A DNA stretch of 46,242 nt, from assembly GCA_964624865.1 (NCBI GenBank), contig CAZUZU010000001.1, positions 2,823 to 49,064 of the forward strand, read 5' to 3'. Under the pieces are notes generated by a model. That model searched no databases, was not told where the DNA came from, and was given only the letters and a program-made list of their open reading frames with translations. Positions within the stretch are counted from its first letter, which is position 1. Each line of letters starts with the position of its first letter. This document shows, one piece after another, positions 1 to 46,242 of the stretch. The DNA comes from an uncultured archaeon. Lineage in GTDB: Archaea > Thermoplasmatota > Penumbrarchaeia > CAZUZU01. Made by a program: the position numbers and the translations under genes.

Positions 1-1201
1 ACACTATTATGCCAAGGGACACCTTTCTGTAATCCAACTTGGAGAATGTCTTTGCCGCATGTTTTCCTATATAGATAGTGAGGAAGAACCCCACTCCCGC
101 GGCCATCAAGGCCGCCATAAGCAATAGAGCCATCTCATTTGGTACATAATCGCCCCACTGCTTGGTATCTATCATCTTCTCAACCACTATCGCTGCCCCG
201 CTCCTTGCTTTCAGTATAAGGAACAAAGCCACTACCACGAAGAAGGAGTTGGCCGTGTTCACCGCGCTCAGGGTCAGGATAACATGCTCTTCCTTCTTGG
301 TCTTTCTGGCCAACATGGCCAGAACGGTGGCCTGGGCCCCAGTCATGCCTGGGAGAAAACCGACAATGGAACCGGCAATGGACCCGCTCACGGTTGAGAC
401 CGATCCCTCCTTCCTGTCAATGTCTGGCTTAGTTATTTCCTGGGGCGGGATAGAGGATTCCTGCCTAAGGGATTCCAACAGGGTGGATATCCCGAACATC
501 CCGCTCAGAGCGGGAAAGAGCAGGGTTGCACCTGCGATTGGCACCAGGGGCATAGGCGCCATCGACAGAACTATTATGCCAAATATTCCGGAAAGTAAGA
601 AAAGGGCCAGGGCGGCCCCGATACCAAACGCACGTGAGAACCGACCCTCTGCCCACCTTCCCTCCACCTTCCTGTAGGGTATCTTGCATGTCTCGGTTAC
701 GGTAAGGACGAATACCATGGCCGTTAGCACGTATAAGAGTGCTGTTTTTAGGTGTAAATACAGATTTCCCGGGGGCCCGAATATGTAGCGGTAAGGTAAC
801 ATCATCACCGAAGCGACCATTACGGCAGTGGCGCTGCCTATCGCGGAAAGGTAAACCGCTTCGTATCCCCGACCCTTGAGCAGCATGGAATGCGCGGGTA
901 GAACATTCAGGGCGGTGTCAGCGTCCGGTGCTCCCAGGAACGCGGAGGGAATGAAATCAAGGAAGGTGTGGACTATGCTCAATGAAACAATGCTAGACGC
1001 CACCAGCATGATTATCTGAGAATCTGTGAGTCCCATTTGACCCAGAGATGAAAGGGACGTGATAAACAAAGGAACAAAACCCAGCAATATCAGTGCCACG
1101 TTGTTGACGTGGAGGCCCGGGGTGATACCGGTACCAATGCCCATGAGACAGCCAAGTGTGACGAACAACAGGAACAGCCCGATGAACAATGGGGATACCA
1201 T
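1..1201 (-). CDS. TctA/DUF112-family integral membrane transporter protein, 3' end cut by the window edge (absent from the supplied ORF track)
   Basis: I translated the minus strand from the ATG at 1201-1199: MVSPLFIGLFLLFVTLGCLMGIGTGITPGLHVNNVALILLGF...SGSIAGSIVGFLPGMTGAQATVLAMLARK... The frame stays open to position 1. It has many hydrophobic helices and repeated G-x-x-PG motifs typical of TctA/DUF112. The start lies 3 nt after the stop (1205-1207) of the upstream gene. The listed + ORF 162..677 is its antisense shadow. Confidence 0.7.
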   Translation of the reverse strand, partial: MVSPLFIGLFLLFVTLGCLMGIGTGITPGLHVNNVALILLGFVPLFITSLSSLGQMGLTDSQIIMLVASSIVSLSIVHTFLDFIPSAFLGAPDADTALNVLPAHSMLLKGRGYEAVYLSAIGSATAVMVASVMMLPYRYIFGPPGNLYLHLKTALLYVLTAMVFVLTVTETCKIPYRKVEGRWAEGRFSRAFGIGAALALFLLSGIFGIIVLSMAPMPLVPIAGATLLFPALSGMFGISTLLESLRQESSIPPQEITKPDIDRKEGSVSTVSGSIAGSIVGFLPGMTGAQATVLAMLARKTKKEEHVILTLSAVNTANSFFVVVALFLILKARSGAAIVVEKMIDTKQWGDYVPNEMALLLMAALMAAGVGFFLTIYIGKHAAKTFSKLDYRKVSLGIIV

Positions 1202-1204
1202 GGT

Positions 1205-2491
1205 TTATTCCTCTATTTCTATGTATTGACAGGACAGAGCATACCTGGCCTCAGAAGGAAGGTATGTTATCCTGCCGGATGCCCTCACCGCGGCTCCAAT
1301 AGATATCTCCATAGGACGTTCAAGATTTACTACGATGGAGATGTTTTCCTCCCCAATGATGTATGAAGTCGTGTTCGATTTCTCCTTGATCTGGGAGGTG
1401 ATGTTTATCAGGCTGTTCTCGAACAGCCATATCTTTTCACAAAGAGTGGTCATGGGCGGGTGCCACGGACCGTGCCTTGACAATACTTCTACCTTTCCGT
1501 TTTCCAAGGGTTCGAAATAATATGCGGCGTTATCGTCCTCGTATCGCAGGGTGAAATTGCTGATCTTAACGCGGTCGCCCTTCTCCAGGTCCAGCTTACC
1601 CCCGTAAACGCATCTTATCCTCGGCTTTGCAAGGGAAAAATCCTCCCCCGGCTCCGGTGCAAGGTGGAAGGAGGTGTAATTCGAACCGGTGGTGGGGGCC
1701 ATTGTCAGGTATCCTTCGCACGTCACCCCCTTGTCCACATAGTCCAAGGGATAGATGGCAATGGAAGCCAGAGGGATCAATGTGTCCGGGTCATATGGGG
1801 AGGTCACTTCCACAGCCTTTGAAGAGAAAACCACGAGTTCGCTCATTCCGGAATATTCGTCAGTGACGCCGTACAACTTGATCGTGCTGCCTATGGGTAT
1901 CGGCTCTGCCTGCTCGTGAAAATATACGTAGACGGAGCCAGTGGGGTCCTTTAGTTCAATGCTTGAATACTTGCCGTTGAGACCGAGGCTCGCCCTGATG
2001 ATCTCACCCTCCATGCAGACATATCTACCTAGATTGACCGGGGATGTGGCATTTGCTATGCTGAGTATACGGGGCTCGTGATCCTCATGGACAGTGAGGG
2101 AATTGTCATTTGCACAATTGAGGCGATATGAGGAGCCGTATATCGAAAGTTCGCCCTGGATTGAAACAATGGTGTTAATATCGATCTCCTCGATCTTTTC
2201 CTTACTGTTCACGTATTCTATGTTAATGTCCATGGTCCCGCCCTCGGTACCGTACAAGGTCATATCCATCTCGTTGTTCTTAGAGTCATAGTGCTTGGAA
2301 AGGACTATGCCTTTGACCGAGATGGTAAGGCCGTTGTAGTCCTCAAGGTTCTCGAATTTCTTGATCCGGGGCGGGGTGGTTGCCACGTATATTCCGTACA
2401 GTAGGAGGGTGCCCGCAAGGGTGAATATTATTACCAGATGAACGAATCGAAGTGATTTAAGTTTGTTCAAACCCCTCGTATCACCCTTCAA
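1205..2491 (-). CDS. Hypothetical membrane-anchored protein with 3-4 repeated OB-fold-like beta modules
   Basis: 428-aa ORF. One N-terminal TM helix (FVHLVIIFTLAGTLLLYGIYV) is followed by repeated beta-rich segments (ISVKGIVLSKH.., YVCMEGEIIRA.., TCEGYLTMAP.., RASGRITYLP..). It is tightly packed between the HAD gene and the TctA-like gene. No family was recognised with certainty. Confidence 0.55.
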   Translation of the reverse strand: MKGDTRGLNKLKSLRFVHLVIIFTLAGTLLLYGIYVATTPPRIKKFENLEDYNGLTISVKGIVLSKHYDSKNNEMDMTLYGTEGGTMDINIEYVNSKEKIEEIDINTIVSIQGELSIYGSSYRLNCANDNSLTVHEDHEPRILSIANATSPVNLGRYVCMEGEIIRASLGLNGKYSSIELKDPTGSVYVYFHEQAEPIPIGSTIKLYGVTDEYSGMSELVVFSSKAVEVTSPYDPDTLIPLASIAIYPLDYVDKGVTCEGYLTMAPTTGSNYTSFHLAPEPGEDFSLAKPRIRCVYGGKLDLEKGDRVKISNFTLRYEDDNAAYYFEPLENGKVEVLSRHGPWHPPMTTLCEKIWLFENSLINITSQIKEKSNTTSYIIGEENISIVVNLERPMEISIGAAVRASGRITYLPSEARYALSCQYIEIEE

Positions 2492-2503
2492 ATTATCACC
2501 CTT

Positions 2504-3178
2504 TCACGGTATGTATTCCAGTATCTTTTTGATGTCGTTGTCTTCTATGACATGATCGGCCATTTCCCTCAATACCTTGGATGATGGGTTGAAAGCTATC
2601 TTCAAGCCGCTGTTCTCAAAAAGGCCGATGTCCACATAGCTGTCCCCGATGCTCGCCGTTCTTGATTTCTCAATGTCGAACCTCTTTTGCTCTTTTAAAA
2701 TCACGGTGGCCTTGTCCCATAACGACACCCCTATTATGCCGCGGCCGCTGATCTCTCCGTTACCGTCTATCTCCAGCCAATTGGAGTGGGAAAAGTCCAG
2801 GCCTCCGGCAAGTTCCGCAACCTTGTCCACTGCGGGTTGAAGGCCGCCTGAGATTATACCCACCACATGGTTCCTTGATTTCAGTTCTTTGAGAACTTCG
2901 ATAGCTCCAGGTCTTACAGGTATGTTTTCGATGACCGGCATGATGTCGTCAACCCTGACCTTCCTTCCCAGAACGCCCTCCCACAAGGCGACATCCCTTC
3001 GAATGAACTCCATGTCGTCTATGGTTCCGTTCTTGAATTCCTGGTGGGACTCCTCGTTGCTTACCTCGAAGTATTGGTGAATGAACTCCCACGAGCTGGA
3101 GCAGTCAACTATTACCCCGTCGAAGTCGAAGGCTACCAACCATCTGTCTACATCCGTTCCCATAAAGACCCTTCCCAT
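2504..3178 (-). CDS. HAD-superfamily hydrolase, phosphoserine-phosphatase (SerB)-like subfamily IB
   Basis: Motif I is VAFDFDGVIVD, motif II is GIISGG, and motif IV is IGDSYVDIGLF, with a cap-domain-sized insert. An alternative start at 3163 (MGTDVDRW) is possible. Both starts overlap the purL 3' end. Confidence 0.8.
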   Translation of the reverse strand: MGRVFMGTDVDRWLVAFDFDGVIVDCSSSWEFIHQYFEVSNEESHQEFKNGTIDDMEFIRRDVALWEGVLGRKVRVDDIMPVIENIPVRPGAIEVLKELKSRNHVVGIISGGLQPAVDKVAELAGGLDFSHSNWLEIDGNGEISGRGIIGVSLWDKATVILKEQKRFDIEKSRTASIGDSYVDIGLFENSGLKIAFNPSSKVLREMADHVIEDNDIKKILEYIP

Positions 3179-5499
3179 GCCTGGTACAGCTCTTTTTTAT
3201 CAATGTCGATCGCTTTCCCTTCCGTCTTTATTATGATCTTTTCTTTCGGTATAGTTGTGCCAACCCTGGTCAATGGAATATCCCTGTCTCGGGCCAGAAC
3301 ATTAAGTTCTTTCCCCTTTTCCGACTCCAAAAGCCACCTTGACGCCCCTTCGCCGAAAAGACCGGTCTCTTTTATCCTGCCGTTTTCCTGGGATATGCCG
3401 GAAATATCCAGCTCCACTCCCAATTGGGAGCCGAATGACATCTCAGCCGCCGCAGTGGCTATGCCCCCGTCGGATATATCATGAGCAGATAGTATCAAAT
3501 CATTTTTATAGGCTTTAGATAGGAAATCCAACTCCCTCATCAAGAGCTTGGGTTCAACATCCGGGACACTGCCCTCCTCGTATCCAAGAATATAGTTGTA
3601 CATGCTTCCGCCCATTTCATTTGGCCTGGGGCCGAGGTGATACAGTTCGGACGAGGATTTCTTGAGCTCTCCTGTTACTATATTGGATACGGGCTCTATG
3701 AGACCGACTCCCAACACAACAGCTGTCGGAGGTACCTTGTATCCCATGGCCTCGTTGTAGAATGATACATTTCCCGAGGGGACGGGTAGATTAAGGACCT
3801 TGGCAACGTCCCCCATTCCCCTCACGGTTGCAACGAACTCGCCCATTCTGTCTTGTTTCTCCGGATTGCCGAAGTTAAGGCAGTTGGTAAGGGAGTGGGG
3901 CCTTGCCCCGACCGAGGCCAGGTTCCGGCAGGTCTCGTCTATGACCAGTTTTCCGGCCCGGTAGGGGTCAACTGTTGCTGCGTAGGGCGCCATGCCTACA
4001 GCAATGGCCAACCCTACGTCCCTGTCCTCAATGGGCTTCATCACCGCAGCGTCCATAGGCGACATATGCCCTGGTAGACCCATGAACGGCTTAACAGCTG
4101 TGGCACCCCTCACCTCGTGGTCATACTGCCGGATCACCCACGACCTGGAGCAGAGGTTGGGATCGGACATCAATCTCGTTAACATCTTTGGTATTTCCTC
4201 AAGTCCGATATCGGGGCGTGTCGATCTATGTTCTTGGGGTCTTGGGATGTTGAATTTCCTTTGATACACCGGTGCGTCGTAGATGAATTCCAGGTCTGTA
4301 TTAGCGACTTGAACGTCGTGGAACCAGATCCTCAGTTTCTTTTCGGGTATGACCTTTGCGACCACTGTCGATTCCACGTCGTAAAGATCGAATATCTCTT
4401 GCACCTTTTCCAGGTCGCCCTCGGTCACAGTAAGCATCATTCGCTCCTGGCTCTCGCTTATCCAGATCTCCCAGGGTTTCATACCTTCCTCCTTTAAAGG
4501 CACCTTGTCAAGCCAGACCTCGGCACCGTGGCCCGCGTCAAGCGCCATCTCCCCGATGACACAGGATAGACCACCTCCGCCCAGGTCCTTCAATCCGGTT
4601 GCCAGCCCCTTTTCTATGCATTCCAGGGTGGCGTGGATCACTGGCTCTTCCATTATCGGATCCCCGAGCTGGACCGCTCCCATGCTCTCCTCCTCGCTCT
4701 CCTCGCTGAGCTCAGCGGAGGCGAAGGTAACGCCGTGGATTCCGTCCCTACCCGTCTTCCCCCCCGCAAGTAGATAGAGGTCGCCGACTCCGCCAACCCG
4801 GTTCTCCATGACATTGGAGCGTTTTGCCACCCCCACGCAGCCAACGTTCACCAGGCAGTTGCCTATATAGCCCGGGTGGAAGAACACACCTCCGGAGACA
4901 GTTGGTATACCAAGACGGTTGCCGTAGTCCCTGATACCGGAGACCACTCCCTCCAGCAGGTATTTCGGGTGCTTGGTCCCTTTGGGCAGGTCTTCGTGCC
5001 TTTTATCCAAGGGTCCGAAGAAAAGCGGGTCTATCAGGGCAACGGGTTGGCATCCCATGGCCAGCACGTCCCTCACTATCCCGCCTATCCCGGTGGCTGC
5101 ACCGCCGTATGGTTCTATTGCAGAAGGGTGATTGTGGCTTTCGATGCGGAGTGAATAAACGTATTCGTCGTCTATCCTCATTACACCTGCGTCGCCCCTC
5201 AATATCACGTCAGGCTGCTCTATACATACGATATTTTCCTTGAGATGATCAATGGATGTCTTGTAACAGGCGTGCTCGCTCCAGGCCTGACCAAGGGCCT
5301 GCAATTCCAGGTCAGTGGGTTTTCGTCCCAGGCCTTTGTAATACTCTCTCACGCTCTTCATCTCTTCCAGGGACAGGCCTGCACCGCTTTGGGCGCTCAA
5401 TACCACGAGCTCCTCGTCGGTGGCCCCTTCCAGTTTAATATCAAAGAACTCGAAATCCGCATCCTCGCGCTCTTGGTAAATACTCTGGATATCGACCAT
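3148..5499 (-). CDS. purL: Phosphoribosylformylglycinamidine synthase subunit II (FGAM synthase, PurL)
   Basis: The full-length PurL-like sequence includes LRIESHNHPSAIEPYGGAATGIGGIVRD and SGNVSFYNE. I prefer the start MVDIQSIYQ at 5499, 5 nt after the purS stop, over the ORF-track start at 5568, which would overlap purS by 64 nt. Confidence 0.95.
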   Translation of the reverse strand: MVDIQSIYQEREDADFEFFDIKLEGATDEELVVLSAQSGAGLSLEEMKSVREYYKGLGRKPTDLELQALGQAWSEHACYKTSIDHLKENIVCIEQPDVILRGDAGVMRIDDEYVYSLRIESHNHPSAIEPYGGAATGIGGIVRDVLAMGCQPVALIDPLFFGPLDKRHEDLPKGTKHPKYLLEGVVSGIRDYGNRLGIPTVSGGVFFHPGYIGNCLVNVGCVGVAKRSNVMENRVGGVGDLYLLAGGKTGRDGIHGVTFASAELSEESEEESMGAVQLGDPIMEEPVIHATLECIEKGLATGLKDLGGGGLSCVIGEMALDAGHGAEVWLDKVPLKEEGMKPWEIWISESQERMMLTVTEGDLEKVQEIFDLYDVESTVVAKVIPEKKLRIWFHDVQVANTDLEFIYDAPVYQRKFNIPRPQEHRSTRPDIGLEEIPKMLTRLMSDPNLCSRSWVIRQYDHEVRGATAVKPFMGLPGHMSPMDAAVMKPIEDRDVGLAIAVGMAPYAATVDPYRAGKLVIDETCRNLASVGARPHSLTNCLNFGNPEKQDRMGEFVATVRGMGDVAKVLNLPVPSGNVSFYNEAMGYKVPPTAVVLGVGLIEPVSNIVTGELKKSSSELYHLGPRPNEMGGSMYNYILGYEEGSVPDVEPKLLMRELDFLSKAYKNDLILSAHDISDGGIATAAAEMSFGSQLGVELDISGISQENGRIKETGLFGEGASRWLLESEKGKELNVLARDRDIPLTRVGTTIPKEKIIIKTEGKAIDIDKKELYQAWEGSLWERM

Positions 5500-5504
5500 G
5501 GCTA

Positions 5505-5753
5505 TCACTTCGAGGTTATCTCGACGGAGTAATCGTGAATAACGGGATTGGCCAGCAGCTTCCTGCACATGTCCTCCACCATCTCCCTGGCCTTGTCCTC
5601 GCTAACGTCACCAAGCGATATCCTGAACATCCTCGCGCTCTGCACGTCGTCAACGTCCGAAAATCCCAGCAGGCGCAGTGCCTTTGCCGTGTTCTTGCCC
5701 TCTGGGTCCGCAACGCCCTTTTTCAGTCCGATTGTAACCACGGCCTCGATCAC
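5505..5753 (-). CDS. purS: Phosphoribosylformylglycinamidine synthase subunit PurS
   Basis: 82 aa: MIEAVVTIGLKKGVADPEGKNTAKALRLLGF... This is the classic PurS length and motif, and it sits immediately upstream of purL. Confidence 0.9.
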   Translation of the reverse strand: MIEAVVTIGLKKGVADPEGKNTAKALRLLGFSDVDDVQSARMFRISLGDVSEDKAREMVEDMCRKLLANPVIHDYSVEITSK

Positions 5754-5903
5754 GTCATCACTCTCCCAACAACCCGGGTATTGAGTACTGGTAATAAATG
5801 CTTGCGGTTTTTCATTCTGGGCTATCAGAGAAAGGAGAGAAATTAAAACTTGTCAATCAATTAACTTATTTACTAATTTGTTAATATGTTACTATAGTGT
5901 GAA

Positions 5904-6047
5904 ATGATATTCAAGGAAACGTCAAAAACAGATGAAATAATAAGGGTAGCGATCAGGGCAAGGGAGTCCACATGTGCGGAGACCGTGCAGATGGGGTTCC
6001 AATTGATCGACCTATACTTGAAGTGGAGAGTCGAGGACGAATCATGA
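5904..6047 (+). CDS. Possible 47-aa small ORF in the purS/pus10 divergent intergenic region
   Basis: Hand translation gives MIFKETSKTDEIIRVAIRARESTCAETVQMGFQLIDLYLKWRVEDES*. There is no recognisable family and no clear RBS, so it may be chance. Confidence 0.15.
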   Translation: MIFKETSKTDEIIRVAIRARESTCAETVQMGFQLIDLYLKWRVEDES

Positions 6048-6094
6048 GTATCTCTCCAATAAAGTGAGGTAACACCAACCTATCCTAATCAAAG

Positions 6095-6103
6095 TATTAT
6101 ATA
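6095..6103 (+). promoter_or_regulatory. TATA-like box for pus10 (implies a leaderless or near-leaderless mRNA)
   Basis: tattatata is centred about 28 nt upstream of ATG 6127, and no SD is present. Confidence 0.35.
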
Positions 6104-6126
6104 CCAGCTCTCAATTCACTTAGACC

Positions 6127-7398
6127 ATGGTAAAAGAGATAGAGCCCGGAGCCGAGGACCTTGAGAAGGCCCGCTGCCTGCTTGATAACGGGCCGTTGTG
6201 CCTTTCCTGCCTGGGCAGGTTCTTTGCCCGCAGGGGCCACGGCTTAACCAACAGACATCGCGGCGAGGTACTATTGCAGGAGCTGGACGGGTACTTCGCA
6301 GTGGAGCCGGGGGACTGCTCGGTCTGCCAGGGCCTAATGGATGATGTCGACGAACTAGTGGAGGCGGCCTGCCGAGCGGTAAAAGGCTACGAATTTTCAA
6401 CCTTTCTGGTGGGCACCAAGGTATCACCCGACCTCCTGGCAGGGGAAGAAAGGCGGTGGAACGATTGCGATATAAAAGATCAGGAAACAATGAAGAACGA
6501 ATTTAACAGGGAGGTGGGCAAGGCTTTGGAGGAAAAGTTTGCTCTTGAGGGTTACGGCAGAGAGGCAGGGTTCGACCACCCGGAGGTAATGATAATAATA
6601 GACACCTCATTTTTAGAGGCCGAGCTACAGGTCAAATCGGTTTACTTGTTCGGCAGATACAGAAAGTTGGACAGAGGTATTCCTCAGACCCGCTGGCCCT
6701 GCCGTAGATGCCACGGTTACGGTTGCGACCACTGCGGCGGCACCGGCAAGATGTATCCCACCAGCGTGGAGGAGGAGGTGGCGGGCCCGGTGATGCCAAG
6801 GACCAAGGGAAAGGAACATGCCTTTCACGGGCTGGGGAGGGAGGATATCGACGCCCGGATGCTGGGCAACGGAAGGCCTTTCGTGTTGGAGGTCAAGAGC
6901 CCCAGGATAAGGACGATAGATGTCAGCGAGGTGGAAAAGGAGATAAACTCGTGTTCCGAAAATAGAGTGGAGGTGAGTGATCTTGCCCTCTGCGGCAAGG
7001 ACATGGTCAAGTTCGTTAAATCGGTAAGGGTGCCGAAGAGCTACAGGGTATCGATCAAGATAACTGAAAAGGTGGGGGCTGGAAAACTGGAAAAGGCCCT
7101 TGGCAAATTGATTGGTCCCATTCCCCAGCGTACCCCCAACCGGGTGAGCCACAGACGCGGAGACCTGGTGAGGAAAAGGGAGGTTTTCGATACCAAACTA
7201 TCAAGGCTGGATGAAAACGGTGCTGAGTTGGAGATAAAGGGTGAGGCCGGCCTTTACGTCAAGGAACTGATGCACGGGGACCAGGGCAGGACCGAGCCTT
7301 CCTTGGCCTCGCTGCTTGATGCCGAGGTTGAAGTAAAGGTCCTGGACGTGGTCCATATATGGGACCAGGATATAGATTATTCCAAATACTTGAAATAA
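6127..7398 (+). CDS. pus10: tRNA pseudouridine synthase Pus10 (archaeal Psi54/55 synthase)
   Basis: The N-terminal zinc ribbon has CLSCLGRFF...CSVCQG. A second Cys cluster is CRRCHGYGCDHCGGTGKMY. The catalytic block is GREDIDARMLGNGRPFVLEV. The length is right for Pus10. Confidence 0.9.
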   Translation: MVKEIEPGAEDLEKARCLLDNGPLCLSCLGRFFARRGHGLTNRHRGEVLLQELDGYFAVEPGDCSVCQGLMDDVDELVEAACRAVKGYEFSTFLVGTKVSPDLLAGEERRWNDCDIKDQETMKNEFNREVGKALEEKFALEGYGREAGFDHPEVMIIIDTSFLEAELQVKSVYLFGRYRKLDRGIPQTRWPCRRCHGYGCDHCGGTGKMYPTSVEEEVAGPVMPRTKGKEHAFHGLGREDIDARMLGNGRPFVLEVKSPRIRTIDVSEVEKEINSCSENRVEVSDLALCGKDMVKFVKSVRVPKSYRVSIKITEKVGAGKLEKALGKLIGPIPQRTPNRVSHRRGDLVRKREVFDTKLSRLDENGAELEIKGEAGLYVKELMHGDQGRTEPSLASLLDAEVEVKVLDVVHIWDQDIDYSKYLK

Positions 7399-7403
7399 TC
7401 CGT

Positions 7404-8171
7404 TTATTCATTTTTACGGAGCCAGTCCATGAAACGTTTCTTTTCCCTCTTCTGATACCACCATTTGACAAGCGGCAGGGAAGTCAACTTCAATAGTTGC
7501 GTGGGATATATGTATTTTTTATCCCTTTCTATGCCCTTTATCACTGCAGCGGCTACTTTTTCCGGCGTCTGGCAGGGCCAGGGAACAGGGGCCGCCCGCT
7601 TTCCAGCCCGGCTAAAGAAATCGGTGCTTGTCGCCACCGGATATACGATAGATACGGTAATGTCCCGTTCCTTTTCCAGATCGAATCCTTGGAAGAATCT
7701 GTCCAAGGCGGCCTTGGTTGAGGAATAAAGGGCATAACCGGGTATGGCCATCTTTGCCATTCCGGAATTGGTGACTACGAAGTGGAAACGGTCTGAGAGG
7801 TGCATCATCTTCTCAAGTGAATATATGGCGGAGAATACGTTTATCTCGAATATCTTGGAAATATGGTCCCAGTCCGGCCCGGATATCTTTTCATAGTATG
7901 GTATTCCCGCATTGGCAATGAAGAGATCGATACCATCCATTTTTTCCAATGCGAGATCAAAAAGCTTGTCAATGTCCTCCCGATCGGAAAGATCGCATGC
8001 AAAGGGATAAATATCATCTGAGCCTAGTTCCGATATCACGGTCTGGAGACCCTCTTGATTTATGTCGGCGGCCACAAGCCCCGTTTCATGGTGGGAAAGA
8101 CCCTCGAGCAGGGCTAGGCCTATACCGGAGGCAGCTCCGGTGATCACAGCCTTTTTCCCGTCAAGTCTCAT
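7404..8171 (-). CDS. Short-chain dehydrogenase/reductase (classical SDR)
   Basis: The cofactor motif is ITGAASGIGLA (TGxxxGxG). The catalytic motif is YSSTKAAL (YxxxK), and NAG is present. The start overlaps the upstream gene's stop by 4 nt. Confidence 0.9.
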   Translation of the reverse strand: MRLDGKKAVITGAASGIGLALLEGLSHHETGLVAADINQEGLQTVISELGSDDIYPFACDLSDREDIDKLFDLALEKMDGIDLFIANAGIPYYEKISGPDWDHISKIFEINVFSAIYSLEKMMHLSDRFHFVVTNSGMAKMAIPGYALYSSTKAALDRFFQGFDLEKERDITVSIVYPVATSTDFFSRAGKRAAPVPWPCQTPEKVAAAVIKGIERDKKYIYPTQLLKLTSLPLVKWWYQKREKKRFMDWLRKNE

Positions 8172-9202
8172 AGTTTTCTCCTCTGGTTTTTCTTTCCATT
8201 GCTCTTTTTCATTTTGGCAGGCCAGGGGGCCATGTCCCTAGTACAGAACCAATAGATGGCATCCCGAAATGTTTCCTCTACCGGCCGGGAGGAGTATCCC
8301 AGTTCCTTCCTGGCCTTTGAATCGTCGTAGTACCAGTAATGCCCCATAAGATCGGCCGCTTCCTTGTCTATGGCGGGGGTAGAGGAAAGGGCCTGGTTCA
8401 GGTAGCCCAGTAACTTTCCCATGCCTCTGGACATCCGGAGCCGAGGTTTTGGATATCCGGTGAGCTCTTCGAGCAGGTTGAATATTAGCTCATAGCTCAT
8501 GTTGTTTCCCCCGACAAGATATTTTTCTCCTTCCTTTCCCTTTTTCATGCCCAGGTAAAGCCCCCTTGCCGCGTCCCGAACGTCCATTACGTTCTGACCC
8601 CCTCTGATGTAACCCGGGAGAGAGCGGTTCAGATAGGACAATATCAATCTTGAGCTTGAATTATTAATGTCACCGGGCCCGTAACAGTAACAGGGATAAA
8701 CCCGGACCACGGGCAGCCCCTCTTCAATCCGGTCCTCGACATAAAGCTCCGCCTTTCTCTTTACCTTGACATAGGTTACGTCAAGGTCGTTGAGGTTATA
8801 CGGTATATTCTCGTCCACCGGTTCTTTACCTCCCCCGCCAAGGGCAAATATCGAGGCCAAATATACTATCTGGCTCATTCCCCTTTCCCTACACTCCTCG
8901 AACAGGTTGTAGGTTATATCGTAGTTGAGCTTCCTTAACCTGGTCCTGTCCTCTGGATGCGTGGAGATGAAACCGGCGATGTGGTACAATCTATCAACGC
9001 CATCAAGGGCCTTGGATACATCCCCGGGCTTGAGAAGGTCGCCCCGTATCACCTCCAGGCCTCTCTTGTCAAGGCCAAAGGCCCTCAGCTTGTCAGGGGT
9101 TCTTACCAAAACCCTTGTCTTCTCCCCCTTTCTCAGCAGGAGTTTAGTGAGGTGCGATCCAATGAATCCAGTGGCTCCAGTTACCAGCGTAACATCGGTC
9201 AT
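8168..9202 (-). CDS. NAD-dependent epimerase/dehydratase family protein (extended SDR, reductase-like)
   Basis: VTGATGFIGSHL is a Rossmann motif and YVKVK is a YxxxK motif. At 344 aa it is typical of extended SDRs. Confidence 0.85.
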   Translation of the reverse strand: MTDVTLVTGATGFIGSHLTKLLLRKGEKTRVLVRTPDKLRAFGLDKRGLEVIRGDLLKPGDVSKALDGVDRLYHIAGFISTHPEDRTRLRKLNYDITYNLFEECRERGMSQIVYLASIFALGGGGKEPVDENIPYNLNDLDVTYVKVKRKAELYVEDRIEEGLPVVRVYPCYCYGPGDINNSSSRLILSYLNRSLPGYIRGGQNVMDVRDAARGLYLGMKKGKEGEKYLVGGNNMSYELIFNLLEELTGYPKPRLRMSRGMGKLLGYLNQALSSTPAIDKEAADLMGHYWYYDDSKARKELGYSSRPVEETFRDAIYWFCTRDMAPWPAKMKKSNGKKNQRRKL

Positions 9203-9206
9203 TTTT

Positions 9207-10592
9207 TCAGAGATATCTCCTCAACTTTTTAAGTTTCCCCTCGTAAGGAGGGTATAATATTTTATCGTTCCTTATAAGGTAAGGCCTCTTTAATATGCTC
9301 TTGTAGTTGGTGAAGGTATCGAAGGAGTATTTGCCGTGGTAGGACCCCAATCCGCTTTTTCCCACACCACCGAAGGGAAGGGATGGCACAGCGGTCTGGA
9401 GGATTACGTCGTTGACGCAGACGTTACCCGCTGAAGTGTTCCTTAGTATCTTGTCCCTGATACCGGCCCGCTTGGTGAATATGTACATACACAGCGGTCT
9501 CGGCTTGGAATTAATATATGAAATCGCCCGGTTAAGGTCCTCGTATTCCATCACAGGGAGCAGGGGTCCGAATATCTCCTCCTGCATTATCCTGTGGCTT
9601 GGCTTTACATCGTCGATTACAGTGGGAGATATATAGAGCTCCTCGGGCAGCGCTTTCCCCCCTGCCACTATTCTTCCGCCGCCTATGAGATTCGTTATCC
9701 TTTGAAAATGCTTTCCGTTGATTATACGCCCGAAGTCCGGACTTTTACCAGGATCCTCTCCGTAGAATTCTGTTATGCATTTTTCAAGTTCTTCTATAAA
9801 CGCGTTCTTTACCGTTTTGTGCACCATGACGTAATCCGGTGCCAGACAGGTCTGGCCCGCGTTGATGAACTTGCCCCACGCGATCCTCCTCGCCGCTGTC
9901 TTGACGGGAACGTCCGGCTCCACGATGGTCGGGTTCTTGCCACCCAGCTCCAGGGTCACGGGGGTCAGGTACTTTGCCGCCGCCTCCATCACGATTTTGC
10001 CTACCTTCTCCCCGCCGGTAAAGAAGATGTGATCGAACCTTAGGGTAAGAAGTGACTGCGCCGTTTCGGGACCGCCTTCCACGCATGCAATGTAATCTGG
10101 CTCGAAGGTCTCATTTATTATCCCGGCTATCATTTGGGATGAGCTTGGGGCGGCCTCGGACGGTTTTAGAACAACGCAGTTGCCCGCGGCGATCGCGCCT
10201 ATAAGAGGATAAAATACGGTATGAAAGGGGTAGTTCCAGGTACCTATGATGAGAACCCTGCCGAGGGGTTCCGGGTATTTATATGAGCTTGATCCGAAAA
10301 GGATCAGGGGGGTGTGGACCCTCTGCGGTCTTGCCCATGACCTTATTTTTTTGATTACGTAGTTGAGCTCGTGGCGGATCGTGCCCACCTCGGAAAACCA
10401 GGCCTCGAACTCCGGCTTACCCAGGTCCTTACTTGCCGCGTCAATGATATCTGATTCGTGCCCTTTTATTGCCTTCCGGAGCTTTTTTAGCTGCCTGGTT
10501 CTAAAATTAACGTCTTTTGTCTTTCCCCTGGAATAGAACTCACGTTGTTTCCTTATAATATCGACCATCTCTGTCATGTAAATTGTTAACAT
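9207..10592 (-). CDS. Aldehyde dehydrogenase, class-3-like (fatty/aromatic aldehyde dehydrogenase type)
   Basis: ELGGKNP is the catalytic Glu motif and GQTCLAPDY is the catalytic Cys motif in its class-3 form. EEIFGP is also present. Alternative starts lie at 10577 and 10568. Confidence 0.9.
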   Translation of the reverse strand: MLTIYMTEMVDIIRKQREFYSRGKTKDVNFRTRQLKKLRKAIKGHESDIIDAASKDLGKPEFEAWFSEVGTIRHELNYVIKKIRSWARPQRVHTPLILFGSSSYKYPEPLGRVLIIGTWNYPFHTVFYPLIGAIAAGNCVVLKPSEAAPSSSQMIAGIINETFEPDYIACVEGGPETAQSLLTLRFDHIFFTGGEKVGKIVMEAAAKYLTPVTLELGGKNPTIVEPDVPVKTAARRIAWGKFINAGQTCLAPDYVMVHKTVKNAFIEELEKCITEFYGEDPGKSPDFGRIINGKHFQRITNLIGGGRIVAGGKALPEELYISPTVIDDVKPSHRIMQEEIFGPLLPVMEYEDLNRAISYINSKPRPLCMYIFTKRAGIRDKILRNTSAGNVCVNDVILQTAVPSLPFGGVGKSGLGSYHGKYSFDTFTNYKSILKRPYLIRNDKILYPPYEGKLKKLRRYL

Positions 10593-10653
10593 GAGGGATT
10601 ATATGTAGTTTGCGGGGTAAACGTAAAATAATAATTATTTATTTCTCAATTAT

Positions 10654-11565
10654 ATGCGCATAGTGATTGTCGGTGCCGGTGCCGTTGGCGGGTATTACGG
10701 TTCACTCCTGGCAAAACAACATGATATGGTGTTCGTTGCAAGGGGAGAGCACCTAAGGGCAATGCGGGAGAACGGGCTGAGGGTGGTTTCCCCGTATCTC
10801 GGGGACGAATGGAGCGTGGAGCAAGCGGTGTTTACCGACAAGCCGGACGGGGTGGCCGATCTGATGATCATTGCGGTCAAATCACATCACACCCCCTACG
10901 CCCTGGACATTGCAGAAGCGTGCGTGGGGGAAGACACAAATATAATGACAGTTCAGAACGGTGTGGAGAACGAGTCTTTAATAGCGGAGAGATACGGAAG
11001 AGAGAGGACGATTTCCGCCGCTGCGTATGTTGCAGCCGAGGTGATCGAGCCCGGTGTAATCGAGCACTGGGGCAACGGCAGGCTGACCATAGGCGCCCTT
11101 AATGAGGGTATGGACGAGACCTTGGAAAAGATAAAGGAAAGCTTCGAGCCCTGCGGCATACCGGTGAGGATAACTGCCGATATCATGTTCTCCAAGTGGA
11201 GAAAACTGGCCTGGAACGCCGCATATAACTCCATCACCGCCCTGGCACAGTGCACCATTTCGGATATCGTCGATTCAGAACACGGGCGAGAGCTTGTTCG
11301 AAAGGCCATGTGGGAGACGGTCCGGGTGGCCGAGGCCCAAGGCTACGACATAGGCTCCCAGTTCATCGAGAGGACATTCGAAGGCGACAGGAAGTTATTC
11401 GATAACTCCCGTACCTCCACCCTGCAGGACGCGGAAAAGAACAAGCCAATGGAGTACGAGGCCCTGAACGGCATGGTAGTTCGATTGGGGAAAGAACACG
11501 GCATAGATACGCCGGTGAACCGGACCCTTTACACCTTGTTAAAGGTCATGGAGAAAAGTGAATGA
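10654..11565 (+). CDS. panE: 2-dehydropantoate 2-reductase (ketopantoate reductase, PanE/ApbA family)
   Basis: MRIVIVGAGAVGGYYG is the N-terminal Rossmann motif. The ApbA_C-like C-terminal half includes SKWRKLAWNAAYNSITAL and STLQD. Length is 303 aa. Confidence 0.85.
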   Translation: MRIVIVGAGAVGGYYGSLLAKQHDMVFVARGEHLRAMRENGLRVVSPYLGDEWSVEQAVFTDKPDGVADLMIIAVKSHHTPYALDIAEACVGEDTNIMTVQNGVENESLIAERYGRERTISAAAYVAAEVIEPGVIEHWGNGRLTIGALNEGMDETLEKIKESFEPCGIPVRITADIMFSKWRKLAWNAAYNSITALAQCTISDIVDSEHGRELVRKAMWETVRVAEAQGYDIGSQFIERTFEGDRKLFDNSRTSTLQDAEKNKPMEYEALNGMVVRLGKEHGIDTPVNRTLYTLLKVMEKSE

Positions 11566-11584
11566 ACCAACTGAAACCCAATAC

Positions 11585-11595
11585 TTTTTTATATG
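11585..11595 (+). promoter_or_regulatory. T-run/TATA-like element: possible panE terminator and promoter of the 2,410-aa gene
   Basis: ttttttatatg lies about 45 nt upstream of ATG 11637. GAGG at 11626-11629 serves as the RBS. Confidence 0.35.
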
Positions 11596-11636
11596 CAGAC
11601 ACGTTAATCCGCTTATATATATGATGAGGCGATAGG

Positions 11637-11720
11637 ATGAAAAGAATCGTAGTAGCAACAGTTGTTATGACTTTGGTAGTAGTGGGCCTGATGAACATGT
11701 TCTCCATGCACGCGGAGGCG
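11637..11720 (+). other. Signal peptide of the 2,410-aa protein
   Basis: MKRIVVATVVMTLVVVGLMNMFSMHAEA|VSF has a basic N-terminus, a hydrophobic core, and an AxA-like cleavage motif. Confidence 0.6.
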
Positions 11721-14700
11721 GTAAGCTTTGATAACCCCGTTCCGGCATACGGGGACTGGGTGGGGAACGATGTGAACTTCACAGTTGAGGATAGCGAGAT
11801 TGGCACAACAACCCAGGTGGCAATGTATATCGACGGCGAGCTGGTCACCTACATGACGAAAGATGGAACAACCAGTCGGTGGTATGCGAATTTGAACGTG
11901 AGCGCTTATTCCGACGGTGCGCATACTATCACCTATGCTGGCGTTGGAGCACCGGAGGATTACATGACCCTTACCGTGAACTTCGACAGCCATGCCCCGG
12001 AACTCTCGGATTTCAATGTGGTTTATCCGGATACTTACGAGGCCGCACGAGAGGGTTCCGAGATCTATTTCCAGGTCGGAGCCTACGATTCGGTGGGGAT
12101 AGACAAGGTGGAGATCGACTGCGGCTCGTTCAATTTCACACCCAGCTCTCCCTTTCCTCATGAGATGTACGACACCGGGCTTAACAATGACTTTGACCCA
12201 AACGACGGGATGTACGGCAGCGATTATTATGTCGTCGATGACCTTCCCGAATCGGGCTATTATCCGGTGCAGGTCAGTGCAACGGATCTCCAGGGGAATA
12301 CTATCTCTGGCAATTACTATATCAAGTACGATGAGACAAAACCACAGGTAAGTGGGGTAACAGTGATATACCCTCCCCACCAAAGTTCTGTGAAGAACGG
12401 GGACATGGTCAATATCCGCGCCACAGTGGAAGACCACCATAATACCACAGTACCCGGCAAGATCAAAACCGTGACAGCATATCTCGATGGTGGAGGAGGG
12501 CTTCTGGGATCGGCGGAGGGGTCGGTGCTTTTGTATGATGACGGAAATCACTTTGACTTCCTTGCCGGTGACAACATATACGGAACCGGCTGGGTAGAGG
12601 TTTCTTACGAAGGCACGGCCTCTCTCCCTATCAATGTAACGGCCTACGATCATGCCGGCAACACATGGTATGACGAAAGCTCCACTCTCCATGTGGATAA
12701 CTATCCCCCGTATCTGGCGGGGGAAACCGTAGAGTATCCATCCGGGCAGAACACGGTTGCCGACGGACAGGAGGTGAACATATCTTTATCCGATGTAGGT
12801 GACGCTGAATATCTTTATCTGGACGCCAGTTCGGTCGGATACGGCTCGGCCCTCCCCAACGAAACGGGTTCTTCTTCTTGGGAGGATATCCCTATCTCCA
12901 CCGGTTATGATAGTGACATATATACGGTAGTGGTACGCGGGATCGACGATGCAGGCAATATTGGTTATAGAGATGTATACATAGCCGTACACAACCCTCC
13001 CCCGGAATTGGAAATAGTAAATCCGATGAACGGAGAAACGGGCCTAAACGGCAATCTCACGGTAAATGTCAATATAACTGCCAATGCCACTATAACGGGG
13101 AGTAACGGTTTGGTGGACCACGTCAGGTTATATGTGGACGGGTCCCATGAATCCAACCTAATTTATAATTCCACGTCTGATTACTGGGATACCGAAATAA
13201 ATACAAGCAACTGGTTCGACGGCATGCATACGATAAAGGTCACTTTAACCGATATCAAGGGAAGGGAGGTGACCGACTCGGTTTACGTCGGGTTCTCGAA
13301 CTATAACAACCAGATATCGATAACCGACCCCGCGGACGGGACGAACTTGAGTGGTAGTAGAAAATTCACTGCCTCGGTATCTGATAACATCGTTGTTGCG
13401 GAGCTCTATGTTGACTCCGTTTTGGTAGATATTAATAGTTCGATCACAGGCGGCCTTGTAACCTTCTCTATCGATACGGGCAACTACGACGACGGGAGCC
13501 ATGTCATCAAGATAAGGGGGGAGGACAACAGGGGTGAAACTGTAACCGATATGATTTCGGCTGTCTTTGATAACACCCCGCCGGTTTTGGAAGGCCTGCA
13601 GATACACTACCCCGGTAGTGGCAACGGGCTTCTCCCCGATGAAGCGTTATATATATCCGTCCGAGCCTCGGACTCTGGAACAGGTATCGACGCTTTCATG
13701 GCCGAGTCTGGGCATTTCACTGGTTCCGGAGCCCTGGCTGACGACGGCAAGGGAAACGACGAGGTATCGGGGGACGGAGTATACACCTCCAGCGATCTTA
13801 CAGTGGATATGACAACCCCGGAAGGTACCTATACGGTCTATGTCAACGCCACGGATTACATGGGGGCCAAGGCGTCTTCCGTGGCACAGTATCACGTCTT
13901 TGATGATGCACCCGACGCTTTTGTGGCTGATTTCGTGAGCCCCGCCCCGGGTTCTTACCAGTCCTCCGCCTTTACAGTGGCAATCACAACCGAGAACAGC
14001 CTAAGCGGGGCAGAGGTCCAGCAGCTGAGAGTGAACTCAAGCCACACAGGGGCAACATGGTATCAGACAACCTACAATCCCACGACCAGTAGGTGGGAAC
14101 ACACCTTCCCCAGCGGCAGCTTCAACGAAGGCCCGGTCACCATCTATCTCAACGGCAGCAACGAGATGGGCCTGTTCTGCGATGAAAAATCGGTGCAGGT
14201 TTTTGTGGATACTGTTTCTCCCACGCTTCAGATTATCGAACCCCAGAGCAACCAATTCATCTCCGGCTCTTACGAGCTTCGCATTAATGCCTCGGACATG
14301 AACTCCGGCATTGACCCTACAACAGTGAAATATTCTGTTGACGGCGGTTCTCCCAATAGCATGTCCCCAACCACTGGCATGTCCTGGAATTATGTTTCAA
14401 CACTTGATACTTCGGCCTTGACCGACGGAGCCCATGAAATCATCTTCCAGGCCAAAGACATCGCAGGCAATCAACAGACCGGCCAGGTTGCAATTTATGT
14501 GGACAACAATGCCGCATCAATGACAGAATGCACAATAATAAACCCGGCGGATGACGAGTATGTGTCAGGCGACTATACATTCAGCGTGCTGGCCACGGAC
14601 GGGCAGGGAATTGCAAATGTGACCCTCATACTAGATGGCCAGTTTATTTCCATGGCATATAATGCCCAGACAGGATATTATGAGCATACCATGGACACCA

Positions 14701-17700
14701 CAACCAAGGCTGAAAGCTCATATATCATGGATGTAATTGCATATGATAATGCAGGAAATTCCGCAACTGATCAGGTATCATTCTTCATTGACAATACGGC
14801 GCCCAACCCGATCATCGAGTACCCGGCAAACGGGCAGTATGTTTCCGGCGATGAGACGATTAGCGTCAATGAATCCGACTGGATGAACCTGACGGTGGAG
14901 TACAACATTGACGGGACCGGATGGTATATTATGAATTGGGACAGCGGTTACTGGCTCGTTCCATTGAACACAAGCCTCCTAGCAGACGGAGAGCATGCGC
15001 TCAATGTCAGGGCAACGGACATGGCAGGCCATGTTTCAACCGTTTCATCAACCTTCTTTGTGAACAATGAGAACCCCACATGCTCAATCGTGTCTCCGTC
15101 AACTGGCCAGTTTCTGGAAGGTACGAAAACCTTCAGGGTCAATGCCGACGATTCCCTCGGGATTCACTTGGTGTATATCAGGATAGACAATATTGACACA
15201 CCATCAACAGAGCTTTTATCAGAAGCATCGTACAATGCCCAGAGCGGCCTTTACGAGCTTGAGGTGGACACAACGACATTGGATGACGGCAATTATTCGG
15301 TTAATGCCAGTGCATATGATAGTGGAATCAAAAGGACATGGGCCATGGGGGTTGTCTTCCGCGTGGACAATAATGCTCCCGAACTTTCCGTCTCCGACCC
15401 TTCCGAGGGGCAGGAGGTATATGGTGGTTATTTCCTAGCAGCCAGTTCTGATGACATCTTCCTGGCGTCAAGAGAGTACAGGATAGATTCAGGTCCGTGG
15501 CAGGTGGTGGGAAGCGTCTGGGACACTACTTTCTTTGCCGACGGCCCCCACACCCTGACCGTAAGGGCCAGGGACATGATAGGGCATGAGACCGTCGTGA
15601 CCATGACAGTGTACGTGAACAACAATGACCCGCTTTGCGACATAGTAAGCCCAACAGATGGAATTCACATCCAGGGCGACCATGTCCTGCGGTTCACCGC
15701 CTCCGATGCATACGGGATTAGTTCTCTGGTCTTCAGTATTGACAACACCAGCGGCCCGACAGCATATGACGATGTGTCGGCCGGCTACAACTCGGCAACC
15801 GGATACTGGGAGTATGACCTGAACACCCTGAGCCTCGGGGACGGCACATATACGCTGTATGCCTGGGCCCAGGATGGCTTCGGCAACACCACAATGGCCG
15901 GCCCCCTTCTGTTCAACATAGACAATACCGCGCCCAGCCTTTCCATTGCCAGTCCTATAGAGGGCATGACATATGAGGCCGACGTGGAGATATCAGTGAG
16001 CTCCACGGACACCTTCCCAACCACTGTCGAGTATCGGATAGACAGCGGCAGTTGGAGCTCGGTGGCCGGCGGTCCGACATACTGGAATTCCACTTCCGTT
16101 ATTGACGGCCAGCACACGGTCTATTTCCGTTCCACCGACTCGGCAGGGCATGTCTCTCTGGAATCGGTGAACATCCTTGTTGACAACAATGGGCCAAGCG
16201 TGACGATAGTGTCGCCCATGACCGGCGAGCATCTGGGAGGAACATACCTATTCAAGGTCAGTGCCAGTGATGCCCTGGGCGTGTCAAATGTGACAATAAC
16301 CCTTGACGGGCAAGCGTATGTTTGCTCCTACAACTCACAGAACAGCCTCTGGGAGGCATCCATCAACACCATTCTCATGCTGGACGAAAACTATGATGTC
16401 CGGGCTTACGCGAATGACAGCGTCCCGGGCCACACGACACAGTCCTCTCCGGTAGGGTTCAACATAAATAACAATCCGCCGACCATAAGCAATGTGGCAC
16501 CCCTGAACGGAGAGATATTCACCACAGCCAGCATGGTGGTCAATGCCACGGCCGAGGACCTGCCGTTCTCCTTGCCCGGAAACACAGTCCAGTACAGGTT
16601 TGACAATACCGGCCCCTGGTCCGTGCTTTCCAGCTCCGGCGGGGATTCCTACAACAGTACCGCATACATCGGCGGGCTGAGCGACGGCCCCCACACCCTC
16701 AACCTGAAGGTCATTGACTGGAATATGCTGGAGACCTCGCTTGATATTCAGTTCCACGTTGACCTGCATCTACCGCAATGTTCAGTTCTCTATCCCGGCA
16801 GCGGCACCAATCTCAACGGCCTCCAGACATTCTCGGTCATGGCAAGCGATGCCTGGGGAATTGACACGGTGCTCATAGAGATAGACGGTGTGAACAGAAC
16901 CATGGTCTACAACTCCAACAACGGCCTCTATGAACTGAGCCTTTTGACCGATGACCTGGGATACGGCAATCACACCGCAAGGGCCCACTGCATGGACCTG
17001 GCCTCTCAGTGGTACAGCTCAACTGTCACAGACTTCACGGTTGTACCGCCCAGCGATGACTATGACGGGGACGGCGTTCCCAATGATGTTGACCAGTTCC
17101 CCAATGACCCTGCGGAATGGGCAGACTCCGACGGGGACGGCGTGGGCGACAATTCCGACGCGTTCCCCGACGACCCCTCAGAATGGGCAGACTCCGACGG
17201 GGATGGTGTGGGCGATAACTCCGATGTGTTCCCCGATGACCCCACCGAGTCCGTGGATTCAGACGGGGACGGCGTCGGTGACAATGCAGACATCTATCCA
17301 TACGACTATGACAATGACGGCTATGCGGATTCCGTTGACCATTTCCCGATGAACCCCAATGAATGGAATGACACTGATTCGGATGGCATCGGAGACAACT
17401 CCGACCTGTATCCAGATGACCCGCTGAACATCCCGCCGCCGGACATGGACGGAGACGGCATACCCGATTCCATTGATACGGACATGGACGGCGACGGCGT
17501 GCCCAACACCGAGGATGCGTTTCCGGACAACCCGTATGAATGGTCCGATATGGACGGGGACGGTATTGGCGACAATTCCGATCTTGATATAGACGGCGAC
17601 GGGGTGGGTAACTCGCAGGATTACTATCCTTACGACAATTCGAGGTGGGAACCTGACAGCGTCCAGGATTCAGACGGAGACGGTATCGCAGATGCCTATG

Positions 17701-18869
17701 ATTCCGATATGGACGGGGATGGCGTGAACAACACATATGACGCGTTTCCCAACAACCCGTATGAATGGAGCGACCTCGACGGGGACGGTATTGGCGACAA
17801 CTCCGACCTTGATATCGACGGCGACGGAGTTGCCAATGACATGGACTACTATCCGTATGATGCCTCCAGGTGGGAACCTGACAGCGTCCAGGATTCAGAC
17901 GGAGATGGCATACCCGATTCTATTGATACGGACAGGGACGGCGACGGCGTGAACAACACCGAGGATGCGTTTCCGGATAACCCGTATGAATGGAGCGACC
18001 TTGACGGGGACGGATACGGTGACAACTCCGACCTTGATATCGACGGCGACGGGGTAAACAACGACCTGGATTATTATCCGTATGATGCGGATAAATGGCT
18101 GCCTCCTATAGATAGCGACGGTGACGGCATCCCTGATTCGGAGGATAGCGACAGGGACGGAGACGGATTCGAAAACTCCGAGGACGCATTCCCGGACAAT
18201 CCGAGCGAGTGGAAAGATACGGATGGCGACGGGACGGGTGATAACTCCGATCTCGATATCGATGGCGACGGCATCCTGAATGAGATGGACTCCTACCCGT
18301 TCGACTCTGAGAAGGGGGAGACCACGGAAGAATCACAGACCACGCCATCCGCCTCCGACGACGAAGAGCCGCCTTGTGACTTGATACAATCTCTCATATT
18401 AATTGGTCTAATCGTGTTGATCGTGGTAGTTTTTATAAAAGGTGGGACCGGAGGGAGCCAGGGGGGCGCCAAGACCAAAAGGCACGGGCCGGACAGCTTT
18501 GAAGCAAAGAGGCACGGCCCTGACAGCTTTGAGGCAAAGACGCCGGATGACAGCGAGCCATTGGCAAAGAGGCACGGGCCGGACAGCCACGAGGCGAAGA
18601 GAAAGCGCCATGGACCGGACAGCTTCGAGGCCAAAAAAGGCGACACGGCTGGGCCAGGAGGGGAGGAGCCAAAGATCGAGGCAATCGAGGGCAAGGAACT
18701 GGAGGAGTTGGAGGAAATGATTGACAAGAGCCAGGAAGACCTAAGCGATAAGAACATCGGCGAGGAAGAGGGAATCGAGGGCAAAGATATTAGCGATAAA
18801 AAGAAGGTCTCCGAGGAAGGCACAATCGCCTATGTCGAGACACGCACCCCCTGGGATAGATTGGGATAA
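11637..18869 (+). CDS. Giant (2,410 aa) type-I membrane cell-surface adhesin-like protein: signal peptide, about 17 Ig-like modules, TSP3 calcium-binding repeat array, TM helix, charged cytoplasmic tail
   Basis: This is a single uninterrupted ORF with a GAGG about 8 nt upstream of the ATG. The sub-features below give the domain evidence. Confidence 0.9.
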   Translation: MKRIVVATVVMTLVVVGLMNMFSMHAEAVSFDNPVPAYGDWVGNDVNFTVEDSEIGTTTQVAMYIDGELVTYMTKDGTTSRWYANLNVSAYSDGAHTITYAGVGAPEDYMTLTVNFDSHAPELSDFNVVYPDTYEAAREGSEIYFQVGAYDSVGIDKVEIDCGSFNFTPSSPFPHEMYDTGLNNDFDPNDGMYGSDYYVVDDLPESGYYPVQVSATDLQGNTISGNYYIKYDETKPQVSGVTVIYPPHQSSVKNGDMVNIRATVEDHHNTTVPGKIKTVTAYLDGGGGLLGSAEGSVLLYDDGNHFDFLAGDNIYGTGWVEVSYEGTASLPINVTAYDHAGNTWYDESSTLHVDNYPPYLAGETVEYPSGQNTVADGQEVNISLSDVGDAEYLYLDASSVGYGSALPNETGSSSWEDIPISTGYDSDIYTVVVRGIDDAGNIGYRDVYIAVHNPPPELEIVNPMNGETGLNGNLTVNVNITANATITGSNGLVDHVRLYVDGSHESNLIYNSTSDYWDTEINTSNWFDGMHTIKVTLTDIKGREVTDSVYVGFSNYNNQISITDPADGTNLSGSRKFTASVSDNIVVAELYVDSVLVDINSSITGGLVTFSIDTGNYDDGSHVIKIRGEDNRGETVTDMISAVFDNTPPVLEGLQIHYPGSGNGLLPDEALYISVRASDSGTGIDAFMAESGHFTGSGALADDGKGNDEVSGDGVYTSSDLTVDMTTPEGTYTVYVNATDYMGAKASSVAQYHVFDDAPDAFVADFVSPAPGSYQSSAFTVAITTENSLSGAEVQQLRVNSSHTGATWYQTTYNPTTSRWEHTFPSGSFNEGPVTIYLNGSNEMGLFCDEKSVQVFVDTVSPTLQIIEPQSNQFISGSYELRINASDMNSGIDPTTVKYSVDGGSPNSMSPTTGMSWNYVSTLDTSALTDGAHEIIFQAKDIAGNQQTGQVAIYVDNNAASMTECTIINPADDEYVSGDYTFSVLATDGQGIANVTLILDGQFISMAYNAQTGYYEHTMDTTTKAESSYIMDVIAYDNAGNSATDQVSFFIDNTAPNPIIEYPANGQYVSGDETISVNESDWMNLTVEYNIDGTGWYIMNWDSGYWLVPLNTSLLADGEHALNVRATDMAGHVSTVSSTFFVNNENPTCSIVSPSTGQFLEGTKTFRVNADDSLGIHLVYIRIDNIDTPSTELLSEASYNAQSGLYELEVDTTTLDDGNYSVNASAYDSGIKRTWAMGVVFRVDNNAPELSVSDPSEGQEVYGGYFLAASSDDIFLASREYRIDSGPWQVVGSVWDTTFFADGPHTLTVRARDMIGHETVVTMTVYVNNNDPLCDIVSPTDGIHIQGDHVLRFTASDAYGISSLVFSIDNTSGPTAYDDVSAGYNSATGYWEYDLNTLSLGDGTYTLYAWAQDGFGNTTMAGPLLFNIDNTAPSLSIASPIEGMTYEADVEISVSSTDTFPTTVEYRIDSGSWSSVAGGPTYWNSTSVIDGQHTVYFRSTDSAGHVSLESVNILVDNNGPSVTIVSPMTGEHLGGTYLFKVSASDALGVSNVTITLDGQAYVCSYNSQNSLWEASINTILMLDENYDVRAYANDSVPGHTTQSSPVGFNINNNPPTISNVAPLNGEIFTTASMVVNATAEDLPFSLPGNTVQYRFDNTGPWSVLSSSGGDSYNSTAYIGGLSDGPHTLNLKVIDWNMLETSLDIQFHVDLHLPQCSVLYPGSGTNLNGLQTFSVMASDAWGIDTVLIEIDGVNRTMVYNSNNGLYELSLLTDDLGYGNHTARAHCMDLASQWYSSTVTDFTVVPPSDDYDGDGVPNDVDQFPNDPAEWADSDGDGVGDNSDAFPDDPSEWADSDGDGVGDNSDVFPDDPTESVDSDGDGVGDNADIYPYDYDNDGYADSVDHFPMNPNEWNDTDSDGIGDNSDLYPDDPLNIPPPDMDGDGIPDSIDTDMDGDGVPNTEDAFPDNPYEWSDMDGDGIGDNSDLDIDGDGVGNSQDYYPYDNSRWEPDSVQDSDGDGIADAYDSDMDGDGVNNTYDAFPNNPYEWSDLDGDGIGDNSDLDIDGDGVANDMDYYPYDASRWEPDSVQDSDGDGIPDSIDTDRDGDGVNNTEDAFPDNPYEWSDLDGDGYGDNSDLDIDGDGVNNDLDYYPYDADKWLPPIDSDGDGIPDSEDSDRDGDGFENSEDAFPDNPSEWKDTDGDGTGDNSDLDIDGDGILNEMDSYPFDSEKGETTEESQTTPSASDDEEPPCDLIQSLILIGLIVLIVVVFIKGGTGGSQGGAKTKRHGPDSFEAKRHGPDSFEAKTPDDSEPLAKRHGPDSHEAKRKRHGPDSFEAKKGDTAGPGGEEPKIEAIEGKELEELEEMIDKSQEDLSDKNIGEEEGIEGKDISDKKKVSEEGTIAYVETRTPWDRLG
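11980..17040 (+). repeat. Array of about 17 Ig-like (about 95-100 aa) modules. The last 10 alternate between two subtypes.
   Basis: The boundary motif (V/I)-D-N-(N/T)-x-P-x3-5-(I/V)-x-x-P-x-x-G recurs every 280-300 nt. Examples: VDNNAPELSVSDPSEGQ, VNNNDPLCDIVSPTDGI, IDNTAPSLSIASPIEGM, VDNNGPSVTIVSPMTGE, INNNPPTISNVAPLNGE. Confidence 0.7.
17050..18320 (+). repeat. Thrombospondin type-3-like calcium-binding repeat array (DxDxDG loops), including four tandem 219-225-nt units from 17448
   Basis: DSDGDGVGDNSDAFPDDPSEWA recurs with a 69-nt period from 17100 to 17300. A 75-aa unit (DGDGIPDSIDTDMDGDGVPNTEDAFPDNPYEWSDMDGDGIGDNSDLDIDGDGV..YYPYD..RWEPDSVQDS) then starts at 17448, 17673, 17898 and 18117. 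Confidence 0.85.
18381..18437 (+). other. Transmembrane helix of the 2,410-aa protein
   Basis: LIQSLILIGLIVLIVVVFI is followed by basic K-GG-T-GG-S...K-TKR residues, consistent with the positive-inside rule. Confidence 0.75.
18477..18634 (+). repeat. Four copies of an 11-aa K-R-H-G-P-D-S-(F/H)-E-A-K motif in the predicted cytoplasmic tail
   Basis: KRHGPDSFEAKRHGPDSFEAK...AKRHGPDSHEAKRKRHGPDSFEAKK. The DNA copies are near-identical: ggcacgggccggacagc appears twice, and ggcacggccctgacagc and gccatggaccggacagc appear once each. Confidence 0.8.
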
Positions 18870-18982
18870 GAAGGAATAGAATGGGAAATTGGCACGTTCA
18901 ATAACGATGATGCTACCTCTCTGGTCCTGGATCGACGGGGGATGGTGTAATGTCCATTAGATAGTCAGCGAAAAAAACAATA

Positions 18983-18995
18983 ATTTTTTATATTA
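18983..18995 (+). promoter_or_regulatory. TATA-like box upstream of the M14 carboxypeptidase operon
   Basis: atttttta-tatta sits in an A/T-rich stretch about 30-50 nt upstream of the candidate starts at 19021 and 19039. Confidence 0.35.
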
Positions 18996-19038
18996 AAATC
19001 ATAGTGTCGTGTATTGATAAGTGATTGGGAGAAATTAC

Positions 19039-20796
19039 ATGATACGAAGATCTAGGTTAAGGCACCTCGTAATCGGACTGTTTGTGGTTCTATTCCTTCT
19101 CGTGTCATCACTGTCGGCCTTTTCCTTACCTACCCATTCTAAGATCATAACCAAGGAAGAAAGCGGGTATAGGCCCCTGTACGAGGTGGACAGGGACATG
19201 CTCCAGAATAAATACGATTTTTCAAAGATCGGGGACGTTGACGACGATCCCTCCGATTTCCAGAGATACTACACATACGAGGAGATGGAGCGGGACCTAA
19301 AATCACTTACCTCCCAACACAGCGACATTGCACAACTCCACCAGCTTACCCGCACGTACGACGGGCATTACGTTTATGCCGTAAAGATATCCGACGAGGT
19401 CGGGACACAAGACCCGGAAGAGCCCGACGTTCTGTTGATAGGCGCGCATCACGCAAGGGAATGGCCCTCGTTCGAGGCGCCCATGTACTTCCTATTCCAT
19501 ATTCTGGAGAACTACGGCACATGCGCCAGGGCCACCTGGCTTGTCCACAATCGTGAGATATGGGTGATCCCGATGCTCAATCCCGACGGCGTGGTCTACG
19601 ATATGGAGACCGGGGGAGGGAGCTGGCGAAAGAACAGGGAACCCAACTACCTTTCCCAGACCGTTGGCATTGGTCCTCTGCCCGACCCGAAACTCGTTCC
19701 CGTATCCTACGGCACTGACCTGAACCGCAACTACGAGTATCGATGGGGTTTCCTTGGAGGATCCAATCCCCACTTAAGCTTCGTTGGAAACTATCCCGGC
19801 CCGCCTGACAACAAGGACGACGACGGGGACGGGTTGATGAACGAGGACCCTGTTGACTTGGAGGACAATGACAGGGACGGTAAGGTTGACGAGGACACAG
19901 CAGGCGGCTTTTCCACAGCTGAGACCAGGGTCATAAGGGACCTTGCGGAAGCGAACGATTTCGTGGTCTCCCTCTCTTTTCATACCTATAGCGAGCTCAT
20001 TCTCTGGCCCTGGGGATGGACCGATGAACCTACTCCGGACGACGAGATATTCGTGAAACTTGGCACGGAAATGGGTCGAATGACCAACTATACCCCGCAG
20101 CAGGCCTACGAGTTATATCCGGTTGACGGGGACAGCGACGACTGGCTCTATGCTATACACGGCGTATATGCCTTTACCATAGAGATGTGCCAGGAGTTCA
20201 TTCCACCGGATGAAGAGGTTCTGGAGTTTTCCCAGCTGAACCTCGGCCCCCAGCTGTTCCTTGCCGAAGTGGCGGACAACCCTTCCATGGAGGAAGTGGA
20301 GATAATCCACGAACCTCTGGATAATGTCAGCGAGCCTGTGGACTTCTATCCCGTTAAGGCAATTATCAACGATCCCTACCAGATATTGAACATGACCACC
20401 GAGGGCCTGCCGCACATGGAAGAGGAGAAAGGTGGCATGGAACTCTATTACAGGGTGGACGGGGGTGAGTTCAAAGCCATGGAAATGGCCCTTAGAAAAG
20501 CGAAGAACGGTACCCCGTTCTACGAGGCGGACATCCCGTCTCAAAGGGAGGGAAGCACCATCGATTACTACTTCTCGTTCACTGATCCAAGGGGTGTGGT
20601 GGTCTCAGATCCAAAATATTCCCCCTATTCACATCACACTTTCAGCATCAAGACAGTGGAGATTGAGTTCACTCTCTCACTTACAGGAGCTATTATAACT
20701 GCGGTGCTTATCCTATCCGCATGCTGGGGCGGTTTCGCTTACACCGCCAGGATGGGGTTCATCGCAGAGCGGAGGAAGGAGGAATTGTATGGCTAG
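19039..20796 (+). CDS. Membrane-anchored zinc carboxypeptidase, peptidase family M14
   Basis: GAHHAREWPS carries the HxxE zinc motif. NPDG, NRNY, and SFHTYSELILWPWG (third zinc His) are also present. There is an N-terminal signal/anchor and a C-terminal TM helix (LTGAIITAVLILSACWGGFAY). The ORF track starts at GTG 19021. I prefer ATG 19039 (MIRRSRLRHLVIGLFVVLF). Confidence 0.9.
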   Translation: MIRRSRLRHLVIGLFVVLFLLVSSLSAFSLPTHSKIITKEESGYRPLYEVDRDMLQNKYDFSKIGDVDDDPSDFQRYYTYEEMERDLKSLTSQHSDIAQLHQLTRTYDGHYVYAVKISDEVGTQDPEEPDVLLIGAHHAREWPSFEAPMYFLFHILENYGTCARATWLVHNREIWVIPMLNPDGVVYDMETGGGSWRKNREPNYLSQTVGIGPLPDPKLVPVSYGTDLNRNYEYRWGFLGGSNPHLSFVGNYPGPPDNKDDDGDGLMNEDPVDLEDNDRDGKVDEDTAGGFSTAETRVIRDLAEANDFVVSLSFHTYSELILWPWGWTDEPTPDDEIFVKLGTEMGRMTNYTPQQAYELYPVDGDSDDWLYAIHGVYAFTIEMCQEFIPPDEEVLEFSQLNLGPQLFLAEVADNPSMEEVEIIHEPLDNVSEPVDFYPVKAIINDPYQILNMTTEGLPHMEEEKGGMELYYRVDGGEFKAMEMALRKAKNGTPFYEADIPSQREGSTIDYYFSFTDPRGVVVSDPKYSPYSHHTFSIKTVEIEFTLSLTGAIITAVLILSACWGGFAYTARMGFIAERRKEELYG

Positions 20797-22342
20797 TGCC
20801 GGCAAGGGCGGTTTCACCTCCAGGTGGGGGCTTATACTGGCAGCGCTGGGTGCGGCGATCGGCACAGGTAACATATGGCGTTTTCCAATGAAGGCGGCCA
20901 TGTACGGCGGCGGCTCGTTCCTGATACCGTGGCTTCTCTTTCTCTTCATATGGTCCATACCTCTGCTGATGGCGGAGTTTGCTCTTGGCAAGGCAACCAG
21001 AATGGGTACCATAGGCACTTTCAAGAAGTTCGTCGGCAAGAAATTCGCCTGGATGGGTGCATGGATGGTGTTCGTGACCACCGCCATCAACTTTTACTAT
21101 GCGGTGGTAATGGGCTGGGTCCTCAGATACTTCATGATCTCCGCCACCGGCAATATAGGGGGAGATACGCATCACATATGGGCTATATTTATAGAGTCGC
21201 CGCTGCAGGTGGTGTTCTTCCAGGCCCTTGCGGTCTTCATCGGCGCCTACGTGGTATACAGGGGCATAGCAGGCGGTATAGAGAAGGCAAATATGATCCT
21301 TATTCCTACCTTGTTCGTACTGCTGATCTTCACGGCGATATGGGCCCTTACCCTCCCCAACGCGATCACGGGTTTCGTATATTTGTTCACTCCCCAGGTG
21401 GACGCAAACGGAGTTCCCTTTCTATTGAGGGGAGATACGTGGATCGAGGCACTGGCACAGAGCGCTTGGAGCTGCAGCGCGGGGATGGGGATGGCGATAA
21501 CCTATGCCGTGTACATGAAGAAGCGCGAGGACACCAACCTCAACCCGGTTATTGCCGGGCTGGGAAACAGCTCCGCCTCATTGATCATCGGGATAGCCGT
21601 ATTCTCTACGGTATTCGCCCTCTCCGCTAATCCCCAGGGGGTAATGAGAACAGATTCCACCGCCCTTACCTTCATCCACCTTACCAACTTATTCAACACC
21701 ATACCGATGGGATATCTGCTCGCAGGTATCTTCTTCCTTGCAATGTCATTTGCCGCACTGACATCCCTTATTTCTGGCTATGAGATCGCTTGTCGAAATT
21801 TTATGGACGCCGGCTTTTCCAGGCCCAGGGCGATCAAGGTGGTGGCGACAGCAACCTTCATACTCGGTCTCCCGTCAGCGACCATTATTGGGTATATTCA
21901 TGGTGAGCCAACCGCCGCGTTCCTGGAGAACCAGGACAATGTATGGGGCCTTGGCTTGATCCTAAGCGGCCTTTTCGTGTCCTTCGCCGTATGGAAGTAC
22001 GGCGCGGAGAGGTTCAGACAGAAGTACATAAACACCGAGTACAGCGACCTGCACGTGGGCAAGTGGTGGACATATATCATCACCTACGTGTTCCCGGTTC
22101 TATTCACCGTTCTGATAGCATGGTATATTGTACAAACCTACCTGGAAACATCGGCGAGGTGGTGGGCCTCAGGACCGATCGGACTGCTCCTGCTCCTGCT
22201 CCAGTGGGGGGTGGTAATATTCCTTCTTTTATTGTTCAACAATCGGATAGCCAACGCGGTGAAAGGTGGTATCATGGGGGAAGACGGGGAAGAATGGCGC
22301 TCGGAAGGCGAGGAGGGCGAAGAGGTCTACGTGCTTGAATAA
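20789..22342 (+). CDS. Sodium-dependent transporter, SNF/SLC6 (LeuT-like) family
   Basis: SRWGLILAALGAAIGTGNIWRFPMKAAMYGGGSFLIPW is the hallmark TM1 motif, and about 11-12 hydrophobic helices follow. The start overlaps the M14 gene end by 8 nt, with GGAGGAAGGAGG about 7 nt upstream. Confidence 0.9.
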   Translation: MASAGKGGFTSRWGLILAALGAAIGTGNIWRFPMKAAMYGGGSFLIPWLLFLFIWSIPLLMAEFALGKATRMGTIGTFKKFVGKKFAWMGAWMVFVTTAINFYYAVVMGWVLRYFMISATGNIGGDTHHIWAIFIESPLQVVFFQALAVFIGAYVVYRGIAGGIEKANMILIPTLFVLLIFTAIWALTLPNAITGFVYLFTPQVDANGVPFLLRGDTWIEALAQSAWSCSAGMGMAITYAVYMKKREDTNLNPVIAGLGNSSASLIIGIAVFSTVFALSANPQGVMRTDSTALTFIHLTNLFNTIPMGYLLAGIFFLAMSFAALTSLISGYEIACRNFMDAGFSRPRAIKVVATATFILGLPSATIIGYIHGEPTAAFLENQDNVWGLGLILSGLFVSFAVWKYGAERFRQKYINTEYSDLHVGKWWTYIITYVFPVLFTVLIAWYIVQTYLETSARWWASGPIGLLLLLLQWGVVIFLLLLFNNRIANAVKGGIMGEDGEEWRSEGEEGEEVYVLE

Positions 22343-22449
22343 TAATCCGTATTTTTTATATTCGTTTTTCGTATCGATGCCTTTATATCCGTATGAGTGG
22401 GCCCGGGGGAAAGATTTATAGGTGATCGACCCGTAAGAAAGATGATACA

Positions 22450-23916
22450 ATGGAAAATGGATCGGGTAGACATTGGCCCAGCCGTACCGGTTTTCTTTTG
22501 GCGGCCATGGGCTCGGCCATGGGCCTGGGGAATGTGTGGCGGTTTCCTTACTTTGCATATAAATACGGCGGCGGAGCCTTTCTCGTTCCCTATCTAATAG
22601 CTCTTTTTACAACCGGGATACCTTTATTGATCCTGGAGATGGGAATCGGGAAGAACATGCAGGGATCCCCTCCCTTCTCATTCCATAAGATGGACCGGCG
22701 TTTTGCCTGGCTGGGATGGTTCATGCTTCTGGTAGGCTTTGTTATAATCATTTACTATACGGTGGTGATCGGTTGGTCCTTGGCCTATATGCTGAAATCA
22801 CTGACCCTTTCCTGGGGCACGCATCCCGAGCATCATTTCTATAACGATTTCATTGGTCGAACCTCCTCTCCCGCCCTCATGGGGGGTATCGATCCCACTT
22901 TGTTGATAGTAATTGTGACCACGTGGGCAATAATGTACTGGATCGTTTGGAAGGGTGTGAAACGGGTAAGCAAGGTGGTTAAGCTCACGGTTCCCCTGCC
23001 GGCATTGCTACTTGTGATATTAGCCATTAGGGGCCTTACCCTTCCCGGCGCGTCCATAGGTCTGAATTATTACCTTTCCCCAGATTTGGGGGCATTGCTT
23101 GATCCAGAGGTATGGCTTGCAGCCTACGCCCAGGTGTTCTTTACGCTCTCGCTTGCAGGCGGGGTTATGATAGCCTATTCTTCTCGTTTACCGGAAGACG
23201 CAGATGTTACCAACAATGCACATATCGTATCTTTTACCAACTGTGGTCTGGCCTTCTTCGCAGGTCTTGTGGTTTTTTCCACCTTGGGTTACCTGGCTTA
23301 TTCCACTGGGCAAGATATCGGTACAGTGGTGGAGAGCGGGCCCGCCCTGGCTTTTGTCATATATCCAACGGCCATCTCATTAATGCCCGCGGGAGCCGCT
23401 CTTTTTGGCTTCATTTTCTTCCTCACCCTATTTCTTTTGGGTATAGATTCGGGATTTGCCTTGATAGAGGCATTTGTCATGGGTTTCAGCGAGGCGGGAT
23501 TTGATGAGAGAAAGGTCCTGACCGCCGTTACCTGCGTCGGAACGATCATCGCACTTCTGTTCGCTACCGGCGGCGGCTACCATTGGCTTACCATCGCGGA
23601 CCAGTTCTTCAACGAAGTAGGGCTTCTCATTATCGGAGTTATCGAATGTTTGGTGGTAGCCTACTGCTACGGGCCAGATAGATTCCGCTCTCTCTGCGAC
23701 GAGACGTCCGAGATACCTATTGATAAGTGGTGGAAGAACAGTATAATGTATTTCACTCCGATCATACTTTCCATCATACTCATACTTAGAATTGCGGATA
23801 CGGTGGTCAACGGTTACAGCGGCTATCCAAACTGGGCCATAATTCTGGGGGGATGGTTGCCTCTACTGATACTCTGGCTGGGCGGGATATACCTGTGGAG
23901 GAGGTGGAATTATTGA
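22450..23916 (+). CDS. Sodium-dependent transporter, SNF/SLC6 (LeuT-like) family, second paralog
   Basis: WPSRTGFLLAAMGSAMGLGNVWRFPYFAYKYGGGAFLVPY is the hallmark motif, and the protein is polytopic. Confidence 0.9.
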   Translation: MENGSGRHWPSRTGFLLAAMGSAMGLGNVWRFPYFAYKYGGGAFLVPYLIALFTTGIPLLILEMGIGKNMQGSPPFSFHKMDRRFAWLGWFMLLVGFVIIIYYTVVIGWSLAYMLKSLTLSWGTHPEHHFYNDFIGRTSSPALMGGIDPTLLIVIVTTWAIMYWIVWKGVKRVSKVVKLTVPLPALLLVILAIRGLTLPGASIGLNYYLSPDLGALLDPEVWLAAYAQVFFTLSLAGGVMIAYSSRLPEDADVTNNAHIVSFTNCGLAFFAGLVVFSTLGYLAYSTGQDIGTVVESGPALAFVIYPTAISLMPAGAALFGFIFFLTLFLLGIDSGFALIEAFVMGFSEAGFDERKVLTAVTCVGTIIALLFATGGGYHWLTIADQFFNEVGLLIIGVIECLVVAYCYGPDRFRSLCDETSEIPIDKWWKNSIMYFTPIILSIILILRIADTVVNGYSGYPNWAIILGGWLPLLILWLGGIYLWRRWNY

Positions 23917-24632
23917 ATCTTAGTGCATGGGTCGTTCTCATCATTATATCCTTAATATTGTACGGTGGTTCGCTAAGGCATATATTAATCGCTCTAAAGC
24001 TAAGGCCGAAAGATATCATATGTTCGCTGACTGTTGATAATCTCAGGAATCATTGGGCCTCGGGCCTCAAACAAAAGCTACAGTTGCTGGCCTCTCTTTT
24101 TGTACTATTGATTTTAATAGGCATGATAGTGTCTTTCAGCATGGAAGATATAGGTAAATTCGTACCTGGTTCACCAGAAAGGGAGAAGGAAAGAAGGGTT
24201 TTGTCTTCTTCAATGGAGACCCGCGGTTATCTTGGGGAGGGAGAGAGCAAGGATATAGATCTGGAATTTGTCAATCGAACCGTGGTTAATGCCACCTTTT
24301 GGTTAAACTGGACTGATGACGATACCCAGGAAATAGGAGCGGGTGTTATACTGGGTTCCGAAAACCAACCGGACGGCTTTACGCTCCGAATTCGAACTCC
24401 TGAAGGGGAGGAAAAGGCGGAAACGGGCTATAATGATTTGGACACCGGGGAAGGGTCTTTGGTGATAAGGATATCCATTGGAGGGGGTGAGATGGAAGAA
24501 GATTGGGAATTGACTATAAAGTGCGTGGAGGCAGGCGACAGTGTTGGTCAACTCTCCGGTCTGACCACAGCGGAAGATCAAGGCAACGATTGGGAGTTAT
24601 GTGTCAGTTACGAATATGTGGAATATGTATGA
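23853..24632 (+). CDS. Hypothetical membrane protein (2 TM helices plus an acidic beta-rich C-terminal domain) downstream of the transporters
   Basis: The TM helices are AWVVLIIISLILYG and LLASLFVLLILIGMIVSF. No family was recognised. The ORF-track start overlaps the transporter by 64 nt. A GTG (23904) or TTG (23913) start overlapping the transporter stop is equally plausible. Confidence 0.5.
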   Translation: MVASTDTLAGRDIPVEEVELLNLSAWVVLIIISLILYGGSLRHILIALKLRPKDIICSLTVDNLRNHWASGLKQKLQLLASLFVLLILIGMIVSFSMEDIGKFVPGSPEREKERRVLSSSMETRGYLGEGESKDIDLEFVNRTVVNATFWLNWTDDDTQEIGAGVILGSENQPDGFTLRIRTPEGEEKAETGYNDLDTGEGSLVIRISIGGGEMEEDWELTIKCVEAGDSVGQLSGLTTAEDQGNDWELCVSYEYVEYV

Positions 24633-24642
24633 TACAGTGTTA

Positions 24643-25068
24643 TTATTTGTCAGGCCTGTAGAAATCCAGGTGGTTTCCACCCCTTAGAATCAAGCATTTT
24701 ATCCCCAGTTCCATGCTCTCGTTCCTTATCTCCTTGTCATTTGTGAACAAAACCAGGTCCTGGCGGCGATCCTTTTCAATCCCGCATCTTAGAAAGGCCA
24801 ATATCTGGTTATCCGCGTTGGTTATATCGGATACGTCATCGGCACATTCCCTTGCCCATTCCGGGCCGTGATCATCTATTTTGGAAATATAATTCAGAGC
24901 GGCCCTTGCATCCCGGTTATGCTCTGCCAGCACCATTAATTCCTTTCTTACCGCCCTTGGAATGAAAAGATCATACAATCCCAGAATTCTCTCTAGTTCC
25001 AGGTCGAGATTGTATCCGAACTGGAAAGGGCTCATCAAAGCGTTGGTGTCCGCCAGAACAAGCTTCAC
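24643..25068 (-). CDS. PIN-domain nuclease, Fcf1/Utp24-like (COG1412-type) or VapC-like
   Basis: MKLVLADTNALM carries the first acidic residue. IPRAVRKEL and VLFTNDKEIRNE...CLILRG follow. The 141-aa length fits. The start lies 3 nt after the stop of the upstream surface-protein gene. Confidence 0.65.
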   Translation of the reverse strand: MKLVLADTNALMSPFQFGYNLDLELERILGLYDLFIPRAVRKELMVLAEHNRDARAALNYISKIDDHGPEWARECADDVSDITNADNQILAFLRCGIEKDRRQDLVLFTNDKEIRNESMELGIKCLILRGGNHLDFYRPDK

Positions 25069-25070
25069 CC

Positions 25071-27344
25071 CTAGCGCCTCCTTTTCTTGATATTGCGTCT
25101 GAATGAGAATACCATGATAAATGTGTAGGTCCCGAGGATTATGAGACCTATACCTATCCCGAATATCTCTTCCTTGTATTCCACCAGGAAATCTTCTAAA
25201 ATGAAACTCTCGTCCTTCTTTTTCTTGTATATGAAATCCACCGATGCCTGGTTGTCCGTTTCGTCCTCCTCGGGGATAAGATTGCCGTAGTCCACGAGAA
25301 CTAAAACTTTGTTCTTTCCCTCCCTTGGCTTATGAGAGAAGTTCATGGTGTTTTCCCCTCTCGGTCTTATCTCTTCGCTTATTGTGTAGTTGGTTTCACT
25401 CCCGCCCTCGAATATTATTCTCACCATGATCCCTGATGCGCTCACGTTCCCGTTGTTGCCGATTGTCACCCTGCCTTTTCCCTTTTCCGGTTCTGTGATA
25501 TTGAGCCTTTTTATAAATAGATTCGGGAACTGATAGGTTACGTTCAACTCGAATACGTCAGTCCATTCCATGCTGTTCCTGCTCATTACCACGAACCTCA
25601 GGATCTCATGTAAGTGTTGAGGATAATCAGCACCCTGGATGGTGAAGTTGACCTCGGTGAAGTTACCTGCGTTCAGATTAACGGCTTCCCTGTGGAAGGT
25701 CAGGCGATTGGAAGAAGAGATGGTCGTCCTCAACTCGAAAATATCGTCTCCGTTCCCCGTGTTCATGATGATAATACTGCCGTTGGTCCTGCCGCGGGGC
25801 GTCACCTTATATGTCCTGTTCTCGGTTATTATTGAAAAACCAAAGGTCTGATTTATGTGAACCTCGCATTGTGAAACGTAAGTAAAATTTACCGATTCCA
25901 GGCTGAGGCGCACCGAGAGAATATAGTTGCCCGCCATAGTGTTGTTGTCCACCCCGAACCTGGTCGCGATGTACATGGATTCCCCCGCGTATATGGTTGC
26001 TGTTTTGATAGATGCTCCCTCCCATATGAAATCGGTGGTAATATCCATTTCCGACTCGGCTTCCAGTGAGAAGTTCATGTTGTAGGTGTGGAGGTTGGTA
26101 ACCTTCAATGTAACGCTGGCCGTTTCCCCGGGTACCATCGAAACGCTGGCCGGGGTCAGATACTCGGGTACTATAAGGGGTTCCAGGCTTATATCCAACT
26201 GGGCCTTGAAATTAAGCGTTTTTTCCTGCTTGAATGTGCCGTTCTCCTCAGCTGAGAAATGCCAAAAGAGCTCGACCTCAAAGCTCAGGTTGGCCTGGAC
26301 CATACCGTTCTGGGATAAGAACTCATTGTTCGGCGAGGTGACCTCCAGCAGCATCATTTCGCTCCCCTTGGGCGATAATGATACGTTGGACGGGATTAGC
26401 CTGTGGCTCCAGCCGGTTCCTGTCAAGGTATCGAGCCGGGAGCCGTCCTGGCCCAACATGGTCAACATAGGGGAGGCGGTAACGCTCTCGTTGACCCAGC
26501 TGTTTATCAACACCTCGAATGAATCGGTCATGCCCGGCTCGATGTTGATCCTAGTGGGGGTTACATTGCTCATCTCCAACCTATGGTCGGCTTTTATGTT
26601 GATCAGGGCTTCGAGCTCAAATGAAAGGTTGGATTCCCTGATCGAGACGTTTACCTTCAGGTCCACCTGCGAGGGGATCGGGGCTTCCAGAGGCACCTTG
26701 ACCCTGACCTCTGTTGTAGTGGTCTCGTTGGTATGACTATAAACTGTTCCCGAGGTGTAGGATTCAAGTTGTTCTTTTCCCTCATCGTTGGTGAGATTAG
26801 CACCGGACCTTAAGTCTGCTATTTCGTCAGTATTTCCTGAATTTATTATTGTAAGCGGTATGGAGACCAGGGCACCAGGATAGTTTTTCTGTTCGGTCGT
26901 TTTTTCCCCGTTGTCCCAGTTCACCTCCAGCCCCCTCGAAACGGTGATTGAAACGGTTAGATTCAACTCCTTGGTTATATCCTGCCCCTTTGCCGTTACG
27001 GTGAATGTGATGTTGCCCTTTTTTTCTTTAGGGAAATATCGATCCGCACCCACCTCGACGCCCACTTCAAATTCCTTCGATGCATTGATATCGACCTCCG
27101 CGGCGTTCGGATTTACTGTAAGTCGTTTTATCTCGGTTGAGAAGTCGATGGAAAAGGTCTCTTTCTCGGACAAGGTATTGTTTATGGTCAGTATTATGAT
27201 CTGGCTCTCGCCGGGACCCAGGATTACGAAATCCCGGTCCAGGGAAATCGTGAAATCTTCCGCTTTTGTTGAATCCGCCCGGCCCGGGTTGACCAAGGGT
27301 AGGAAGAATATGAGCAGCAGAGCAATAAAGGCCCGTCTTTGCAT
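25071..27344 (-). CDS. Secreted, C-terminally membrane-anchored surface glycoprotein with repeated beta-sandwich (CARDB/NEW3-like) modules
   Basis: I prefer the start MQRRAFIALLLIFFLPLVNPGRA (ATG at 27344, GGTGA about 6 nt upstream), 17 nt after the KaiC-like stop. The ORF-track start at 27452 would overlap that gene by 91 nt. There is a C-terminal TM helix (IFGIGIGLIILGTYTFIMVFSF) followed by RRNIKKRRR, and many N-x-S/T sequons. Confidence 0.75.
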   Translation of the reverse strand: MQRRAFIALLLIFFLPLVNPGRADSTKAEDFTISLDRDFVILGPGESQIIILTINNTLSEKETFSIDFSTEIKRLTVNPNAAEVDINASKEFEVGVEVGADRYFPKEKKGNITFTVTAKGQDITKELNLTVSITVSRGLEVNWDNGEKTTEQKNYPGALVSIPLTIINSGNTDEIADLRSGANLTNDEGKEQLESYTSGTVYSHTNETTTTEVRVKVPLEAPIPSQVDLKVNVSIRESNLSFELEALINIKADHRLEMSNVTPTRINIEPGMTDSFEVLINSWVNESVTASPMLTMLGQDGSRLDTLTGTGWSHRLIPSNVSLSPKGSEMMLLEVTSPNNEFLSQNGMVQANLSFEVELFWHFSAEENGTFKQEKTLNFKAQLDISLEPLIVPEYLTPASVSMVPGETASVTLKVTNLHTYNMNFSLEAESEMDITTDFIWEGASIKTATIYAGESMYIATRFGVDNNTMAGNYILSVRLSLESVNFTYVSQCEVHINQTFGFSIITENRTYKVTPRGRTNGSIIIMNTGNGDDIFELRTTISSSNRLTFHREAVNLNAGNFTEVNFTIQGADYPQHLHEILRFVVMSRNSMEWTDVFELNVTYQFPNLFIKRLNITEPEKGKGRVTIGNNGNVSASGIMVRIIFEGGSETNYTISEEIRPRGENTMNFSHKPREGKNKVLVLVDYGNLIPEEDETDNQASVDFIYKKKKDESFILEDFLVEYKEEIFGIGIGLIILGTYTFIMVFSFRRNIKKRRR

Positions 27345-27361
27345 TTTTTCACCGAAAGTTG

Positions 27362-28072
27362 TTATATGGGCAGGGTGGCCCGGAAGGCTCTGTCCTTGAA
27401 CTCCAGCGCGTAGTAGGAGGTGTTGTGGTCCACGCCCCTCATCTTCACGCATCTGATCCTGCGGTGGAAGTCTATCTTGCCCACCTTTACCATGGTCAGG
27501 TAGATTATGCCGTCAGCAAGGTACTCCTCCACGTCTATCCTTTCGCTGCGCCCGGGCCCCACCGTTTCAGCAACCAGGAAGGTGGTTATCTTCATCTCCC
27601 TGAGCCACTCGAACAGGCGGAACATGCTCTCCCTTTCCTTCCCTTCCTCCAGGCCGCCAAGGACCTTCAAGGCTTGTAGGGAATCCACCACCAGCAGCTC
27701 TATCTTGTAGTTGTTGCGCAGGTGTGTGATGAACGCCTTCATTGAGTCGAGCCATCCCCCCGAATCCTTTGCCATGTTCTTCCTGATGGTGGCCACGTCG
27801 ATGACCTTGAGCTTGTCCTTGGGCTCCGGGTTCATGCCCAGCTTGGACATCTGGAACACCAGGCTGCTCCTGTTCTGCTCCAGAGAAATGTATGCTCCCG
27901 GGATGCCGGCCTTCTTCGCGTTGTGGAACAGGGTGGAGTAACCAAGGGACGACTTCATTGTACCGGGCGCGCCCATTATCAGGACCACGTGCCCCCGAGG
28001 TATGCCGCCGCCAAGCACCTCGTCGAACCCGTTCACGAATGTCTTGTACATTATCCCGTTATCCATTTCCAT
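27362..28072 (-). CDS. KaiC-like / RecA-superfamily single-domain ATPase (COG0467-type)
   Basis: GGIPRGHVVLIMGAPGTMKSSLG is a Walker A-like motif. ELLVVDSL is Walker B. The protein is 236 aa. The Walker A has Met where the conserved Gly precedes Lys. Confidence 0.8.
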   Translation of the reverse strand: MEMDNGIMYKTFVNGFDEVLGGGIPRGHVVLIMGAPGTMKSSLGYSTLFHNAKKAGIPGAYISLEQNRSSLVFQMSKLGMNPEPKDKLKVIDVATIRKNMAKDSGGWLDSMKAFITHLRNNYKIELLVVDSLQALKVLGGLEEGKERESMFRLFEWLREMKITTFLVAETVGPGRSERIDVEEYLADGIIYLTMVKVGKIDFHRRIRCVKMRGVDHNTSYYALEFKDRAFRATLPI

Positions 28073-28270
28073 TTCCTCTACCCTTCCATATGGAATAACC
28101 TGTTATTAATTATTTTGGGGGGTTGTCAAGGCATTGATCTCGCTATAAATACGAAAAGTCAAGAGGTAGCAGGAATGGATAGTTATGTAGGATTGGAGGA
28201 AGAGGAGTGTATAATTTGAATTCAATTGTCAAGATGAGAAGAGCCAAAACAATTTAATGATTGTCGAAAG

Positions 28271-28282
28271 TTTTTATTATAA
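28271..28282 (+). promoter_or_regulatory. TATA-like box for the response-regulator gene
   Basis: tttttattataa lies about 55 nt upstream of ATG 28335, with GGAGAG at 28323-28328 as the RBS. Confidence 0.35.
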
Positions 28283-28334
28283 TTCTGTCATATCAGAGTG
28301 TGATAAAAGGAGTAATCCGATTGGAGAGATACGA

Positions 28335-29792
28335 ATGACCGATGCTAAAATACTGATCGTCGAGGACGAACCCATCCCTGCGAATGATATCCGCGTAAAA
28401 CTTGAGAAGATGGGTTATACCGTTGTTGACACGGTCTCCTTCGGCAGGGAGGCGGTGGAGAAAGCGGAGGGTGTTGACATCGTATTGATGGACATCAGGC
28501 TCAGGGGCAAAATGGACGGCACGGACGCCGCCAAGGAAATAAAGGATCGGTTCGACATACCCGTGGTGTTCCTCACCGCCCTCAGCGACGACAGGACCCT
28601 GGGAAATGCATTGAAAGCCGATCCCTCGGGCTATCTCGGGAAGCCGTTCAGAGAATCGGACCTCCGCACTACGATCGAGGTCTCACTTCATAAGCACGAA
28701 ATCGAAAAGAAGCTAAGGGTGGAAAGGGAGAAATACCGCAGTCTATTTAAAAACCTGAACGAGGGAATGGTATTGCACGAGATTTGTTATGACAAAGACG
28801 GAAGGCCCGTGGATTATATCATAAAAGACGCAAATCCCCGGTTCGAGGAATTGACCGGGATAAGTCGGAAAGATGCCGTGGGTAAGAAGGCTACCAAAGT
28901 ATACGGCACAGAAAAGGCGCCTTATTTGGAAAAATATTCTAAACTTGCGGAAACTCGCGGCCGCCTCGTCTTCGAGACCTACTATGAGCAAATGGACAAG
29001 TATTTTCATATTTCAACCTTTTCAACAACCAAAGGAAAATTCGTGACCTTGTTCTCCGACATCACTGAACGTAAGCTGGCGGAGAGGAATTTGAGAAATC
29101 ATCTCATGAGATACGACCTTCACGAAGGTTTTATTTACCTGGCCGAGGAATCCAGACCCAGAATTTCACTGGAAGCGTTCAAGGATTTGCTAAACGTGGG
29201 ATATCCGGGTTTGGTTTTCTCGACATTACGCCTAAGGGTCTTGAAAAAGTATGTGGAACATGAATTTGATTACTATTGGCTGACAAAAAAGGATACGAGA
29301 TATTCACTTCCCCCCGAGCCGGAGGCTATCAAGCTTGCTGTGGAGAGAATGACTCGCCCCAGCGCCGTCCTTTTTCACAGGTTGGACTATGTCATTACAG
29401 AAAGCGGAATAAACGAGACCGTGTCACTGCTAAGCTCCCTTCGTGAAACAGCACAATTCAGAGATCATATAGTAATCTTACCTCTGGACCCGGGTATTTT
29501 GGATTCGGTTGACTTCAGACGATTGAAACAAGAGACCGAACCGATCCGGCCCAAAGGCTGTGTAGCGCTGTCGGAATCACTTCTCGAGCTTCTTAGACTG
29601 GTCTACGATCAGAACCTGGTCGCTGTCAAACCCGATCACAAGTTCATCAGGGAGGAGCTCAATATCAGCAAGCCCACCCTGAGAAACAGAATAGACCGCC
29701 TTCTCAGGAAGGGATACGTAAAGGAACGTCCAAAGGGCCGTACAAAGGTTCTTGAAATCACGGACAAGGGAAGGCGAATTTTTCACAGGTAA
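28335..29792 (+). CDS. Response regulator: receiver (REC) + PAS + DUF835-like + C-terminal winged-helix HTH
   Basis: REC is ILIVEDEP...DIVLMDIRL...VVFLTA...KP. PAS is LFKNLNEGMVLHEI...DANPRFEELTGISRKD. The DUF835-like region includes YYWLTK and VLFHRLDYV. The HTH is ISKPTLRNRIDRLLRKGYV. I prefer ATG 28335 (GGAGAG 7 nt upstream) over the ORF-track start at 28257. Confidence 0.85.
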   Translation: MTDAKILIVEDEPIPANDIRVKLEKMGYTVVDTVSFGREAVEKAEGVDIVLMDIRLRGKMDGTDAAKEIKDRFDIPVVFLTALSDDRTLGNALKADPSGYLGKPFRESDLRTTIEVSLHKHEIEKKLRVEREKYRSLFKNLNEGMVLHEICYDKDGRPVDYIIKDANPRFEELTGISRKDAVGKKATKVYGTEKAPYLEKYSKLAETRGRLVFETYYEQMDKYFHISTFSTTKGKFVTLFSDITERKLAERNLRNHLMRYDLHEGFIYLAEESRPRISLEAFKDLLNVGYPGLVFSTLRLRVLKKYVEHEFDYYWLTKKDTRYSLPPEPEAIKLAVERMTRPSAVLFHRLDYVITESGINETVSLLSSLRETAQFRDHIVILPLDPGILDSVDFRRLKQETEPIRPKGCVALSESLLELLRLVYDQNLVAVKPDHKFIREELNISKPTLRNRIDRLLRKGYVKERPKGRTKVLEITDKGRRIFHR

Positions 29793-29818
29793 AAGAAGGT
29801 TTTCCCGATTCTTTCCGA

Positions 29819-29825
29819 TTTTTTT
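29819..29825 (+). terminator. Oligo-T archaeal-type terminator after the response-regulator gene
   Basis: A run of 7 T (ccgaTTTTTTTacc) lies 27 nt after the stop at 29792. Confidence 0.4.
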
Positions 29826-29833
29826 ACCAATTC

Positions 29834-29841
29834 TTATATAT
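29834..29841 (+). promoter_or_regulatory. TATA-like box about 245 nt upstream of the giant ORF (possible long-leader promoter)
   Basis: ttatatat. A second weaker A/T box, aaatacgtatatt (30061-30073), lies just upstream of ATG 30086. Confidence 0.3.
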
Positions 29842-30085
29842 CGGTAAAGTCATGAAGTTTTATTTGTGGTTTGGTAAGTTCGAAGTCAAATGTATGTATG
29901 CTTGAATGCATGATGTTGGCCCTCTTCGGACGAACCTCTGCGCCGACAGTAAAGGGGACAGGGTAGCCCCGCGTGACGACAACCAACACCTGAGAAATTC
30001 CCGGGGCTTGTCCCTCTCCCTACTATAGCCAGGTAAGTTCCTTTGGCTGATGTTGGGAATAAATACGTATATTGGATGTGGTAGC

Positions 30086-30190
30086 ATGGAGAAAGATCGA
30101 AGCCAGAAGTTGAGAAACGTGAAACGAGCATTTTCAATAAGTGCGATATTTATATTGTTAATATCCGGGATACCCATGCTCGTGAGTGCG
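30086..30190 (+). other. Signal peptide or N-terminal anchor of the giant protein
   Basis: A basic N-region (KLRNVKR) is followed by a hydrophobic core (AFSISAIFILLISGIPMLV) and then VSA|LDG. Confidence 0.6.
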
Positions 30191-33100
30191 CTGGACGGCC
30201 CCGGGACGGACCCAGAGGCCAAGGAAAGATCGAATCCCAAACTCGTCTGGGATTTCGATGTTAAGGAAAATAACGGGAAATATATCGCAAAAACTCCTGT
30301 ACACGAGGTGGAGTTTCCGGAATATTTCAAAGACGGAATATCGTTGATGATCGGGGGAGAATCCATTGTCTACGGGATCGAGCGGCTGGATTACGAGACG
30401 GAAAGGAAACAGTGGTACACCCGCAATAATCTGACCGAAAAATATACCCTTTACACGGAGGGCGAGGAAAAACAAGTATATTGGGCGGACACGAAACCCT
30501 CCTGGATGAACGCCTCGTACGGGGAATGGACGCTGTACGACGAGGTCTCCCTTTTACCAGGAAGAAGTAAGGTTCTCATCCAGGGCACCAAAGTCGTTTA
30601 TAAGGATGCCTTCCAAGGCGTGGATATAATCTTCGAGGTCCAGTTCACCAAGGTCAAGGAGACTATAGTTTTGAACCGCGATTTCGATTTCTGTGTTTCC
30701 CCACTCCGGATAAAGTCGAGGGTATGTTCTATGGACGATATTGCCTTTACCGGCGGATTGAAGAATATTATCTCGACGGGTGCCAACGCCTTCGAGATCG
30801 AATCCCCGTATTATGTAAACGATAATAAAAAGGGAGATTATTGCACTTTTGAATACGATGCCGTGGACAAGAATACAATAGATATGATAACCGAGATATC
30901 AAATTCCAGGATCAGAAACCATAATGTCAACGGCGTCCCGATAATAATCGACCCGACCCTGGGTTCGTCCCTTAGCGGTTCAATATTGTACGAGGGGTTG
31001 TCAAACGGCACGGTCAAAGAGACCATAGACGGTACAGTTACATATTATGAAGACCAGAATAACAGGATATACGCGGAGAGCGATGTCGATATATCTGGTT
31101 CCCTCATTCTCGACAATATAACGTTGAAGGTAAATTCCAGCTCGGGTTCCATCTACACGATAAATGTCACGGACAGCGGGCGATTCGACATTCTCAATGC
31201 CTCCGCAGTTAAAAACAATAACACAGGCTATGGGTATAACCTACGTTACCTATCGGGAAGTCGGGGTACGATAAACAACTCACTGATAGAGAACGTCTCC
31301 GGCGAATACGAAGGTCTGAGAACGGAAACATCCGAGTTGAACATCACCAATTCCTTGATCCGCAACTCCGAGAGCCACGGCGTATACTGCAACGCCTCGT
31401 GGCCAGTAATCTACGGGAACAGCATCTACAACTGCAGCGGCGACGGCGTGTACTATCAGGGGCAGAGCGTGGAAATGGATTTGACGGACGAGGAGAACAC
31501 AACTACCAATTCGAACCTCAATTTCACTTCTGAGGGAATAAGAGTAAACGGGAGCGGTCCCGATACGGGTTATCTCATCACTGATGAGATTGAACTGCCC
31601 GATGATTGTTTATGGGAAGGAATAAAAATTACTGAAGAGAATAATATTACAGGTCTATCATATCTTGCAAGTATCACAGATCCGAACAATAACCCAATCG
31701 ACGGTTTTACCAACATATCGGGCCTACCGGAATATATTGATATATCATCGATTAACCCGGTAAAATTCGATACGATAGGTATTTTTGTAAATATCTCTCA
31801 TCCGGAGAGCAATAATGGTAATATCAGTATACTAACAATAAAGACGGGTTTTGAGCCTAAACGTAAGATTGTTGACGATCTATCAAATGATAGATATATA
31901 TCAGAATCCAGCGGAATATCCCAAAGCAATGGGATGATAGCACCAAAATATGGTTCAGGATATGCATTCGATATCGATACGACAGCCGATTTCGATGCAG
32001 GAGATAAAGGTAGCAATGAATCCGGGAACGTCAGCGTCGAGACCTCGACGGACAATTACAATATCGATGCCGGAGAGATCCAACTCTCCAATCGATACTG
32101 CGACAAGTTCGAATATGCCGACAGTGATGGAGAGACCTGGAAGTGGGACCAATGGACGCCCACAGGTTCCTGGTCTGTTCATGAAAATGACATAGATACA
32201 ACCGAAGACGGAGAATTCTATCAGTCAATATCAAGTACGGATTATCAACAAAACAGATTTTATTTAGGTGGTGAAAGTGAATATGTATTATCCGGTGATT
32301 TTGATATCCGGATGGCAATCGAACTCGGTTACTGGGTCTACGGCGGCAGTTATGGCACTCGCCAGAAATATGCTCATTTTTATTTACGTGATAGCGGGGG
32401 AACCTGGGCTTATATATCTAGAGAAGTTGATAATTACTGTACCGATATCTTCAGATGGAGAACTGCCAACACTCATCAATATATCTGGAATTATCACGAT
32501 AAGACATGTGCTATGAGATTCACCAGAACAGGGAGTACATTAAAGATGTATTATCGTAACGATATGAATGTCGAATCCGAAAGCTGGACACTCAAAGCAA
32601 CGGATAGTTCCTGGACATCAAATGATGTTTATGTCTTCCTCAGGTTCTATGATAATGCCATGAATAATTACAATGCGGATGTTCACTGGGACGATTTCTG
32701 GATAAAGGAAGGGGATCTCAAAGAATACGGATATTGCCAGTACGGCAACTACACAACAGAAAATCTAACCATTGAGTCCGGTCAAGTATTGGATTATGTA
32801 AGAGTCGATCATGAAAACCTGGATTCGGAGAACAAGATTAATTGGGTCGCCTTTTTAAACGACACTGGTTCAGTTGTGGCAAATTATACAAACAACGGAA
32901 GCGGAATAACGTCCGGGAATTATACAATCATTTCAGATAATAATCTGGATGAAGGTAATTTATCCGATATTAACGGCACGTATAGGATCAATGTCGGACT
33001 GAAAGGCAATAAGAGCTCGACCCCCGTGATAACCCGATTATCCGGGGAATTGGATACCGTTAACGAGTCATATTTCACAACCACCGAGATAGAATCAGAG

Positions 33101-36100
33101 ACCTATGAACAATGGGACGCCCTGTTGTTAAATAAGTCTACATCGGACGTGGATAATTTCATTACGGTTTCGGTACTTGATGGAGAAACGAACTCCACAA
33201 TCACGGGATATTCGGAATTGAGCGGTAGTTACATCCCGCTTTCGGGTATAGATACTTACCTGCATACCTCATTGAAGCTTAGATTCGATTTTATCACCGA
33301 CGGGTCCAATCCTCCTGAATTGTACGAGTGGCAGCTGCACAAAACCCCCAGATGGTCATACAATTACATATACGATTGTGAGAATGGCATCCGTCTCAAC
33401 GGCTCGAGCCCGTTGATATCCAACAACTACATATACAAGAACTCGGAATCGGGTATTTCAATCGATAACAGCTATTCCTCGACATTGGGCAGGAGAATGA
33501 CTTACGAGAACGTTCAATTGTTCGGAGCCAGCCCGGTGGAATACGATTTCGATACGAGCGAGGGTTTTGCTCATATGGACGACCAGACCAATTCGCAATC
33601 TTTCTGGAACTCCACCACGCAATCCATAGATTTTATCAGCAATACTAACGATCCCGCCGGTTCCTTCGAGAGGATGCAGATTAACCTATCCACCAAGTTA
33701 TCCCCCAATTCGTTCTGGTCTCTTGAATCAGAATTCCATCTGACCTTCCGTAACAATTCCGAGGGTGCATACGGTGACATGAGCGTAATTCCCGTCTTGT
33801 TGAATTCAACAGATGACGAATACGGTAGGATTTATGTTCACGCGTACGGAGGCAACGATACTATCAATAACAACTGCGATGTGATTAGCATCTATTATCA
33901 ATCTTCAATAGGGGCATCGAACACTACGATATGTCAATATTACTCAGACGATACAGGGAACGGGTCATACGACGGTGATTACTTTATTCGTATCTGGTAT
34001 CATCCGTGGGAATCCACCCTGTACGGTCAGATATGCAATGCAAGCAAGCAGTCCGATGTATTGGCGTCCGGCTCCTTGGTCAAACCAAATATATTGATCG
34101 AGAATATCTCGGCAGGAGTTTGCGCGGGTCAGGGATCTTCGAGTTCGAATTATTACGAAGGATACGTAAACGAAATAAAGTTATATCTAGGCCTCCCCGA
34201 GATTATCGAATCGGACGATCTTAACGTCACGCCTTACAACGCATCTTTGAACAAAGTGTCCGAAACGAGCGGCTATTTAGTGACGGCACCCTTGACAATC
34301 GACGACTACTACACGGGCGTCTCTCTCAACCTGACGACAACGGAACCAGCAAACACCTCGATATCCGTGTCGATCCTTGATGCTGTTACCGGTGATGCAA
34401 TAGAAGGATTCGAAAATTTGTATTCCAATGATATAGGCCTTGTCAATCTCACCGACGACAGTAATCACGGGTTCAAACTTCGTTTCGATTTTCAAGGTGC
34501 GAACAATTCCACTCCCGTGTTGAGCAAGGTGTTGTTCAGGTACTATCACTACGAGAAATCGGGCGGTGTTATAGACAACGTGGTATATCACAACCACGAC
34601 GGCATAATGGTTGGTAACAACTCCGATTTCGTTTCAATAGTTGGCAACACGATATTCGACAACACGAGGTACGGTATCCACATGGAAGGTGCGAACCGAT
34701 TGTTCGAATATCAGGGCTTAAACGGCTACGGGTTGTCAGACGGTATTAACTTCGATAGCTCGGGAAGCAAGGAGAGTATAATATCGCTGCCTCCGAGGAG
34801 CGGGATATACGACATGAACTTCACGGTCTCGGGCGAGAAATATATACCCTACGGACCATTGGGGAGTGATTACTATTTCCAAGGCACGAGAACGAACTCC
34901 ACCGTCAACATGACGTTGAACGGAACGATAAACGTCACCGTTCCTACGAATTGGACCGCAAGCTACGCGGTCGCTTCATACACGAACCTGACGGACAACG
35001 GTGTGGAGACGAACTCGTCAAACGTCAACCTGTCGTGCAACCACTCGGGAACCAACCTGCAATTCGATATCAATTCCTCGGTCTATTTCAATTCCTCGGT
35101 TCTGAACCAGACCACCGATATTCTTGCATTCAATTTTACCGTGAATCAAACCGACATAGAAGGAAATCTATCCGTGGTTTTGACCTTTACTCTCCAGAAA
35201 CAAACCCTATGGGAACAACAGGAAGACGGATATGACATCTCGGTTGATCTGGACCCTTCCAAAGTAAATCTCTCTGGTTTAAAACTTATCATTCCGATTC
35301 CCAACAATGGTTTCGTTTATGCCAACGCATCTGTTTATAATTCCACTTGCGAGGACCCCGTCGATTATTCTTCCAATCTCTCTACGGATAATAAGGACTC
35401 GGGATACGTTGTGTTCGACATAGGTGCCATTGATGAAGATGACTTCACCGAGAGTTGGGACTATCAACATGAGATGGACACATGGAGCGATTCCCATCAC
35501 CCCACCGGATGGTCCACTCTAACCTACACCAATGCGAATTACATCACCCACGACACAGAAGGCGATAATGATTATCTATACAGCAATGAACAAACGGATT
35601 GGGACGACTGCGGTCTCCAGAAGTGGAATATCGACCTGGGTGAGGACTATACTATCGAGACGAGGGTAAATATATCCAGTGGGGGTTTTTGCGCGTTTAA
35701 ATATTACGACGGCTCGTATAGTTGTGGATTATCAGTTTCCGAGGGGTCCTTTGGGATCGACACGTCTCAATGGCATACTTACAGAAAGGTCGCGAACGAC
35801 GGTGATTATAAGTTCTATATCGACGGAGAGCTCGATAGCAGTGGCAGTCTGTCCTCGGACACGAGCAACTCGCACGAGTTCTGGATGGCATATACGTCCC
35901 TCGCCGGTATGGTCACCGGATGGATTGACTACATCAAGTGGAGGTCTGATAATGAAGACGCCGAACTTACTTTTGATGCGAACCTCACCTATTACCTAAA
36001 TAACCCCTCCCTCTCTCTGGGGGACGTCACTCTCTGGTCCCACACCGGCGAGTTCAATACCACCGCCACACCGATGAACAACACCACCGCCAAGGAATCG

Positions 36101-39100
36101 TATATCAAATCGCTGAACCAGGCCCTGGAAAGCGACCTGACGTCAAACGATCTTACTTTATCCGTTTCAGCGGCGAGCGCGGGGTACATGAATATATCCA
36201 ATCTCGGGTTCCACCTGGTCAGGCGCTCGTATATCGGGAAGAACAGGATATGGGGCGGCGAATACGGCATATACGTCAATAATAGCACTTCCGTGCTGGT
36301 GGATGGGAACCACGTCCTGAATTCCGAGGTGTCAGGTATCGAACTGGCCAACTGCAGCGGCAGGCAAAGGTCGTTGAACAGCCTTAGAGGCGGTCTCTCC
36401 AACGGTACCTACTCTTTCGACGACGATTCGCTGACCACAGGCGAGAACTGGGAGATGACCGTACCGGACGGCTCCGTGATCACTAACATGTCCTTTGACC
36501 TGAGCGGGGAGAGCTACGTGCCTCTATACAACCTCAGCGAGAGCCACGAGTACACGGGCTCGATATCGTCCCAATACAGCGGAATGCTGCCCGCCAATCT
36601 CAGCGGATATAAACCGTCGAACTGGAACAATATCACGGAGATGACCCTGGACGCTTCCGTCGATTCCCTGGATTACGGTGATTGTCTCTCGCTGTTCGGG
36701 CTTGATGCCGTCTCCGATACCACCTATACTTACCTCTGGAACAGGAGCAAGGACGAAATGGAGTCCTCCACCGTCGATTATTACAGGCCCGCCGTAGCCG
36801 ACCTCGTCCCTACGAGAGGGTATAGGATAGGTTACATATACTCCTACAATTCGACCGAGTTGAACGCGTCCATATGGAACGGAAGCGCATGGATCGATCA
36901 CGTTAACCTGACGGCGAACCTTACGACCAATCAGAAACAATGTTTCGCACTCGACTTTGAATATGTCTCTCTGGACGGCGTTGCTTTGTGGGCGGAATAT
37001 AACGGTACCGCCGAATATCTGAGATGGGCCACATATAATTCGAGCGGTTGGGATATATCCAATCAAACGATAAACGTTTCAAACGTCAGGTGGATCACGA
37101 TGTCTGAGGTCGGCACCACCGGTACGTTCCTGGCCCTTCTCCAGCTGTCGAACGGCACAGTTTATTCTATGACCTGGAACGGGAGTGAATGGGACAACTC
37201 CAGCGTTACCGAGATATCGAATTCCTCCGTTTCCACGAGTTATTGCGGTATTGCGCTGACCGAATACAACGGTAATATAATTGCCCTTTATTCCGAAACG
37301 GGCGGACTCAGATATCGTATCTATTCTAACGGCTGGGGTTCCGAACAGACGGTTACCGGCATCAGTTCACCTTACTGGGTGGAACTTGTAACCAACAAGG
37401 ACGGCACGGTTTGCGGAGCTGCGTCCACCTCCTCGAAAGACCTCTACGGTCTCGCCTTCACGGGCGGGAGTCTAAAAGAATCGAGATTGTTATGCGAAGA
37501 CGGCCTTCACACCACCACATCTCCGTGTTTCGACGTCGTAGCCGACAGCGTGGGGGATTTCTACTTTATTTGGTCCAGAACCGATTACTTCAACTTCAAC
37601 ATTACATGGTACAACGGCGTTTACTGGATAAACCAGAGCTACTGGAACAACACCTATCCGGATCACGAGGACACGATAGGTCACTGGCATTTCGATACCG
37701 GATATGGCTCGACCGTTGTGGATTCGTCGGGCTATTATTACAACGGTACGATCCATAATGCCGAATGGGACTACTCAGGCAGGTTCCACAAAGGCGTGTT
37801 CTTCAATAGCACGGAAGGGAACAATTACGTTGAATTCGACGATCACGTCTCAACTTTTGACGATTATTCACAGGGAATATTGGAGCTGTGGTTCAAGTGG
37901 AACGGTACCGATACCGGGGGCACCCTGTTTTTCCTTGGCGACAAGGATACGACGAACGATTATGCGGCTCTCAGGGTGGGCAGCTCTACCTCCAATTTTA
38001 ACGATGAAAGCTTGGGGTTCGTGTTCTTTGAAGGCGGAACCTGCAAGCTAGGTGCATATGCAAGGAAAGGGGAAACTCATTACCGGGACGGTCAGTGGCA
38101 TCACGTGGCATGGGTGGTCGGGGAGGACTTCAATTATATGTTCATAGACGGTAAGAAGGAAACGCTGTCATATGATTACGGCAGCTCGTCCACGGGTAAT
38201 TATTTCCTGAACGTTAACAATGCGGATACAATGACCCTCGGATTGTCGAACAATTCCATCTCACATGATTTCTTCGGCAGCATAGACGAAATGCGTATAA
38301 TCGACGACGAGTTCGTGAAACCGCTTGACGCTCACTGGATCGAAGTGGTCGCGGATACCGAATCCGACAGGATGTTCCTGGTAGCGACGGGCGATTCGTA
38401 TCTCATACACTCTCAATACGAGGATTCCGAATGGACCGATACGGAGAAGAGCTCCTATTATCTATACAGCCCTTGCGACAGCTCCAGGTCGCTCGACGCT
38501 TCCTTCGAGAGGATAAACTTTCCGCCCACTCCCTTTTCCGCAGCGATGAACGTCACCCACAACAACAATACCAAGACGTATACAGAGTCTAGTGATACAA
38601 TTACGTATACCTATTCGGACAACCTGACCTGCGTGAACGTCAGCGGTGCGGACACCTATAACTTCACAGTCGATTCCGATCTGATTAACGTATCCTCGGA
38701 TATATTGCTCACCGTCGATGCAATTAATACGACCTCCGCGAACTGGACATATGTCTTCGACGCCTCGAGCTACAATGCGACCAACGTTACCGACGGGTAC
38801 AGCATCGAGATAACGCTTTGGGCGCCTGTCGGTGTAAACGTTACCAACCCGCAGTTGAAGGTCTACACCCCTTGTACCAGCTATATGGAGGCGAATGTAA
38901 CGGTTGTGGGTCAGAACGAGAACCTTACCTCCGACTACATCGATTACTCGTGCAAATCGGACGGGTATATACTACTCGACCTGTCCGGGTTGAGCGAAAT
39001 CGGCTGGGTGTGGAACTACTCGGCAAATAATATCACGATCAATGTCACGCTTAGGTTCTCGCCCGGAGAGTTGAAGCTTGATATTGGGGGCGACGGCGAC

Positions 39101-42100
39101 AACGAGTGGGAATACACCGGCAACGATACGTTCCTTGTGGACGCATCGGTGAACGGCTTTGAGCCCGCTCTGTTGTCGGAACAGAACGTGCACGTGAGCG
39201 ACGATTCAGTGGGATACAGCTACATCCCGCTTGAGATAACCTCGGATTATGCAGGGAATGTCACGATTTCCAATCTGACCGTTTATTATAATATCTCGGC
39301 TGTAGTTAGGAACAATAATGTTATTAATACCGGGAATACGATGATAAATGCTGCGGATTCCTGGAGCAGAATCGTGTCAAATATCGTGGCTTCGGACAAT
39401 TCGTCAAGCACGGGCATAAAGAACAGGGAATCCGGAACCAAAGGAGATTCGGGGTCTTTGATATTCGACAATATAATCACAAATTCTGGAGATTACGGAA
39501 TAAACATCAACGTGACAGGCACGGTTATGAACGGCAACACGATATCAAACCCGGATTACGGCATATATTTCGACGAGGCGTCATATAACGCCGTTGGTGA
39601 TAACATAATATCGAATTGTACCGATTACGGCATATATCACAGGGACGAAAATCGAAAGGAGTTCGGCCCTGAGATGTATACCGAAATTTTTTCAAATACC
39701 ATTTCAGGCTGCAACATGGGATTGTACATGGATTCGGTAAACGACACCGTTTATTCGAACACGTTTTCTGGTTGTGATTACGGGTTCTCCTGGTATAACT
39801 CGTATGTAGGTAATGTCACAGGCAACAACTTCGACAACTGCAGTTACGGCGCCTACGCCTATGTGGTGGAAGATGAAACGACGTTACTCGCCGGGAACGA
39901 TTTCTCAAACTGCGACGTTGGTCTGAGCATGTTCGGCACCGGCAACGCCACCATCAGGAGCAACAAGTTCACGTCCAACACATACGGGATAAGGCTGCGT
40001 AGGGAGTTCAATTCCACAAAGCCCTACAACGTCACTGTTGATTACTGCGACTTCGAGTACAACATGTATGGCGTGGCAGCGTCCAACGTAACGTTCGAGA
40101 TAAACAACTGCACGTTTACATCCAACACTTTCAAGGACGTGTCCCTGCAAAGTACCAAGTCAAGCAATATGACCGACATTGAAACGGACCTTGGGGACAA
40201 TGCCGGTATATTCATGGAGGTGTCGGCAAACCTCAGTATCCAGAACAATACCTTGGAGATAATCAGTGCGGTCGAGTCGGGAGACGTTGACGGGGACGAC
40301 GACGACGATCTCGTAGGATTGTATAGAAATACCACGAGAAACGACTATGGAATCGTGGTTTGGGAATGGGACAACGGCGATTGGGACGACCCGGTTTACA
40401 TAAATTATACGTTAGACGAAGGCGACGAGTTCTCATCAATAAATATAGCCGATTTTACTGAAGACGAAGGCGAGGAAATATTAGTGATATTGAACAAAGA
40501 TGCCGACAATTCAAAAGCCTATATTTATTCCTATGTGGACCGGGCAATCAAGTATGAATTCTCCGATATCGGACCGGACACCGAGGAGTGTATCGTCTAT
40601 GATTACGACCTCGACGGCGACAACGAGACCGCGTTCATCGTCGAGGATTCGGACCAGGTGTGGATATTCGAGGAAGGCGGGGGAAGCTGGAATAGAATCG
40701 GAACCGTTGATGTGATCTCGAACCCCATTTACGGCGATTACGGCAACATCAACTCGTCGATCCCCAACTATCAAGAACTGGTAATCGTGGGTGAATACGA
40801 CGATCCGATAGGGAAGCTCTCGGTCATAAAATACGACGGCGGTTTCGAATCGGAGGATTACACATTTTCCAAGAGGGTGACGGAGGGCGTATCGGTCCTG
40901 GACTGCGACGGCGACGGCACTAAGGAGGTGGTGGTGACCTTCGCAGGCGAGGCGAGGATCATGTCATATGATACAGGCGAGTGGACGGTGGAGAACTCGG
41001 TGGACCTGCCGTGGGACCATAAATCCCGGGTGGAGAGGGGAGATTTCAACAACGATTCAATCGAGGATTTCATGCTCGGCTGGCGGGAGATTGTCAACAA
41101 CGATATGTACATCTACACCGCCTACTGCTACTTCTGGAACGATAATGCCGACGACTACGCAATAGTCAACATGGAGTTCAACATGACCCACAGCGTGGCA
41201 TACGACACGGAGGGAGGGGTTTCCATAGGCGACCCGGACAACGACGACGTGCCAGAGGTGGTCATCGCCCTGGAGATCGAGGGTGACGGCGAGAACCAGG
41301 ATGTGCTGGTGTACGACCTCGATTACTCCCAGGGATTCGTGAATCGAACGGTACGGGTGCAGGTGTACAACGACACCAACGCCCCCCTGGAGGGCGTGAG
41401 CGTCGCGGTCAGGGATGCGGAGGGCGCCGTAAGGTTCAGCGACACCACGGGATCGGACGGGCTCACGGGCAACCATATCGTGCCGCTCAAGGAGTTCAGA
41501 GGGGACGTATCGGACTACAAGATCATATACTACTCGCCGTTCAACGTGTCGGTGAACGACACCACGGAGTATTCGCTGGTGCGCCACTGCACCGTGATAC
41601 CCGGCACCGGCATTGCGACCATCAAGATGTGGCTGGGCGAAGACACGGACCAGGACGGGCTTACTAATGGGGAGGAGAACAACAGCTACCTCAGCAACTG
41701 GAGCAGCGAAGACACGGACCAGGACGGACTTAGCGACGGATACGAGGCAGGGATCAACGCCAGCACTTGCCCGAGGTTCTACAATTCCAGCACGAGCAGG
41801 TGGGAGCCCACGATCATCGATACCGGCAGGTACGCGCCGAGCGGGAGGAACGCTACCAGTGTCACCAGCGTGGACACTGACGGTGACAAGCTGCTTGACG
41901 GGAACGATATCTGGCTTGCGAATATCACCACCTCGGTCTACGATGCCTGGATCGAGCGGCACTATGTCTTCGACAACGACATGTTCATCGGTGAGGAGGG
42001 CGAGGGCACGAACCCGATAGACAACGACACCGATCGGGGCGGGGTGGAAGACGGCATCGAGTACCGGAGCGGGCAGGACCCCACCACCGACACGGGTGAG

Positions 42101-45058
42101 CGTGCTAACGACGGTGACTTCGACGGGCTGACAAGGAACGACGAGGACGAGTACTACAGGGATCCGAATGATAACGACGAGGACTGTGATGGTGACGGAT
42201 TACTTGATAGCGAGGAAGAATACGGTTCAAGAAAGGGAGGGGAGCCCGGGAGTTATGTGACGAGGTCTAATGACTACGATGGTGATGGAATATCAGATGA
42301 TAAAGAGATGTGTTACGTTAATGGAGTGAGAGGTGCCTTTTTTTACGAGGCCGAAGCTTCTTATCAACGTACCTGTGGGATAAGTCATAGTAATAGTCCT
42401 ATGCCTAAGGCCATTCATATTGATCCCAACCCAGAAGCTAACGATGCGGTGATCGGAACTGCTACATCAAATCTTTTGTGTGCTTGGAATATTGAATATC
42501 CCGAGGATTGCACCGGAAGTGGCATCGATTTTAATAAAAATCATGACTCTTTGATATCCAGTCATAATTATCGATTTGTTTTAAGGATGAGAGAGAGTTA
42601 TGAACAAAAGGATTCAAAGATAAGAGTTGTAGTAAGAAATTTTAATGTGTTTGGAGAATCATTAGAAATATTTAATAATAGCATGACTGTAAATCCCAAT
42701 TCACGTGGTTATGAATGGATACCTTTTCCGCATACCTTAAATTATTATAAATCTCGGTCTCATGAATACACCCAAGTTGAATTCTATGATGTTTCTGAAA
42801 ATGATCCGGTTACAATTTGGGGGTCTTGTAATTTGGAATTGGATTCCATAATATTAATCGATGCGTCACTCCAGTATTGGCGGACACAAAGTACTCAGGT
42901 AACCTTACCATATTGTAAAGATAGTGACGGAGATCTTATATGGGACGATGACGAAGTAATAGAGGGTAATTATTGGCTTCCTGCAGAGTGGTATAAAACA
43001 AATTATGCGACAGACAGGATTGATGAACGTTCGGTAGGTTATTCCGTTAATAGAGCTACCAATGACAATGAAAACCCCGTATTAGATATTGATAATATCG
43101 ATTTTAATAATGCAATGTACTCCATATATTGCAGGGGTCTAAATGAGAAACGATGTAGTTATGAAGAGATGGATCCAAATGATTATAATTATTTTAAAAT
43201 AAAGATTCAAGGCGTAGATAAAAAATATTTTTACAATTATTACAGCGGCGGCTCATTAGGCCCCAAAGGTATCTATGATAGCTCAAATATTATTGAACGA
43301 AAAGTTTATGTCACTGATGACAAGGTATGGGGAAAAACATGGTACAATCCACCTGCCCGCGGCAAATATACCAATAATCTACACGTATATCATTGTCGCC
43401 AATTTAAACCCGATACCTCTACAAATCAAAGGATTATATTCTATGATTATAACGATTGCGGTATGAAATTTGATTGGATATCGGTAATAAAAAATGAAAA
43501 CGTAGACGATTATCTGCCTTCAAATCCTCTTTCTTTTGACACTGATGGCGATTATATTTGGGATAAGGTAGAAATTGCATATCAGGAGACAGATATGGAA
43601 ATTAATGGTGATGATTGGTACGATTGGTATGAAGGAAGAAATGAAGTAGAAGGTGTAGATTGGTATGATGATGCTCTTTGGATAGATCAATCCGAATCCG
43701 GTGTATTAAGAGCATATCATCCTTTAGGTGAGATAGATAATGATATTTATTACGATAGTGAATATAATATAGATAACAAGGACGTAATATATTTAAATGA
43801 GTATCAATATCTATCATTTGATATGTCTCTTGACAAAGAAAAAAAGGATGACGGGTCTGAACCTTTTTCTAAATTATTTTTAATTCTTGGGATCTTTTAT
43901 ACAAGTAAGAATTCTGTTGAGTATAAAATAATCAACATTGACACCGAATGTTGGCCGTCATCCCCACAAATAACATATAATTGGTATTATTACTCTGAAA
44001 AGAAAGTTAAAATCGATTTGAGAGACATAGGTTCTGTAATTTATCCAGAAGAGCAATGTAAACATAATTATTATTATCCTGTCCGATGGATAACACATAT
44101 GGCGTTTTACGCATATAGCAATGATAATTGTGAAAAAATATATAAGATATCATCAATTAGATTTGAGAAACAACTCAATCCTTTAAGTGATGATAGTGAT
44201 AACGATGGAATACAAGACGGTTATGAGATTGGCTGTTATGATTATTCTTATTCATACTTTAATTGGCACTATAAACCGAGTGGAACATCTTATAAACCGA
44301 AATATGATTATGAAAAATCTTCAGGATGTTTAGATCCCGATACCGATAATGATGCATTGCTTGATGGAATGGAGGCCCATAGACATTTATCATTAAAAGA
44401 TAAGGATACGGACAATGATGGTTTAAATGATTATTATGAATATGTTGCTTATGGACATTATGGTTTCAATGGTTACTATTCATACGGTCGTATCCCAAAG
44501 GGATATTCAGCGTCCTTGCCGTATCTTCAACATCATCCCCATACAAATATTCCGGACATTTATATCGAAATGGATTGGATGCGCAATTGTGAACCTGAAG
44601 ATAGTGATGGTAACGATGTTTGGGATTTTGTGGAGATAGCAATGGATATATTTTACAATCGAGGAATTCATCTACATGTAGATAATGGCTGTATGGGTAG
44701 TGGTTCGCAAACATCTAGAAAAGGTACGATTGAAGACGCATCTTGGGGTATAAAAAACGAGCATTTTTCAAGAGAAGGTATGGGTATATTTTATTATGGC
44801 TTAATTTGCATTGAATTATCAGGAGGATATGTGGGTAAAGGCGGTGGATATAAGATCGCAATTGCAAGTGCGAAAATGGATTCGACAAAGGAATGGGCGG
44901 GAGTGTTTTTACATGAATTGGGACATTGTGTCATCAGGGGTTGGGATGATCATTGTAATAATGATCCATGTGCAATGCAAGGAAGTTATTCTGGAGTTCC
45001 TGATCTAACTTATTGTAAGAAATGTACCGAATTAATCGATCCAGGGAAAGGGATATAA
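30086..45058 (+). CDS. Giant (4,990 aa from ATG 30086; 5,002 aa from ORF-track start 30050) mosaic secreted surface protein with a C-terminal metzincin-like domain
   Basis: About 15 kb is uninterrupted in one frame. The preferred start gives MEKDRSQKLRNVKRAFSISAIFILLISGIPMLVSA (signal/anchor). The domain calls are in the sub-features below. Confidence 0.9.
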   Translation: MEKDRSQKLRNVKRAFSISAIFILLISGIPMLVSALDGPGTDPEAKERSNPKLVWDFDVKENNGKYIAKTPVHEVEFPEYFKDGISLMIGGESIVYGIERLDYETERKQWYTRNNLTEKYTLYTEGEEKQVYWADTKPSWMNASYGEWTLYDEVSLLPGRSKVLIQGTKVVYKDAFQGVDIIFEVQFTKVKETIVLNRDFDFCVSPLRIKSRVCSMDDIAFTGGLKNIISTGANAFEIESPYYVNDNKKGDYCTFEYDAVDKNTIDMITEISNSRIRNHNVNGVPIIIDPTLGSSLSGSILYEGLSNGTVKETIDGTVTYYEDQNNRIYAESDVDISGSLILDNITLKVNSSSGSIYTINVTDSGRFDILNASAVKNNNTGYGYNLRYLSGSRGTINNSLIENVSGEYEGLRTETSELNITNSLIRNSESHGVYCNASWPVIYGNSIYNCSGDGVYYQGQSVEMDLTDEENTTTNSNLNFTSEGIRVNGSGPDTGYLITDEIELPDDCLWEGIKITEENNITGLSYLASITDPNNNPIDGFTNISGLPEYIDISSINPVKFDTIGIFVNISHPESNNGNISILTIKTGFEPKRKIVDDLSNDRYISESSGISQSNGMIAPKYGSGYAFDIDTTADFDAGDKGSNESGNVSVETSTDNYNIDAGEIQLSNRYCDKFEYADSDGETWKWDQWTPTGSWSVHENDIDTTEDGEFYQSISSTDYQQNRFYLGGESEYVLSGDFDIRMAIELGYWVYGGSYGTRQKYAHFYLRDSGGTWAYISREVDNYCTDIFRWRTANTHQYIWNYHDKTCAMRFTRTGSTLKMYYRNDMNVESESWTLKATDSSWTSNDVYVFLRFYDNAMNNYNADVHWDDFWIKEGDLKEYGYCQYGNYTTENLTIESGQVLDYVRVDHENLDSENKINWVAFLNDTGSVVANYTNNGSGITSGNYTIISDNNLDEGNLSDINGTYRINVGLKGNKSSTPVITRLSGELDTVNESYFTTTEIESETYEQWDALLLNKSTSDVDNFITVSVLDGETNSTITGYSELSGSYIPLSGIDTYLHTSLKLRFDFITDGSNPPELYEWQLHKTPRWSYNYIYDCENGIRLNGSSPLISNNYIYKNSESGISIDNSYSSTLGRRMTYENVQLFGASPVEYDFDTSEGFAHMDDQTNSQSFWNSTTQSIDFISNTNDPAGSFERMQINLSTKLSPNSFWSLESEFHLTFRNNSEGAYGDMSVIPVLLNSTDDEYGRIYVHAYGGNDTINNNCDVISIYYQSSIGASNTTICQYYSDDTGNGSYDGDYFIRIWYHPWESTLYGQICNASKQSDVLASGSLVKPNILIENISAGVCAGQGSSSSNYYEGYVNEIKLYLGLPEIIESDDLNVTPYNASLNKVSETSGYLVTAPLTIDDYYTGVSLNLTTTEPANTSISVSILDAVTGDAIEGFENLYSNDIGLVNLTDDSNHGFKLRFDFQGANNSTPVLSKVLFRYYHYEKSGGVIDNVVYHNHDGIMVGNNSDFVSIVGNTIFDNTRYGIHMEGANRLFEYQGLNGYGLSDGINFDSSGSKESIISLPPRSGIYDMNFTVSGEKYIPYGPLGSDYYFQGTRTNSTVNMTLNGTINVTVPTNWTASYAVASYTNLTDNGVETNSSNVNLSCNHSGTNLQFDINSSVYFNSSVLNQTTDILAFNFTVNQTDIEGNLSVVLTFTLQKQTLWEQQEDGYDISVDLDPSKVNLSGLKLIIPIPNNGFVYANASVYNSTCEDPVDYSSNLSTDNKDSGYVVFDIGAIDEDDFTESWDYQHEMDTWSDSHHPTGWSTLTYTNANYITHDTEGDNDYLYSNEQTDWDDCGLQKWNIDLGEDYTIETRVNISSGGFCAFKYYDGSYSCGLSVSEGSFGIDTSQWHTYRKVANDGDYKFYIDGELDSSGSLSSDTSNSHEFWMAYTSLAGMVTGWIDYIKWRSDNEDAELTFDANLTYYLNNPSLSLGDVTLWSHTGEFNTTATPMNNTTAKESYIKSLNQALESDLTSNDLTLSVSAASAGYMNISNLGFHLVRRSYIGKNRIWGGEYGIYVNNSTSVLVDGNHVLNSEVSGIELANCSGRQRSLNSLRGGLSNGTYSFDDDSLTTGENWEMTVPDGSVITNMSFDLSGESYVPLYNLSESHEYTGSISSQYSGMLPANLSGYKPSNWNNITEMTLDASVDSLDYGDCLSLFGLDAVSDTTYTYLWNRSKDEMESSTVDYYRPAVADLVPTRGYRIGYIYSYNSTELNASIWNGSAWIDHVNLTANLTTNQKQCFALDFEYVSLDGVALWAEYNGTAEYLRWATYNSSGWDISNQTINVSNVRWITMSEVGTTGTFLALLQLSNGTVYSMTWNGSEWDNSSVTEISNSSVSTSYCGIALTEYNGNIIALYSETGGLRYRIYSNGWGSEQTVTGISSPYWVELVTNKDGTVCGAASTSSKDLYGLAFTGGSLKESRLLCEDGLHTTTSPCFDVVADSVGDFYFIWSRTDYFNFNITWYNGVYWINQSYWNNTYPDHEDTIGHWHFDTGYGSTVVDSSGYYYNGTIHNAEWDYSGRFHKGVFFNSTEGNNYVEFDDHVSTFDDYSQGILELWFKWNGTDTGGTLFFLGDKDTTNDYAALRVGSSTSNFNDESLGFVFFEGGTCKLGAYARKGETHYRDGQWHHVAWVVGEDFNYMFIDGKKETLSYDYGSSSTGNYFLNVNNADTMTLGLSNNSISHDFFGSIDEMRIIDDEFVKPLDAHWIEVVADTESDRMFLVATGDSYLIHSQYEDSEWTDTEKSSYYLYSPCDSSRSLDASFERINFPPTPFSAAMNVTHNNNTKTYTESSDTITYTYSDNLTCVNVSGADTYNFTVDSDLINVSSDILLTVDAINTTSANWTYVFDASSYNATNVTDGYSIEITLWAPVGVNVTNPQLKVYTPCTSYMEANVTVVGQNENLTSDYIDYSCKSDGYILLDLSGLSEIGWVWNYSANNITINVTLRFSPGELKLDIGGDGDNEWEYTGNDTFLVDASVNGFEPALLSEQNVHVSDDSVGYSYIPLEITSDYAGNVTISNLTVYYNISAVVRNNNVINTGNTMINAADSWSRIVSNIVASDNSSSTGIKNRESGTKGDSGSLIFDNIITNSGDYGININVTGTVMNGNTISNPDYGIYFDEASYNAVGDNIISNCTDYGIYHRDENRKEFGPEMYTEIFSNTISGCNMGLYMDSVNDTVYSNTFSGCDYGFSWYNSYVGNVTGNNFDNCSYGAYAYVVEDETTLLAGNDFSNCDVGLSMFGTGNATIRSNKFTSNTYGIRLRREFNSTKPYNVTVDYCDFEYNMYGVAASNVTFEINNCTFTSNTFKDVSLQSTKSSNMTDIETDLGDNAGIFMEVSANLSIQNNTLEIISAVESGDVDGDDDDDLVGLYRNTTRNDYGIVVWEWDNGDWDDPVYINYTLDEGDEFSSINIADFTEDEGEEILVILNKDADNSKAYIYSYVDRAIKYEFSDIGPDTEECIVYDYDLDGDNETAFIVEDSDQVWIFEEGGGSWNRIGTVDVISNPIYGDYGNINSSIPNYQELVIVGEYDDPIGKLSVIKYDGGFESEDYTFSKRVTEGVSVLDCDGDGTKEVVVTFAGEARIMSYDTGEWTVENSVDLPWDHKSRVERGDFNNDSIEDFMLGWREIVNNDMYIYTAYCYFWNDNADDYAIVNMEFNMTHSVAYDTEGGVSIGDPDNDDVPEVVIALEIEGDGENQDVLVYDLDYSQGFVNRTVRVQVYNDTNAPLEGVSVAVRDAEGAVRFSDTTGSDGLTGNHIVPLKEFRGDVSDYKIIYYSPFNVSVNDTTEYSLVRHCTVIPGTGIATIKMWLGEDTDQDGLTNGEENNSYLSNWSSEDTDQDGLSDGYEAGINASTCPRFYNSSTSRWEPTIIDTGRYAPSGRNATSVTSVDTDGDKLLDGNDIWLANITTSVYDAWIERHYVFDNDMFIGEEGEGTNPIDNDTDRGGVEDGIEYRSGQDPTTDTGERANDGDFDGLTRNDEDEYYRDPNDNDEDCDGDGLLDSEEEYGSRKGGEPGSYVTRSNDYDGDGISDDKEMCYVNGVRGAFFYEAEASYQRTCGISHSNSPMPKAIHIDPNPEANDAVIGTATSNLLCAWNIEYPEDCTGSGIDFNKNHDSLISSHNYRFVLRMRESYEQKDSKIRVVVRNFNVFGESLEIFNNSMTVNPNSRGYEWIPFPHTLNYYKSRSHEYTQVEFYDVSENDPVTIWGSCNLELDSIILIDASLQYWRTQSTQVTLPYCKDSDGDLIWDDDEVIEGNYWLPAEWYKTNYATDRIDERSVGYSVNRATNDNENPVLDIDNIDFNNAMYSIYCRGLNEKRCSYEEMDPNDYNYFKIKIQGVDKKYFYNYYSGGSLGPKGIYDSSNIIERKVYVTDDKVWGKTWYNPPARGKYTNNLHVYHCRQFKPDTSTNQRIIFYDYNDCGMKFDWISVIKNENVDDYLPSNPLSFDTDGDYIWDKVEIAYQETDMEINGDDWYDWYEGRNEVEGVDWYDDALWIDQSESGVLRAYHPLGEIDNDIYYDSEYNIDNKDVIYLNEYQYLSFDMSLDKEKKDDGSEPFSKLFLILGIFYTSKNSVEYKIINIDTECWPSSPQITYNWYYYSEKKVKIDLRDIGSVIYPEEQCKHNYYYPVRWITHMAFYAYSNDNCEKIYKISSIRFEKQLNPLSDDSDNDGIQDGYEIGCYDYSYSYFNWHYKPSGTSYKPKYDYEKSSGCLDPDTDNDALLDGMEAHRHLSLKDKDTDNDGLNDYYEYVAYGHYGFNGYYSYGRIPKGYSASLPYLQHHPHTNIPDIYIEMDWMRNCEPEDSDGNDVWDFVEIAMDIFYNRGIHLHVDNGCMGSGSQTSRKGTIEDASWGIKNEHFSREGMGIFYYGLICIELSGGYVGKGGGYKIAIASAKMDSTKEWAGVFLHELGHCVIRGWDDHCNNDPCAMQGSYSGVPDLTYCKKCTELIDPGKGI
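31106..31470 (+). other. Right-handed parallel beta-helix (PbH1/NosD-like) repeat block
   Basis: INNSLIENVSGEYEGLRTETSELNITNSLIRNSESHGVYCNASWPVIYGNSIYNCSGDGVYY shows a 22-24-aa N-x-I-x-N periodicity. Shorter blocks of the same kind lie at about 33350-33480, 34565-34700 and 36230-36365. Confidence 0.7.
37681..38320 (+). other. LamG / concanavalin-A-like lectin domain (LamG_3-type)
   Basis: HWHFDTGYGSTVVDSSGYYYNGTIHNAEW...GILELWFKWNG...GQWHHVAWVVGEDFNYMFIDGKK...GSIDEMRIIDDEF. Two further jelly-roll-like segments lie at about 32105-32710 and 35448-35955. Confidence 0.7.
39302..40260 (+). other. Large parallel beta-helix (PbH1) repeat block
   Basis: There are more than 10 consecutive units. Examples: DNIITNSGDYGININVTGTVMNGNTISNPDYGIYFDEASYNAVGDNIISNCTDYGIYH, then NTISGCNMGLYMDS, NTFSGCDYGFSW, NNFDNCSYGAYA, NDFSNCDVGLSM, NKFTSNTYGIRL. 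Confidence 0.8.
40268..41330 (+). other. FG-GAP/VCBS-like repeats (integrin-alpha-type beta-propeller)
   Basis: Ca-loop motifs recur every 55-70 aa: GDVDGDDDDDLVG, ADFTEDEGEEILV, YDYDLDGDNETAFIV, LDCDGDGTKEVVV, GDFNNDSIEDFMLG, GDPDNDDVPEVVIA. Confidence 0.7.
41341..41636 (+). other. Carboxypeptidase-regulatory-like (transthyretin-like) beta-sandwich domain
   Basis: VRVQVYNDTNAPLEGVSVAVRDAEGAVRFSDTTGSDGLTG fits the typical V-x-V-x-D...PL-x-G-V-x-V...T-x-x-DG pattern. Confidence 0.55.
41637..42310 (+). repeat. TSP3-like calcium-binding repeats forming the linker before the low-GC tip
   Basis: EDTDQDGLTNGEE, EDTDQDGLSDGYE, VDTDGDKLLDGND, DNDTDRGGVEDGIE, DEDCDGDGLLDSEE, DYDGDGISDDKE. A 22-nt direct repeat gcgaagacacggaccaggacgg occurs at 41637 and 41706. 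Confidence 0.8.
41675..41712 (+). repeat. Internal copy of the 38-nt exact repeat (encodes ENNSYLSNWSSED)
   Basis: gagaacaacagctacctcagcaactggagcagcgaaga is identical to 46205-46242. It starts on a codon boundary of the giant ORF. Confidence 0.95.
44560..45055 (+). other. C-terminal zinc metalloprotease domain, archaemetzincin (M54)-like metzincin
   Basis: HELGH lies at 44912-44926, followed by CVIRGWDD-HC-NNDP-C-A-M-(12 aa)-C-KK-C (CxxC at 45014-45025). This compares with the published archaemetzincin signature HEXXHXXGX3CX4CXMX17CXXC, with altered spacings. Confidence 0.6.
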
Positions 45059-45628
45059 ATGGACAAGAAATACAGTCCGTTGATTACTATAGGTTTGGTA
45101 ATAATCCTATGTCTGGCTTTTTATTATGGTTATATTAATAATTATTTTTTAAAATATCCCTGTTATAGATATAAATATACGGTAGAAATTAATACTGATT
45201 CGCCGGAGAATTATACTATTTATGTACCAATACTGGTAAATGAAGATGATGGTGAAATATCGAAAGCGATGAATAATTTGGAGAAATCAGGTAAATGTTC
45301 ATATGAAATAACGAATTCGAGAAATGGATGGGCTATGATGATAGAGGGTATAGGAAATATTACTTTACTCTCTGAGGGTGAAAAAGAAATACAATATGCA
45401 TGGTTGAGCATGTATAATGCCTCTTATGGTGAAAATAAAAGTTTTGGTGAATATTGGATATATTCTGACCATAAAGGAAATAATTCAATAGATGTTTGGG
45501 TGTATGGTTATATAGACAAGGGACATAGTGAATTTGAAGGCAAGAGTTATGTAAGTTATGTTAGATGCCAGATTAAAGAATCGGGATGGCAGAGATATAG
45601 GGGAGATCATGGGGTATCTGTTGTTTAA
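45059..45628 (+). CDS. Hypothetical 189-aa single-pass membrane protein, translationally coupled to the giant ORF (candidate cognate partner, inhibitor or immunity protein)
   Basis: The ATG directly abuts the giant ORF stop (ataTAAATGgac). It has the same low-GC composition. An N-terminal TM helix (LITIGLVIILCLAFYYGYI) precedes a beta-rich domain of about 150 aa. No family was recognised. Confidence 0.7.
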   Translation: MDKKYSPLITIGLVIILCLAFYYGYINNYFLKYPCYRYKYTVEINTDSPENYTIYVPILVNEDDGEISKAMNNLEKSGKCSYEITNSRNGWAMMIEGIGNITLLSEGEKEIQYAWLSMYNASYGENKSFGEYWIYSDHKGNNSIDVWVYGYIDKGHSEFEGKSYVSYVRCQIKESGWQRYRGDHGVSVV

Positions 45629-46167
45629 ACACGAAAACGCCGTGAAATCTGAAGTAATACCTGGCATTTCGGGAGACCATAGCCCCCGCCCTTCTAACTA
45701 CGGAAATGCCGTATTACGGAGAGCTGGCCGGTTTTACGGTCGTTTTCCAGATAGCCGCTGAAATATTCGAAAAGAGAGATGCAAGCAAGATGGAAAGGAG
45801 AAAAAAGAAGGTAGTCAAAAATGGGAATCCTCCACCTCGGCAACGTGTGCTGGCGTAAGAAGTCCAAATCTCTTGGTATGAGCGCTTCGAGGACAACCCA
45901 TGGGGTTTTGGGCATGGGTCACCGCAGAAGCGATGAGGGAGGGCATAAAGGGCGCCGGTCCGAGCGAGTGCAGGGAGCGAGGATAGCGCTTGCGGGGTGG
46001 GAGGAAGAGTGCGAGCAGGCGTTACCGAGGTTTTTGGTACCTGTAGGTTTTTGGCGAGGTAATGCCAGCGGAGCACGAGGGGCAAAAAGACCAGGGTGCG
46101 AGCGCTACATCGAAGGCACTCGTCCGTTATCGTGTCCGTCCACAAGAGTGGAGTCGATGCCAGGCAA

Positions 46168-46204
46168 GAGAGCCGGGCACTGGCTCTCGGCCCTTTGTGT
46201 TTGT
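46168..46204 (+). terminator. Hairpin plus T-rich tract (terminator-like) immediately before the repeat junction
   Basis: A 7-bp stem pairs gagagcc (46168-46174) with ggctctc (46182-46188) around a 7-nt loop. ggccCTTTGTGTTTGT follows, ending at 46204. Confidence 0.35.
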
Positions 46205-46242
46205 GAGAACAACAGCTACCTCAGCAACTGGAGCAGCGAAGA
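46205..46242 (+). repeat. Terminal copy of the 38-nt exact repeat, running off the window end
   Basis: A character-by-character comparison with 41675-41712 gives 38/38 identity. Identity stops abruptly at 46204 (t) versus 41674 (g). The extent beyond 46242 is unknown. Confidence 0.95.

Follow-up and report, generated by a model that had tools for sequence, protein, structure and literature searches.

At its 3′ end, the window (the whole stretch of 46,242 nucleotides that was analysed) carries a gene for a giant surface protein, a small membrane-protein gene directly behind it, a spacer and the beginning of a direct repeat. We refer to the high-GC part of the giant protein as its body, to the low-GC C-terminal part as its tip, to the small gene as the partner and to tip plus partner as the cassette. 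The features are as follows.

30050–45058, + strand: giant surface-protein gene, 5,002 amino acids (open reading frame list, domain searches, helix prediction)
41642–42307, + strand: TSP3-type calcium-binding repeat linker with six DxDxDG motifs (motif scan)
41675–41712, + strand: copy 1 of an exact 38-nt direct repeat (ENNSYLSNWSSE), lying between the first two TSP3 motifs
42160–42190, + strand: 5′ compositional junction, GC3 falling from 0.83 to 0.27 (change-point of GC3)
42190–44524, + strand: low-GC part of the tip, without detectable homologues except for the TSP3 motifs at 44192–44440
44525–45055, + strand: metzincin zinc-protease domain, the last 177 amino acids (profile, fold, motif)
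45059–45628, + strand: partner gene, 189 amino acids (open reading frame, helix prediction, homology)
45629–46204, no strand assigned: spacer, GC 0.55, purine-rich on the + strand, with non-coding codon usage
45821–46242, + strand: open frame, in phase with repeat copy 2, of 140 codons after its ATG and still open at the window end
46163–46204, + strand: hairpin (9-bp core stem, −21 kcal/mol) and T-rich tract, abutting the second repeat copy
46205–46242, + strand: copy 2 of the 38-nt repeat, an exact match to copy 1, cut by the window end

The giant protein starts with a single hydrophobic helix (amino acids 26–51) after a basic stretch, a signal or anchor, and helix prediction found no C-terminal anchor. 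The only domains detected in the body are Beta_helix, NosD, FG-GAP_3 and CarboxypepD_reg. The neighbouring giant gene (11637–18869), for comparison, ends in high-GC TSP3 followed by a transmembrane anchor. As in polymorphic toxins, a secretion signal thereby sits on a long multidomain protein, the signal being only of a generic Sec type. An earlier note on this DNA had described a high-GC conserved body ending in a TSP3 linker; the GC content and the linker stand, while “conserved” is unsupported, since neither 5.8 billion proteins nor the 82 exhaustive-search matches included a homologue of the body. A word-indexed homology search with the last 743 amino acids of the body likewise gave no match, and an exact look-up of the giant protein found it not to be on record. 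The sole strong match of the exhaustive search (P0001) was considered as an independent relative and rejected, being the window's own protein with a later start called. BLASTP detected no internal repeats within tip or body.

TSP3-type DxDxDG motifs occur in the giant open reading frame only as a cluster at amino acids 3865–4086 and as a second set just before the protease (nt 44192–44440), which lies within the low-GC tip. The first two units of the linker are a 69-nt tandem duplication (41637–41663 and 41706–41732). The compositional change point is in frame and within a single TSP3 repeat (DPNDNDEDCDGDGLLDSEE), and host-level composition resumes at ~45660. Because GC3 falls inside a TSP3 repeat and recovers just after the partner stop, the foreign block (change points 42160–42190 and ~45660) encloses exactly the coding regions of tip and partner. 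Codon usage of the cassette is foreign to the host model, and in tetranucleotides it correlates with the host at 0.36, versus 0.67 for the body. Neither transposon-like direct or inverted repeats of at least 8 nt at the cassette edges nor k-mers of at least 18 nt common to the low-GC block and the remaining window were found.

At the end of the tip lies an extracellular metzincin protease of Cys4 type that appears to be intact. HELGH at 44912–44926 is followed by H-C-x4-C-A-M ... C-K-K-C, and the combination of zinc motif, Met-turn (HELGH-x8-H...CAM) and fold places the domain in the metzincin clan. The third histidine is displaced by a three-residue insertion in the window protease; the relative P0088 carries the canonical HEVGHCLGLEH, and HExxH is invariant across the protease family. 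The protease profile matched metzincins only (snake-venom metalloproteinases, myroilysin, serralysin and archaemetzincin), and an AF2 model of the domain (pLDDT 76.5, pTM 0.79) had adamalysins, ADAM and fragilysin as best Foldseek matches (E 1e-5, TM 0.64), so that adamalysin/fragilysin (M12B, M10C) is the closest overall fold. The metzincin-like signature on a foreign low-GC tip that had been noted before (GC3 from ~0.83 to ~0.27) is thus strengthened by profile and Foldseek. A structure predicted for the tip end from its sequence alone was uninformative (pLDDT 32), Pfam gave no match for the protease domain, no N-terminal prodomain was recognisable, and the tip had neither a match in the word-indexed homology search nor homologues in viral contigs. 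The protease domain has many homologues in stand-alone genes for secreted proteins (TM, TSP3 and protease) that lie amid housekeeping genes and have no partner, as if the family were one of ordinary secreted proteases.

The archaemetzincin (M54) fingerprint HEXXHXXGXXHCX4CXMX17CXXC (PMC3427221) recurs in part: the window domain shares HExxH, the third histidine, the Met-turn preceded by cysteine and four cysteines arranged HCx4CxM...CxxC as in the Cys4 zinc site (PMC3427221). It differs, however, in a spacer of 12 residues instead of 17 between the methionine and CxxC and in the shifted third histidine, and it forms the extracellular C-terminus of a multidomain TSP3 protein, not a small cytosolic enzyme. 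The NCBIfam archaemetzincin model (NF033823), whose cut-off is 145 bits, gave a score of 19.4 and covered only the C-terminal 45 residues. By the altered Cys4 spacing and the score below the cut-off, the domain falls outside M54.

The partner begins right after the TAA stop of the giant gene (0-nt gap), has the low GC content of the tip (0.32) and encodes one N-terminal transmembrane helix (amino acids 8–26). Whereas these three properties agree with the translationally coupled small membrane protein of the same composition that the earlier note had proposed, the coupling itself is inferred from the gene arrangement. An exact look-up found the partner not to be on record, its profile had no match in PDB or Pfam, and a pattern scan of metagenome and viral contigs found no member of the family. 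With the window, the family, which is undescribed, has four members, each directly 3′ of a homologous metzincin. A small cognate gene directly 3′ that travels with the tip, as expected of polymorphic toxins, is therefore present by composition and at four loci, with immunity as its candidate role.

In a Methanomassiliicoccales metagenome-assembled genome (bin396), the partner homologue (29% identity, E 4e-18) lies directly 3′ of a metzincin borne by a PKD giant protein, with one TAA stop between the genes, in frame; this single-contig chromosome shows the same order of big body, TSP3, metzincin and partner. At a second locus (L012), the homologue (40%, E 2e-29) directly follows a homologous metzincin whose open reading frame is IS3-adjacent and 5′-truncated, in DNA of 25–34% GC, and at a third (L013) the arrangement is the same with an open reading frame that runs off the contig. 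The window partner is closest to that of L012; for the protease, L012 and L013 are about equal (72.8 vs 75.1 bits), the L012 alignment being longer. The bodies that carry the pair differ among these three loci, which belong to other archaea and to metagenomes. The genes 3′ of the metzincin at three further loci (L010, L014 and L017) were considered as partner relatives and rejected; they are N-terminally anchored, but show no detectable relatedness.

Codon-usage scores of the spacer lie in the non-coding range in all six frames, on which ground a coding spacer was rejected. In tetranucleotide profile the spacer resembles neither the cassette nor sequence typical of the host, no Rfam family was found in it and folding likewise gave nothing, and neither the spacer compared with the remaining window nor its open reading frames compared with all loci produced a match. 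The spacer had been described as GC-rich, without credible open reading frame and ending in a hairpin and T-run. The coding scores bear this out, but the frame in phase with repeat copy 2 is open for 130 codons from the ATG at 45821 (shuffle P ~0.002), the 9-bp hairpin at 46163–46192, then CCUUUGUGUUUGU, is ordinary for its composition (z −0.77), and the T-run is weak.

The 38-nt identity between 41675–41712 and 46205–46242 (0 expected by chance) is the only exact repeat of at least 18 nt in the window outside local tandem repeats, copy 2 starting 4,530 nt downstream of copy 1. It had been taken for a copy of the segment just upstream of the linker; it is exact as claimed, but copy 1 lies inside the linker, between TSP3 motifs 1 and 2. 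The 38-mer had 0 matches in metagenome, genome and viral collections, which yielded no extension past the window end. Of a putative orphan cassette, the window shows exact homology over its last 38 nt. That the window end falls inside the repeat would fit an assembly broken by a longer repeat.

Tip and partner can be read as one cassette because the compositional block spans exactly both coding regions and because the pair recurs on unrelated bodies. These observations establish the existence and the joint transfer of the module, and they support a co-inherited, transferable two-gene module joined via TSP3 repeats. The module is spliced in frame onto the host body within a TSP3 calcium-binding repeat. 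In the mechanism that we propose, the TSP3 linkers would serve as the recombination joint, at which one crossover could import a new tip with its partner, as in polymorphic toxin/immunity cassettes. The most likely role of the partner resembles that of an immunity protein or inhibitor, which would bind or inhibit the protease at the surface of the cell that produces it. Most simply, an orphan would begin at repeat copy 2, namely the 3′ end that the gene had before it was displaced, and this orphan copy might supply the homology for further tip exchange. Both the downstream orphan and active tip switching by the cell are hypothetical, the claim of active switching hanging on a 38-nt repeat that is cut by the end of the sequence.

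Taken as a whole, the explanation by cassette and orphan, in which the 3′ end of the giant gene (last 3.5 kb) and the next gene form a laterally acquired two-gene module, comes somewhat short of an even chance in our estimate. It is favoured by composition, protease, partner and the different bodies as described above, and because the repeat is exact, is the sole long-range repeat in the window and lies at the start of the linker. It is weakened because copy 2 is visible for 38 nt only, because the 130-codon in-phase frame of the spacer lies outside its predictions, because many homologues of the protease domain stand alone without partner, because known toxin, pre-toxin, immunity, CdiA and Rhs domains are absent, and because Zhang et al. 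2012, in their table of metallopeptidase toxins, give no immunity proteins for these (PMC3482391). Moreover, the body has no detectable homologues against which “constant body, variable tip” might be compared.

Alternatively, the giant surface protein might be an ordinary one whose C-terminal secreted protease came, along with an accessory membrane protein, by one lateral acquisition, the terminal 38 nt being an assembly artefact (a chimeric read or graph tip), with neither orphan nor switching. This account, which we consider rather unlikely, gains from the position of the repeat at the very end of the sequence, a place prone to assembler artefacts, from its length of only 38 nt, from a junction without independent copy in the collections searched, from the plain stand-alone genes that are common among the protease homologues and from the lack of detected toxin/immunity families. 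It would be rare, however, for a random chimeric tail to derive from this very gene and strand and to start exactly at the beginning of the linker, where the cassette model needs it; the tail is also in phase with the 130-codon open frame (P ~0.002), and the junction is devoid of the microhomology that template switching should leave. Another, improbable account has a 4,530-bp unit (41675–46204) tandemly duplicated, or a circular recombination product, collapsed by the assembler, so that copy 2 bears the same tip. Sequences that finish with a direct repeat of one of their internal segments classically betray a cycle in the assembly graph, and the unit has a clean start and end; yet 38 nt is not known to be a common final k-mer overlap of assemblers, and a second copy, even if identical, would be an orphan all the same, lacking promoter and signal.

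Two further explanations concern the low-GC block and the repeat themselves. The GC3 jump of 0.56 within one open reading frame is extreme and the nearest relatives of both genes (L012) lie in DNA of 25–34% GC, as would be expected if the block were a chimeric mis-join from another low-GC organism in the sample and the fusion protein unreal. Two mis-joins separated by 3.5 kb would then be needed, the first falling in frame inside one TSP3 repeat and the second within ~30 nt of a stop codon, although block and remaining window have no k-mer of at least 18 nt in common. Host-like sequence also resumes 3′ of the block and ends in host body sequence, and the single-contig bin396 chromosome has the same architecture, which leaves the mis-join very improbable. 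We give next to no credence to a diversity-generating retroelement that targets the linker, with the 38-nt copies as variable and template repeat. AAC and AGC codons are abundant in the repeat and copy 2 is non-coding and downstream of the target gene, but all 14 adenines are the same in both copies (14/14), no reverse transcriptase is found among the window open reading frames, and the variable repeat would sit 3.3 kb from the gene end in a calcium-binding linker, not in a ligand-binding fold.

Relatives among polymorphic toxins have near-identical bodies and differ in the C-terminal-most domain. Downstream of the main gene, their loci contain separate orphan cassettes with homology to its 3′ part, and one recombination event at the 3′ end transfers a toxin together with its immunity gene (PMC3482391). 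The behaviour of tip and partner matches what this theory predicts for toxin/immunity cassettes (PMC3482391). With bacterial CdiA-CT/CdiI and Rhs, the window shares a long secreted protein whose enzymatic tip at the C-terminus is foreign in composition, a cognate small gene directly 3′ that is transferred with the tip, and homology to the region just 5′ of the tip that restarts downstream, here for 38 nt only. In contrast to these systems, it is devoid of FHA, YD/RHS repeats, VENN, PxxxxDPxGL and CdiB, T6SS or PVC partners; its joint is an array of TSP3 calcium-binding repeats, and its tip is an extracellular metzincin, not a nuclease or deaminase. Searches for toxin, PT-, Tox- and Imm- families (Pfam, NCBIfam, PADLOC) found none, so that toxin and pre-toxin domains are absent at this level. 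All five features that the earlier note had listed are found at its positions; of the polymorphic-effector layout that it had drawn, module and joint transfer hold up, the orphan is visible as 38 nt only, and CdiA, Rhs and pre-toxin domains are missing.

Polymorphic toxin systems occur rarely in archaea, where no example has yet undergone experimental testing (PMC3482391, PMC8416519). Layouts resembling them, with downstream C-terminal cassettes, are already predicted for archaea (Makarova et al. 2019, as cited in PMC8416519; VARTIG, PMC8416519), by which the suggestion that such a layout is undescribed for an archaeal giant adhesin with a metzincin-type tip is partly outdated. The toxins of the archaeal systems are mostly DNases and RNases. 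In VARTIG of the Thermococcales, a large secreted protein exchanges its C-terminal region by recombination and small membrane-protein genes co-vary 3′ of it, an organisation like that of polymorphic toxin systems whose function is without experimental test (PMC8416519). The window has in common with VARTIG and archaeal polymorphic toxin systems a large archaeal secreted protein, a small membrane-protein gene 3′ of it and the general layout. VARTIG tips, however, are Ig domains without enzyme, whereas the window tip is a Cys4 metzincin attached via a TSP3 linker, and exchange by recombination is known there, whereas the window is read from one sequence.

More speculatively, and in our view doubtful, the locus may represent an archaeal polymorphic surface-effector system, in which TSP3 arrays would be a universal joint that swaps cassettes of Cys4-metzincin and membrane-anchored inhibitor or immunity protein among unrelated giant proteins, displaced tips being kept as promoter-less 3′ orphans. 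Such a system would act in contact- or proximity-dependent antagonism or kin discrimination at the cell surface, not on nucleic acids. If the locus is what it seems, it would provide a concrete, testable effector and partner pair from an uncharacterised metzincin family and an undescribed four-member partner family, TSP3 repeats would be a new recombination joint, and giant archaeal surface proteins would have a route to gain enzymatic ends through lateral transfer. Even conservatively, the locus defines a conserved pair of protease and membrane-partner genes that is absent from Pfam and NCBIfam.

An archaeal origin of the window is indicated by genes for Pus10 with an archaeal THUMP domain, a DUF835 response regulator, PurL and a PIN_9 protein. 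The giant protein contains a single hydrophobic helix near its N-terminus and none at its C-terminus, and in its high-GC body Pfam recognises only beta-helix/NosD, FG-GAP and carboxypeptidase-regulatory-like domains. TSP3-type DxDxDG motifs are restricted to the linker joining the body to the low-GC tip and to the stretch just before the C-terminal domain. The locus comprises the following features:

30050–45058, giant gene (5,002 amino acids)
41642–42307, TSP3 linker (amino acids 3865–4086)
41675–41712, first copy of a 38-nt exact repeat
45059–45628, partner gene (189 amino acids)
45629–46204, spacer (576 nt, GC 0.55)
46205–46242, second copy of the 38-nt repeat

Within the giant gene, third-position GC drops from ~0.83 to ~0.27. 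Likelihood change-point analysis placed the 5′ shift at 42160–42190, inside a single TSP3 repeat (DPNDNDEDCDGDGLLDSEE), and the 3′ shift at ~45660 (support interval 45577–45832), just past the partner's stop codon. The partner, which starts immediately 3′ of the giant gene's TAA stop and encodes a single N-terminal TM helix, has the same low GC, so that both the foreign composition of the tip and its match to the small membrane gene, as proposed in the earlier note, are confirmed. To explain the block as a chimera, the assembly must have been wrongly joined twice at a distance of 3.5 kb, once without loss of frame inside a single TSP3 repeat and once at a stop codon. The block shares no k-mers of at least 18 nt with the rest of the window, and the same overall architecture is found in a 3.2-Mb single-contig genome (bin396). 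Lateral acquisition of the block is therefore judged much more likely than a chimera. No transposon-like repeats were found at its edges. A second, milder low-GC patch at 31550–33050 (GC3 0.34–0.47 versus 0.5–0.7 in the flanks) hints at further mosaicism of the giant gene.

A word-indexed search yielded no homologues of the tip, and an exhaustive phmmer search returned 82 matches. The sole strong match (P0001) is the giant protein itself, predicted from a start further downstream; the others cover TSP3 repeats or the final ~240 residues, which make up an uncharacterised domain marked by the motifs DIYVEVDWM ... GIxLHID.G.GGG ... FMHELGH ... SVMNY or CAM...YCxxC. No Pfam family covers this domain, and the ~630 residues between the junction and the domain have no homologues. 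An 18-member profile of the domain matched only metzincins in PDB, namely snake-venom metalloproteinases at 1e-4 followed by myroilysin, serralysin and archaemetzincin. The AlphaFold model built from the same alignment (pLDDT 76.5, pTM 0.79) retrieved adamalysins, ADAM-8 and fragilysin in Foldseek (E about 1e-5, TM about 0.64). These three lines of evidence identify the C-terminal domain as a metzincin, upholding the signature previously noticed at the tip. The zinc motif, HELGH-CVIRGWDD-H-C-NNDP-C-A-M-x12-C-KK-C, follows in variant form the fingerprint of archaemetzincins, HEXXHXXGXXHCX4CXMX17CXXC, in which four cysteines bind a second zinc (PMC3427221); a relative, P0088, carries the canonical HEVGHCLGLEHCDNSICAM. 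The NCBIfam score of 19 bits is far under the archaemetzincin cut-off of 145, which makes the domain a distant relative of that family and not one of its members. Its catalytic elements all appear intact.

The partner matched no family in Pfam, NCBIfam, PADLOC or PDB. Neighbourhood look-ups revealed three homologues, each directly 3′ of a homologous Cys4 metzincin.

Homologues of the partner
Methanomassiliicoccales MAG bin396: 206 amino acids; 29% identity over full length, E 4e-18
Locus L012: 205 amino acids; 40% identity, E 2e-29; 5-nt gap from the metzincin gene
Locus L013: 183 amino acids; found by HMM search

The L012 partner is the closest to that of the window, while the window protease is about equally similar to L012 and L013 (72.8 versus 75.1 bits); the L012 pair has a GC of 0.25–0.34, like the window cassette. 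The bodies differ. In bin396, a single TAA (DGLPDIW*ILYGIYPNDP; L011 6452–6454, CP070739.1) separates the TSP3-metzincin ORF from an in-frame 1,710-amino-acid PKD surface protein; this stop could mark a pseudogene, be a sequencing error or be read through. The L012 metzincin ORF lacks a signal and starts 18 nt past an IS3-type transposase gene, and the metzincin-bearing ORF of L013 runs off the contig. The metzincin and its partner are thus inherited together as a two-gene module, joined to different bodies via TSP3 repeats. In other homologues, the protease domain belongs to a stand-alone TM-TSP3-protease gene amid housekeeping genes, without a window-type partner, and some Cys4 metzincin members have unrelated membrane-anchored proteins encoded 0–12 nt downstream. 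The bin396 unit is flanked by paralogous NosD genes (300 nt, 71% identity), L012 1359–4280 holds the IS3-family transposase genes (HTH_Tnp_1, rve), metzincin ORF and partner in this order, and in L013 (1–1189, open to the contig start) a caspase-like "IIDSCYSGS" was seen by eye 5′ of the metzincin.

The spacer had been described as GC-rich, without credible ORF and ending in a hairpin and T-run. Its codon usage indeed scores in the non-coding range in all six frames, and a 9-bp hairpin followed by CCUUUGUGUUUGU is present at its 3′ end, but this structure is statistically unremarkable. An open frame in register with the second repeat copy extends over 130 codons from the ATG at 45821 (shuffle P about 0.002). 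Up to the window end, which it runs off, this frame spans 140 codons (45821–46242) with non-coding-like usage; the minus strand also has an open frame of 143 amino acids (45714–46145). The spacer showed no Rfam match, no unusual folding (z −1.2) and no similarity to the rest of the window. In tetranucleotide profile the spacer does not resemble the cassette (r = −0.14), and its resemblance to the host is only weak (r = 0.33; same-length host pieces 0.54 ± 0.08).

The 38-nt repeat, exact as reported and with zero expected by chance, is the only exact repeat of at least 18 nt in the window outside local tandem arrays; its first copy lies not upstream of the linker, as had been stated, but within it, between TSP3 motifs 1 and 2. 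The first two TSP3 units (41637–41732) are themselves a 69-nt tandem duplication (27 nt at 96% identity, 22 nt exact), with the long-range repeat covering the stretch between them. The second copy is cut by the window end, which suggests that the repeat was too long for the assembly to cross. This does not discriminate between an orphan with another tip, a tandem duplication collapsed in assembly and a chimeric tail at the contig end. No continuation past 46242 was recovered from sequence collections.

Tip and partner may have entered in one recombination event with the 5′ crossover within the TSP3 linker, as toxin and immunity cassette logic would predict (PMC3482391). The partner would be a cognate protein that binds or inhibits the tethered protease on the surface of the producing cell, and the duplicated linker start would mark the displaced former 3′ end of the giant gene. 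We give this joint reading slightly less than an even chance. More speculatively, a native anchor like that of the gene at 11637–18869 is a candidate for the displaced end.

The locus layout resembles polymorphic toxin systems, but it lacks the repeats and demarcation motifs that define them, as well as known toxin/immunity domains. The earlier note was not aware of such a layout on an archaeal giant adhesin with a metzincin-type tip. PTS-like systems have been predicted in archaea before, and VARTIG is a case of recombining C-termini with co-varying membrane proteins (PMC8416519); the layout itself is therefore no novelty for archaea. New, if borne out, would be the Cys4-metzincin effector, the partner family and the TSP3 joint. 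Active tip switching, the central claim for the locus, is at this stage a hypothesis.

The second giant gene (11637–18869, 2,410 amino acids) encodes Big_7 and Big_13 domains and TSP3 repeats, the latter forming 225-nt tandem repeats with exact matches up to 38 nt, and ends in TSP3 repeats, a TM helix and a charged cytoplasmic tail with AKRHGPDSFE repeats. An M14 carboxypeptidase gene and, after it, two neighbouring SNF-family sodium symporter genes (19021–23916) lie between this gene and the other giant surface-protein gene and suggest a context of peptide or amino-acid scavenging.

What the first reader, a model, noticed from the sequence alone, without database searches (positions are those of the whole stretch)
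42160..45628. Abrupt composition and codon-usage break inside a single ORF
Within one continuous reading frame, GC falls from about 60-70% to about 23-30% on hand-counted sample lines. It returns to about 68% right after the stop of the next gene. The same peptide motif (D-x-D-x-D-G-L/I-x-D) is written with gac upstream and with gat downstream of the break. The transition zone (about 42160-42300) lies inside the TSP3 repeats, which are natural recombination substrates. This argues that the tip and its partner gene were acquired or exchanged as one unit.
Basis: seen in the sequence. Interest (0 to 1): 0.7.

Follow-up and report, generated by a model that had tools for sequence, protein, structure and literature searches.

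The report
Exchangeable protease-tip cassette in an archaeon
The last fifth of a 5002-residue archaeal surface protein and the small gene after it form an AT-rich, self-contained "protease tip plus partner" cassette that looks swappable, much like the toxin tips of bacterial Rhs proteins.

Summary
Inside one ORF (30050-45058, 5002 aa) GC3 drops from 0.80 to 0.27 at nt 42161-42188, within a TSP3-like Ca-binding repeat. It stays low through the next gene (45059-45628) and recovers after its stop. The low-GC block encodes three unassignable modules, TSP3-like linkers and an unannotated metzincin-like Zn-protease domain, followed by a membrane-anchored beta-rich partner. The partner is not an orphan. 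In 80 metagenome loci with related protease domains, 33 partner homologs lie directly downstream on the same strand, often in tandem arrays of 2-6 pairs. These cassettes share a conserved, GC-rich 5' arm and have AT-rich variable 3' halves. In the window, 478 nt after the partner, a conserved hairpin (46107-46161) precedes an exact repeat (>=38 nt, cut by the window end) of body sequence 41675-41712. Loci L055 and L066 show the same hairpin followed by a short repeat and an alternative tip with its own partner. Best reading: an archaeal C-terminal displacement system resembling polymorphic toxins, a new variant of a known kind. Protease/inhibitor or toxin/immunity function is inferred. The sequence beyond the window end was not available.

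The parts
30050..45058 (+). Giant surface-protein gene (5002 aa). It has an N-terminal hydrophobic segment (aa 27-47), right-handed beta-helix/NosD-like repeats, FG-GAP-like and TSP3-like repeats, and then the low-GC tip. There is no C-terminal membrane anchor.
40868..42184 (+). Last body segment, with unusually high GC3 (0.80-0.83 against about 0.62 for the host). It holds FG-GAP-like, CarboxypepD_reg-like and TSP3-like repeats, and is the presumed homology-arm region.
41675..41712 (+). Repeat copy 1 (GAGAACAACAGCTACCTCAGCAACTGGAGCAGCGAAGA, encoding ENNSYLSNWSSE), a linker between two TSP3-like motifs in the body.
42161..42298 (+). Transition zone. The ML change point is at 42161-42188 and GC3 is intermediate up to about 42280. 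It contains two TSP3-like motifs, DCDGDGLLD (42182) and DYDGDGISD (42272), with mixed gac/gat usage.
42317..44194 (+). Tip, first part (aa 4090-4715). About 600 aa with no detectable homolog or family, seemingly three beta-rich modules separated by D-x-D-G-D-x-x-W-D motifs.
44192..44431 (+). Three TSP3-like Ca-binding motifs (DSDNDGIQD, DTDNDALLD, DTDNDGLND) that link the modules to the protease domain.
44537..45055 (+). Metzincin-like Zn-metalloprotease domain. Landmarks are DIYIEMDWM (44555), HVDNGCMGSG (44675), HELGH (44912-44926), the Met-turn candidate CAM (44969) and a Cys4 tail ending in CKKC (45014).
45059..45628 (+). Partner gene (189 aa) with an N-terminal transmembrane helix and a beta-rich domain. 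It belongs to an unannotated family that is always encoded just after the metzincin-like domain. GC3 is 0.25.
45629..46106 (.). Spacer with GC 0.55, purine-rich, no codon periodicity and no Rfam or tRNA match. In L066 and L064 a small nuclease-like gene sits at this position, but none is recognisable here.
46107..46161 (+). Conserved leader hairpin: a 6-bp outer stem, an AGG/GAG internal loop, a 5-bp inner stem and a variable loop. It is shared with loci L055, L064, L065 and L066.
46205..46242 (+). Repeat copy 2, 100% identical to 41675-41712 and truncated by the window end. It is the presumed start of a downstream (silent or displaced) cassette. Its reading frame is open for 130 codons upstream.

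Best explanation
The low-GC block (about 42185-45640) is a self-contained, exchangeable 3' cassette. It encodes the distal roughly 950 aa of a giant surface fibre: three modules of unknown fold, Ca-binding TSP3-like linkers and a terminal metzincin-like Zn-protease. It also carries the gene for a cognate membrane-anchored partner. The cassette is joined in frame to the body inside TSP3-repeat-coding DNA.

Cassettes of this family circulate as AT-rich units. Elsewhere they occur as stand-alone pairs, as tandem arrays and as caps on other giant proteins. Each has a conserved, GC-rich 5' homology arm.

Downstream of the partner, a conserved hairpin leader followed by an exact copy of body sequence marks the start of a further cassette. 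Recombination between the two copies of the short repeat, or single-crossover entry of a circular intermediate carrying arm, tip and partner, would replace the expressed tip together with its partner. This is C-terminal displacement as proposed for Rhs.

Shown: the composition step, the conserved protease-partner linkage, the arrays with conserved arms, and the hairpin-plus-repeat layout in the window and in L055 and L066.

Inferred: that recombination actually occurs here, that the protease is active and exposed, and that the partner is its inhibitor or immunity protein.
For: The step is sharp, sits in a repeat motif and keeps the reading frame. Tip and partner share a non-host composition. 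The C-terminal domain matches solved metzincins at profile level (adamalysins at 1e-5, then serralysin, myroilysin, astacin and archaemetzincin) and has HELGH plus an archaemetzincin-like Cys4 tail. The partner has significant homologs directly downstream of related protease genes (2e-14 to 4e-5 by single-sequence search; 33 members after iteration; all on the same strand). Tandem arrays of 2-6 pairs exist in L044, L050, L053, L058, L076, L087 and L099. Their 5' arms of 200-500 nt are 83-96% identical and their 3' halves and partners diverge. The same module caps giant ORFs in L066, L090 and L101, and GC3 declines toward the 3' end along the L090 and L101 giant ORFs and the shorter L075 gene. 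L055 and L064 are AT-rich cassette islands in hosts of GC 0.52-0.63. Across the family the arm GC3s is 0.51 against 0.34 for the variable half (38 of 43 positive, p 1.5e-9), and the partner is more AT-rich than its protease gene in 28 of 28 pairs. The repeat 41675-41712 = 46205-46242 occurs 0 times in 100 shuffles. The hairpin is found only in the window and four cassette loci (47-62 bits), with 97% of cells paired and 5 of 11 pairs showing double changes. After the hairpin there is a 33-nt 100% repeat in L055 and a 44-nt 93% repeat in L066 of the upstream intact gene, then a divergent tip and a second partner. Jackson et al. 2009 describe the same anatomy and a circular-intermediate model for Rhs.
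Against: Only 38 nt of the second repeat copy are visible, so what follows is unknown. The source contig is 49,064 nt, but the remaining 2.8 kb could not be fetched. No relative of the body exists in the searched collections, so alternative tips on the same body were not shown for this lineage. The break at 42185 lies 470 nt downstream of repeat copy 1, so the current junction and the visible repeat are not the same point. No recombinase is seen in the window. About 600 aa of the tip have no assignable fold. The partner model is of low confidence (pLDDT 54), and no similarity to known inhibitors or immunity proteins was found. Zn-ligand spacing is non-canonical and the archaemetzincin model scores 17 bits against a cutoff of 145. 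The metagenome loci are partly redundant and of unknown taxonomy.
Confidence: 0.6

Rival explanations
1. The architecture is the same (an exchangeable cassette), but the function is nutritional or adhesive rather than antagonistic. The tip would be a surface-displayed protease with binding modules for protein foraging. The partner would be a maturation factor or self-protecting inhibitor, like the Inh/AprI inhibitors encoded next to serralysins.
For: The neighbourhood encodes an M14 carboxypeptidase and two SNF-family amino-acid transporters. Relatives of the domain are fused to S8 proteases, Kelch, beta-helix and Ig modules that are typical of degradative or adhesive surface proteins. Serralysin is among the profile hits. 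That adjacent inhibitor genes exist for serralysins is my own knowledge.
Against: Tandem arrays of diversified protease-half and partner pairs, with silent 5'-truncated cassettes that lack signal peptides, are characteristic of conflict systems under diversifying selection, not of housekeeping nutrition.
Confidence: 0.25
2. A single past horizontal insertion with no ongoing switching. On this reading the 38-nt repeat is an insertion footprint or a coincidental paralogous TSP3 linker belonging to an unrelated downstream gene.
For: Only 38 nt of the repeat are visible. The body itself contains near-identical neighbouring TSP3 units (D2 family, 96%), so linker duplication occurs locally. No recombinase was seen in the window.
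Against: The repeat is preceded by the same hairpin that precedes alternative cassettes in L055 and L066, where a short repeat of the intact gene also follows. Homology starts abruptly at 46205 after non-coding sequence.
Confidence: 0.15
3. No foreign origin. The step would be an intrinsic compositional gradient produced by GC-biased gene conversion in frequently recombining arms and by AT-biased drift in variable parts.
For: GC-rich arms and AT-rich variable halves are family-wide. The pre-break segment is above host GC3 (0.80 against 0.62).
Against: The step is abrupt (tens of nt) and large (0.53 in GC3). It includes a whole second gene and ends at that gene's stop. The same pairs form discrete AT-rich islands in otherwise uniform GC-rich contigs. 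This process can coexist with cassette exchange and does not replace it.
Confidence: 0.08
4. A metagenome assembly chimera that joined a low-GC organism's gene to this contig through a shared TSP3 k-mer.
For: The source is evidently a metagenome contig with no independent copy. The window ends inside a repeat, where assemblers often break.
Against: Two chimeric joins would be needed, the second in non-coding DNA. The frame is kept for 953 codons. Host-like sequence with a copy of body sequence resumes downstream. Independent contigs show the same AT-rich island in GC-rich hosts, with the same hairpin.
Confidence: 0.04
5. A diversity-generating retroelement, in which the downstream repeat is a template repeat and the AAC-rich body segment is the variable repeat.
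For: The repeat is rich in AAC/AGC/TAC codons and lies downstream of the target gene.
Against: There are zero mismatches in 38 nt. No reverse transcriptase was found among the window ORFs scanned. Mismatches between arms in related loci are not adenine-specific. The repeat lies 3.4 kb from the gene's end and not in a C-terminal variable domain.
Confidence: 0.02

Closest known systems
Rhs C-terminal displacement (Jackson et al. 2009, PMC2935791)
   Same: There is a conserved body and an exchangeable tip with a distinct (lower) GC signature, and a small gene follows the tip. Core fragment plus alternative tip are repeated downstream of the intact gene. Insertion by recombination in conserved coding sequence, possibly via a circular intermediate, would give a direct repeat.
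   Different: The host is archaeal. There are no YD/RHS repeats and no PxxxxDPxGL boundary. The arm is TSP3-like repeat DNA or the N-terminal half of the protease domain. The exchanged unit is large (about 950 aa plus the partner). A conserved hairpin precedes the downstream cassettes.
Polymorphic toxin systems, including CdiA-CT/CdiI orphan modules (Zhang et al. 2012, PMC3482391)
   Same: A long repeat-rich exported protein carries a variable C-terminal enzymatic domain. A tightly linked downstream gene co-varies with it. Stand-alone cassettes are available for recombination, and metallopeptidase toxin domains are known in these systems.
   Different: Toxicity and immunity are untested. The protease domain and the partner match no Pfam family, including its toxin and immunity entries, and none of the NCBIfam, PADLOC or PHROGs families searched. 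The partner is membrane-anchored and probably extracellular. In the arrays only the C-terminal half of the domain varies.
VARTIG module of Thermococcales (Makarova et al. 2021, PMC8416519)
   Same: It is an archaeal large surface protein whose C-terminal region is hypervariable through recombination. It has variable downstream genes and a PTS-like organisation.
   Different: VARTIG is built on Ig domains with no protease tip. No metzincin or partner pairs, arrays with homology arms, or hairpin leader are described there.
Serralysin with its adjacent inhibitor gene (AprA/AprI, PrtC/Inh), from my own knowledge
   Same: A metzincin protease is encoded next to a small beta-rich protein that protects the producer. 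Serralysins are among the profile hits.
   Different: No sequence similarity between the partner and those inhibitors was detected. Those pairs are not cassette arrays and are not fused to giant proteins.
Archaemetzincin (peptidase family M54)
   Same: HExxH is followed by a Cys-rich C(x4)C-x-M ... CxxC tail.
   Different: Scores are far below the family cutoffs (17 against 145 bits). The spacing between HExxH and the next His differs. The N-terminal half (DIFVEVDWM...LHIDDGxMGGG) is specific to this new family, and the context is extracellular.

Membership tests
Polymorphic toxin system | Large exported multidomain protein: N-terminal export signal, repeat or filament region, C-terminal variable domain | tested here: met
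   There is an N-terminal hydrophobic segment at aa 27-47 (read from the sequence), beta-helix, FG-GAP and TSP3-like repeats, and a compositionally distinct C-terminal block. Export itself is inferred.
Polymorphic toxin system | C-terminal domain is a toxin | not testable with these tools
   The domain is metzincin-like. It matches no Pfam, NCBIfam, PADLOC or PHROGs toxin family. Toxicity needs an experiment.
Polymorphic toxin system | Cognate immunity gene immediately downstream | tested here: inconclusive
   Gene linkage is met: the partner abuts the stop codon, and homologs follow related protease genes in 28 of 28 scored pairs. Neutralising activity is untested and there is no similarity to known immunity families.
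Polymorphic toxin system | Same body with different C-termini among close relatives | not testable with these tools
   No relative of the body is in the collections. In related loci, cassettes share arms and differ in their 3' halves.
Polymorphic toxin system | Downstream orphan cassettes sharing homology with the main gene | tested here: inconclusive
   In the window there is a repeat of at least 38 nt at 100% identity, preceded by the leader hairpin, but it is cut by the window end. The feature is clearly met in L055 and L066.
Rhs / YD-repeat protein | RHS/YD repeats and a conserved core-tip boundary motif | tested here: not met
   There is no RHS or YD hit in Pfam or NCBIfam scans of the whole protein.
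Rhs / YD-repeat protein | Tip with a distinct, lower GC than the core | tested here: met
   GC3 is 0.80 against 0.27. This shows that it works like Rhs, not that it is a member.
Metzincin clan | HExxH zinc site with a third ligand and a Met-turn | tested here: inconclusive
   HELGH is at aa 4955-4959. The next His is 9 residues on (non-canonical spacing), and there is a candidate Met-turn in CAM at aa 4974-4976. Family members with HExxHxxGxxH...SVMNY exist.
Metzincin clan | Sequence-profile similarity to solved metzincin catalytic domains | tested here: met
   The profile of 22 domains hits adamalysins (about 1e-5), serralysins (3e-4), myroilysin and astacin across the active-site helix.
Archaemetzincin (M54) | Reaches the curated family threshold | tested here: not met
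   NF033823 scores 17 bits against a cutoff of 145, and PF07998 scores 12 bits against 24.4.
Diversity-generating retroelement | Adenine-specific differences between template and variable repeats, and a nearby reverse transcriptase | tested here: not met
   There are 0 mismatches in the 38-nt repeat. The substitution spectrum between arms in related loci is unbiased. No reverse transcriptase is among the scanned window ORFs. The unseen 2.8 kb was not tested.

The most novel reading that the evidence does not exclude
A dedicated archaeal cassette-switching apparatus. A conserved structured leader (an RNA or single-stranded DNA hairpin with an AGG/GAG internal loop) sits 33-43 nt before a short exact repeat of the expressed gene. 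In several loci a highly conserved roughly 105-aa PD-(D/E)XK-like protein is encoded beside it. Together these would direct programmed replacement of the protease tip and its partner on giant surface fibres. That would be an antigenic-variation or self/non-self system with its own recombination signal, rather than passive homologous recombination.
Probability: 0.15. Interest if true: 0.85.

Novelty: new variant of a known kind. Interest (0 to 1): 0.64.

Why it matters
Contact-dependent or surface-mediated antagonism and self-recognition in archaea are predicted, but almost no such system has been characterised experimentally. This locus gives a concrete system that can be tested. It has an unannotated metzincin-like domain family, an unannotated partner family in strict linkage with it, silent cassette arrays with homology arms, and a conserved hairpin at cassette starts. 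It also shows that an abrupt GC3 step inside a giant ORF can be used to find cassette boundaries in uncultured archaea. The family-wide pattern of a GC-rich arm and an AT-rich cassette bears on the long-standing question of why polymorphic tips are AT-rich.

Tried and rejected
- **Source contig beyond the window:** three look-ups by exact protein failed. The contig length of 49,064 nt is known only from the partner's self-hit.
- **Relatives of the body or tip:** the indexed searches found none. A full-length query was first rejected as too long and then timed out. The exhaustive search returned only the window's own protein (P0001 is 100% identical from Met43) plus distant hits to tip residues about 600-900. 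Genome and metagenome scans with the pre-break segment found nothing.
- **Host identity:** PurL is at most about 53% identical to any GTDB representative, so there is no close relative.
- **Family libraries:** Pfam at E<=10, PHROGs and PADLOC gave nothing useful for the three tip modules or the partner.
- **Structure prediction:** the partner scored pLDDT 54, which is unusable for fold search. Tip residues 4090-4715 scored pLDDT 29.
- **Internal similarity:** there is no similarity among the three tip modules, between tip and body, or between the two giant genes.
- **Spacer:** it has no Rfam family, no tRNA, no notable fold (z = -1.2) and no terminal inverted repeats. It holds no recognisable copy of the small nuclease-like gene.
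- **DGR hypothesis:** rejected.
- **Amino-acid bias (FYMINK/GARP):** it does not separate the tip from the body (1.88 against 1.83), so it is not informative.
- **Hairpin:** the covariance-model search found no copies beyond the five sources.
- **Literature:** Makarova et al. 2019 on archaeal polymorphic toxins is not held, so I could not check whether it lists this family.

Full report
**Observation**

The window carries a 5002-aa ORF (30050-45058, + strand). It is followed without a gap by a 189-aa ORF (45059-45628).
- GC3 in 100-codon windows is 0.79-0.85 across 40850-42050 and 0.20-0.34 from 42200 to the stop.
- A maximum-likelihood change point places the step at nt 42185, with support interval 42161-42188. 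GC3 is 0.80 on the left and 0.27 on the right, and the log-likelihood gain is 204.
- As controls, the best step in the window's other giant gene gains 12, and shuffled series gain at most 4.
- The other 18 genes have GC3 of 0.46-0.82, typically about 0.62. The tip is 0.27 and the partner 0.25.
- Tetranucleotide distances put tip and partner outside the host's internal range and close to each other.
- The codon claim is correct. Asp in pre-break DxDxDG motifs is always gac, the junction motif at 42182 is mixed, and later motifs use gat.
Tip GC averages 0.35, and the post-partner DNA averages 0.55.

**Context**

The window is archaeal chromosome. It encodes Pus10 with the archaeal THUMP domain, DUF835, KaiC, PurL, an M14 carboxypeptidase, SNF transporters and a second giant surface protein. 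PurL is only about 50% identical to the nearest GTDB representatives, mostly Thermoplasmatota.

**What the block encodes**

The body has an N-terminal hydrophobic segment, beta-helix/NosD-like repeats, and FG-GAP-like and TSP3-like repeats.
- After the break come about 600 aa with no homolog among 1.84 billion representative proteins and no family match even at E<=10. A single-sequence AlphaFold model of this part failed.
- Three TSP3-like motifs follow, and then a 173-aa C-terminal domain.
- This domain belongs to an unannotated family, with motifs DIFVEVDWM...LHIDDGxMGGG...FHYCL...FMHELGH. Its profile hits solved metzincins: adamalysins at about 1e-5, then serralysin, myroilysin, astacin and archaemetzincin.
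- The window's copy has HELGH (aa 4955-4959) and an archaemetzincin-like Cys4 tail, but it is far below that family's threshold.
- Relatives carry the domain at the C-terminus of varied surface proteins (S8 protease, Kelch, beta-helix, Big_7), usually after TSP3 repeats.

**The partner is not an orphan**

In the indexed protein search the partner hit only itself. A metagenome scan with the protease-domain alignment then returned 80 loci.
- In many of these loci the domain ends its ORF and is followed, within -21 to +39 nt, by a 125-230-aa gene with an N-terminal transmembrane or lipobox-like segment.
- The window's partner matches these genes significantly (2e-14 to 4e-5). An iterated profile defines 33 members, all on the protease strand.
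- The family has no Pfam or PDB relative.
- The partner's own model (pLDDT 54) shows a transmembrane helix followed by beta strands.

**Arrays and homology arms**

Seven loci hold tandem arrays of 2-6 protease/partner pairs.
- Successive cassettes share a 200-500-nt 5' arm at 83-96% identity. This arm covers a TSP3-like motif and the N-terminal half of the domain.
- After the arm the cassettes diverge through the HExxH half, and each has a different partner.
- Most cassettes lack a signal peptide.
- The same module caps giant ORFs in L066, L090 and L101.

**The composition step is a family trait**

GC3 declines toward the 3' end along the L090 and L101 giant ORFs and along the shorter (424-aa) L075 gene. 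L055 and L064 are 2-3-kb AT-rich islands (GC3 0.14-0.33) made of exactly these genes, inside hosts of GC 0.52-0.63.
- The analysis below was done on synonymous sites, after de-duplication.
- Across 43 non-redundant genes, GC3s is 0.51 in the conserved half and 0.34 in the variable half. The difference is positive in 38 genes (p 1.5e-9) and in 31 of 36 loci.
- The partner is more AT-rich than its protease gene in 28 of 28 pairs.
- In the window, everything from the repeat to the break has GC3s 0.82, and everything after the break has 0.19-0.23.
- The step therefore marks the exchange point of a cassette. Whether it also reflects a low-GC cassette pool, GC-biased conversion of the arms, or both, is open.

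**Downstream of the partner**

The last 38 nt of the window (46205-46242) are identical to 41675-41712 in the body, the linker ENNSYLSNWSSE between two TSP3 motifs. This match occurred in 0 of 100 shuffles.
- Homology starts abruptly at 46205. The preceding 576 nt have no codon periodicity and are unique in the window.
- Within them, 46107-46161 is a hairpin with a 6-bp outer stem, an AGG/GAG internal loop, a 5-bp inner stem and a variable loop. L055, L064, L065 and L066 share it.
- An nhmmer profile built from the four loci matches the window at E 2.5e-4. A covariance model finds only these five sources, at 47-62 bits.
- 97% of cells are paired, against 26-54% in slid controls, and 5 of 11 pairs show double changes. 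The sample is small, and the structure was derived from these same sequences.
- The element is not in Rfam.
- In L055, 33 nt after the hairpin, there is a 33-nt exact repeat of the upstream intact gene. A divergent alternative C-terminal half and a second partner follow.
- L066 has a 44-nt 93% repeat 35 nt after the hairpin. In the window the spacing is 43 nt.
- This is the anatomy Jackson et al. described for Rhs: distinct GC signatures, with core fragment plus tip repeated downstream. They explained it by single-crossover insertion of a circular intermediate.

**Mechanism and function**

I conclude that the block is an exchangeable tip-plus-partner cassette, and that the locus works by C-terminal displacement (confidence 0.6).
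- That the protease is active is inferred.
- That the partner is its cognate inhibitor or immunity protein is also inferred.
- A nutritional or adhesive role is a serious alternative, given the neighbouring peptidase and transporters.
- Diversified pairs together with silent cassettes argue for a conflict role.
- An assembly chimera is unlikely, for two reasons. It would need two joins, and independent contigs reproduce the pattern with the same hairpin.
- A DGR is not supported.

**Limits**

- What follows position 46242 is unknown.
- No sister strain is available.
- The break (42185) and the visible repeat (41675-41712) are 470 nt apart.
- Roughly 600 aa of the tip remain uninterpretable.
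- The Makarova 2019 survey of archaeal polymorphic toxins could not be consulted. Literature searches found no description of this family.

**Verdict**

It is a new variant of a known kind: an archaeal system resembling polymorphic toxins and Rhs, built on new protein families and carrying a conserved hairpin leader.

Noticed in passing
L055:7180-7632(-), L066:4521-4868(-), L064:7203-7526(-), L101:7707-8126(-): A roughly 105-aa protein (MSWPNHLTKLS.ESYKHF...YVDLCD...YEIEFHVSKKYRNRK...IVDCSKLP...) is 85-88% identical across four cassette loci whose protease and partner genes are highly divergent. It gives weak, consistent sub-threshold hits to PD-(D/E)XK nuclease PF08011 (E 0.009-0.06). In L066 and L064 it lies between the partner and the hairpin. 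No copy is recognisable in the window.
   Followed up: partly
window 45815-46204: The frame in phase with the second repeat copy is open for 130 codons upstream (9 of 5000 shuffles), although the stretch has no codon periodicity. A 143-codon frame is also open on the opposite strand. Purine-rich, T-poor composition may explain part of this. In L055 the equivalent leader is also in frame with its cassette, starting from an ATG.
   Followed up: partly
window 30050-42184: The body of the giant gene is itself compositionally mosaic, with GC3 blocks of 0.54 (30050-35737), 0.65 (35738-40867) and 0.80 (40868-42277). There is a local low of 0.32-0.47 at about 31550-32500, and a 0.37 jump between adjacent 150-codon blocks at 31520. 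Older module exchanges may be involved.
   Followed up: partly
window 11637-18869: There is a second giant surface protein (2410 aa) with eight Big_7 stretches, Big_13, many TSP3 repeats, a C-terminal transmembrane anchor and a repeated KRHGPDSFEAK cytoplasmic tail. It has no similarity to the 5002-aa protein and no composition step (best gain 12).
   Followed up: partly
L090:7270-7905: After the AT-rich partner of another giant protease-tipped gene, GC rises to 0.5-0.66. The sequence contains G-run motifs (for example GGGAGGGGATGGGCGAGGGGG) that could form G-quadruplexes. It has no hairpin-model hit and no Rfam hit.
   Followed up: no
L064:8045-8162, L066:5356-5485, L065:1280-1395: The four-locus leader element extends about 120 nt upstream of the hairpin that the window shares. 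It includes a second hairpin of the same design with different outer-stem sequence (GGUGA/UCGCC). The window lacks this 5' part.
   Followed up: partly
window 20789-23916: Two adjacent SNF-family (sodium:neurotransmitter symporter) ORFs lie next to an M14 carboxypeptidase gene, which suggests a peptide and amino-acid scavenging lifestyle. The first ORF's best Pfam stretch covers only profile positions 4-117.
   Followed up: no
L073-L080, L083, L105, L106, L108, L115, L118 (gut-metagenome contigs): A separate subgroup of proteins of roughly 920 aa carries the metzincin-like domain mid-protein (about aa 406-600) with a tail of about 358 aa. GC3 is about 0.5 upstream of the domain match and 0.32 from the match to the ORF end. 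No partner gene follows; instead there is a GC-rich (GC3 0.70-0.76) 141-aa gene 250 nt downstream.
   Followed up: no

Follow-up and report, generated by a model that had tools for sequence, protein, structure and literature searches.

A metzincin-like protease domain at the tip of a giant archaeal protein, in what may be an exchangeable cassette

A parallel to the locus considered here is offered by the polymorphic toxin systems of bacteria, in which metallopeptidase tips and orphan cassettes are well established (PMC3482391). Archaemetzincins (family M54), to whose signature the earlier note had likened, with two spacings changed, a motif in the protein described below, contain a Cys4 region that is a structural zinc finger (PMC3427221). 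The window, i.e., the whole stretch of 46,242 nucleotides that was analysed, comes from an uncultured archaeon and encodes a giant protein that ends in a protease domain (Table 1). At a probability of about 0.6, the locus is best read as encoding a protease tip that is exchangeable in the manner of polymorphic toxins and has a cognate partner.

The giant protein begins with a hydrophobic segment (AFSISAIFILLISGIPMLVSA), a signal or an anchor, and from the sequence alone it is reasonable to suppose that the protein is secreted. It continues through parallel beta-helix/NosD repeats, a Laminin_G_3 domain, an FG-GAP-like region, and TSP3-like calcium-binding repeats, and its translation closes with the protease domain (...FLHELGHCVIRGWDDHCNNDPCAMQGSYSGVPDLTYCKKCTELIDPGKGI, then the stop codon), which indeed places the protease at the tip of a giant, putatively secreted protein, as had been claimed. 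The motif HELGH-x8-HC-x4-C-x-M-x12-CKKC (nt 44912-45025, residues 4955-4992), already reported with these spacings, was reproduced by translation and found once in a regular-expression search of all six frames; it holds the only HExxH of the giant protein. In 20,000 shuffles that preserved the composition of the protein the motif never appeared, so it is not a chance product.

The AF2 model of a 201-aa query (pLDDT 73, pTM 0.76) has the canonical order of secondary structure: beta1, helix A, beta2, beta3, beta4, beta5, active-site helix, Met-turn region, and C-terminal helix. Position 44560, where the earlier note had begun the domain, falls on the first beta-strand, PDIYIEMDWM (strand 35-43 of the query, nt about 44555-44581). 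Foldseek matched the model to metzincins of the PDB (M12B, ADAM, and fragilysin; probability 1.0, TM 0.52-0.58, E down to 5e-6), the closest structures being those of snake-venom and ADAM metalloproteinases (M12B) and fragilysin. The best 50 matches are adamalysins, ADAMs, fragilysin, ADAMTS, and ulilysin; no archaemetzincin is among these 50.

Exhaustive HMMER searches found 39 relatives of the domain, mostly in Thermoplasmatota-like archaeal metagenomes, with the blocks DIFVEVDWM, LHIDDGxMGGGG, IFHYC, and FMHELGH in common. In many of them the domain is C-terminal, after TSP3 repeats, in a multidomain secreted protein, which is its usual place in the family, so that within its own family the context is less unusual than had been thought; the window has the same succession of TSP3 repeat and protease. 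One flavour of this family, which has no name, carries the canonical HELGHxLGLxH and an S[VC]MNY Met-turn, while that of the window has a variable insert and then [HY]C-x3-4-C-[AV]-[MF]...YC-x2-[CH]W. The Met is nearly invariant in an alignment of 33 sequences, and 11 aligned relatives of the window's subgroup show no variation at three of the Cys, at the His and Glu of HExxH, or at adjoining residues. The terminal ~167 residues are thus very likely a metzincin-type zinc protease domain, an endopeptidase that is probably active, and the N-terminal subdomain of the family is adamalysin-like. What speaks against a zinc protease is that H4968, the candidate third ligand judging by sequence, does not lie at the canonical position, HExxHxxGxxH not being kept in the window protein.

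The missing HExxHxxGxxH also counters membership in M54, which we reject in addition because the profile scores fall far below their cut-offs (PF07998, 12-16 bits against 24.4; NF033823, 20 bits against 145) and both profiles align solely to the last ~44 residues; the lack of archaemetzincins among the best 50 Foldseek matches points the same way. The domain is therefore not a true archaemetzincin. What stands of the proposed archaemetzincin-like signature is the metzincin fold together with the knuckle HC-x4-C-x-M...C-x2-C in the C-terminal subdomain of the window's subgroup. By alignment, C4969 and C4974 are the first two cysteines of the knuckle and M4976 the methionine of the Met-turn; their segment aligns with HCxxxxCxM of archaemetzincin structures (3zvs, 4axq, 2x7m) and with CHCxxxxCIM of snake-venom enzymes, and the knuckle aligns with the archaemetzincin Cys4 region. 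Since the fourth ligand position in the 11 subgroup sequences is occupied by Cys (8), His (2), or Phe (1), metal binding fits better than two disulfides, and the Cys3-Cys/His knuckle is most likely the site of a second, structural zinc ion.

Table 1. Features of the locus (window coordinates)
Feature	Position	Strand	Basis
Giant ORF, 5002 aa	30050..45058	+	Translation
Junction repeat copy 1, codons ENNSYLSNWSSED, between two TSP3 repeats	41675..41712	+	Perfect 38-nt direct repeat
Low-GC block, cassette-specific part	42200..45650	+	GC 0.29-0.40 vs 0.55-0.61 just upstream
Last TSP3-type calcium-binding repeat, upstream of protease domain, DKDTDNDGLNDY	44405..44440	+	PF18884 TSP3_bac, sub-threshold
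Metzincin-like catalytic domain, ~167 aa	44555..45055	+	AF2 model, Foldseek, HMMER relatives
HELGH, aa 4955-4959, predicted two zinc ligands and catalytic Glu	44912..44926	+	H, E, G, H invariant in 33-sequence alignment
H4968-C4969-NNDP-C4974-A-M4976	44951..44977	+	Alignment to archaemetzincin and snake-venom motifs
C4989-K-K-C4992, second Cys pair of knuckle	45014..45025	+	Regex, alignments
Small ORF, 189 aa	45059..45628	+	Start codon directly after stop codon of giant gene
GC-rich (0.50-0.57), hairpin-rich, multi-copy non-coding element	45633..46204	+	Between small ORF and next junction repeat
Junction repeat copy 2, opening another C-terminal cassette, which has no start and extends beyond the window	46205..46242	+	Direct repeat

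The product of the small ORF has a transmembrane helix at its N-terminus and a body rich in beta structure. A homologue (33% identity, E 8e-13) follows the protease at locus L003 and others do so at L015 (twice) and L016, so the pairing recurs, and by their sequences these small ORFs are one family. The product is a candidate for a cognate partner, which would serve as an inhibitor or as an immunity protein. Behind some orphan cassettes (L002, L006), similarity of the small ORF to this family is undetectable, which counts against an exchangeable cassette.

GC content drops sharply at about 42200, the place where the unitigs branch (about 42171), and recovers at about 45650. The last ~950 aa of the giant protein and the small ORF both lie in the low-GC block, which at ~1,100 aa far exceeds the protease and is mostly without recognisable domain, a further point against an exchangeable protease tip. 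The second junction copy reads ...ENNSYLSNWSSE in frame +2. At the junction the unitigs reach a depth of 32.8, the baseline being ~4.5, which indicates about 7 copies with several divergent continuations; the multi-copy stretch reaches about 41790-41857, and 2 copies reach about 42170. The assembly of the window crosses these repeats, which exist in 2 to 7 copies (41675 to about 42170); 41531-41704 also belongs to a second "head", so the join of head and tail could be chimeric and it is uncertain which cassette truly belongs on the giant gene.

The layout is found again on an independent contig, L015. The main protein there has a protease of the same type at its end; behind it come, in order, a lipobox ORF of 171 aa, a GC-rich element of 1.27 kb, a perfect repeat of 39 nt (a copy of LHIDRGGMGGGGS), an orphan cassette with half a protease and no start, and a second lipobox ORF, of 199 aa. 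Element plus box also occur at L001, L002, L003, L006, L009, L010, and L016. Seven cassettes from different samples share one and the same junction box down to the synonymous sites, whereas the sequence downstream is 29% identical.

It is likely, if less so than the protease assignment, that the tip is organized as an exchangeable cassette. According to this model, the protease domain would be the working end of a modular C-terminal cassette on a giant secreted surface protein, co-inherited with the small membrane-anchored protein encoded directly downstream. Further start-less cassettes follow, each after a GC-rich structured element and a short stretch identical to a junction within the expressed gene. 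Recombination at the junction would swap the tip together with the partner gene; at other loci, the exchange would be confined to the catalytic half of the protease plus the partner gene. A similar exchange is the mode of action proposed for orphan toxin-immunity modules in the polymorphic toxin systems of bacteria.

For extracellular proteases of archaea in sediments and mats, a nutritional role is the common assumption, which counts against an effector. The genomic organization supports the effector or toxin tip that the earlier note had listed among its options. Exposed on the end of the long stalk or set free there, the protease might act extracellularly on surface proteins of neighbouring cells, and the small membrane protein could be the producer's own inhibitor or immunity factor. 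We know of no archaeal delivery route for such an effector, which weakens the case for a tip effector, and a function in toxin and immunity is offered tentatively, as somewhat less than an even chance.

Within the structured GC-rich element every frame is closed, and no Rfam match was found. The unitigs cover it at a depth of 12-78, compared with 4.5 at baseline; they include sequence variants and a swapped hairpin, and a variant end of the element is joined to 41675. Its 5' motif, CGCCGTGAAATCTG, is common to the window and L015, and its 3' part is related to a module present in 8 other loci that has 15 covarying base pairs.

The motif that the earlier note had read at the C-terminus of the giant protein, HExxH followed by HC-x4-C-x-M and C-x2-C, is there as written, spacings included, by translation and by a regular-expression search of all six frames of the window. 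The giant protein contains no HExxH other than its HELGH, and the composite motif appeared in none of 20,000 composition-preserving shuffles of that protein, whose final 50 residues are FLHELGHCVIRGWDDHCNNDPCAMQGSYSGVPDLTYCKKCTELIDPGKGI. To call the protein giant, secreted, and adhesin-like was fair, because Pfam recognizes in it parallel beta-helix/NosD, Laminin_G_3, FG-GAP-like, and TSP3-like pieces, and its N-terminus carries a hydrophobic signal or anchor segment. The sequence derives from a microbial-mat metagenome, and neighboring genes in the window are archaeal (Pus10 with an archaeal THUMP domain, a KaiC-like protein, and PurL). The best matches of PurL, mainly from Thermoplasmatota MAGs, reach no more than about 50% identity, and an exact look-up of the window's proteins in the contig collection gave no record.

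A word-indexed homology search returned no relatives of the 201-aa C-terminus, and it was by exhaustive HMMER searching of 1.84 billion representatives alone that 39 relatives of the protease domain were recovered. The family shares the blocks DIFVEVDWM, LHIDDGxMGGGG, IFHYC, and FMHELGH and comes in two flavors. The first has the features of a textbook metzincin: HELGHxLGLxH and an S[VC]MNY Met-turn. In the second, which includes the window's domain, HELGH is followed by a variable insert (8 to about 120 residues) and then by [HY]C-x3-4-C-[AV]-[MF] and YC-x2-[CH]W. Upstream of the domain, relatives may carry beta-helix, subtilase, Kelch, or lectin modules, and one relative stands alone (P0041, 237 aa). 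Since the relatives carry the domain at their C-termini, after TSP3 repeats, such a site on a secreted protein is the norm within this family of 39 and not the unusual context it had been taken for.

An AlphaFold2 model of the tip (pLDDT 73, pTM 0.76), made with an input of 33 sequences, presents its elements in the canonical metzincin order (E35-43, H58-68, E73-77, E113-119, E128-131, E134-138, H145-160, H189-200): a five-stranded sheet, a backing helix, an active-site helix, and a C-terminal helix. HELGH (aa 4955-4959) lies inside helix 145-160, and HExxH is invariant in the 33-sequence alignment. At the level of sequence, M4976 of C-A-M corresponds to the Met-turn, in a column nearly invariant over the 33 sequences; in the 11 sequences of the window's subgroup, the position is occupied by Met (7) or Phe (4). 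Foldseek matches the model with probability 1.0 to many metzincins of the PDB, including snake-venom metalloproteinases, ADAMs, fragilysin, ADAMTS, and ulilysin (E down to 5e-6, TM 0.5-0.58). A phmmer search of the domain against PDB sequences found no match, and the Pfam matches of the 33 members are sub-threshold to marginal: Reprolysin_3 in 16 (best E 3e-6), Reprolysin_5 in 12, M66 in 7, M10 in 6, and M54 in 5. Our reading is that the tip belongs to a new, unnamed metzincin family with an adamalysin-like core, and not to M54.

It is very unlikely that the tip is a bona fide M54 archaemetzincin fused to an adhesin, as the earlier note proposed. The retained order of HExxH, HC-x4-C-x-M, and C-x2-C speaks for it, as do the five Pfam M54 matches and the weak matches of NCBIfam archmetzin to 13 of the 33 members, always across the C-terminal knuckle (best E 7e-6; 6e-4 for the window's domain). 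A profile search of PDB sequences places the knuckle on 3zvs, 4axq, and 2x7m. In that search, however, HC-x4-C-x-M aligns to CHC-x4-C-I-M of snake-venom M12B enzymes as well as to the Cys4 region of AmzA, neither significantly (E 0.2-0.5 over 31 profile positions for AmzA). Direct checks gave 11.9-15.6 bits with Pfam Peptidase_M54 (PF07998), against a cut-off of 24.4, and 19.4-19.9 bits with archmetzin (NF033823), against a cut-off of 145, and both alignments are confined to the last 44 residues or so of the domain. The N-terminal subdomain is unlike that of M54 and has conserved blocks of its own, and the relatives match Reprolysin_3 and Reprolysin_5 more often than M54. The predicted structure upholds a metzincin fold but not an AmzA-type protein as the closest structure, there being no archaemetzincin entry in the best 50 of 613 Foldseek PDB matches. 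As for the full signature, HEXXHXXGXXHCX4CXMX17CXXC (Graef et al., PMC3427221), the window's domain keeps HC-x4-C-x-M and C-x2-C, but has 8 residues in place of xxGxx, with Gly and the third His off their canonical positions, and x12 in place of x17. The archaemetzincins (AmzA, AMZ1/2) share with it a His-Cys directly before C-x4-C-x-M and a later C-x2-C, but are small and cytosolic rather than extracellular and fused. Nor are the cysteines peculiar to M54: the four of archaemetzincins form a structural zinc finger below the catalytic site, and adamalysins, structurally the nearest relatives of AmzA, carry disulfides at the corresponding sites (PMC3427221).

M12B (snake-venom enzymes and ADAMs) and fragilysin, which the model matches best in structure (Foldseek E 5e-6 to 1e-3), resemble the window's domain in carrying HExxH on the active-site helix, in a Cys-x-Met Met-turn with a local C-x4-C before it, and in being extracellular; the window's relatives weakly match Reprolysin_3, _4, and _5. 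The window's domain differs from M12B in lacking HExxHxxGxxHD, in having 8 residues from the second His to the HC pair, in scoring with no Reprolysin model, and in its own blocks DIFVEVDWM, LHIDDGxMGGGG, and IFHYC. The canonical third zinc ligand of HExxHxxGxx(H/D), spaced as expected in other members of the family, is absent from it (HELGHCVIRGWDDHC), with Ile at the Gly position and Trp at +6. Judging from sequence, the third catalytic ligand may lie off the canonical register, candidates being D4966, D4967, or H4968 at +7 to +9. In the 11 subgroup sequences, three cysteines of the archaemetzincin-like knuckle never vary, and the fourth site holds Cys (8 sequences), His (2), or Phe (1). Since this site tolerates His or Phe in place of a cysteine, the knuckle is probably metal-binding, and the occurrence of His there suggests a metal site rather than disulfides. 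The family unites an adamalysin-like core with an archaemetzincin-like cysteine knuckle and bears on the kinship of the Cys4 zinc finger and the adamalysin disulfides.

The tip sits within a region whose base composition differs from that of the rest of its gene. GC content falls from about 0.60 to about 0.32 near nt 42200 and recovers at about 45650, and the low-GC block comprises the last 950 or so residues of the giant protein together with a small ORF, whose start codon immediately follows the stop codon of the giant gene. In the small protein, a transmembrane helix at the N-terminus precedes a beta-rich body; its single-sequence model (pLDDT 54) was too poor for a structure search. PADLOC defence models matched neither the tip, nor the small ORF, nor the low-GC region, and Pfam shows nothing beyond TSP3-like repeats in the 734 low-GC residues upstream of the protease. 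Those 730 or so residues have no recognizable domain, and the low-GC region contains three diverged copies of DSDGD-(L/Y/V)-(I/V)WD, the third between beta1 and helix A of the protease. GC skew on the coding strand is positive (0.2-0.48) over 42000-46242, encompassing cassette, small ORF, and element, and is far above that in the rest of the window.

The last 38 nt of the window are identical to a segment of the giant gene, in frame as ENNSYLSNWSSE, and with them begins, at the 3' end of the window, a further start-less cassette sharing the junction. A 32-nt word from the junction is absent from the genome and metagenome contig collections, and a protein search with the junction region gave distant TSP3 proteins and nothing closer. 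Logan unitigs of the source run were mapped to the window (baseline depth about 4.5). Their depth is high over two segments preceding the GC drop (see Table) and is 12-78 over the GC-rich stretch. They include variant copies, alternative continuations after 41790, 41857, 42013, and 42171, and a variant end of the element joined to 41675. The depth and the divergent continuations therefore point to about seven copies of the junction, each with a different following sequence.

It is rather unlikely that the assembler, misled by shared repeats, attached to the giant gene a cassette that belongs to a different locus or strain. The assembly path does cross both the segment of about 7 copies and that of 2 copies, and the sole unitig over the latter differs from the window at 6 positions. 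Moreover, a branch at about 42171 falls exactly at the GC drop, a second upstream sequence (a second "head") shares 41531-41704, and the baseline depth is no more than about 4.5. Yet every cassette is start-less and in frame with the junction, so each needs fusion to such a gene for expression. In L015, a locus from a different metagenome, the same type of protease is contiguous with its large protein, the repeat there being just 39 nt, and in other relatives, too, a long multidomain protein ends in this domain. An artefact would at most alter which cassette occupies the expression site.

L015 reproduces the window's layout in one contiguous piece (see Table). The window, L003, and L015 (both copies) have small ORFs that are homologous to one another, with 27-33% identity and the motif NYTIYVPIP, and in L016 a partial small ORF with the same lipobox N-terminus and a similar motif follows the protease. 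Element, junction box, and cassette also occur together in L001, L002, L003, L006, L009, L010, and L016. Seven cassettes from different samples have the same box, CATATCGATGACGGCAGCATGGGCGGGGGTGGACCAATT, without a difference even at synonymous sites, and over the following 180 nt their identity is only 29%, which is the signature of a recombination site at the level of DNA. The 39-nt box encodes HIDDGSMGGGGPI, and downstream of it the sequences from different metagenomes are identical only at the level of chance; identity at synonymous sites implies selection on the DNA itself. Since this box is inside the catalytic domain, the C-terminal half of the protease alone is exchanged there. The odd N-termini of the metagenomic hits (KSTPRPPETDGVSG...GKRAGRWRAVVW, KSTPRPPETDGVSG...RAVVW) were rejected as real protein: they come from translation of the element that continues in frame into the junction box.

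The cassettes frequently have toxin-antitoxin genes or an IS110 transposase close by. The IS110-family transposase and TA pairs (PIN/VapC, MazE, DUF433/DUF5615) are interleaved with protease cassettes, a mixture typical of variable genomic islands. In L015, the cassette array is directly followed by a gene for an archaeosortase-like protein (Exosortase_EpsH), and a giant protein neighboring the L003 cassette has a PGF-CTERM-like anchor at its end; the surface proteins may be linked to archaeosortase processing.

Table. Positions of features in the window (46,242 nt) and in metagenomic loci of relatives.
Sequence	Feature	Position	Remarks
Window	359-aa ORF	11613..12692	overlaps 2410-aa gene antisense; probably spurious
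Window	second very large surface protein	11637-18869 (+)	2410 aa
Window	M14 zinc carboxypeptidase	19021-20796 (+)	E 4e-54
Window	two symporter-like genes	20789-22342, 22450-23916	
Window	giant protein ORF	30050..45058 (+)	5002 aa
Window	segment of ~7 copies	41675-41790	unitig depth 32.8
Window	junction repeat	41675-41712, 46205-46242	38 nt
Window	segment of 2 copies	41828-42162	unitig depth ~9.4
Window	DSDGD-(L/Y/V)-(I/V)WD copies	42918-42945, 43536-43563, 44598-44625	
Window	protease domain (tip)	44555..45055	
Window	composite motif	44912-45025	aa 4955-4992; single occurrence
Window	small ORF	45059..45628 (+)	189 aa
Window	element	45633-46204	~570 nt
Window	match to 3' module of element	46091-46184	nhmmer E 0.003
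L015	main protein		1727 aa; FG-GAP/TSP3; ends in same protease subgroup
L015	first small ORF		171 aa; lipobox
L015	element	5951-7221	1.27 kb; GC-rich, non-coding
L015	perfect repeat		39 nt; codons LHIDRGGMGGGGS
L015	orphan C-terminal protease half	7222-7729	no start codon
L015	second small ORF		199 aa; lipobox
L015	further element copy		first ~200 nt
L015	Exosortase_EpsH gene	8543-9544 (-)	
L001	TA/IS110 site	1-147	
L001	element	194-431	
L001	junction box start	438	
L002	element	479-717, 3873-3900	
L002	junction box start	724	
L002	TA/IS110 site	1627-2874 (-)	
L003	TA/IS110 site	12037-12715	
L003	element	12742-12931	
L006(rc)	junction box start	603	
L009	element	999-1237	
L009	junction box start	1244	
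L010(rc)	TA/IS110 site	177-919	
L010(rc)	junction box start	1322	
L016	element	7179-7413	
L016	junction box starts	7419, 8210	
L016	TA/IS110 site	7535-8151	

Downstream of the small ORF, the window is GC-rich and closed in all frames. This element is multi-copy and hairpin-rich and lies between each small ORF and the next cassette, starting 5-20 nt past the stop codon of the small ORF and ending exactly where homology to the expressed gene begins. A 5' motif, CGCCGTGAAATCTG, is common to the window and both L015 copies. Six copies of its 3' module, about 240 nt long, yield a consensus fold with 61 base pairs, and at 15 of these both partners have changed in compensation. Hairpin insertions vary, and in one copy a hairpin is extended by 130 nt. 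The window's copy matches the module weakly and also has the core AGGCAAGnGAnCCGGnCnCTGGC. For this element, covariation in the alignment is more informative than the folding energies of single sequences, which give z of -1.2 to -4.2 on either strand. No Rfam family was found for it in the window or five other loci, even at E up to 1, and its identification as a known self-splicing intron, a known ribozyme, or a tRNA is unsupported. A G-quadruplex was rejected in the form of four G3+ runs with loops of 12 nt or less, as no copy contains that motif. Among the loci, no recombinase is consistently near the element.

The cassette layout is the expected product of a single crossover, at the box, of a circular unit made up of box, tip, small ORF, and element. 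Perhaps, and we suggest this only tentatively, the element and the nucleotide-identical box constitute a dedicated cassette-exchange device for in-frame insertion or conversion into the gene of a giant surface protein. The exchanged unit would consist of the box, the tip of the protease or just its catalytic half, the gene for the membrane partner, and the folded element, which would act as the recombination site, as the guide, or as a conversion-stimulating non-coding RNA. If this is true, then archaea possess a system for programmed swapping of C-termini that has no described counterpart. The structured element at every cassette boundary and the junction inside the catalytic domain provide testable handles on the mechanism of exchange. 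Integron attC cassettes are likewise promoter-less and in tandem, separated by an element conserved in structure rather than sequence. However, attC is an imperfect palindrome of 60-150 nt, whereas the element here is 240-1270 nt with many hairpins, and insertion here, unlike that in integrons, would need to be in frame within coding sequence. Neither the scanned ORFs of the window nor the called genes of L015, L016, and L003, in flanks of limited extent, include an integrase.

The earlier note had listed an effector tip among its options, and that option gains real support from the cassettes, which lie outside the region it considered. Zincin tips and orphan cassettes are established in polymorphic toxin systems (PMC3482391). 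Like the bacterial systems (CDI CdiA-CT/CdiI, Rhs; Tox-MPTase and other zincin tips; PMC3482391), the window and other loci have a very large secreted repeat protein with a variable enzymatic C-terminal domain past a conserved junction. A small gene lies immediately downstream and is inherited with the tip (in the window, with homologues in L003, L015 twice, and L016), and orphan start-less cassettes share the junction alone (the 3' end of the window, L015, L001, L002, L003, L006, L009, L010, and L016). The base composition of the tip differs from its surroundings, and toxin-antitoxin and IS genes populate the islands. Unlike those systems, the host here is archaeal, the partner is a membrane- or lipid-anchored extracellular protein, and a conserved structured GC-rich element separates the cassettes. 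In place of VENN or PxxxxDPxGL, the junction is a TSP3-flanked segment or else the LHIDDGxMGGGG strand within the catalytic domain, in which case the exchange involves only half of the protease. An apparatus for secretion or delivery of the tip was not identified.

Archaeal conflict systems resembling polymorphic toxins have been predicted and so far not experimentally characterized (PMC8416519). VARTIG of Thermococcales, likened to polymorphic toxin systems by its authors, also features a large archaeal surface protein with a hypervariable C-terminus and shorter downstream genes that align there, but it is an Ig domain that varies, with no enzymatic tip, and the authors reported no recombination within loci and defined no precise recombination site (PMC8416519). 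The system in the window, unlike VARTIG, has perfect intra-locus repeats and a conserved intervening element.

We take the locus to represent a polymorphic-toxin-like cassette system in archaea, as judged from its sequence, along with a new metzincin family. The domain is conserved and has all catalytic hallmarks of a metzincin bar the canonical third ligand, and it is paired with a small membrane protein, bounded by junction repeats, and accompanied by start-less cassettes in multiple copies. The tip would be catalytically active outside the cell as a zinc protease and would hold a second zinc in a structural role; recombination at the junction would replace the tip, or its catalytic half, along with the partner gene; the partner would be a cognate inhibitor protecting the producer; and, by analogy with polymorphic toxin systems, the whole may serve antagonism between cells. 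At the level of sequence there is evidence that arrays of silent protease-tip cassettes, each with a matched membrane partner, are maintained in uncultured archaea.

It is plausible, though on balance doubtful, that the protease has no role in conflict and is nutritional, housekeeping, or surface-remodelling, or else that it serves self-processing, by which the giant protein would be matured or released. The small ORF might then be a chaperone or a prodomain-like inhibitor acting in trans, and the cassettes might vary for other reasons, such as substrate range or surface variation (e.g., escape from viruses for which the giant protein is the receptor). A secreted M14 carboxypeptidase and other surface proteins in the window fit a protein-degrading lifestyle, the family's fusions to subtilase, Kelch, beta-helix, and lectin modules and its stand-alone member are in keeping with such roles, and internal proteases process many polymorphic toxins (PMC3482391). 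However, the small ORF is swapped along with the catalytic half, and the loci retain several silent copies, which bespeaks a matched pair under diversifying selection, unexpected for a digestive enzyme. A self-processing protease, for its part, would be expected upstream of a payload, not as a terminal variable module.

The window encodes a second very large surface protein, with at least 8 Big_7 Ig-like domains, a long TSP3 run, a C-terminal transmembrane segment, and a repeated KRHGPDSFEAK tail. The M14 zinc carboxypeptidase is predicted to be secreted and has a DxDxDG-rich insert and a C-terminal transmembrane anchor. Two sodium:solute symporter-like genes come after it, and the three genes have the appearance of a set for peptide degradation and uptake.

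Follow-up and report, generated by a model that had tools for sequence, protein, structure and literature searches.

Bacterial Rhs and CDI loci are the described systems that the locus analysed in the current work most closely resembles. In Rhs loci, dissociated tips located downstream of the main gene are recognised by a GC peak and by a region whose sequence is the same as in the upstream core; within a given locus the core fragments are identical, and their length varies (Jackson et al. 2009, PMC2935791). It has been proposed that a circular intermediate containing a core fragment and a tip integrates by a single crossover, thereby shunting the old tip to a silent position downstream (PMC2935791). 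In CDI loci, the orphan cdiA-CT/cdiI modules keep varying lengths of upstream cdiA sequence and are mostly found without initiation signals (Poole et al. 2011, PMC3150448).

The DNA analysed here (named the "window" below) is a stretch of 46,242 nt, and its host is taken to be an archaeon because the neighbouring genes in the window include one for Pus10 with an archaeal THUMP domain, one for a KaiC-type ATPase and one for a DUF835 regulator. The features relevant to this work are listed in Table 1. From 5' to 3', the elements are the core of a giant gene, a core fragment (named R), an AT-rich tip, a small partner gene, a spacer, and the 38 visible nt of a second, identical R that lacks the core sequence 5' of it, a layout which on our reading matches that of C-terminal displacement in bacterial Rhs and CDI loci. 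What this comparison claims is how the locus works, not that it belongs to either family.

As in Rhs loci, a large GC-rich core is followed by an AT-rich, laterally acquired tip and by a small gene placed directly 3' of that tip, and a putative 5'-truncated, core-identical fragment lies downstream, which in Rhs marks a silent tip and of which 38 nt are seen here. Unlike in Rhs, the host is an archaeon, the scaffold is of the beta-helix/FG-GAP/TSP3 rather than the YD-repeat type, the giant protein carries no PxxxxDPxGL demarcation motif, and the tip is a sequence of ≈958 aa with a predicted metzincin protease instead of a short toxin domain. The orphan modules of CDI loci likewise follow the main gene, contain a variable amount of upstream coding sequence usually lacking initiation signals, precede a small downstream gene, and share an identity with the main gene that ends at a short conserved motif. 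The present locus differs from them in having no VENN motif, two-partner-secretion domain or CdiB, and in that the motif at which the sequence switches is a TSP3 calcium-binding loop. A combined Pfam and motif search of the giant protein retrieved no YD/Rhs, CdiA/TPS/FHA, VENN or DPxGL features. With regard to the partner gene expected of Rhs and CDI loci, a 189-aa ORF is found immediately 3' of the tip, has the same AT-rich composition and is represented, together with the tip domain, by a homologous pair on an unrelated contig (see below); its immunity role is putative. The assignment of toxin and immunity roles to the metzincin tip and its membrane-anchored partner, respectively, is in the same way a putative one, drawn by analogy.

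Table 1 Features of the giant-gene locus, with positions counted from the first nucleotide of the window
Feature	Position	Strand	Basis
Giant ORF, 5002 aa	30050..45058	+	ORF list; Pfam Beta_helix, NosD, FG-GAP_3; TSP3-like motifs
Internal 38-mer copy	41675..41712	+	Encodes ENNSYLSNWSSE; high-GC3 native part of the giant gene
Core fragment R, 510 nt (presumed extent)	41675..42184	+	From the start of identity to the codon-usage switch; only the first 38 nt seen twice
AT-rich tip, ≈958-965 aa, GC3 0.27	42185..45058	+	GC3 profile and sequon count; ends in metzincin-type domain
Metzincin-type zinc protease domain (predicted)	roughly 44540-45055	+	Motif, homolog alignment and structure model
189-aa partner gene	45059..45628	+	ATG is the next base after the giant ORF stop; GC3 0.25
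Non-coding spacer, 576 nt	45629..46204	.	No codon periodicity; no RNA or protein family match
Terminal 38-mer copy	46205..46242	+	Presumed start of a second core copy that lacks its 5' part; exact match and blast

Results

The last 38 nt of the window duplicate a stretch inside the giant gene

Direct comparison within the window revealed that its last 38 nt, GAGAACAACAGCTACCTCAGCAACTGGAGCAGCGAAGA, are identical to an internal segment of the giant gene at 38/38 bases. This is the sole pair in the window, as no third copy was found on either strand when up to 3 mismatches were allowed; furthermore, the number of exact 38-mer pairs expected by chance in 46 kb is ≈3e-14, and 0/100 dinucleotide shuffles produced a 38-mer match. 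The terminal repeat is real and not due to chance, even though a terminal repeat of k-mer size is, when taken alone, ordinary. A scan of genome, metagenome and viral contig collections with the 38-mer returned 0 matches, and exact look-ups of products of the window's genes gave no entry. The internal copy is situated between the TSP3 motifs at aa 3865 and aa 3888 of the giant protein. The terminal copy is truncated at the point where the data end, so that 38 nt represents the minimum length of the repeat.

The left edge of the identity is abrupt: the base located 5' to each copy differs, and the in-register identity over the upstream 15-300 nt amounts to 20-30%, which corresponds to that of random sequence. 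No microhomology is present at the 46204/46205 junction, and blastn and tblastx searches of positions 45629-46242 against the rest of the window detected nothing besides the 38-mer. The spacing between the two copies is 4530 nt (3 x 1510, i.e. 1510 codons), and the terminal copy is in frame with the giant ORF, with the 189-aa ORF and with an ATG at position 46157, an agreement in phase which by itself has a probability of 1 in 3. The exactness of the copy, its sudden onset and its codon phase relative to this ATG had all been put forward in the original prediction, and each of them was borne out by these comparisons.

The giant gene consists of a GC-rich core and an AT-rich tip

The giant protein has a hydrophobic segment at its N-terminus and contains beta-helix/NosD repeats, a region of the FG-GAP type and calcium-binding motifs resembling TSP3 (at aa 3865, 3888, 4045, 4075, 4715 and 4786), and is on the basis of this predicted layout a secreted or surface protein. 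Its core (aa 1-4037) contains 158 N-X-S/T sequons, ≈2.3 times the number expected from its composition. The protein is represented in the public collection by a record from NCBI (P0021) which begins at Met43 and corresponds to a product of 4960 aa. This gene call, starting at position 30176, removes most of the hydrophobic, signal-like segment AFSISAIFILLISGIPMLVSA (30050-30190), and for this reason the longer start used here looks more plausible. Within the core, the region 31550-32750 has a GC3 of 0.34-0.47, compared with 0.6-0.8 across most of the giant gene, a mosaic composition that suggests earlier module exchanges.

The segment corresponding to R (41675-42184) has a GC3 of 0.83, as does the upstream core from position 40850. 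Approximately 510 nt 3' of the start of the internal copy, GC3 drops from 0.82 to 0.27, the maximum-likelihood change point being the codon at position 42185 (support 42161-42188), which falls inside the TSP3 motif DCDGDGLLD at aa 4045. The low GC3 persists up to the stop codon of the giant gene and then through the abutting 189-aa gene, and total GC climbs again at ≈45660, just past the stop codon of that gene; the low-GC block therefore comprises the end of the giant gene and the small gene that follows it. The other genes in the window have a GC3 of about 0.55-0.68. Furthermore, a single sequon is present in the tip, for which its composition predicts ≈8, compared with the 158 of the core. 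The C-terminal tip is thus sharply decoupled from the core by both GC3 and sequon density, and, as judged from these two measures, appears to have evolved under a different regime.

A GGATCC sequence (BamHI site) is present at 42160-42165, on the GC3 change point, and a GATC at position 45605, near the right boundary of the AT-rich block. A cloning chimera generated at GGATCC would need an in-frame fusion, in the same orientation, of two TSP3-coding fragments as well as a second junction, and the occurrence of the site was judged coincidental. A chimeric assembly of the AT-rich block from two organisms is also unlikely, the contig returning to high-GC DNA which ends in a copy of the same gene.

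Relatives of the core of the giant gene were found neither in GTDB species genomes nor in JGI metagenomes, and in clustering at 90% the giant protein stands alone. A 5.8-billion protein word index also returned no relatives of the core; since this index missed the giant protein of the window itself as well as a 40%-identical homolog of the 189-aa protein, its negatives are weak for this locus. The same applies to the word-index part of the search for a second protein carrying the R segment, which retrieved none besides the giant protein among the called proteins searched. When 1.84 billion representative proteins were searched exhaustively with HMMER, nothing but the window's own protein matched the N-terminal ≈650 aa of the tip, and its last ≈300 aa, encompassing TSP3 motifs and the terminal domain, yielded about 80 distant homologs.

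The window also encodes a second large surface protein of 2410 aa (11637-18869), which has at least 8 Big_7 Ig domains and a transmembrane segment. Its TSP_3 array is built of DNA repeats of 225 nt and 66 nt (17064-18341), and its tail carries four repeats of the KRHGPDSFEAK type (18477-18648).

The tip ends in a metzincin-type domain followed by a partner gene

The tip terminates in the motif HELGH...HC-x4-C-x-M-x12-C-x2-C, with HELGH located at aa 4955, and in the homolog alignment the elements HELGH, HC-x4-C-x-M and C-x2-C are conserved. No Pfam family matched the terminal domain, and the NCBIfam archaemetzincin family NF033823 gave a weak match (E 0.005; 16.7 bits compared with a cutoff of 145). 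An AlphaFold model of the last 222 aa (pLDDT 72) matched adamalysin/ADAM and fragilysin structures with E-values between 2e-5 and 1e-3 and a TM of ≈0.5. The tip is therefore predicted, from these motifs and this model, to end in a protease domain of the metzincin fold. The HExxH, the downstream Met and the predicted fold are shared with adamalysin/ADAM, fragilysin and archaemetzincin, and the Cys pattern resembles that of archaemetzincin; the tip differs from these metzincins in having no Pfam match and an archaemetzincin score far under the cutoff, a resemblance and a difference that bear on the function of the tip and not on the repeat.

The 189-aa protein is predicted to consist of an N-terminal transmembrane helix and a beta-rich domain and matched no Pfam or NCBIfam family; its structure model was of low confidence (pLDDT 54) and was not used. 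A homolog of it was found through the genomic context of the tip homologs, the word-index search having returned none. On the JGI contig Ga0136851_10048794 (L002, 35% GC; positions 2527-4280), a metzincin-domain homolog (P0029) is followed, 6 nt downstream, by a gene whose 205-aa product shares 40% identity with the 189-aa protein across 156 residues (tblastn E 4e-26). Upstream of this pair, genes for an IS3-type transposase and an Mrr-like nuclease are present. P0029, which starts 18 nt past the transposase gene, is possibly a 5'-truncated fragment in its own right. The other contexts in which tip homologs occur were too short or lacked a partner gene. Because the homologous pair is adjacent on an unrelated contig of 35% GC beside an IS3 transposase, the protease domain and its partner form a two-gene unit which is also found in an AT-rich gene pool and which behaves as a transferable one.

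The terminal copy is preceded by a non-coding spacer

The last 393 nt of the spacer (45812-46204), i.e. those directly 5' of the terminal copy, have a GC content of 58% and a G content of 36%, compared with a GC content of 26-47% for the other intergenic regions of the window. The GC content by codon position in these 393 nt is 0.56/0.59/0.60, which corresponds to an absence of periodicity in any phase and thus argues against a genuine gene start before the terminal copy. The relevant frame contains stop codons up to position 45814 and is open from 45815. For the spacer as a whole (45629-46204), no Rfam match was obtained even at E<=1, no tRNA was found, no frame gave a Pfam match, and the folding z-score of -0.5 is not significant.

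A terminator-like hairpin (GCCGGG...CTCGGC) is located at 46172-46191 and is accompanied by a T-rich run that ends exactly at 46204, the base preceding the copy. The ATG at 46157 lies 48 nt upstream of the copy, is itself preceded by a GGAG at a distance of 5 nt, and opens a 16-aa lead, MPGKRAGHWLSALCVC, the hairpin falling within the codons of this lead. Inspection of the lead, in which the hydrophobic run covers only 7 residues and a lipobox is lacking, agrees with the earlier statement that it has no signal-peptide character. From these sequence features, the terminal copy looks like a 5'-truncated piece of coding sequence that abuts non-coding DNA, and not like the independent start of a secreted-protein gene.

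The last 16 nt of the 189-aa gene (45610-45625) are complementary at 14/16 positions to the start of the repeat (46208-46223, and also 41678-41693), so that imperfect inverted repeats flank the spacer; this pairing is probably coincidental, since ≈3-4 such pairs are expected in a region of 5 kb.

The sequence stops at the repeat

Three proteins of the window, the giant and the 189-aa protein among them, are each recorded from one NCBI contig of 49,064 nt, which is 2,822 nt longer than the 46,242 nt of the window. The left end of the window cuts the gene for a TctA transporter, ≈41 profile positions of which are missing, and the 8 start variants of the left-truncated TctA product were absent from the protein collection in an exact look-up, which suggests that the contig continues leftward beyond the window. 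The absence from the same collection of 9 variants of the partial ORF at the right end is uninformative as to that end. A random window cut inside the first 38 nt of the repeat copy would have a probability in the order of 1e-3, whereas the breaking of an assembly on an exact repeat routinely gives such a picture, and it is consequently likely that the contig ends at 46242 because of the repeat.

The position resembles a de Bruijn repeat break or cycle, in which a contig ends in a short exact copy of an internal segment, roughly of k-mer size. Such a break accounts for the stop of the data and for the truncation of the copy; it does not account for the existence of the 46204/46205 junction, which has to be contained in the reads, and a terminal overlap of 38 nt would imply k=39. 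This is not known to be a usual final k among current metagenome assemblers. The original prediction had listed an assembler stopping at a repeated k-mer among its explanations, which probably holds as the reason why the sequence ends where it does and leaves the junction itself unexplained.

Alternative explanations for the junction

The 4530-bp unit 41675-46204, consisting of R, tip, partner gene and spacer, could be present as a head-to-tail tandem in the genome or in a subpopulation, or as an excised circle, the assembler having gone once round and stopped on re-entry, in which case the same tip would follow position 46242. In assembly graphs, a cycle classically shows itself by a contig end that repeats sequence from further inside, a tandem repeat or circle would produce precisely the junction from 46204 to 41675, and the Rhs model itself invokes circular intermediates with core fragment and tip (PMC2935791). 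We nevertheless consider this arrangement unlikely: the junction is without microhomology, and the left breakpoint is placed 510 nt upstream of the compositional boundary, a position to be expected of a core fragment, whereas a simple duplication would have no reason to begin there. The collection also contains no second protein resembling the AT-rich tip, and the giant protein is a singleton in its cluster, an absence that is uninformative if the contig ends at 46242. A distinctly unlikely alternative is that no second genomic copy exists and that the junction is an artefact, generated either by a chimeric read or template switch (e.g. during multiple-displacement amplification, or as a library chimera) or by a spurious graph edge at a contig end of low coverage. 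In favour of this, an assembly is least well supported where its contigs end, this copy is both short and terminal, the genomes, metagenomes, viral contigs and JGI metagenomes searched yielded no independent sequence that confirms the junction, and amplification chimeras preferentially join nearby sites. Such chimeras are, however, mostly inverted and not direct, and the partner site is found here 4.5 kb away, on the same strand and in the same gene, a coincidence whose probability is estimated at ≈0.5% for chimeras formed at random in a ≈2-Mb genome; moreover, assemblers normally require several reads per k-mer, and the junction is placed where a displaced core fragment is expected, after partner gene and spacer.

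If the copy were instead part of a downstream paralog homogenised by gene conversion, a smaller TSP3 gene would start at the ATG at 46157 or at a GTG at 46148, with the conversion tract beginning at codon 17. The in-frame ATG 48 nt upstream with its GGAG 5 nt before it, the frame open from 45815, and the abrupt edges known of conversion tracts agree with such a gene; the lack of coding periodicity in the 393 nt upstream, a 16-aa lead without signal peptide or lipobox in front of a repeat that encodes extracellular-type sequence, the terminator-like hairpin inside the putative first 16 codons, and the failure to find a protein of this kind in the collection make it decidedly improbable. Of the earlier suggestion of a tandem paralog fragment, the fragment as such may still apply, and a functional paralog initiated at 46157 is unlikely, given that upstream coding signal and signal peptide are both missing. 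Hardly credible, finally, is a DGR, in which the non-coding template repeat would begin with the terminal copy and would give rise to mutagenised cDNA that overwrites the internal segment in the giant gene. A copy of an internal coding segment flanked by non-coding DNA downstream of a large surface-protein gene, and a segment rich in AAC, AGC and TAC codons, would be in line with it. The internal copy is, however, a linker between TSP3 motifs at 3.4 kb from the stop codon, and not a C-terminal variable region of the lectin type; no reverse transcriptase was found among the window ORFs scanned against Pfam, several mid-sized ORFs in the region 2504-24000 having been read by eye only. This possibility was rejected, as 0/15 adenines differ between the two copies and an active DGR would give adenine-specific mismatches. 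An integron attC or a site-specific att site was also discarded, there being no matching core site at the junction.

Discussion

The explanation that we tentatively prefer, although it is somewhat less likely than not to be the correct one, is that the 38 nt represent the start of a second, 5'-truncated copy of that part of the core which adjoins the variable tip of the giant gene, and that the assembly broke on this repeat. According to this displacement model, circular or incoming DNA carrying a core fragment, a new tip, a partner gene and a spacer would undergo a single crossover between its core fragment and the identical core sequence of the chromosomal gene. The new tip (the AT-rich sequence 42185-45058 together with the 189-aa gene) would thereby be fused in frame to the expressed gene, and the copy of the core fragment with the previous tip would be pushed downstream, where it would be silent behind the spacer. 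The second copy of R would then reach a point corresponding to ≈42184, with an older, different tip behind it, and a short-read assembler that fails to cross the exact repeat would leave the data ending 38 nt into this second copy. We infer the extent of the copy to ≈42184, the different tip following it, the mechanism of recombination and the identity of the window end with the contig end.

That the copy is preceded by non-coding DNA and a terminator-like hairpin is as expected for a silent fragment without a gene start of its own. Homologous rather than site-specific recombination fits the locus, because the compositional boundary lies 510 nt from the edge of the repeat. The original prediction had also proposed the start of an orphan or alternative C-terminal module, and it is this proposal that the anatomy of the locus (AT-rich foreign tip, partner gene, non-coding spacer and truncated core copy) supports best, the module itself lying beyond the data.

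A more far-reaching proposition, which must be regarded as doubtful, is that this archaeon runs a displacement system similar to that of Rhs and CDI loci on an unrelated scaffold, i.e. a glycosylated beta-helix/FG-GAP/TSP3 protein of 5002 aa. The metzincin tip and its membrane partner would constitute a horizontally acquired, exchangeable cassette, recombination would take place in the core fragment bounded by TSP3 motifs, and displaced tips would be stored silently downstream.

The presence of a foreign tip and partner cassette on a giant archaeal surface protein is more noteworthy than the repeat. If the junction is only the product of an assembly cycle or chimera, it illustrates that in metagenome bins short repeats can be the points at which giant, repeat-rich genes end or are joined, and the attachment of the tip to the core would need to be checked before the 5002-aa protein is accepted as it stands; since R is a repeat, this attachment is to be treated with caution. 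If, on the other hand, a displaced tip does follow the copy, the exchange of cassettes by recombination in a conserved core fragment would reach beyond the bacterial Rhs and CdiA scaffolds. Displacement would then also occur in Archaea, on another protein architecture and with a protease as its payload in place of a classical toxin, and the locus would offer a concrete site at which to study the diversification of archaeal surface or antagonism proteins.
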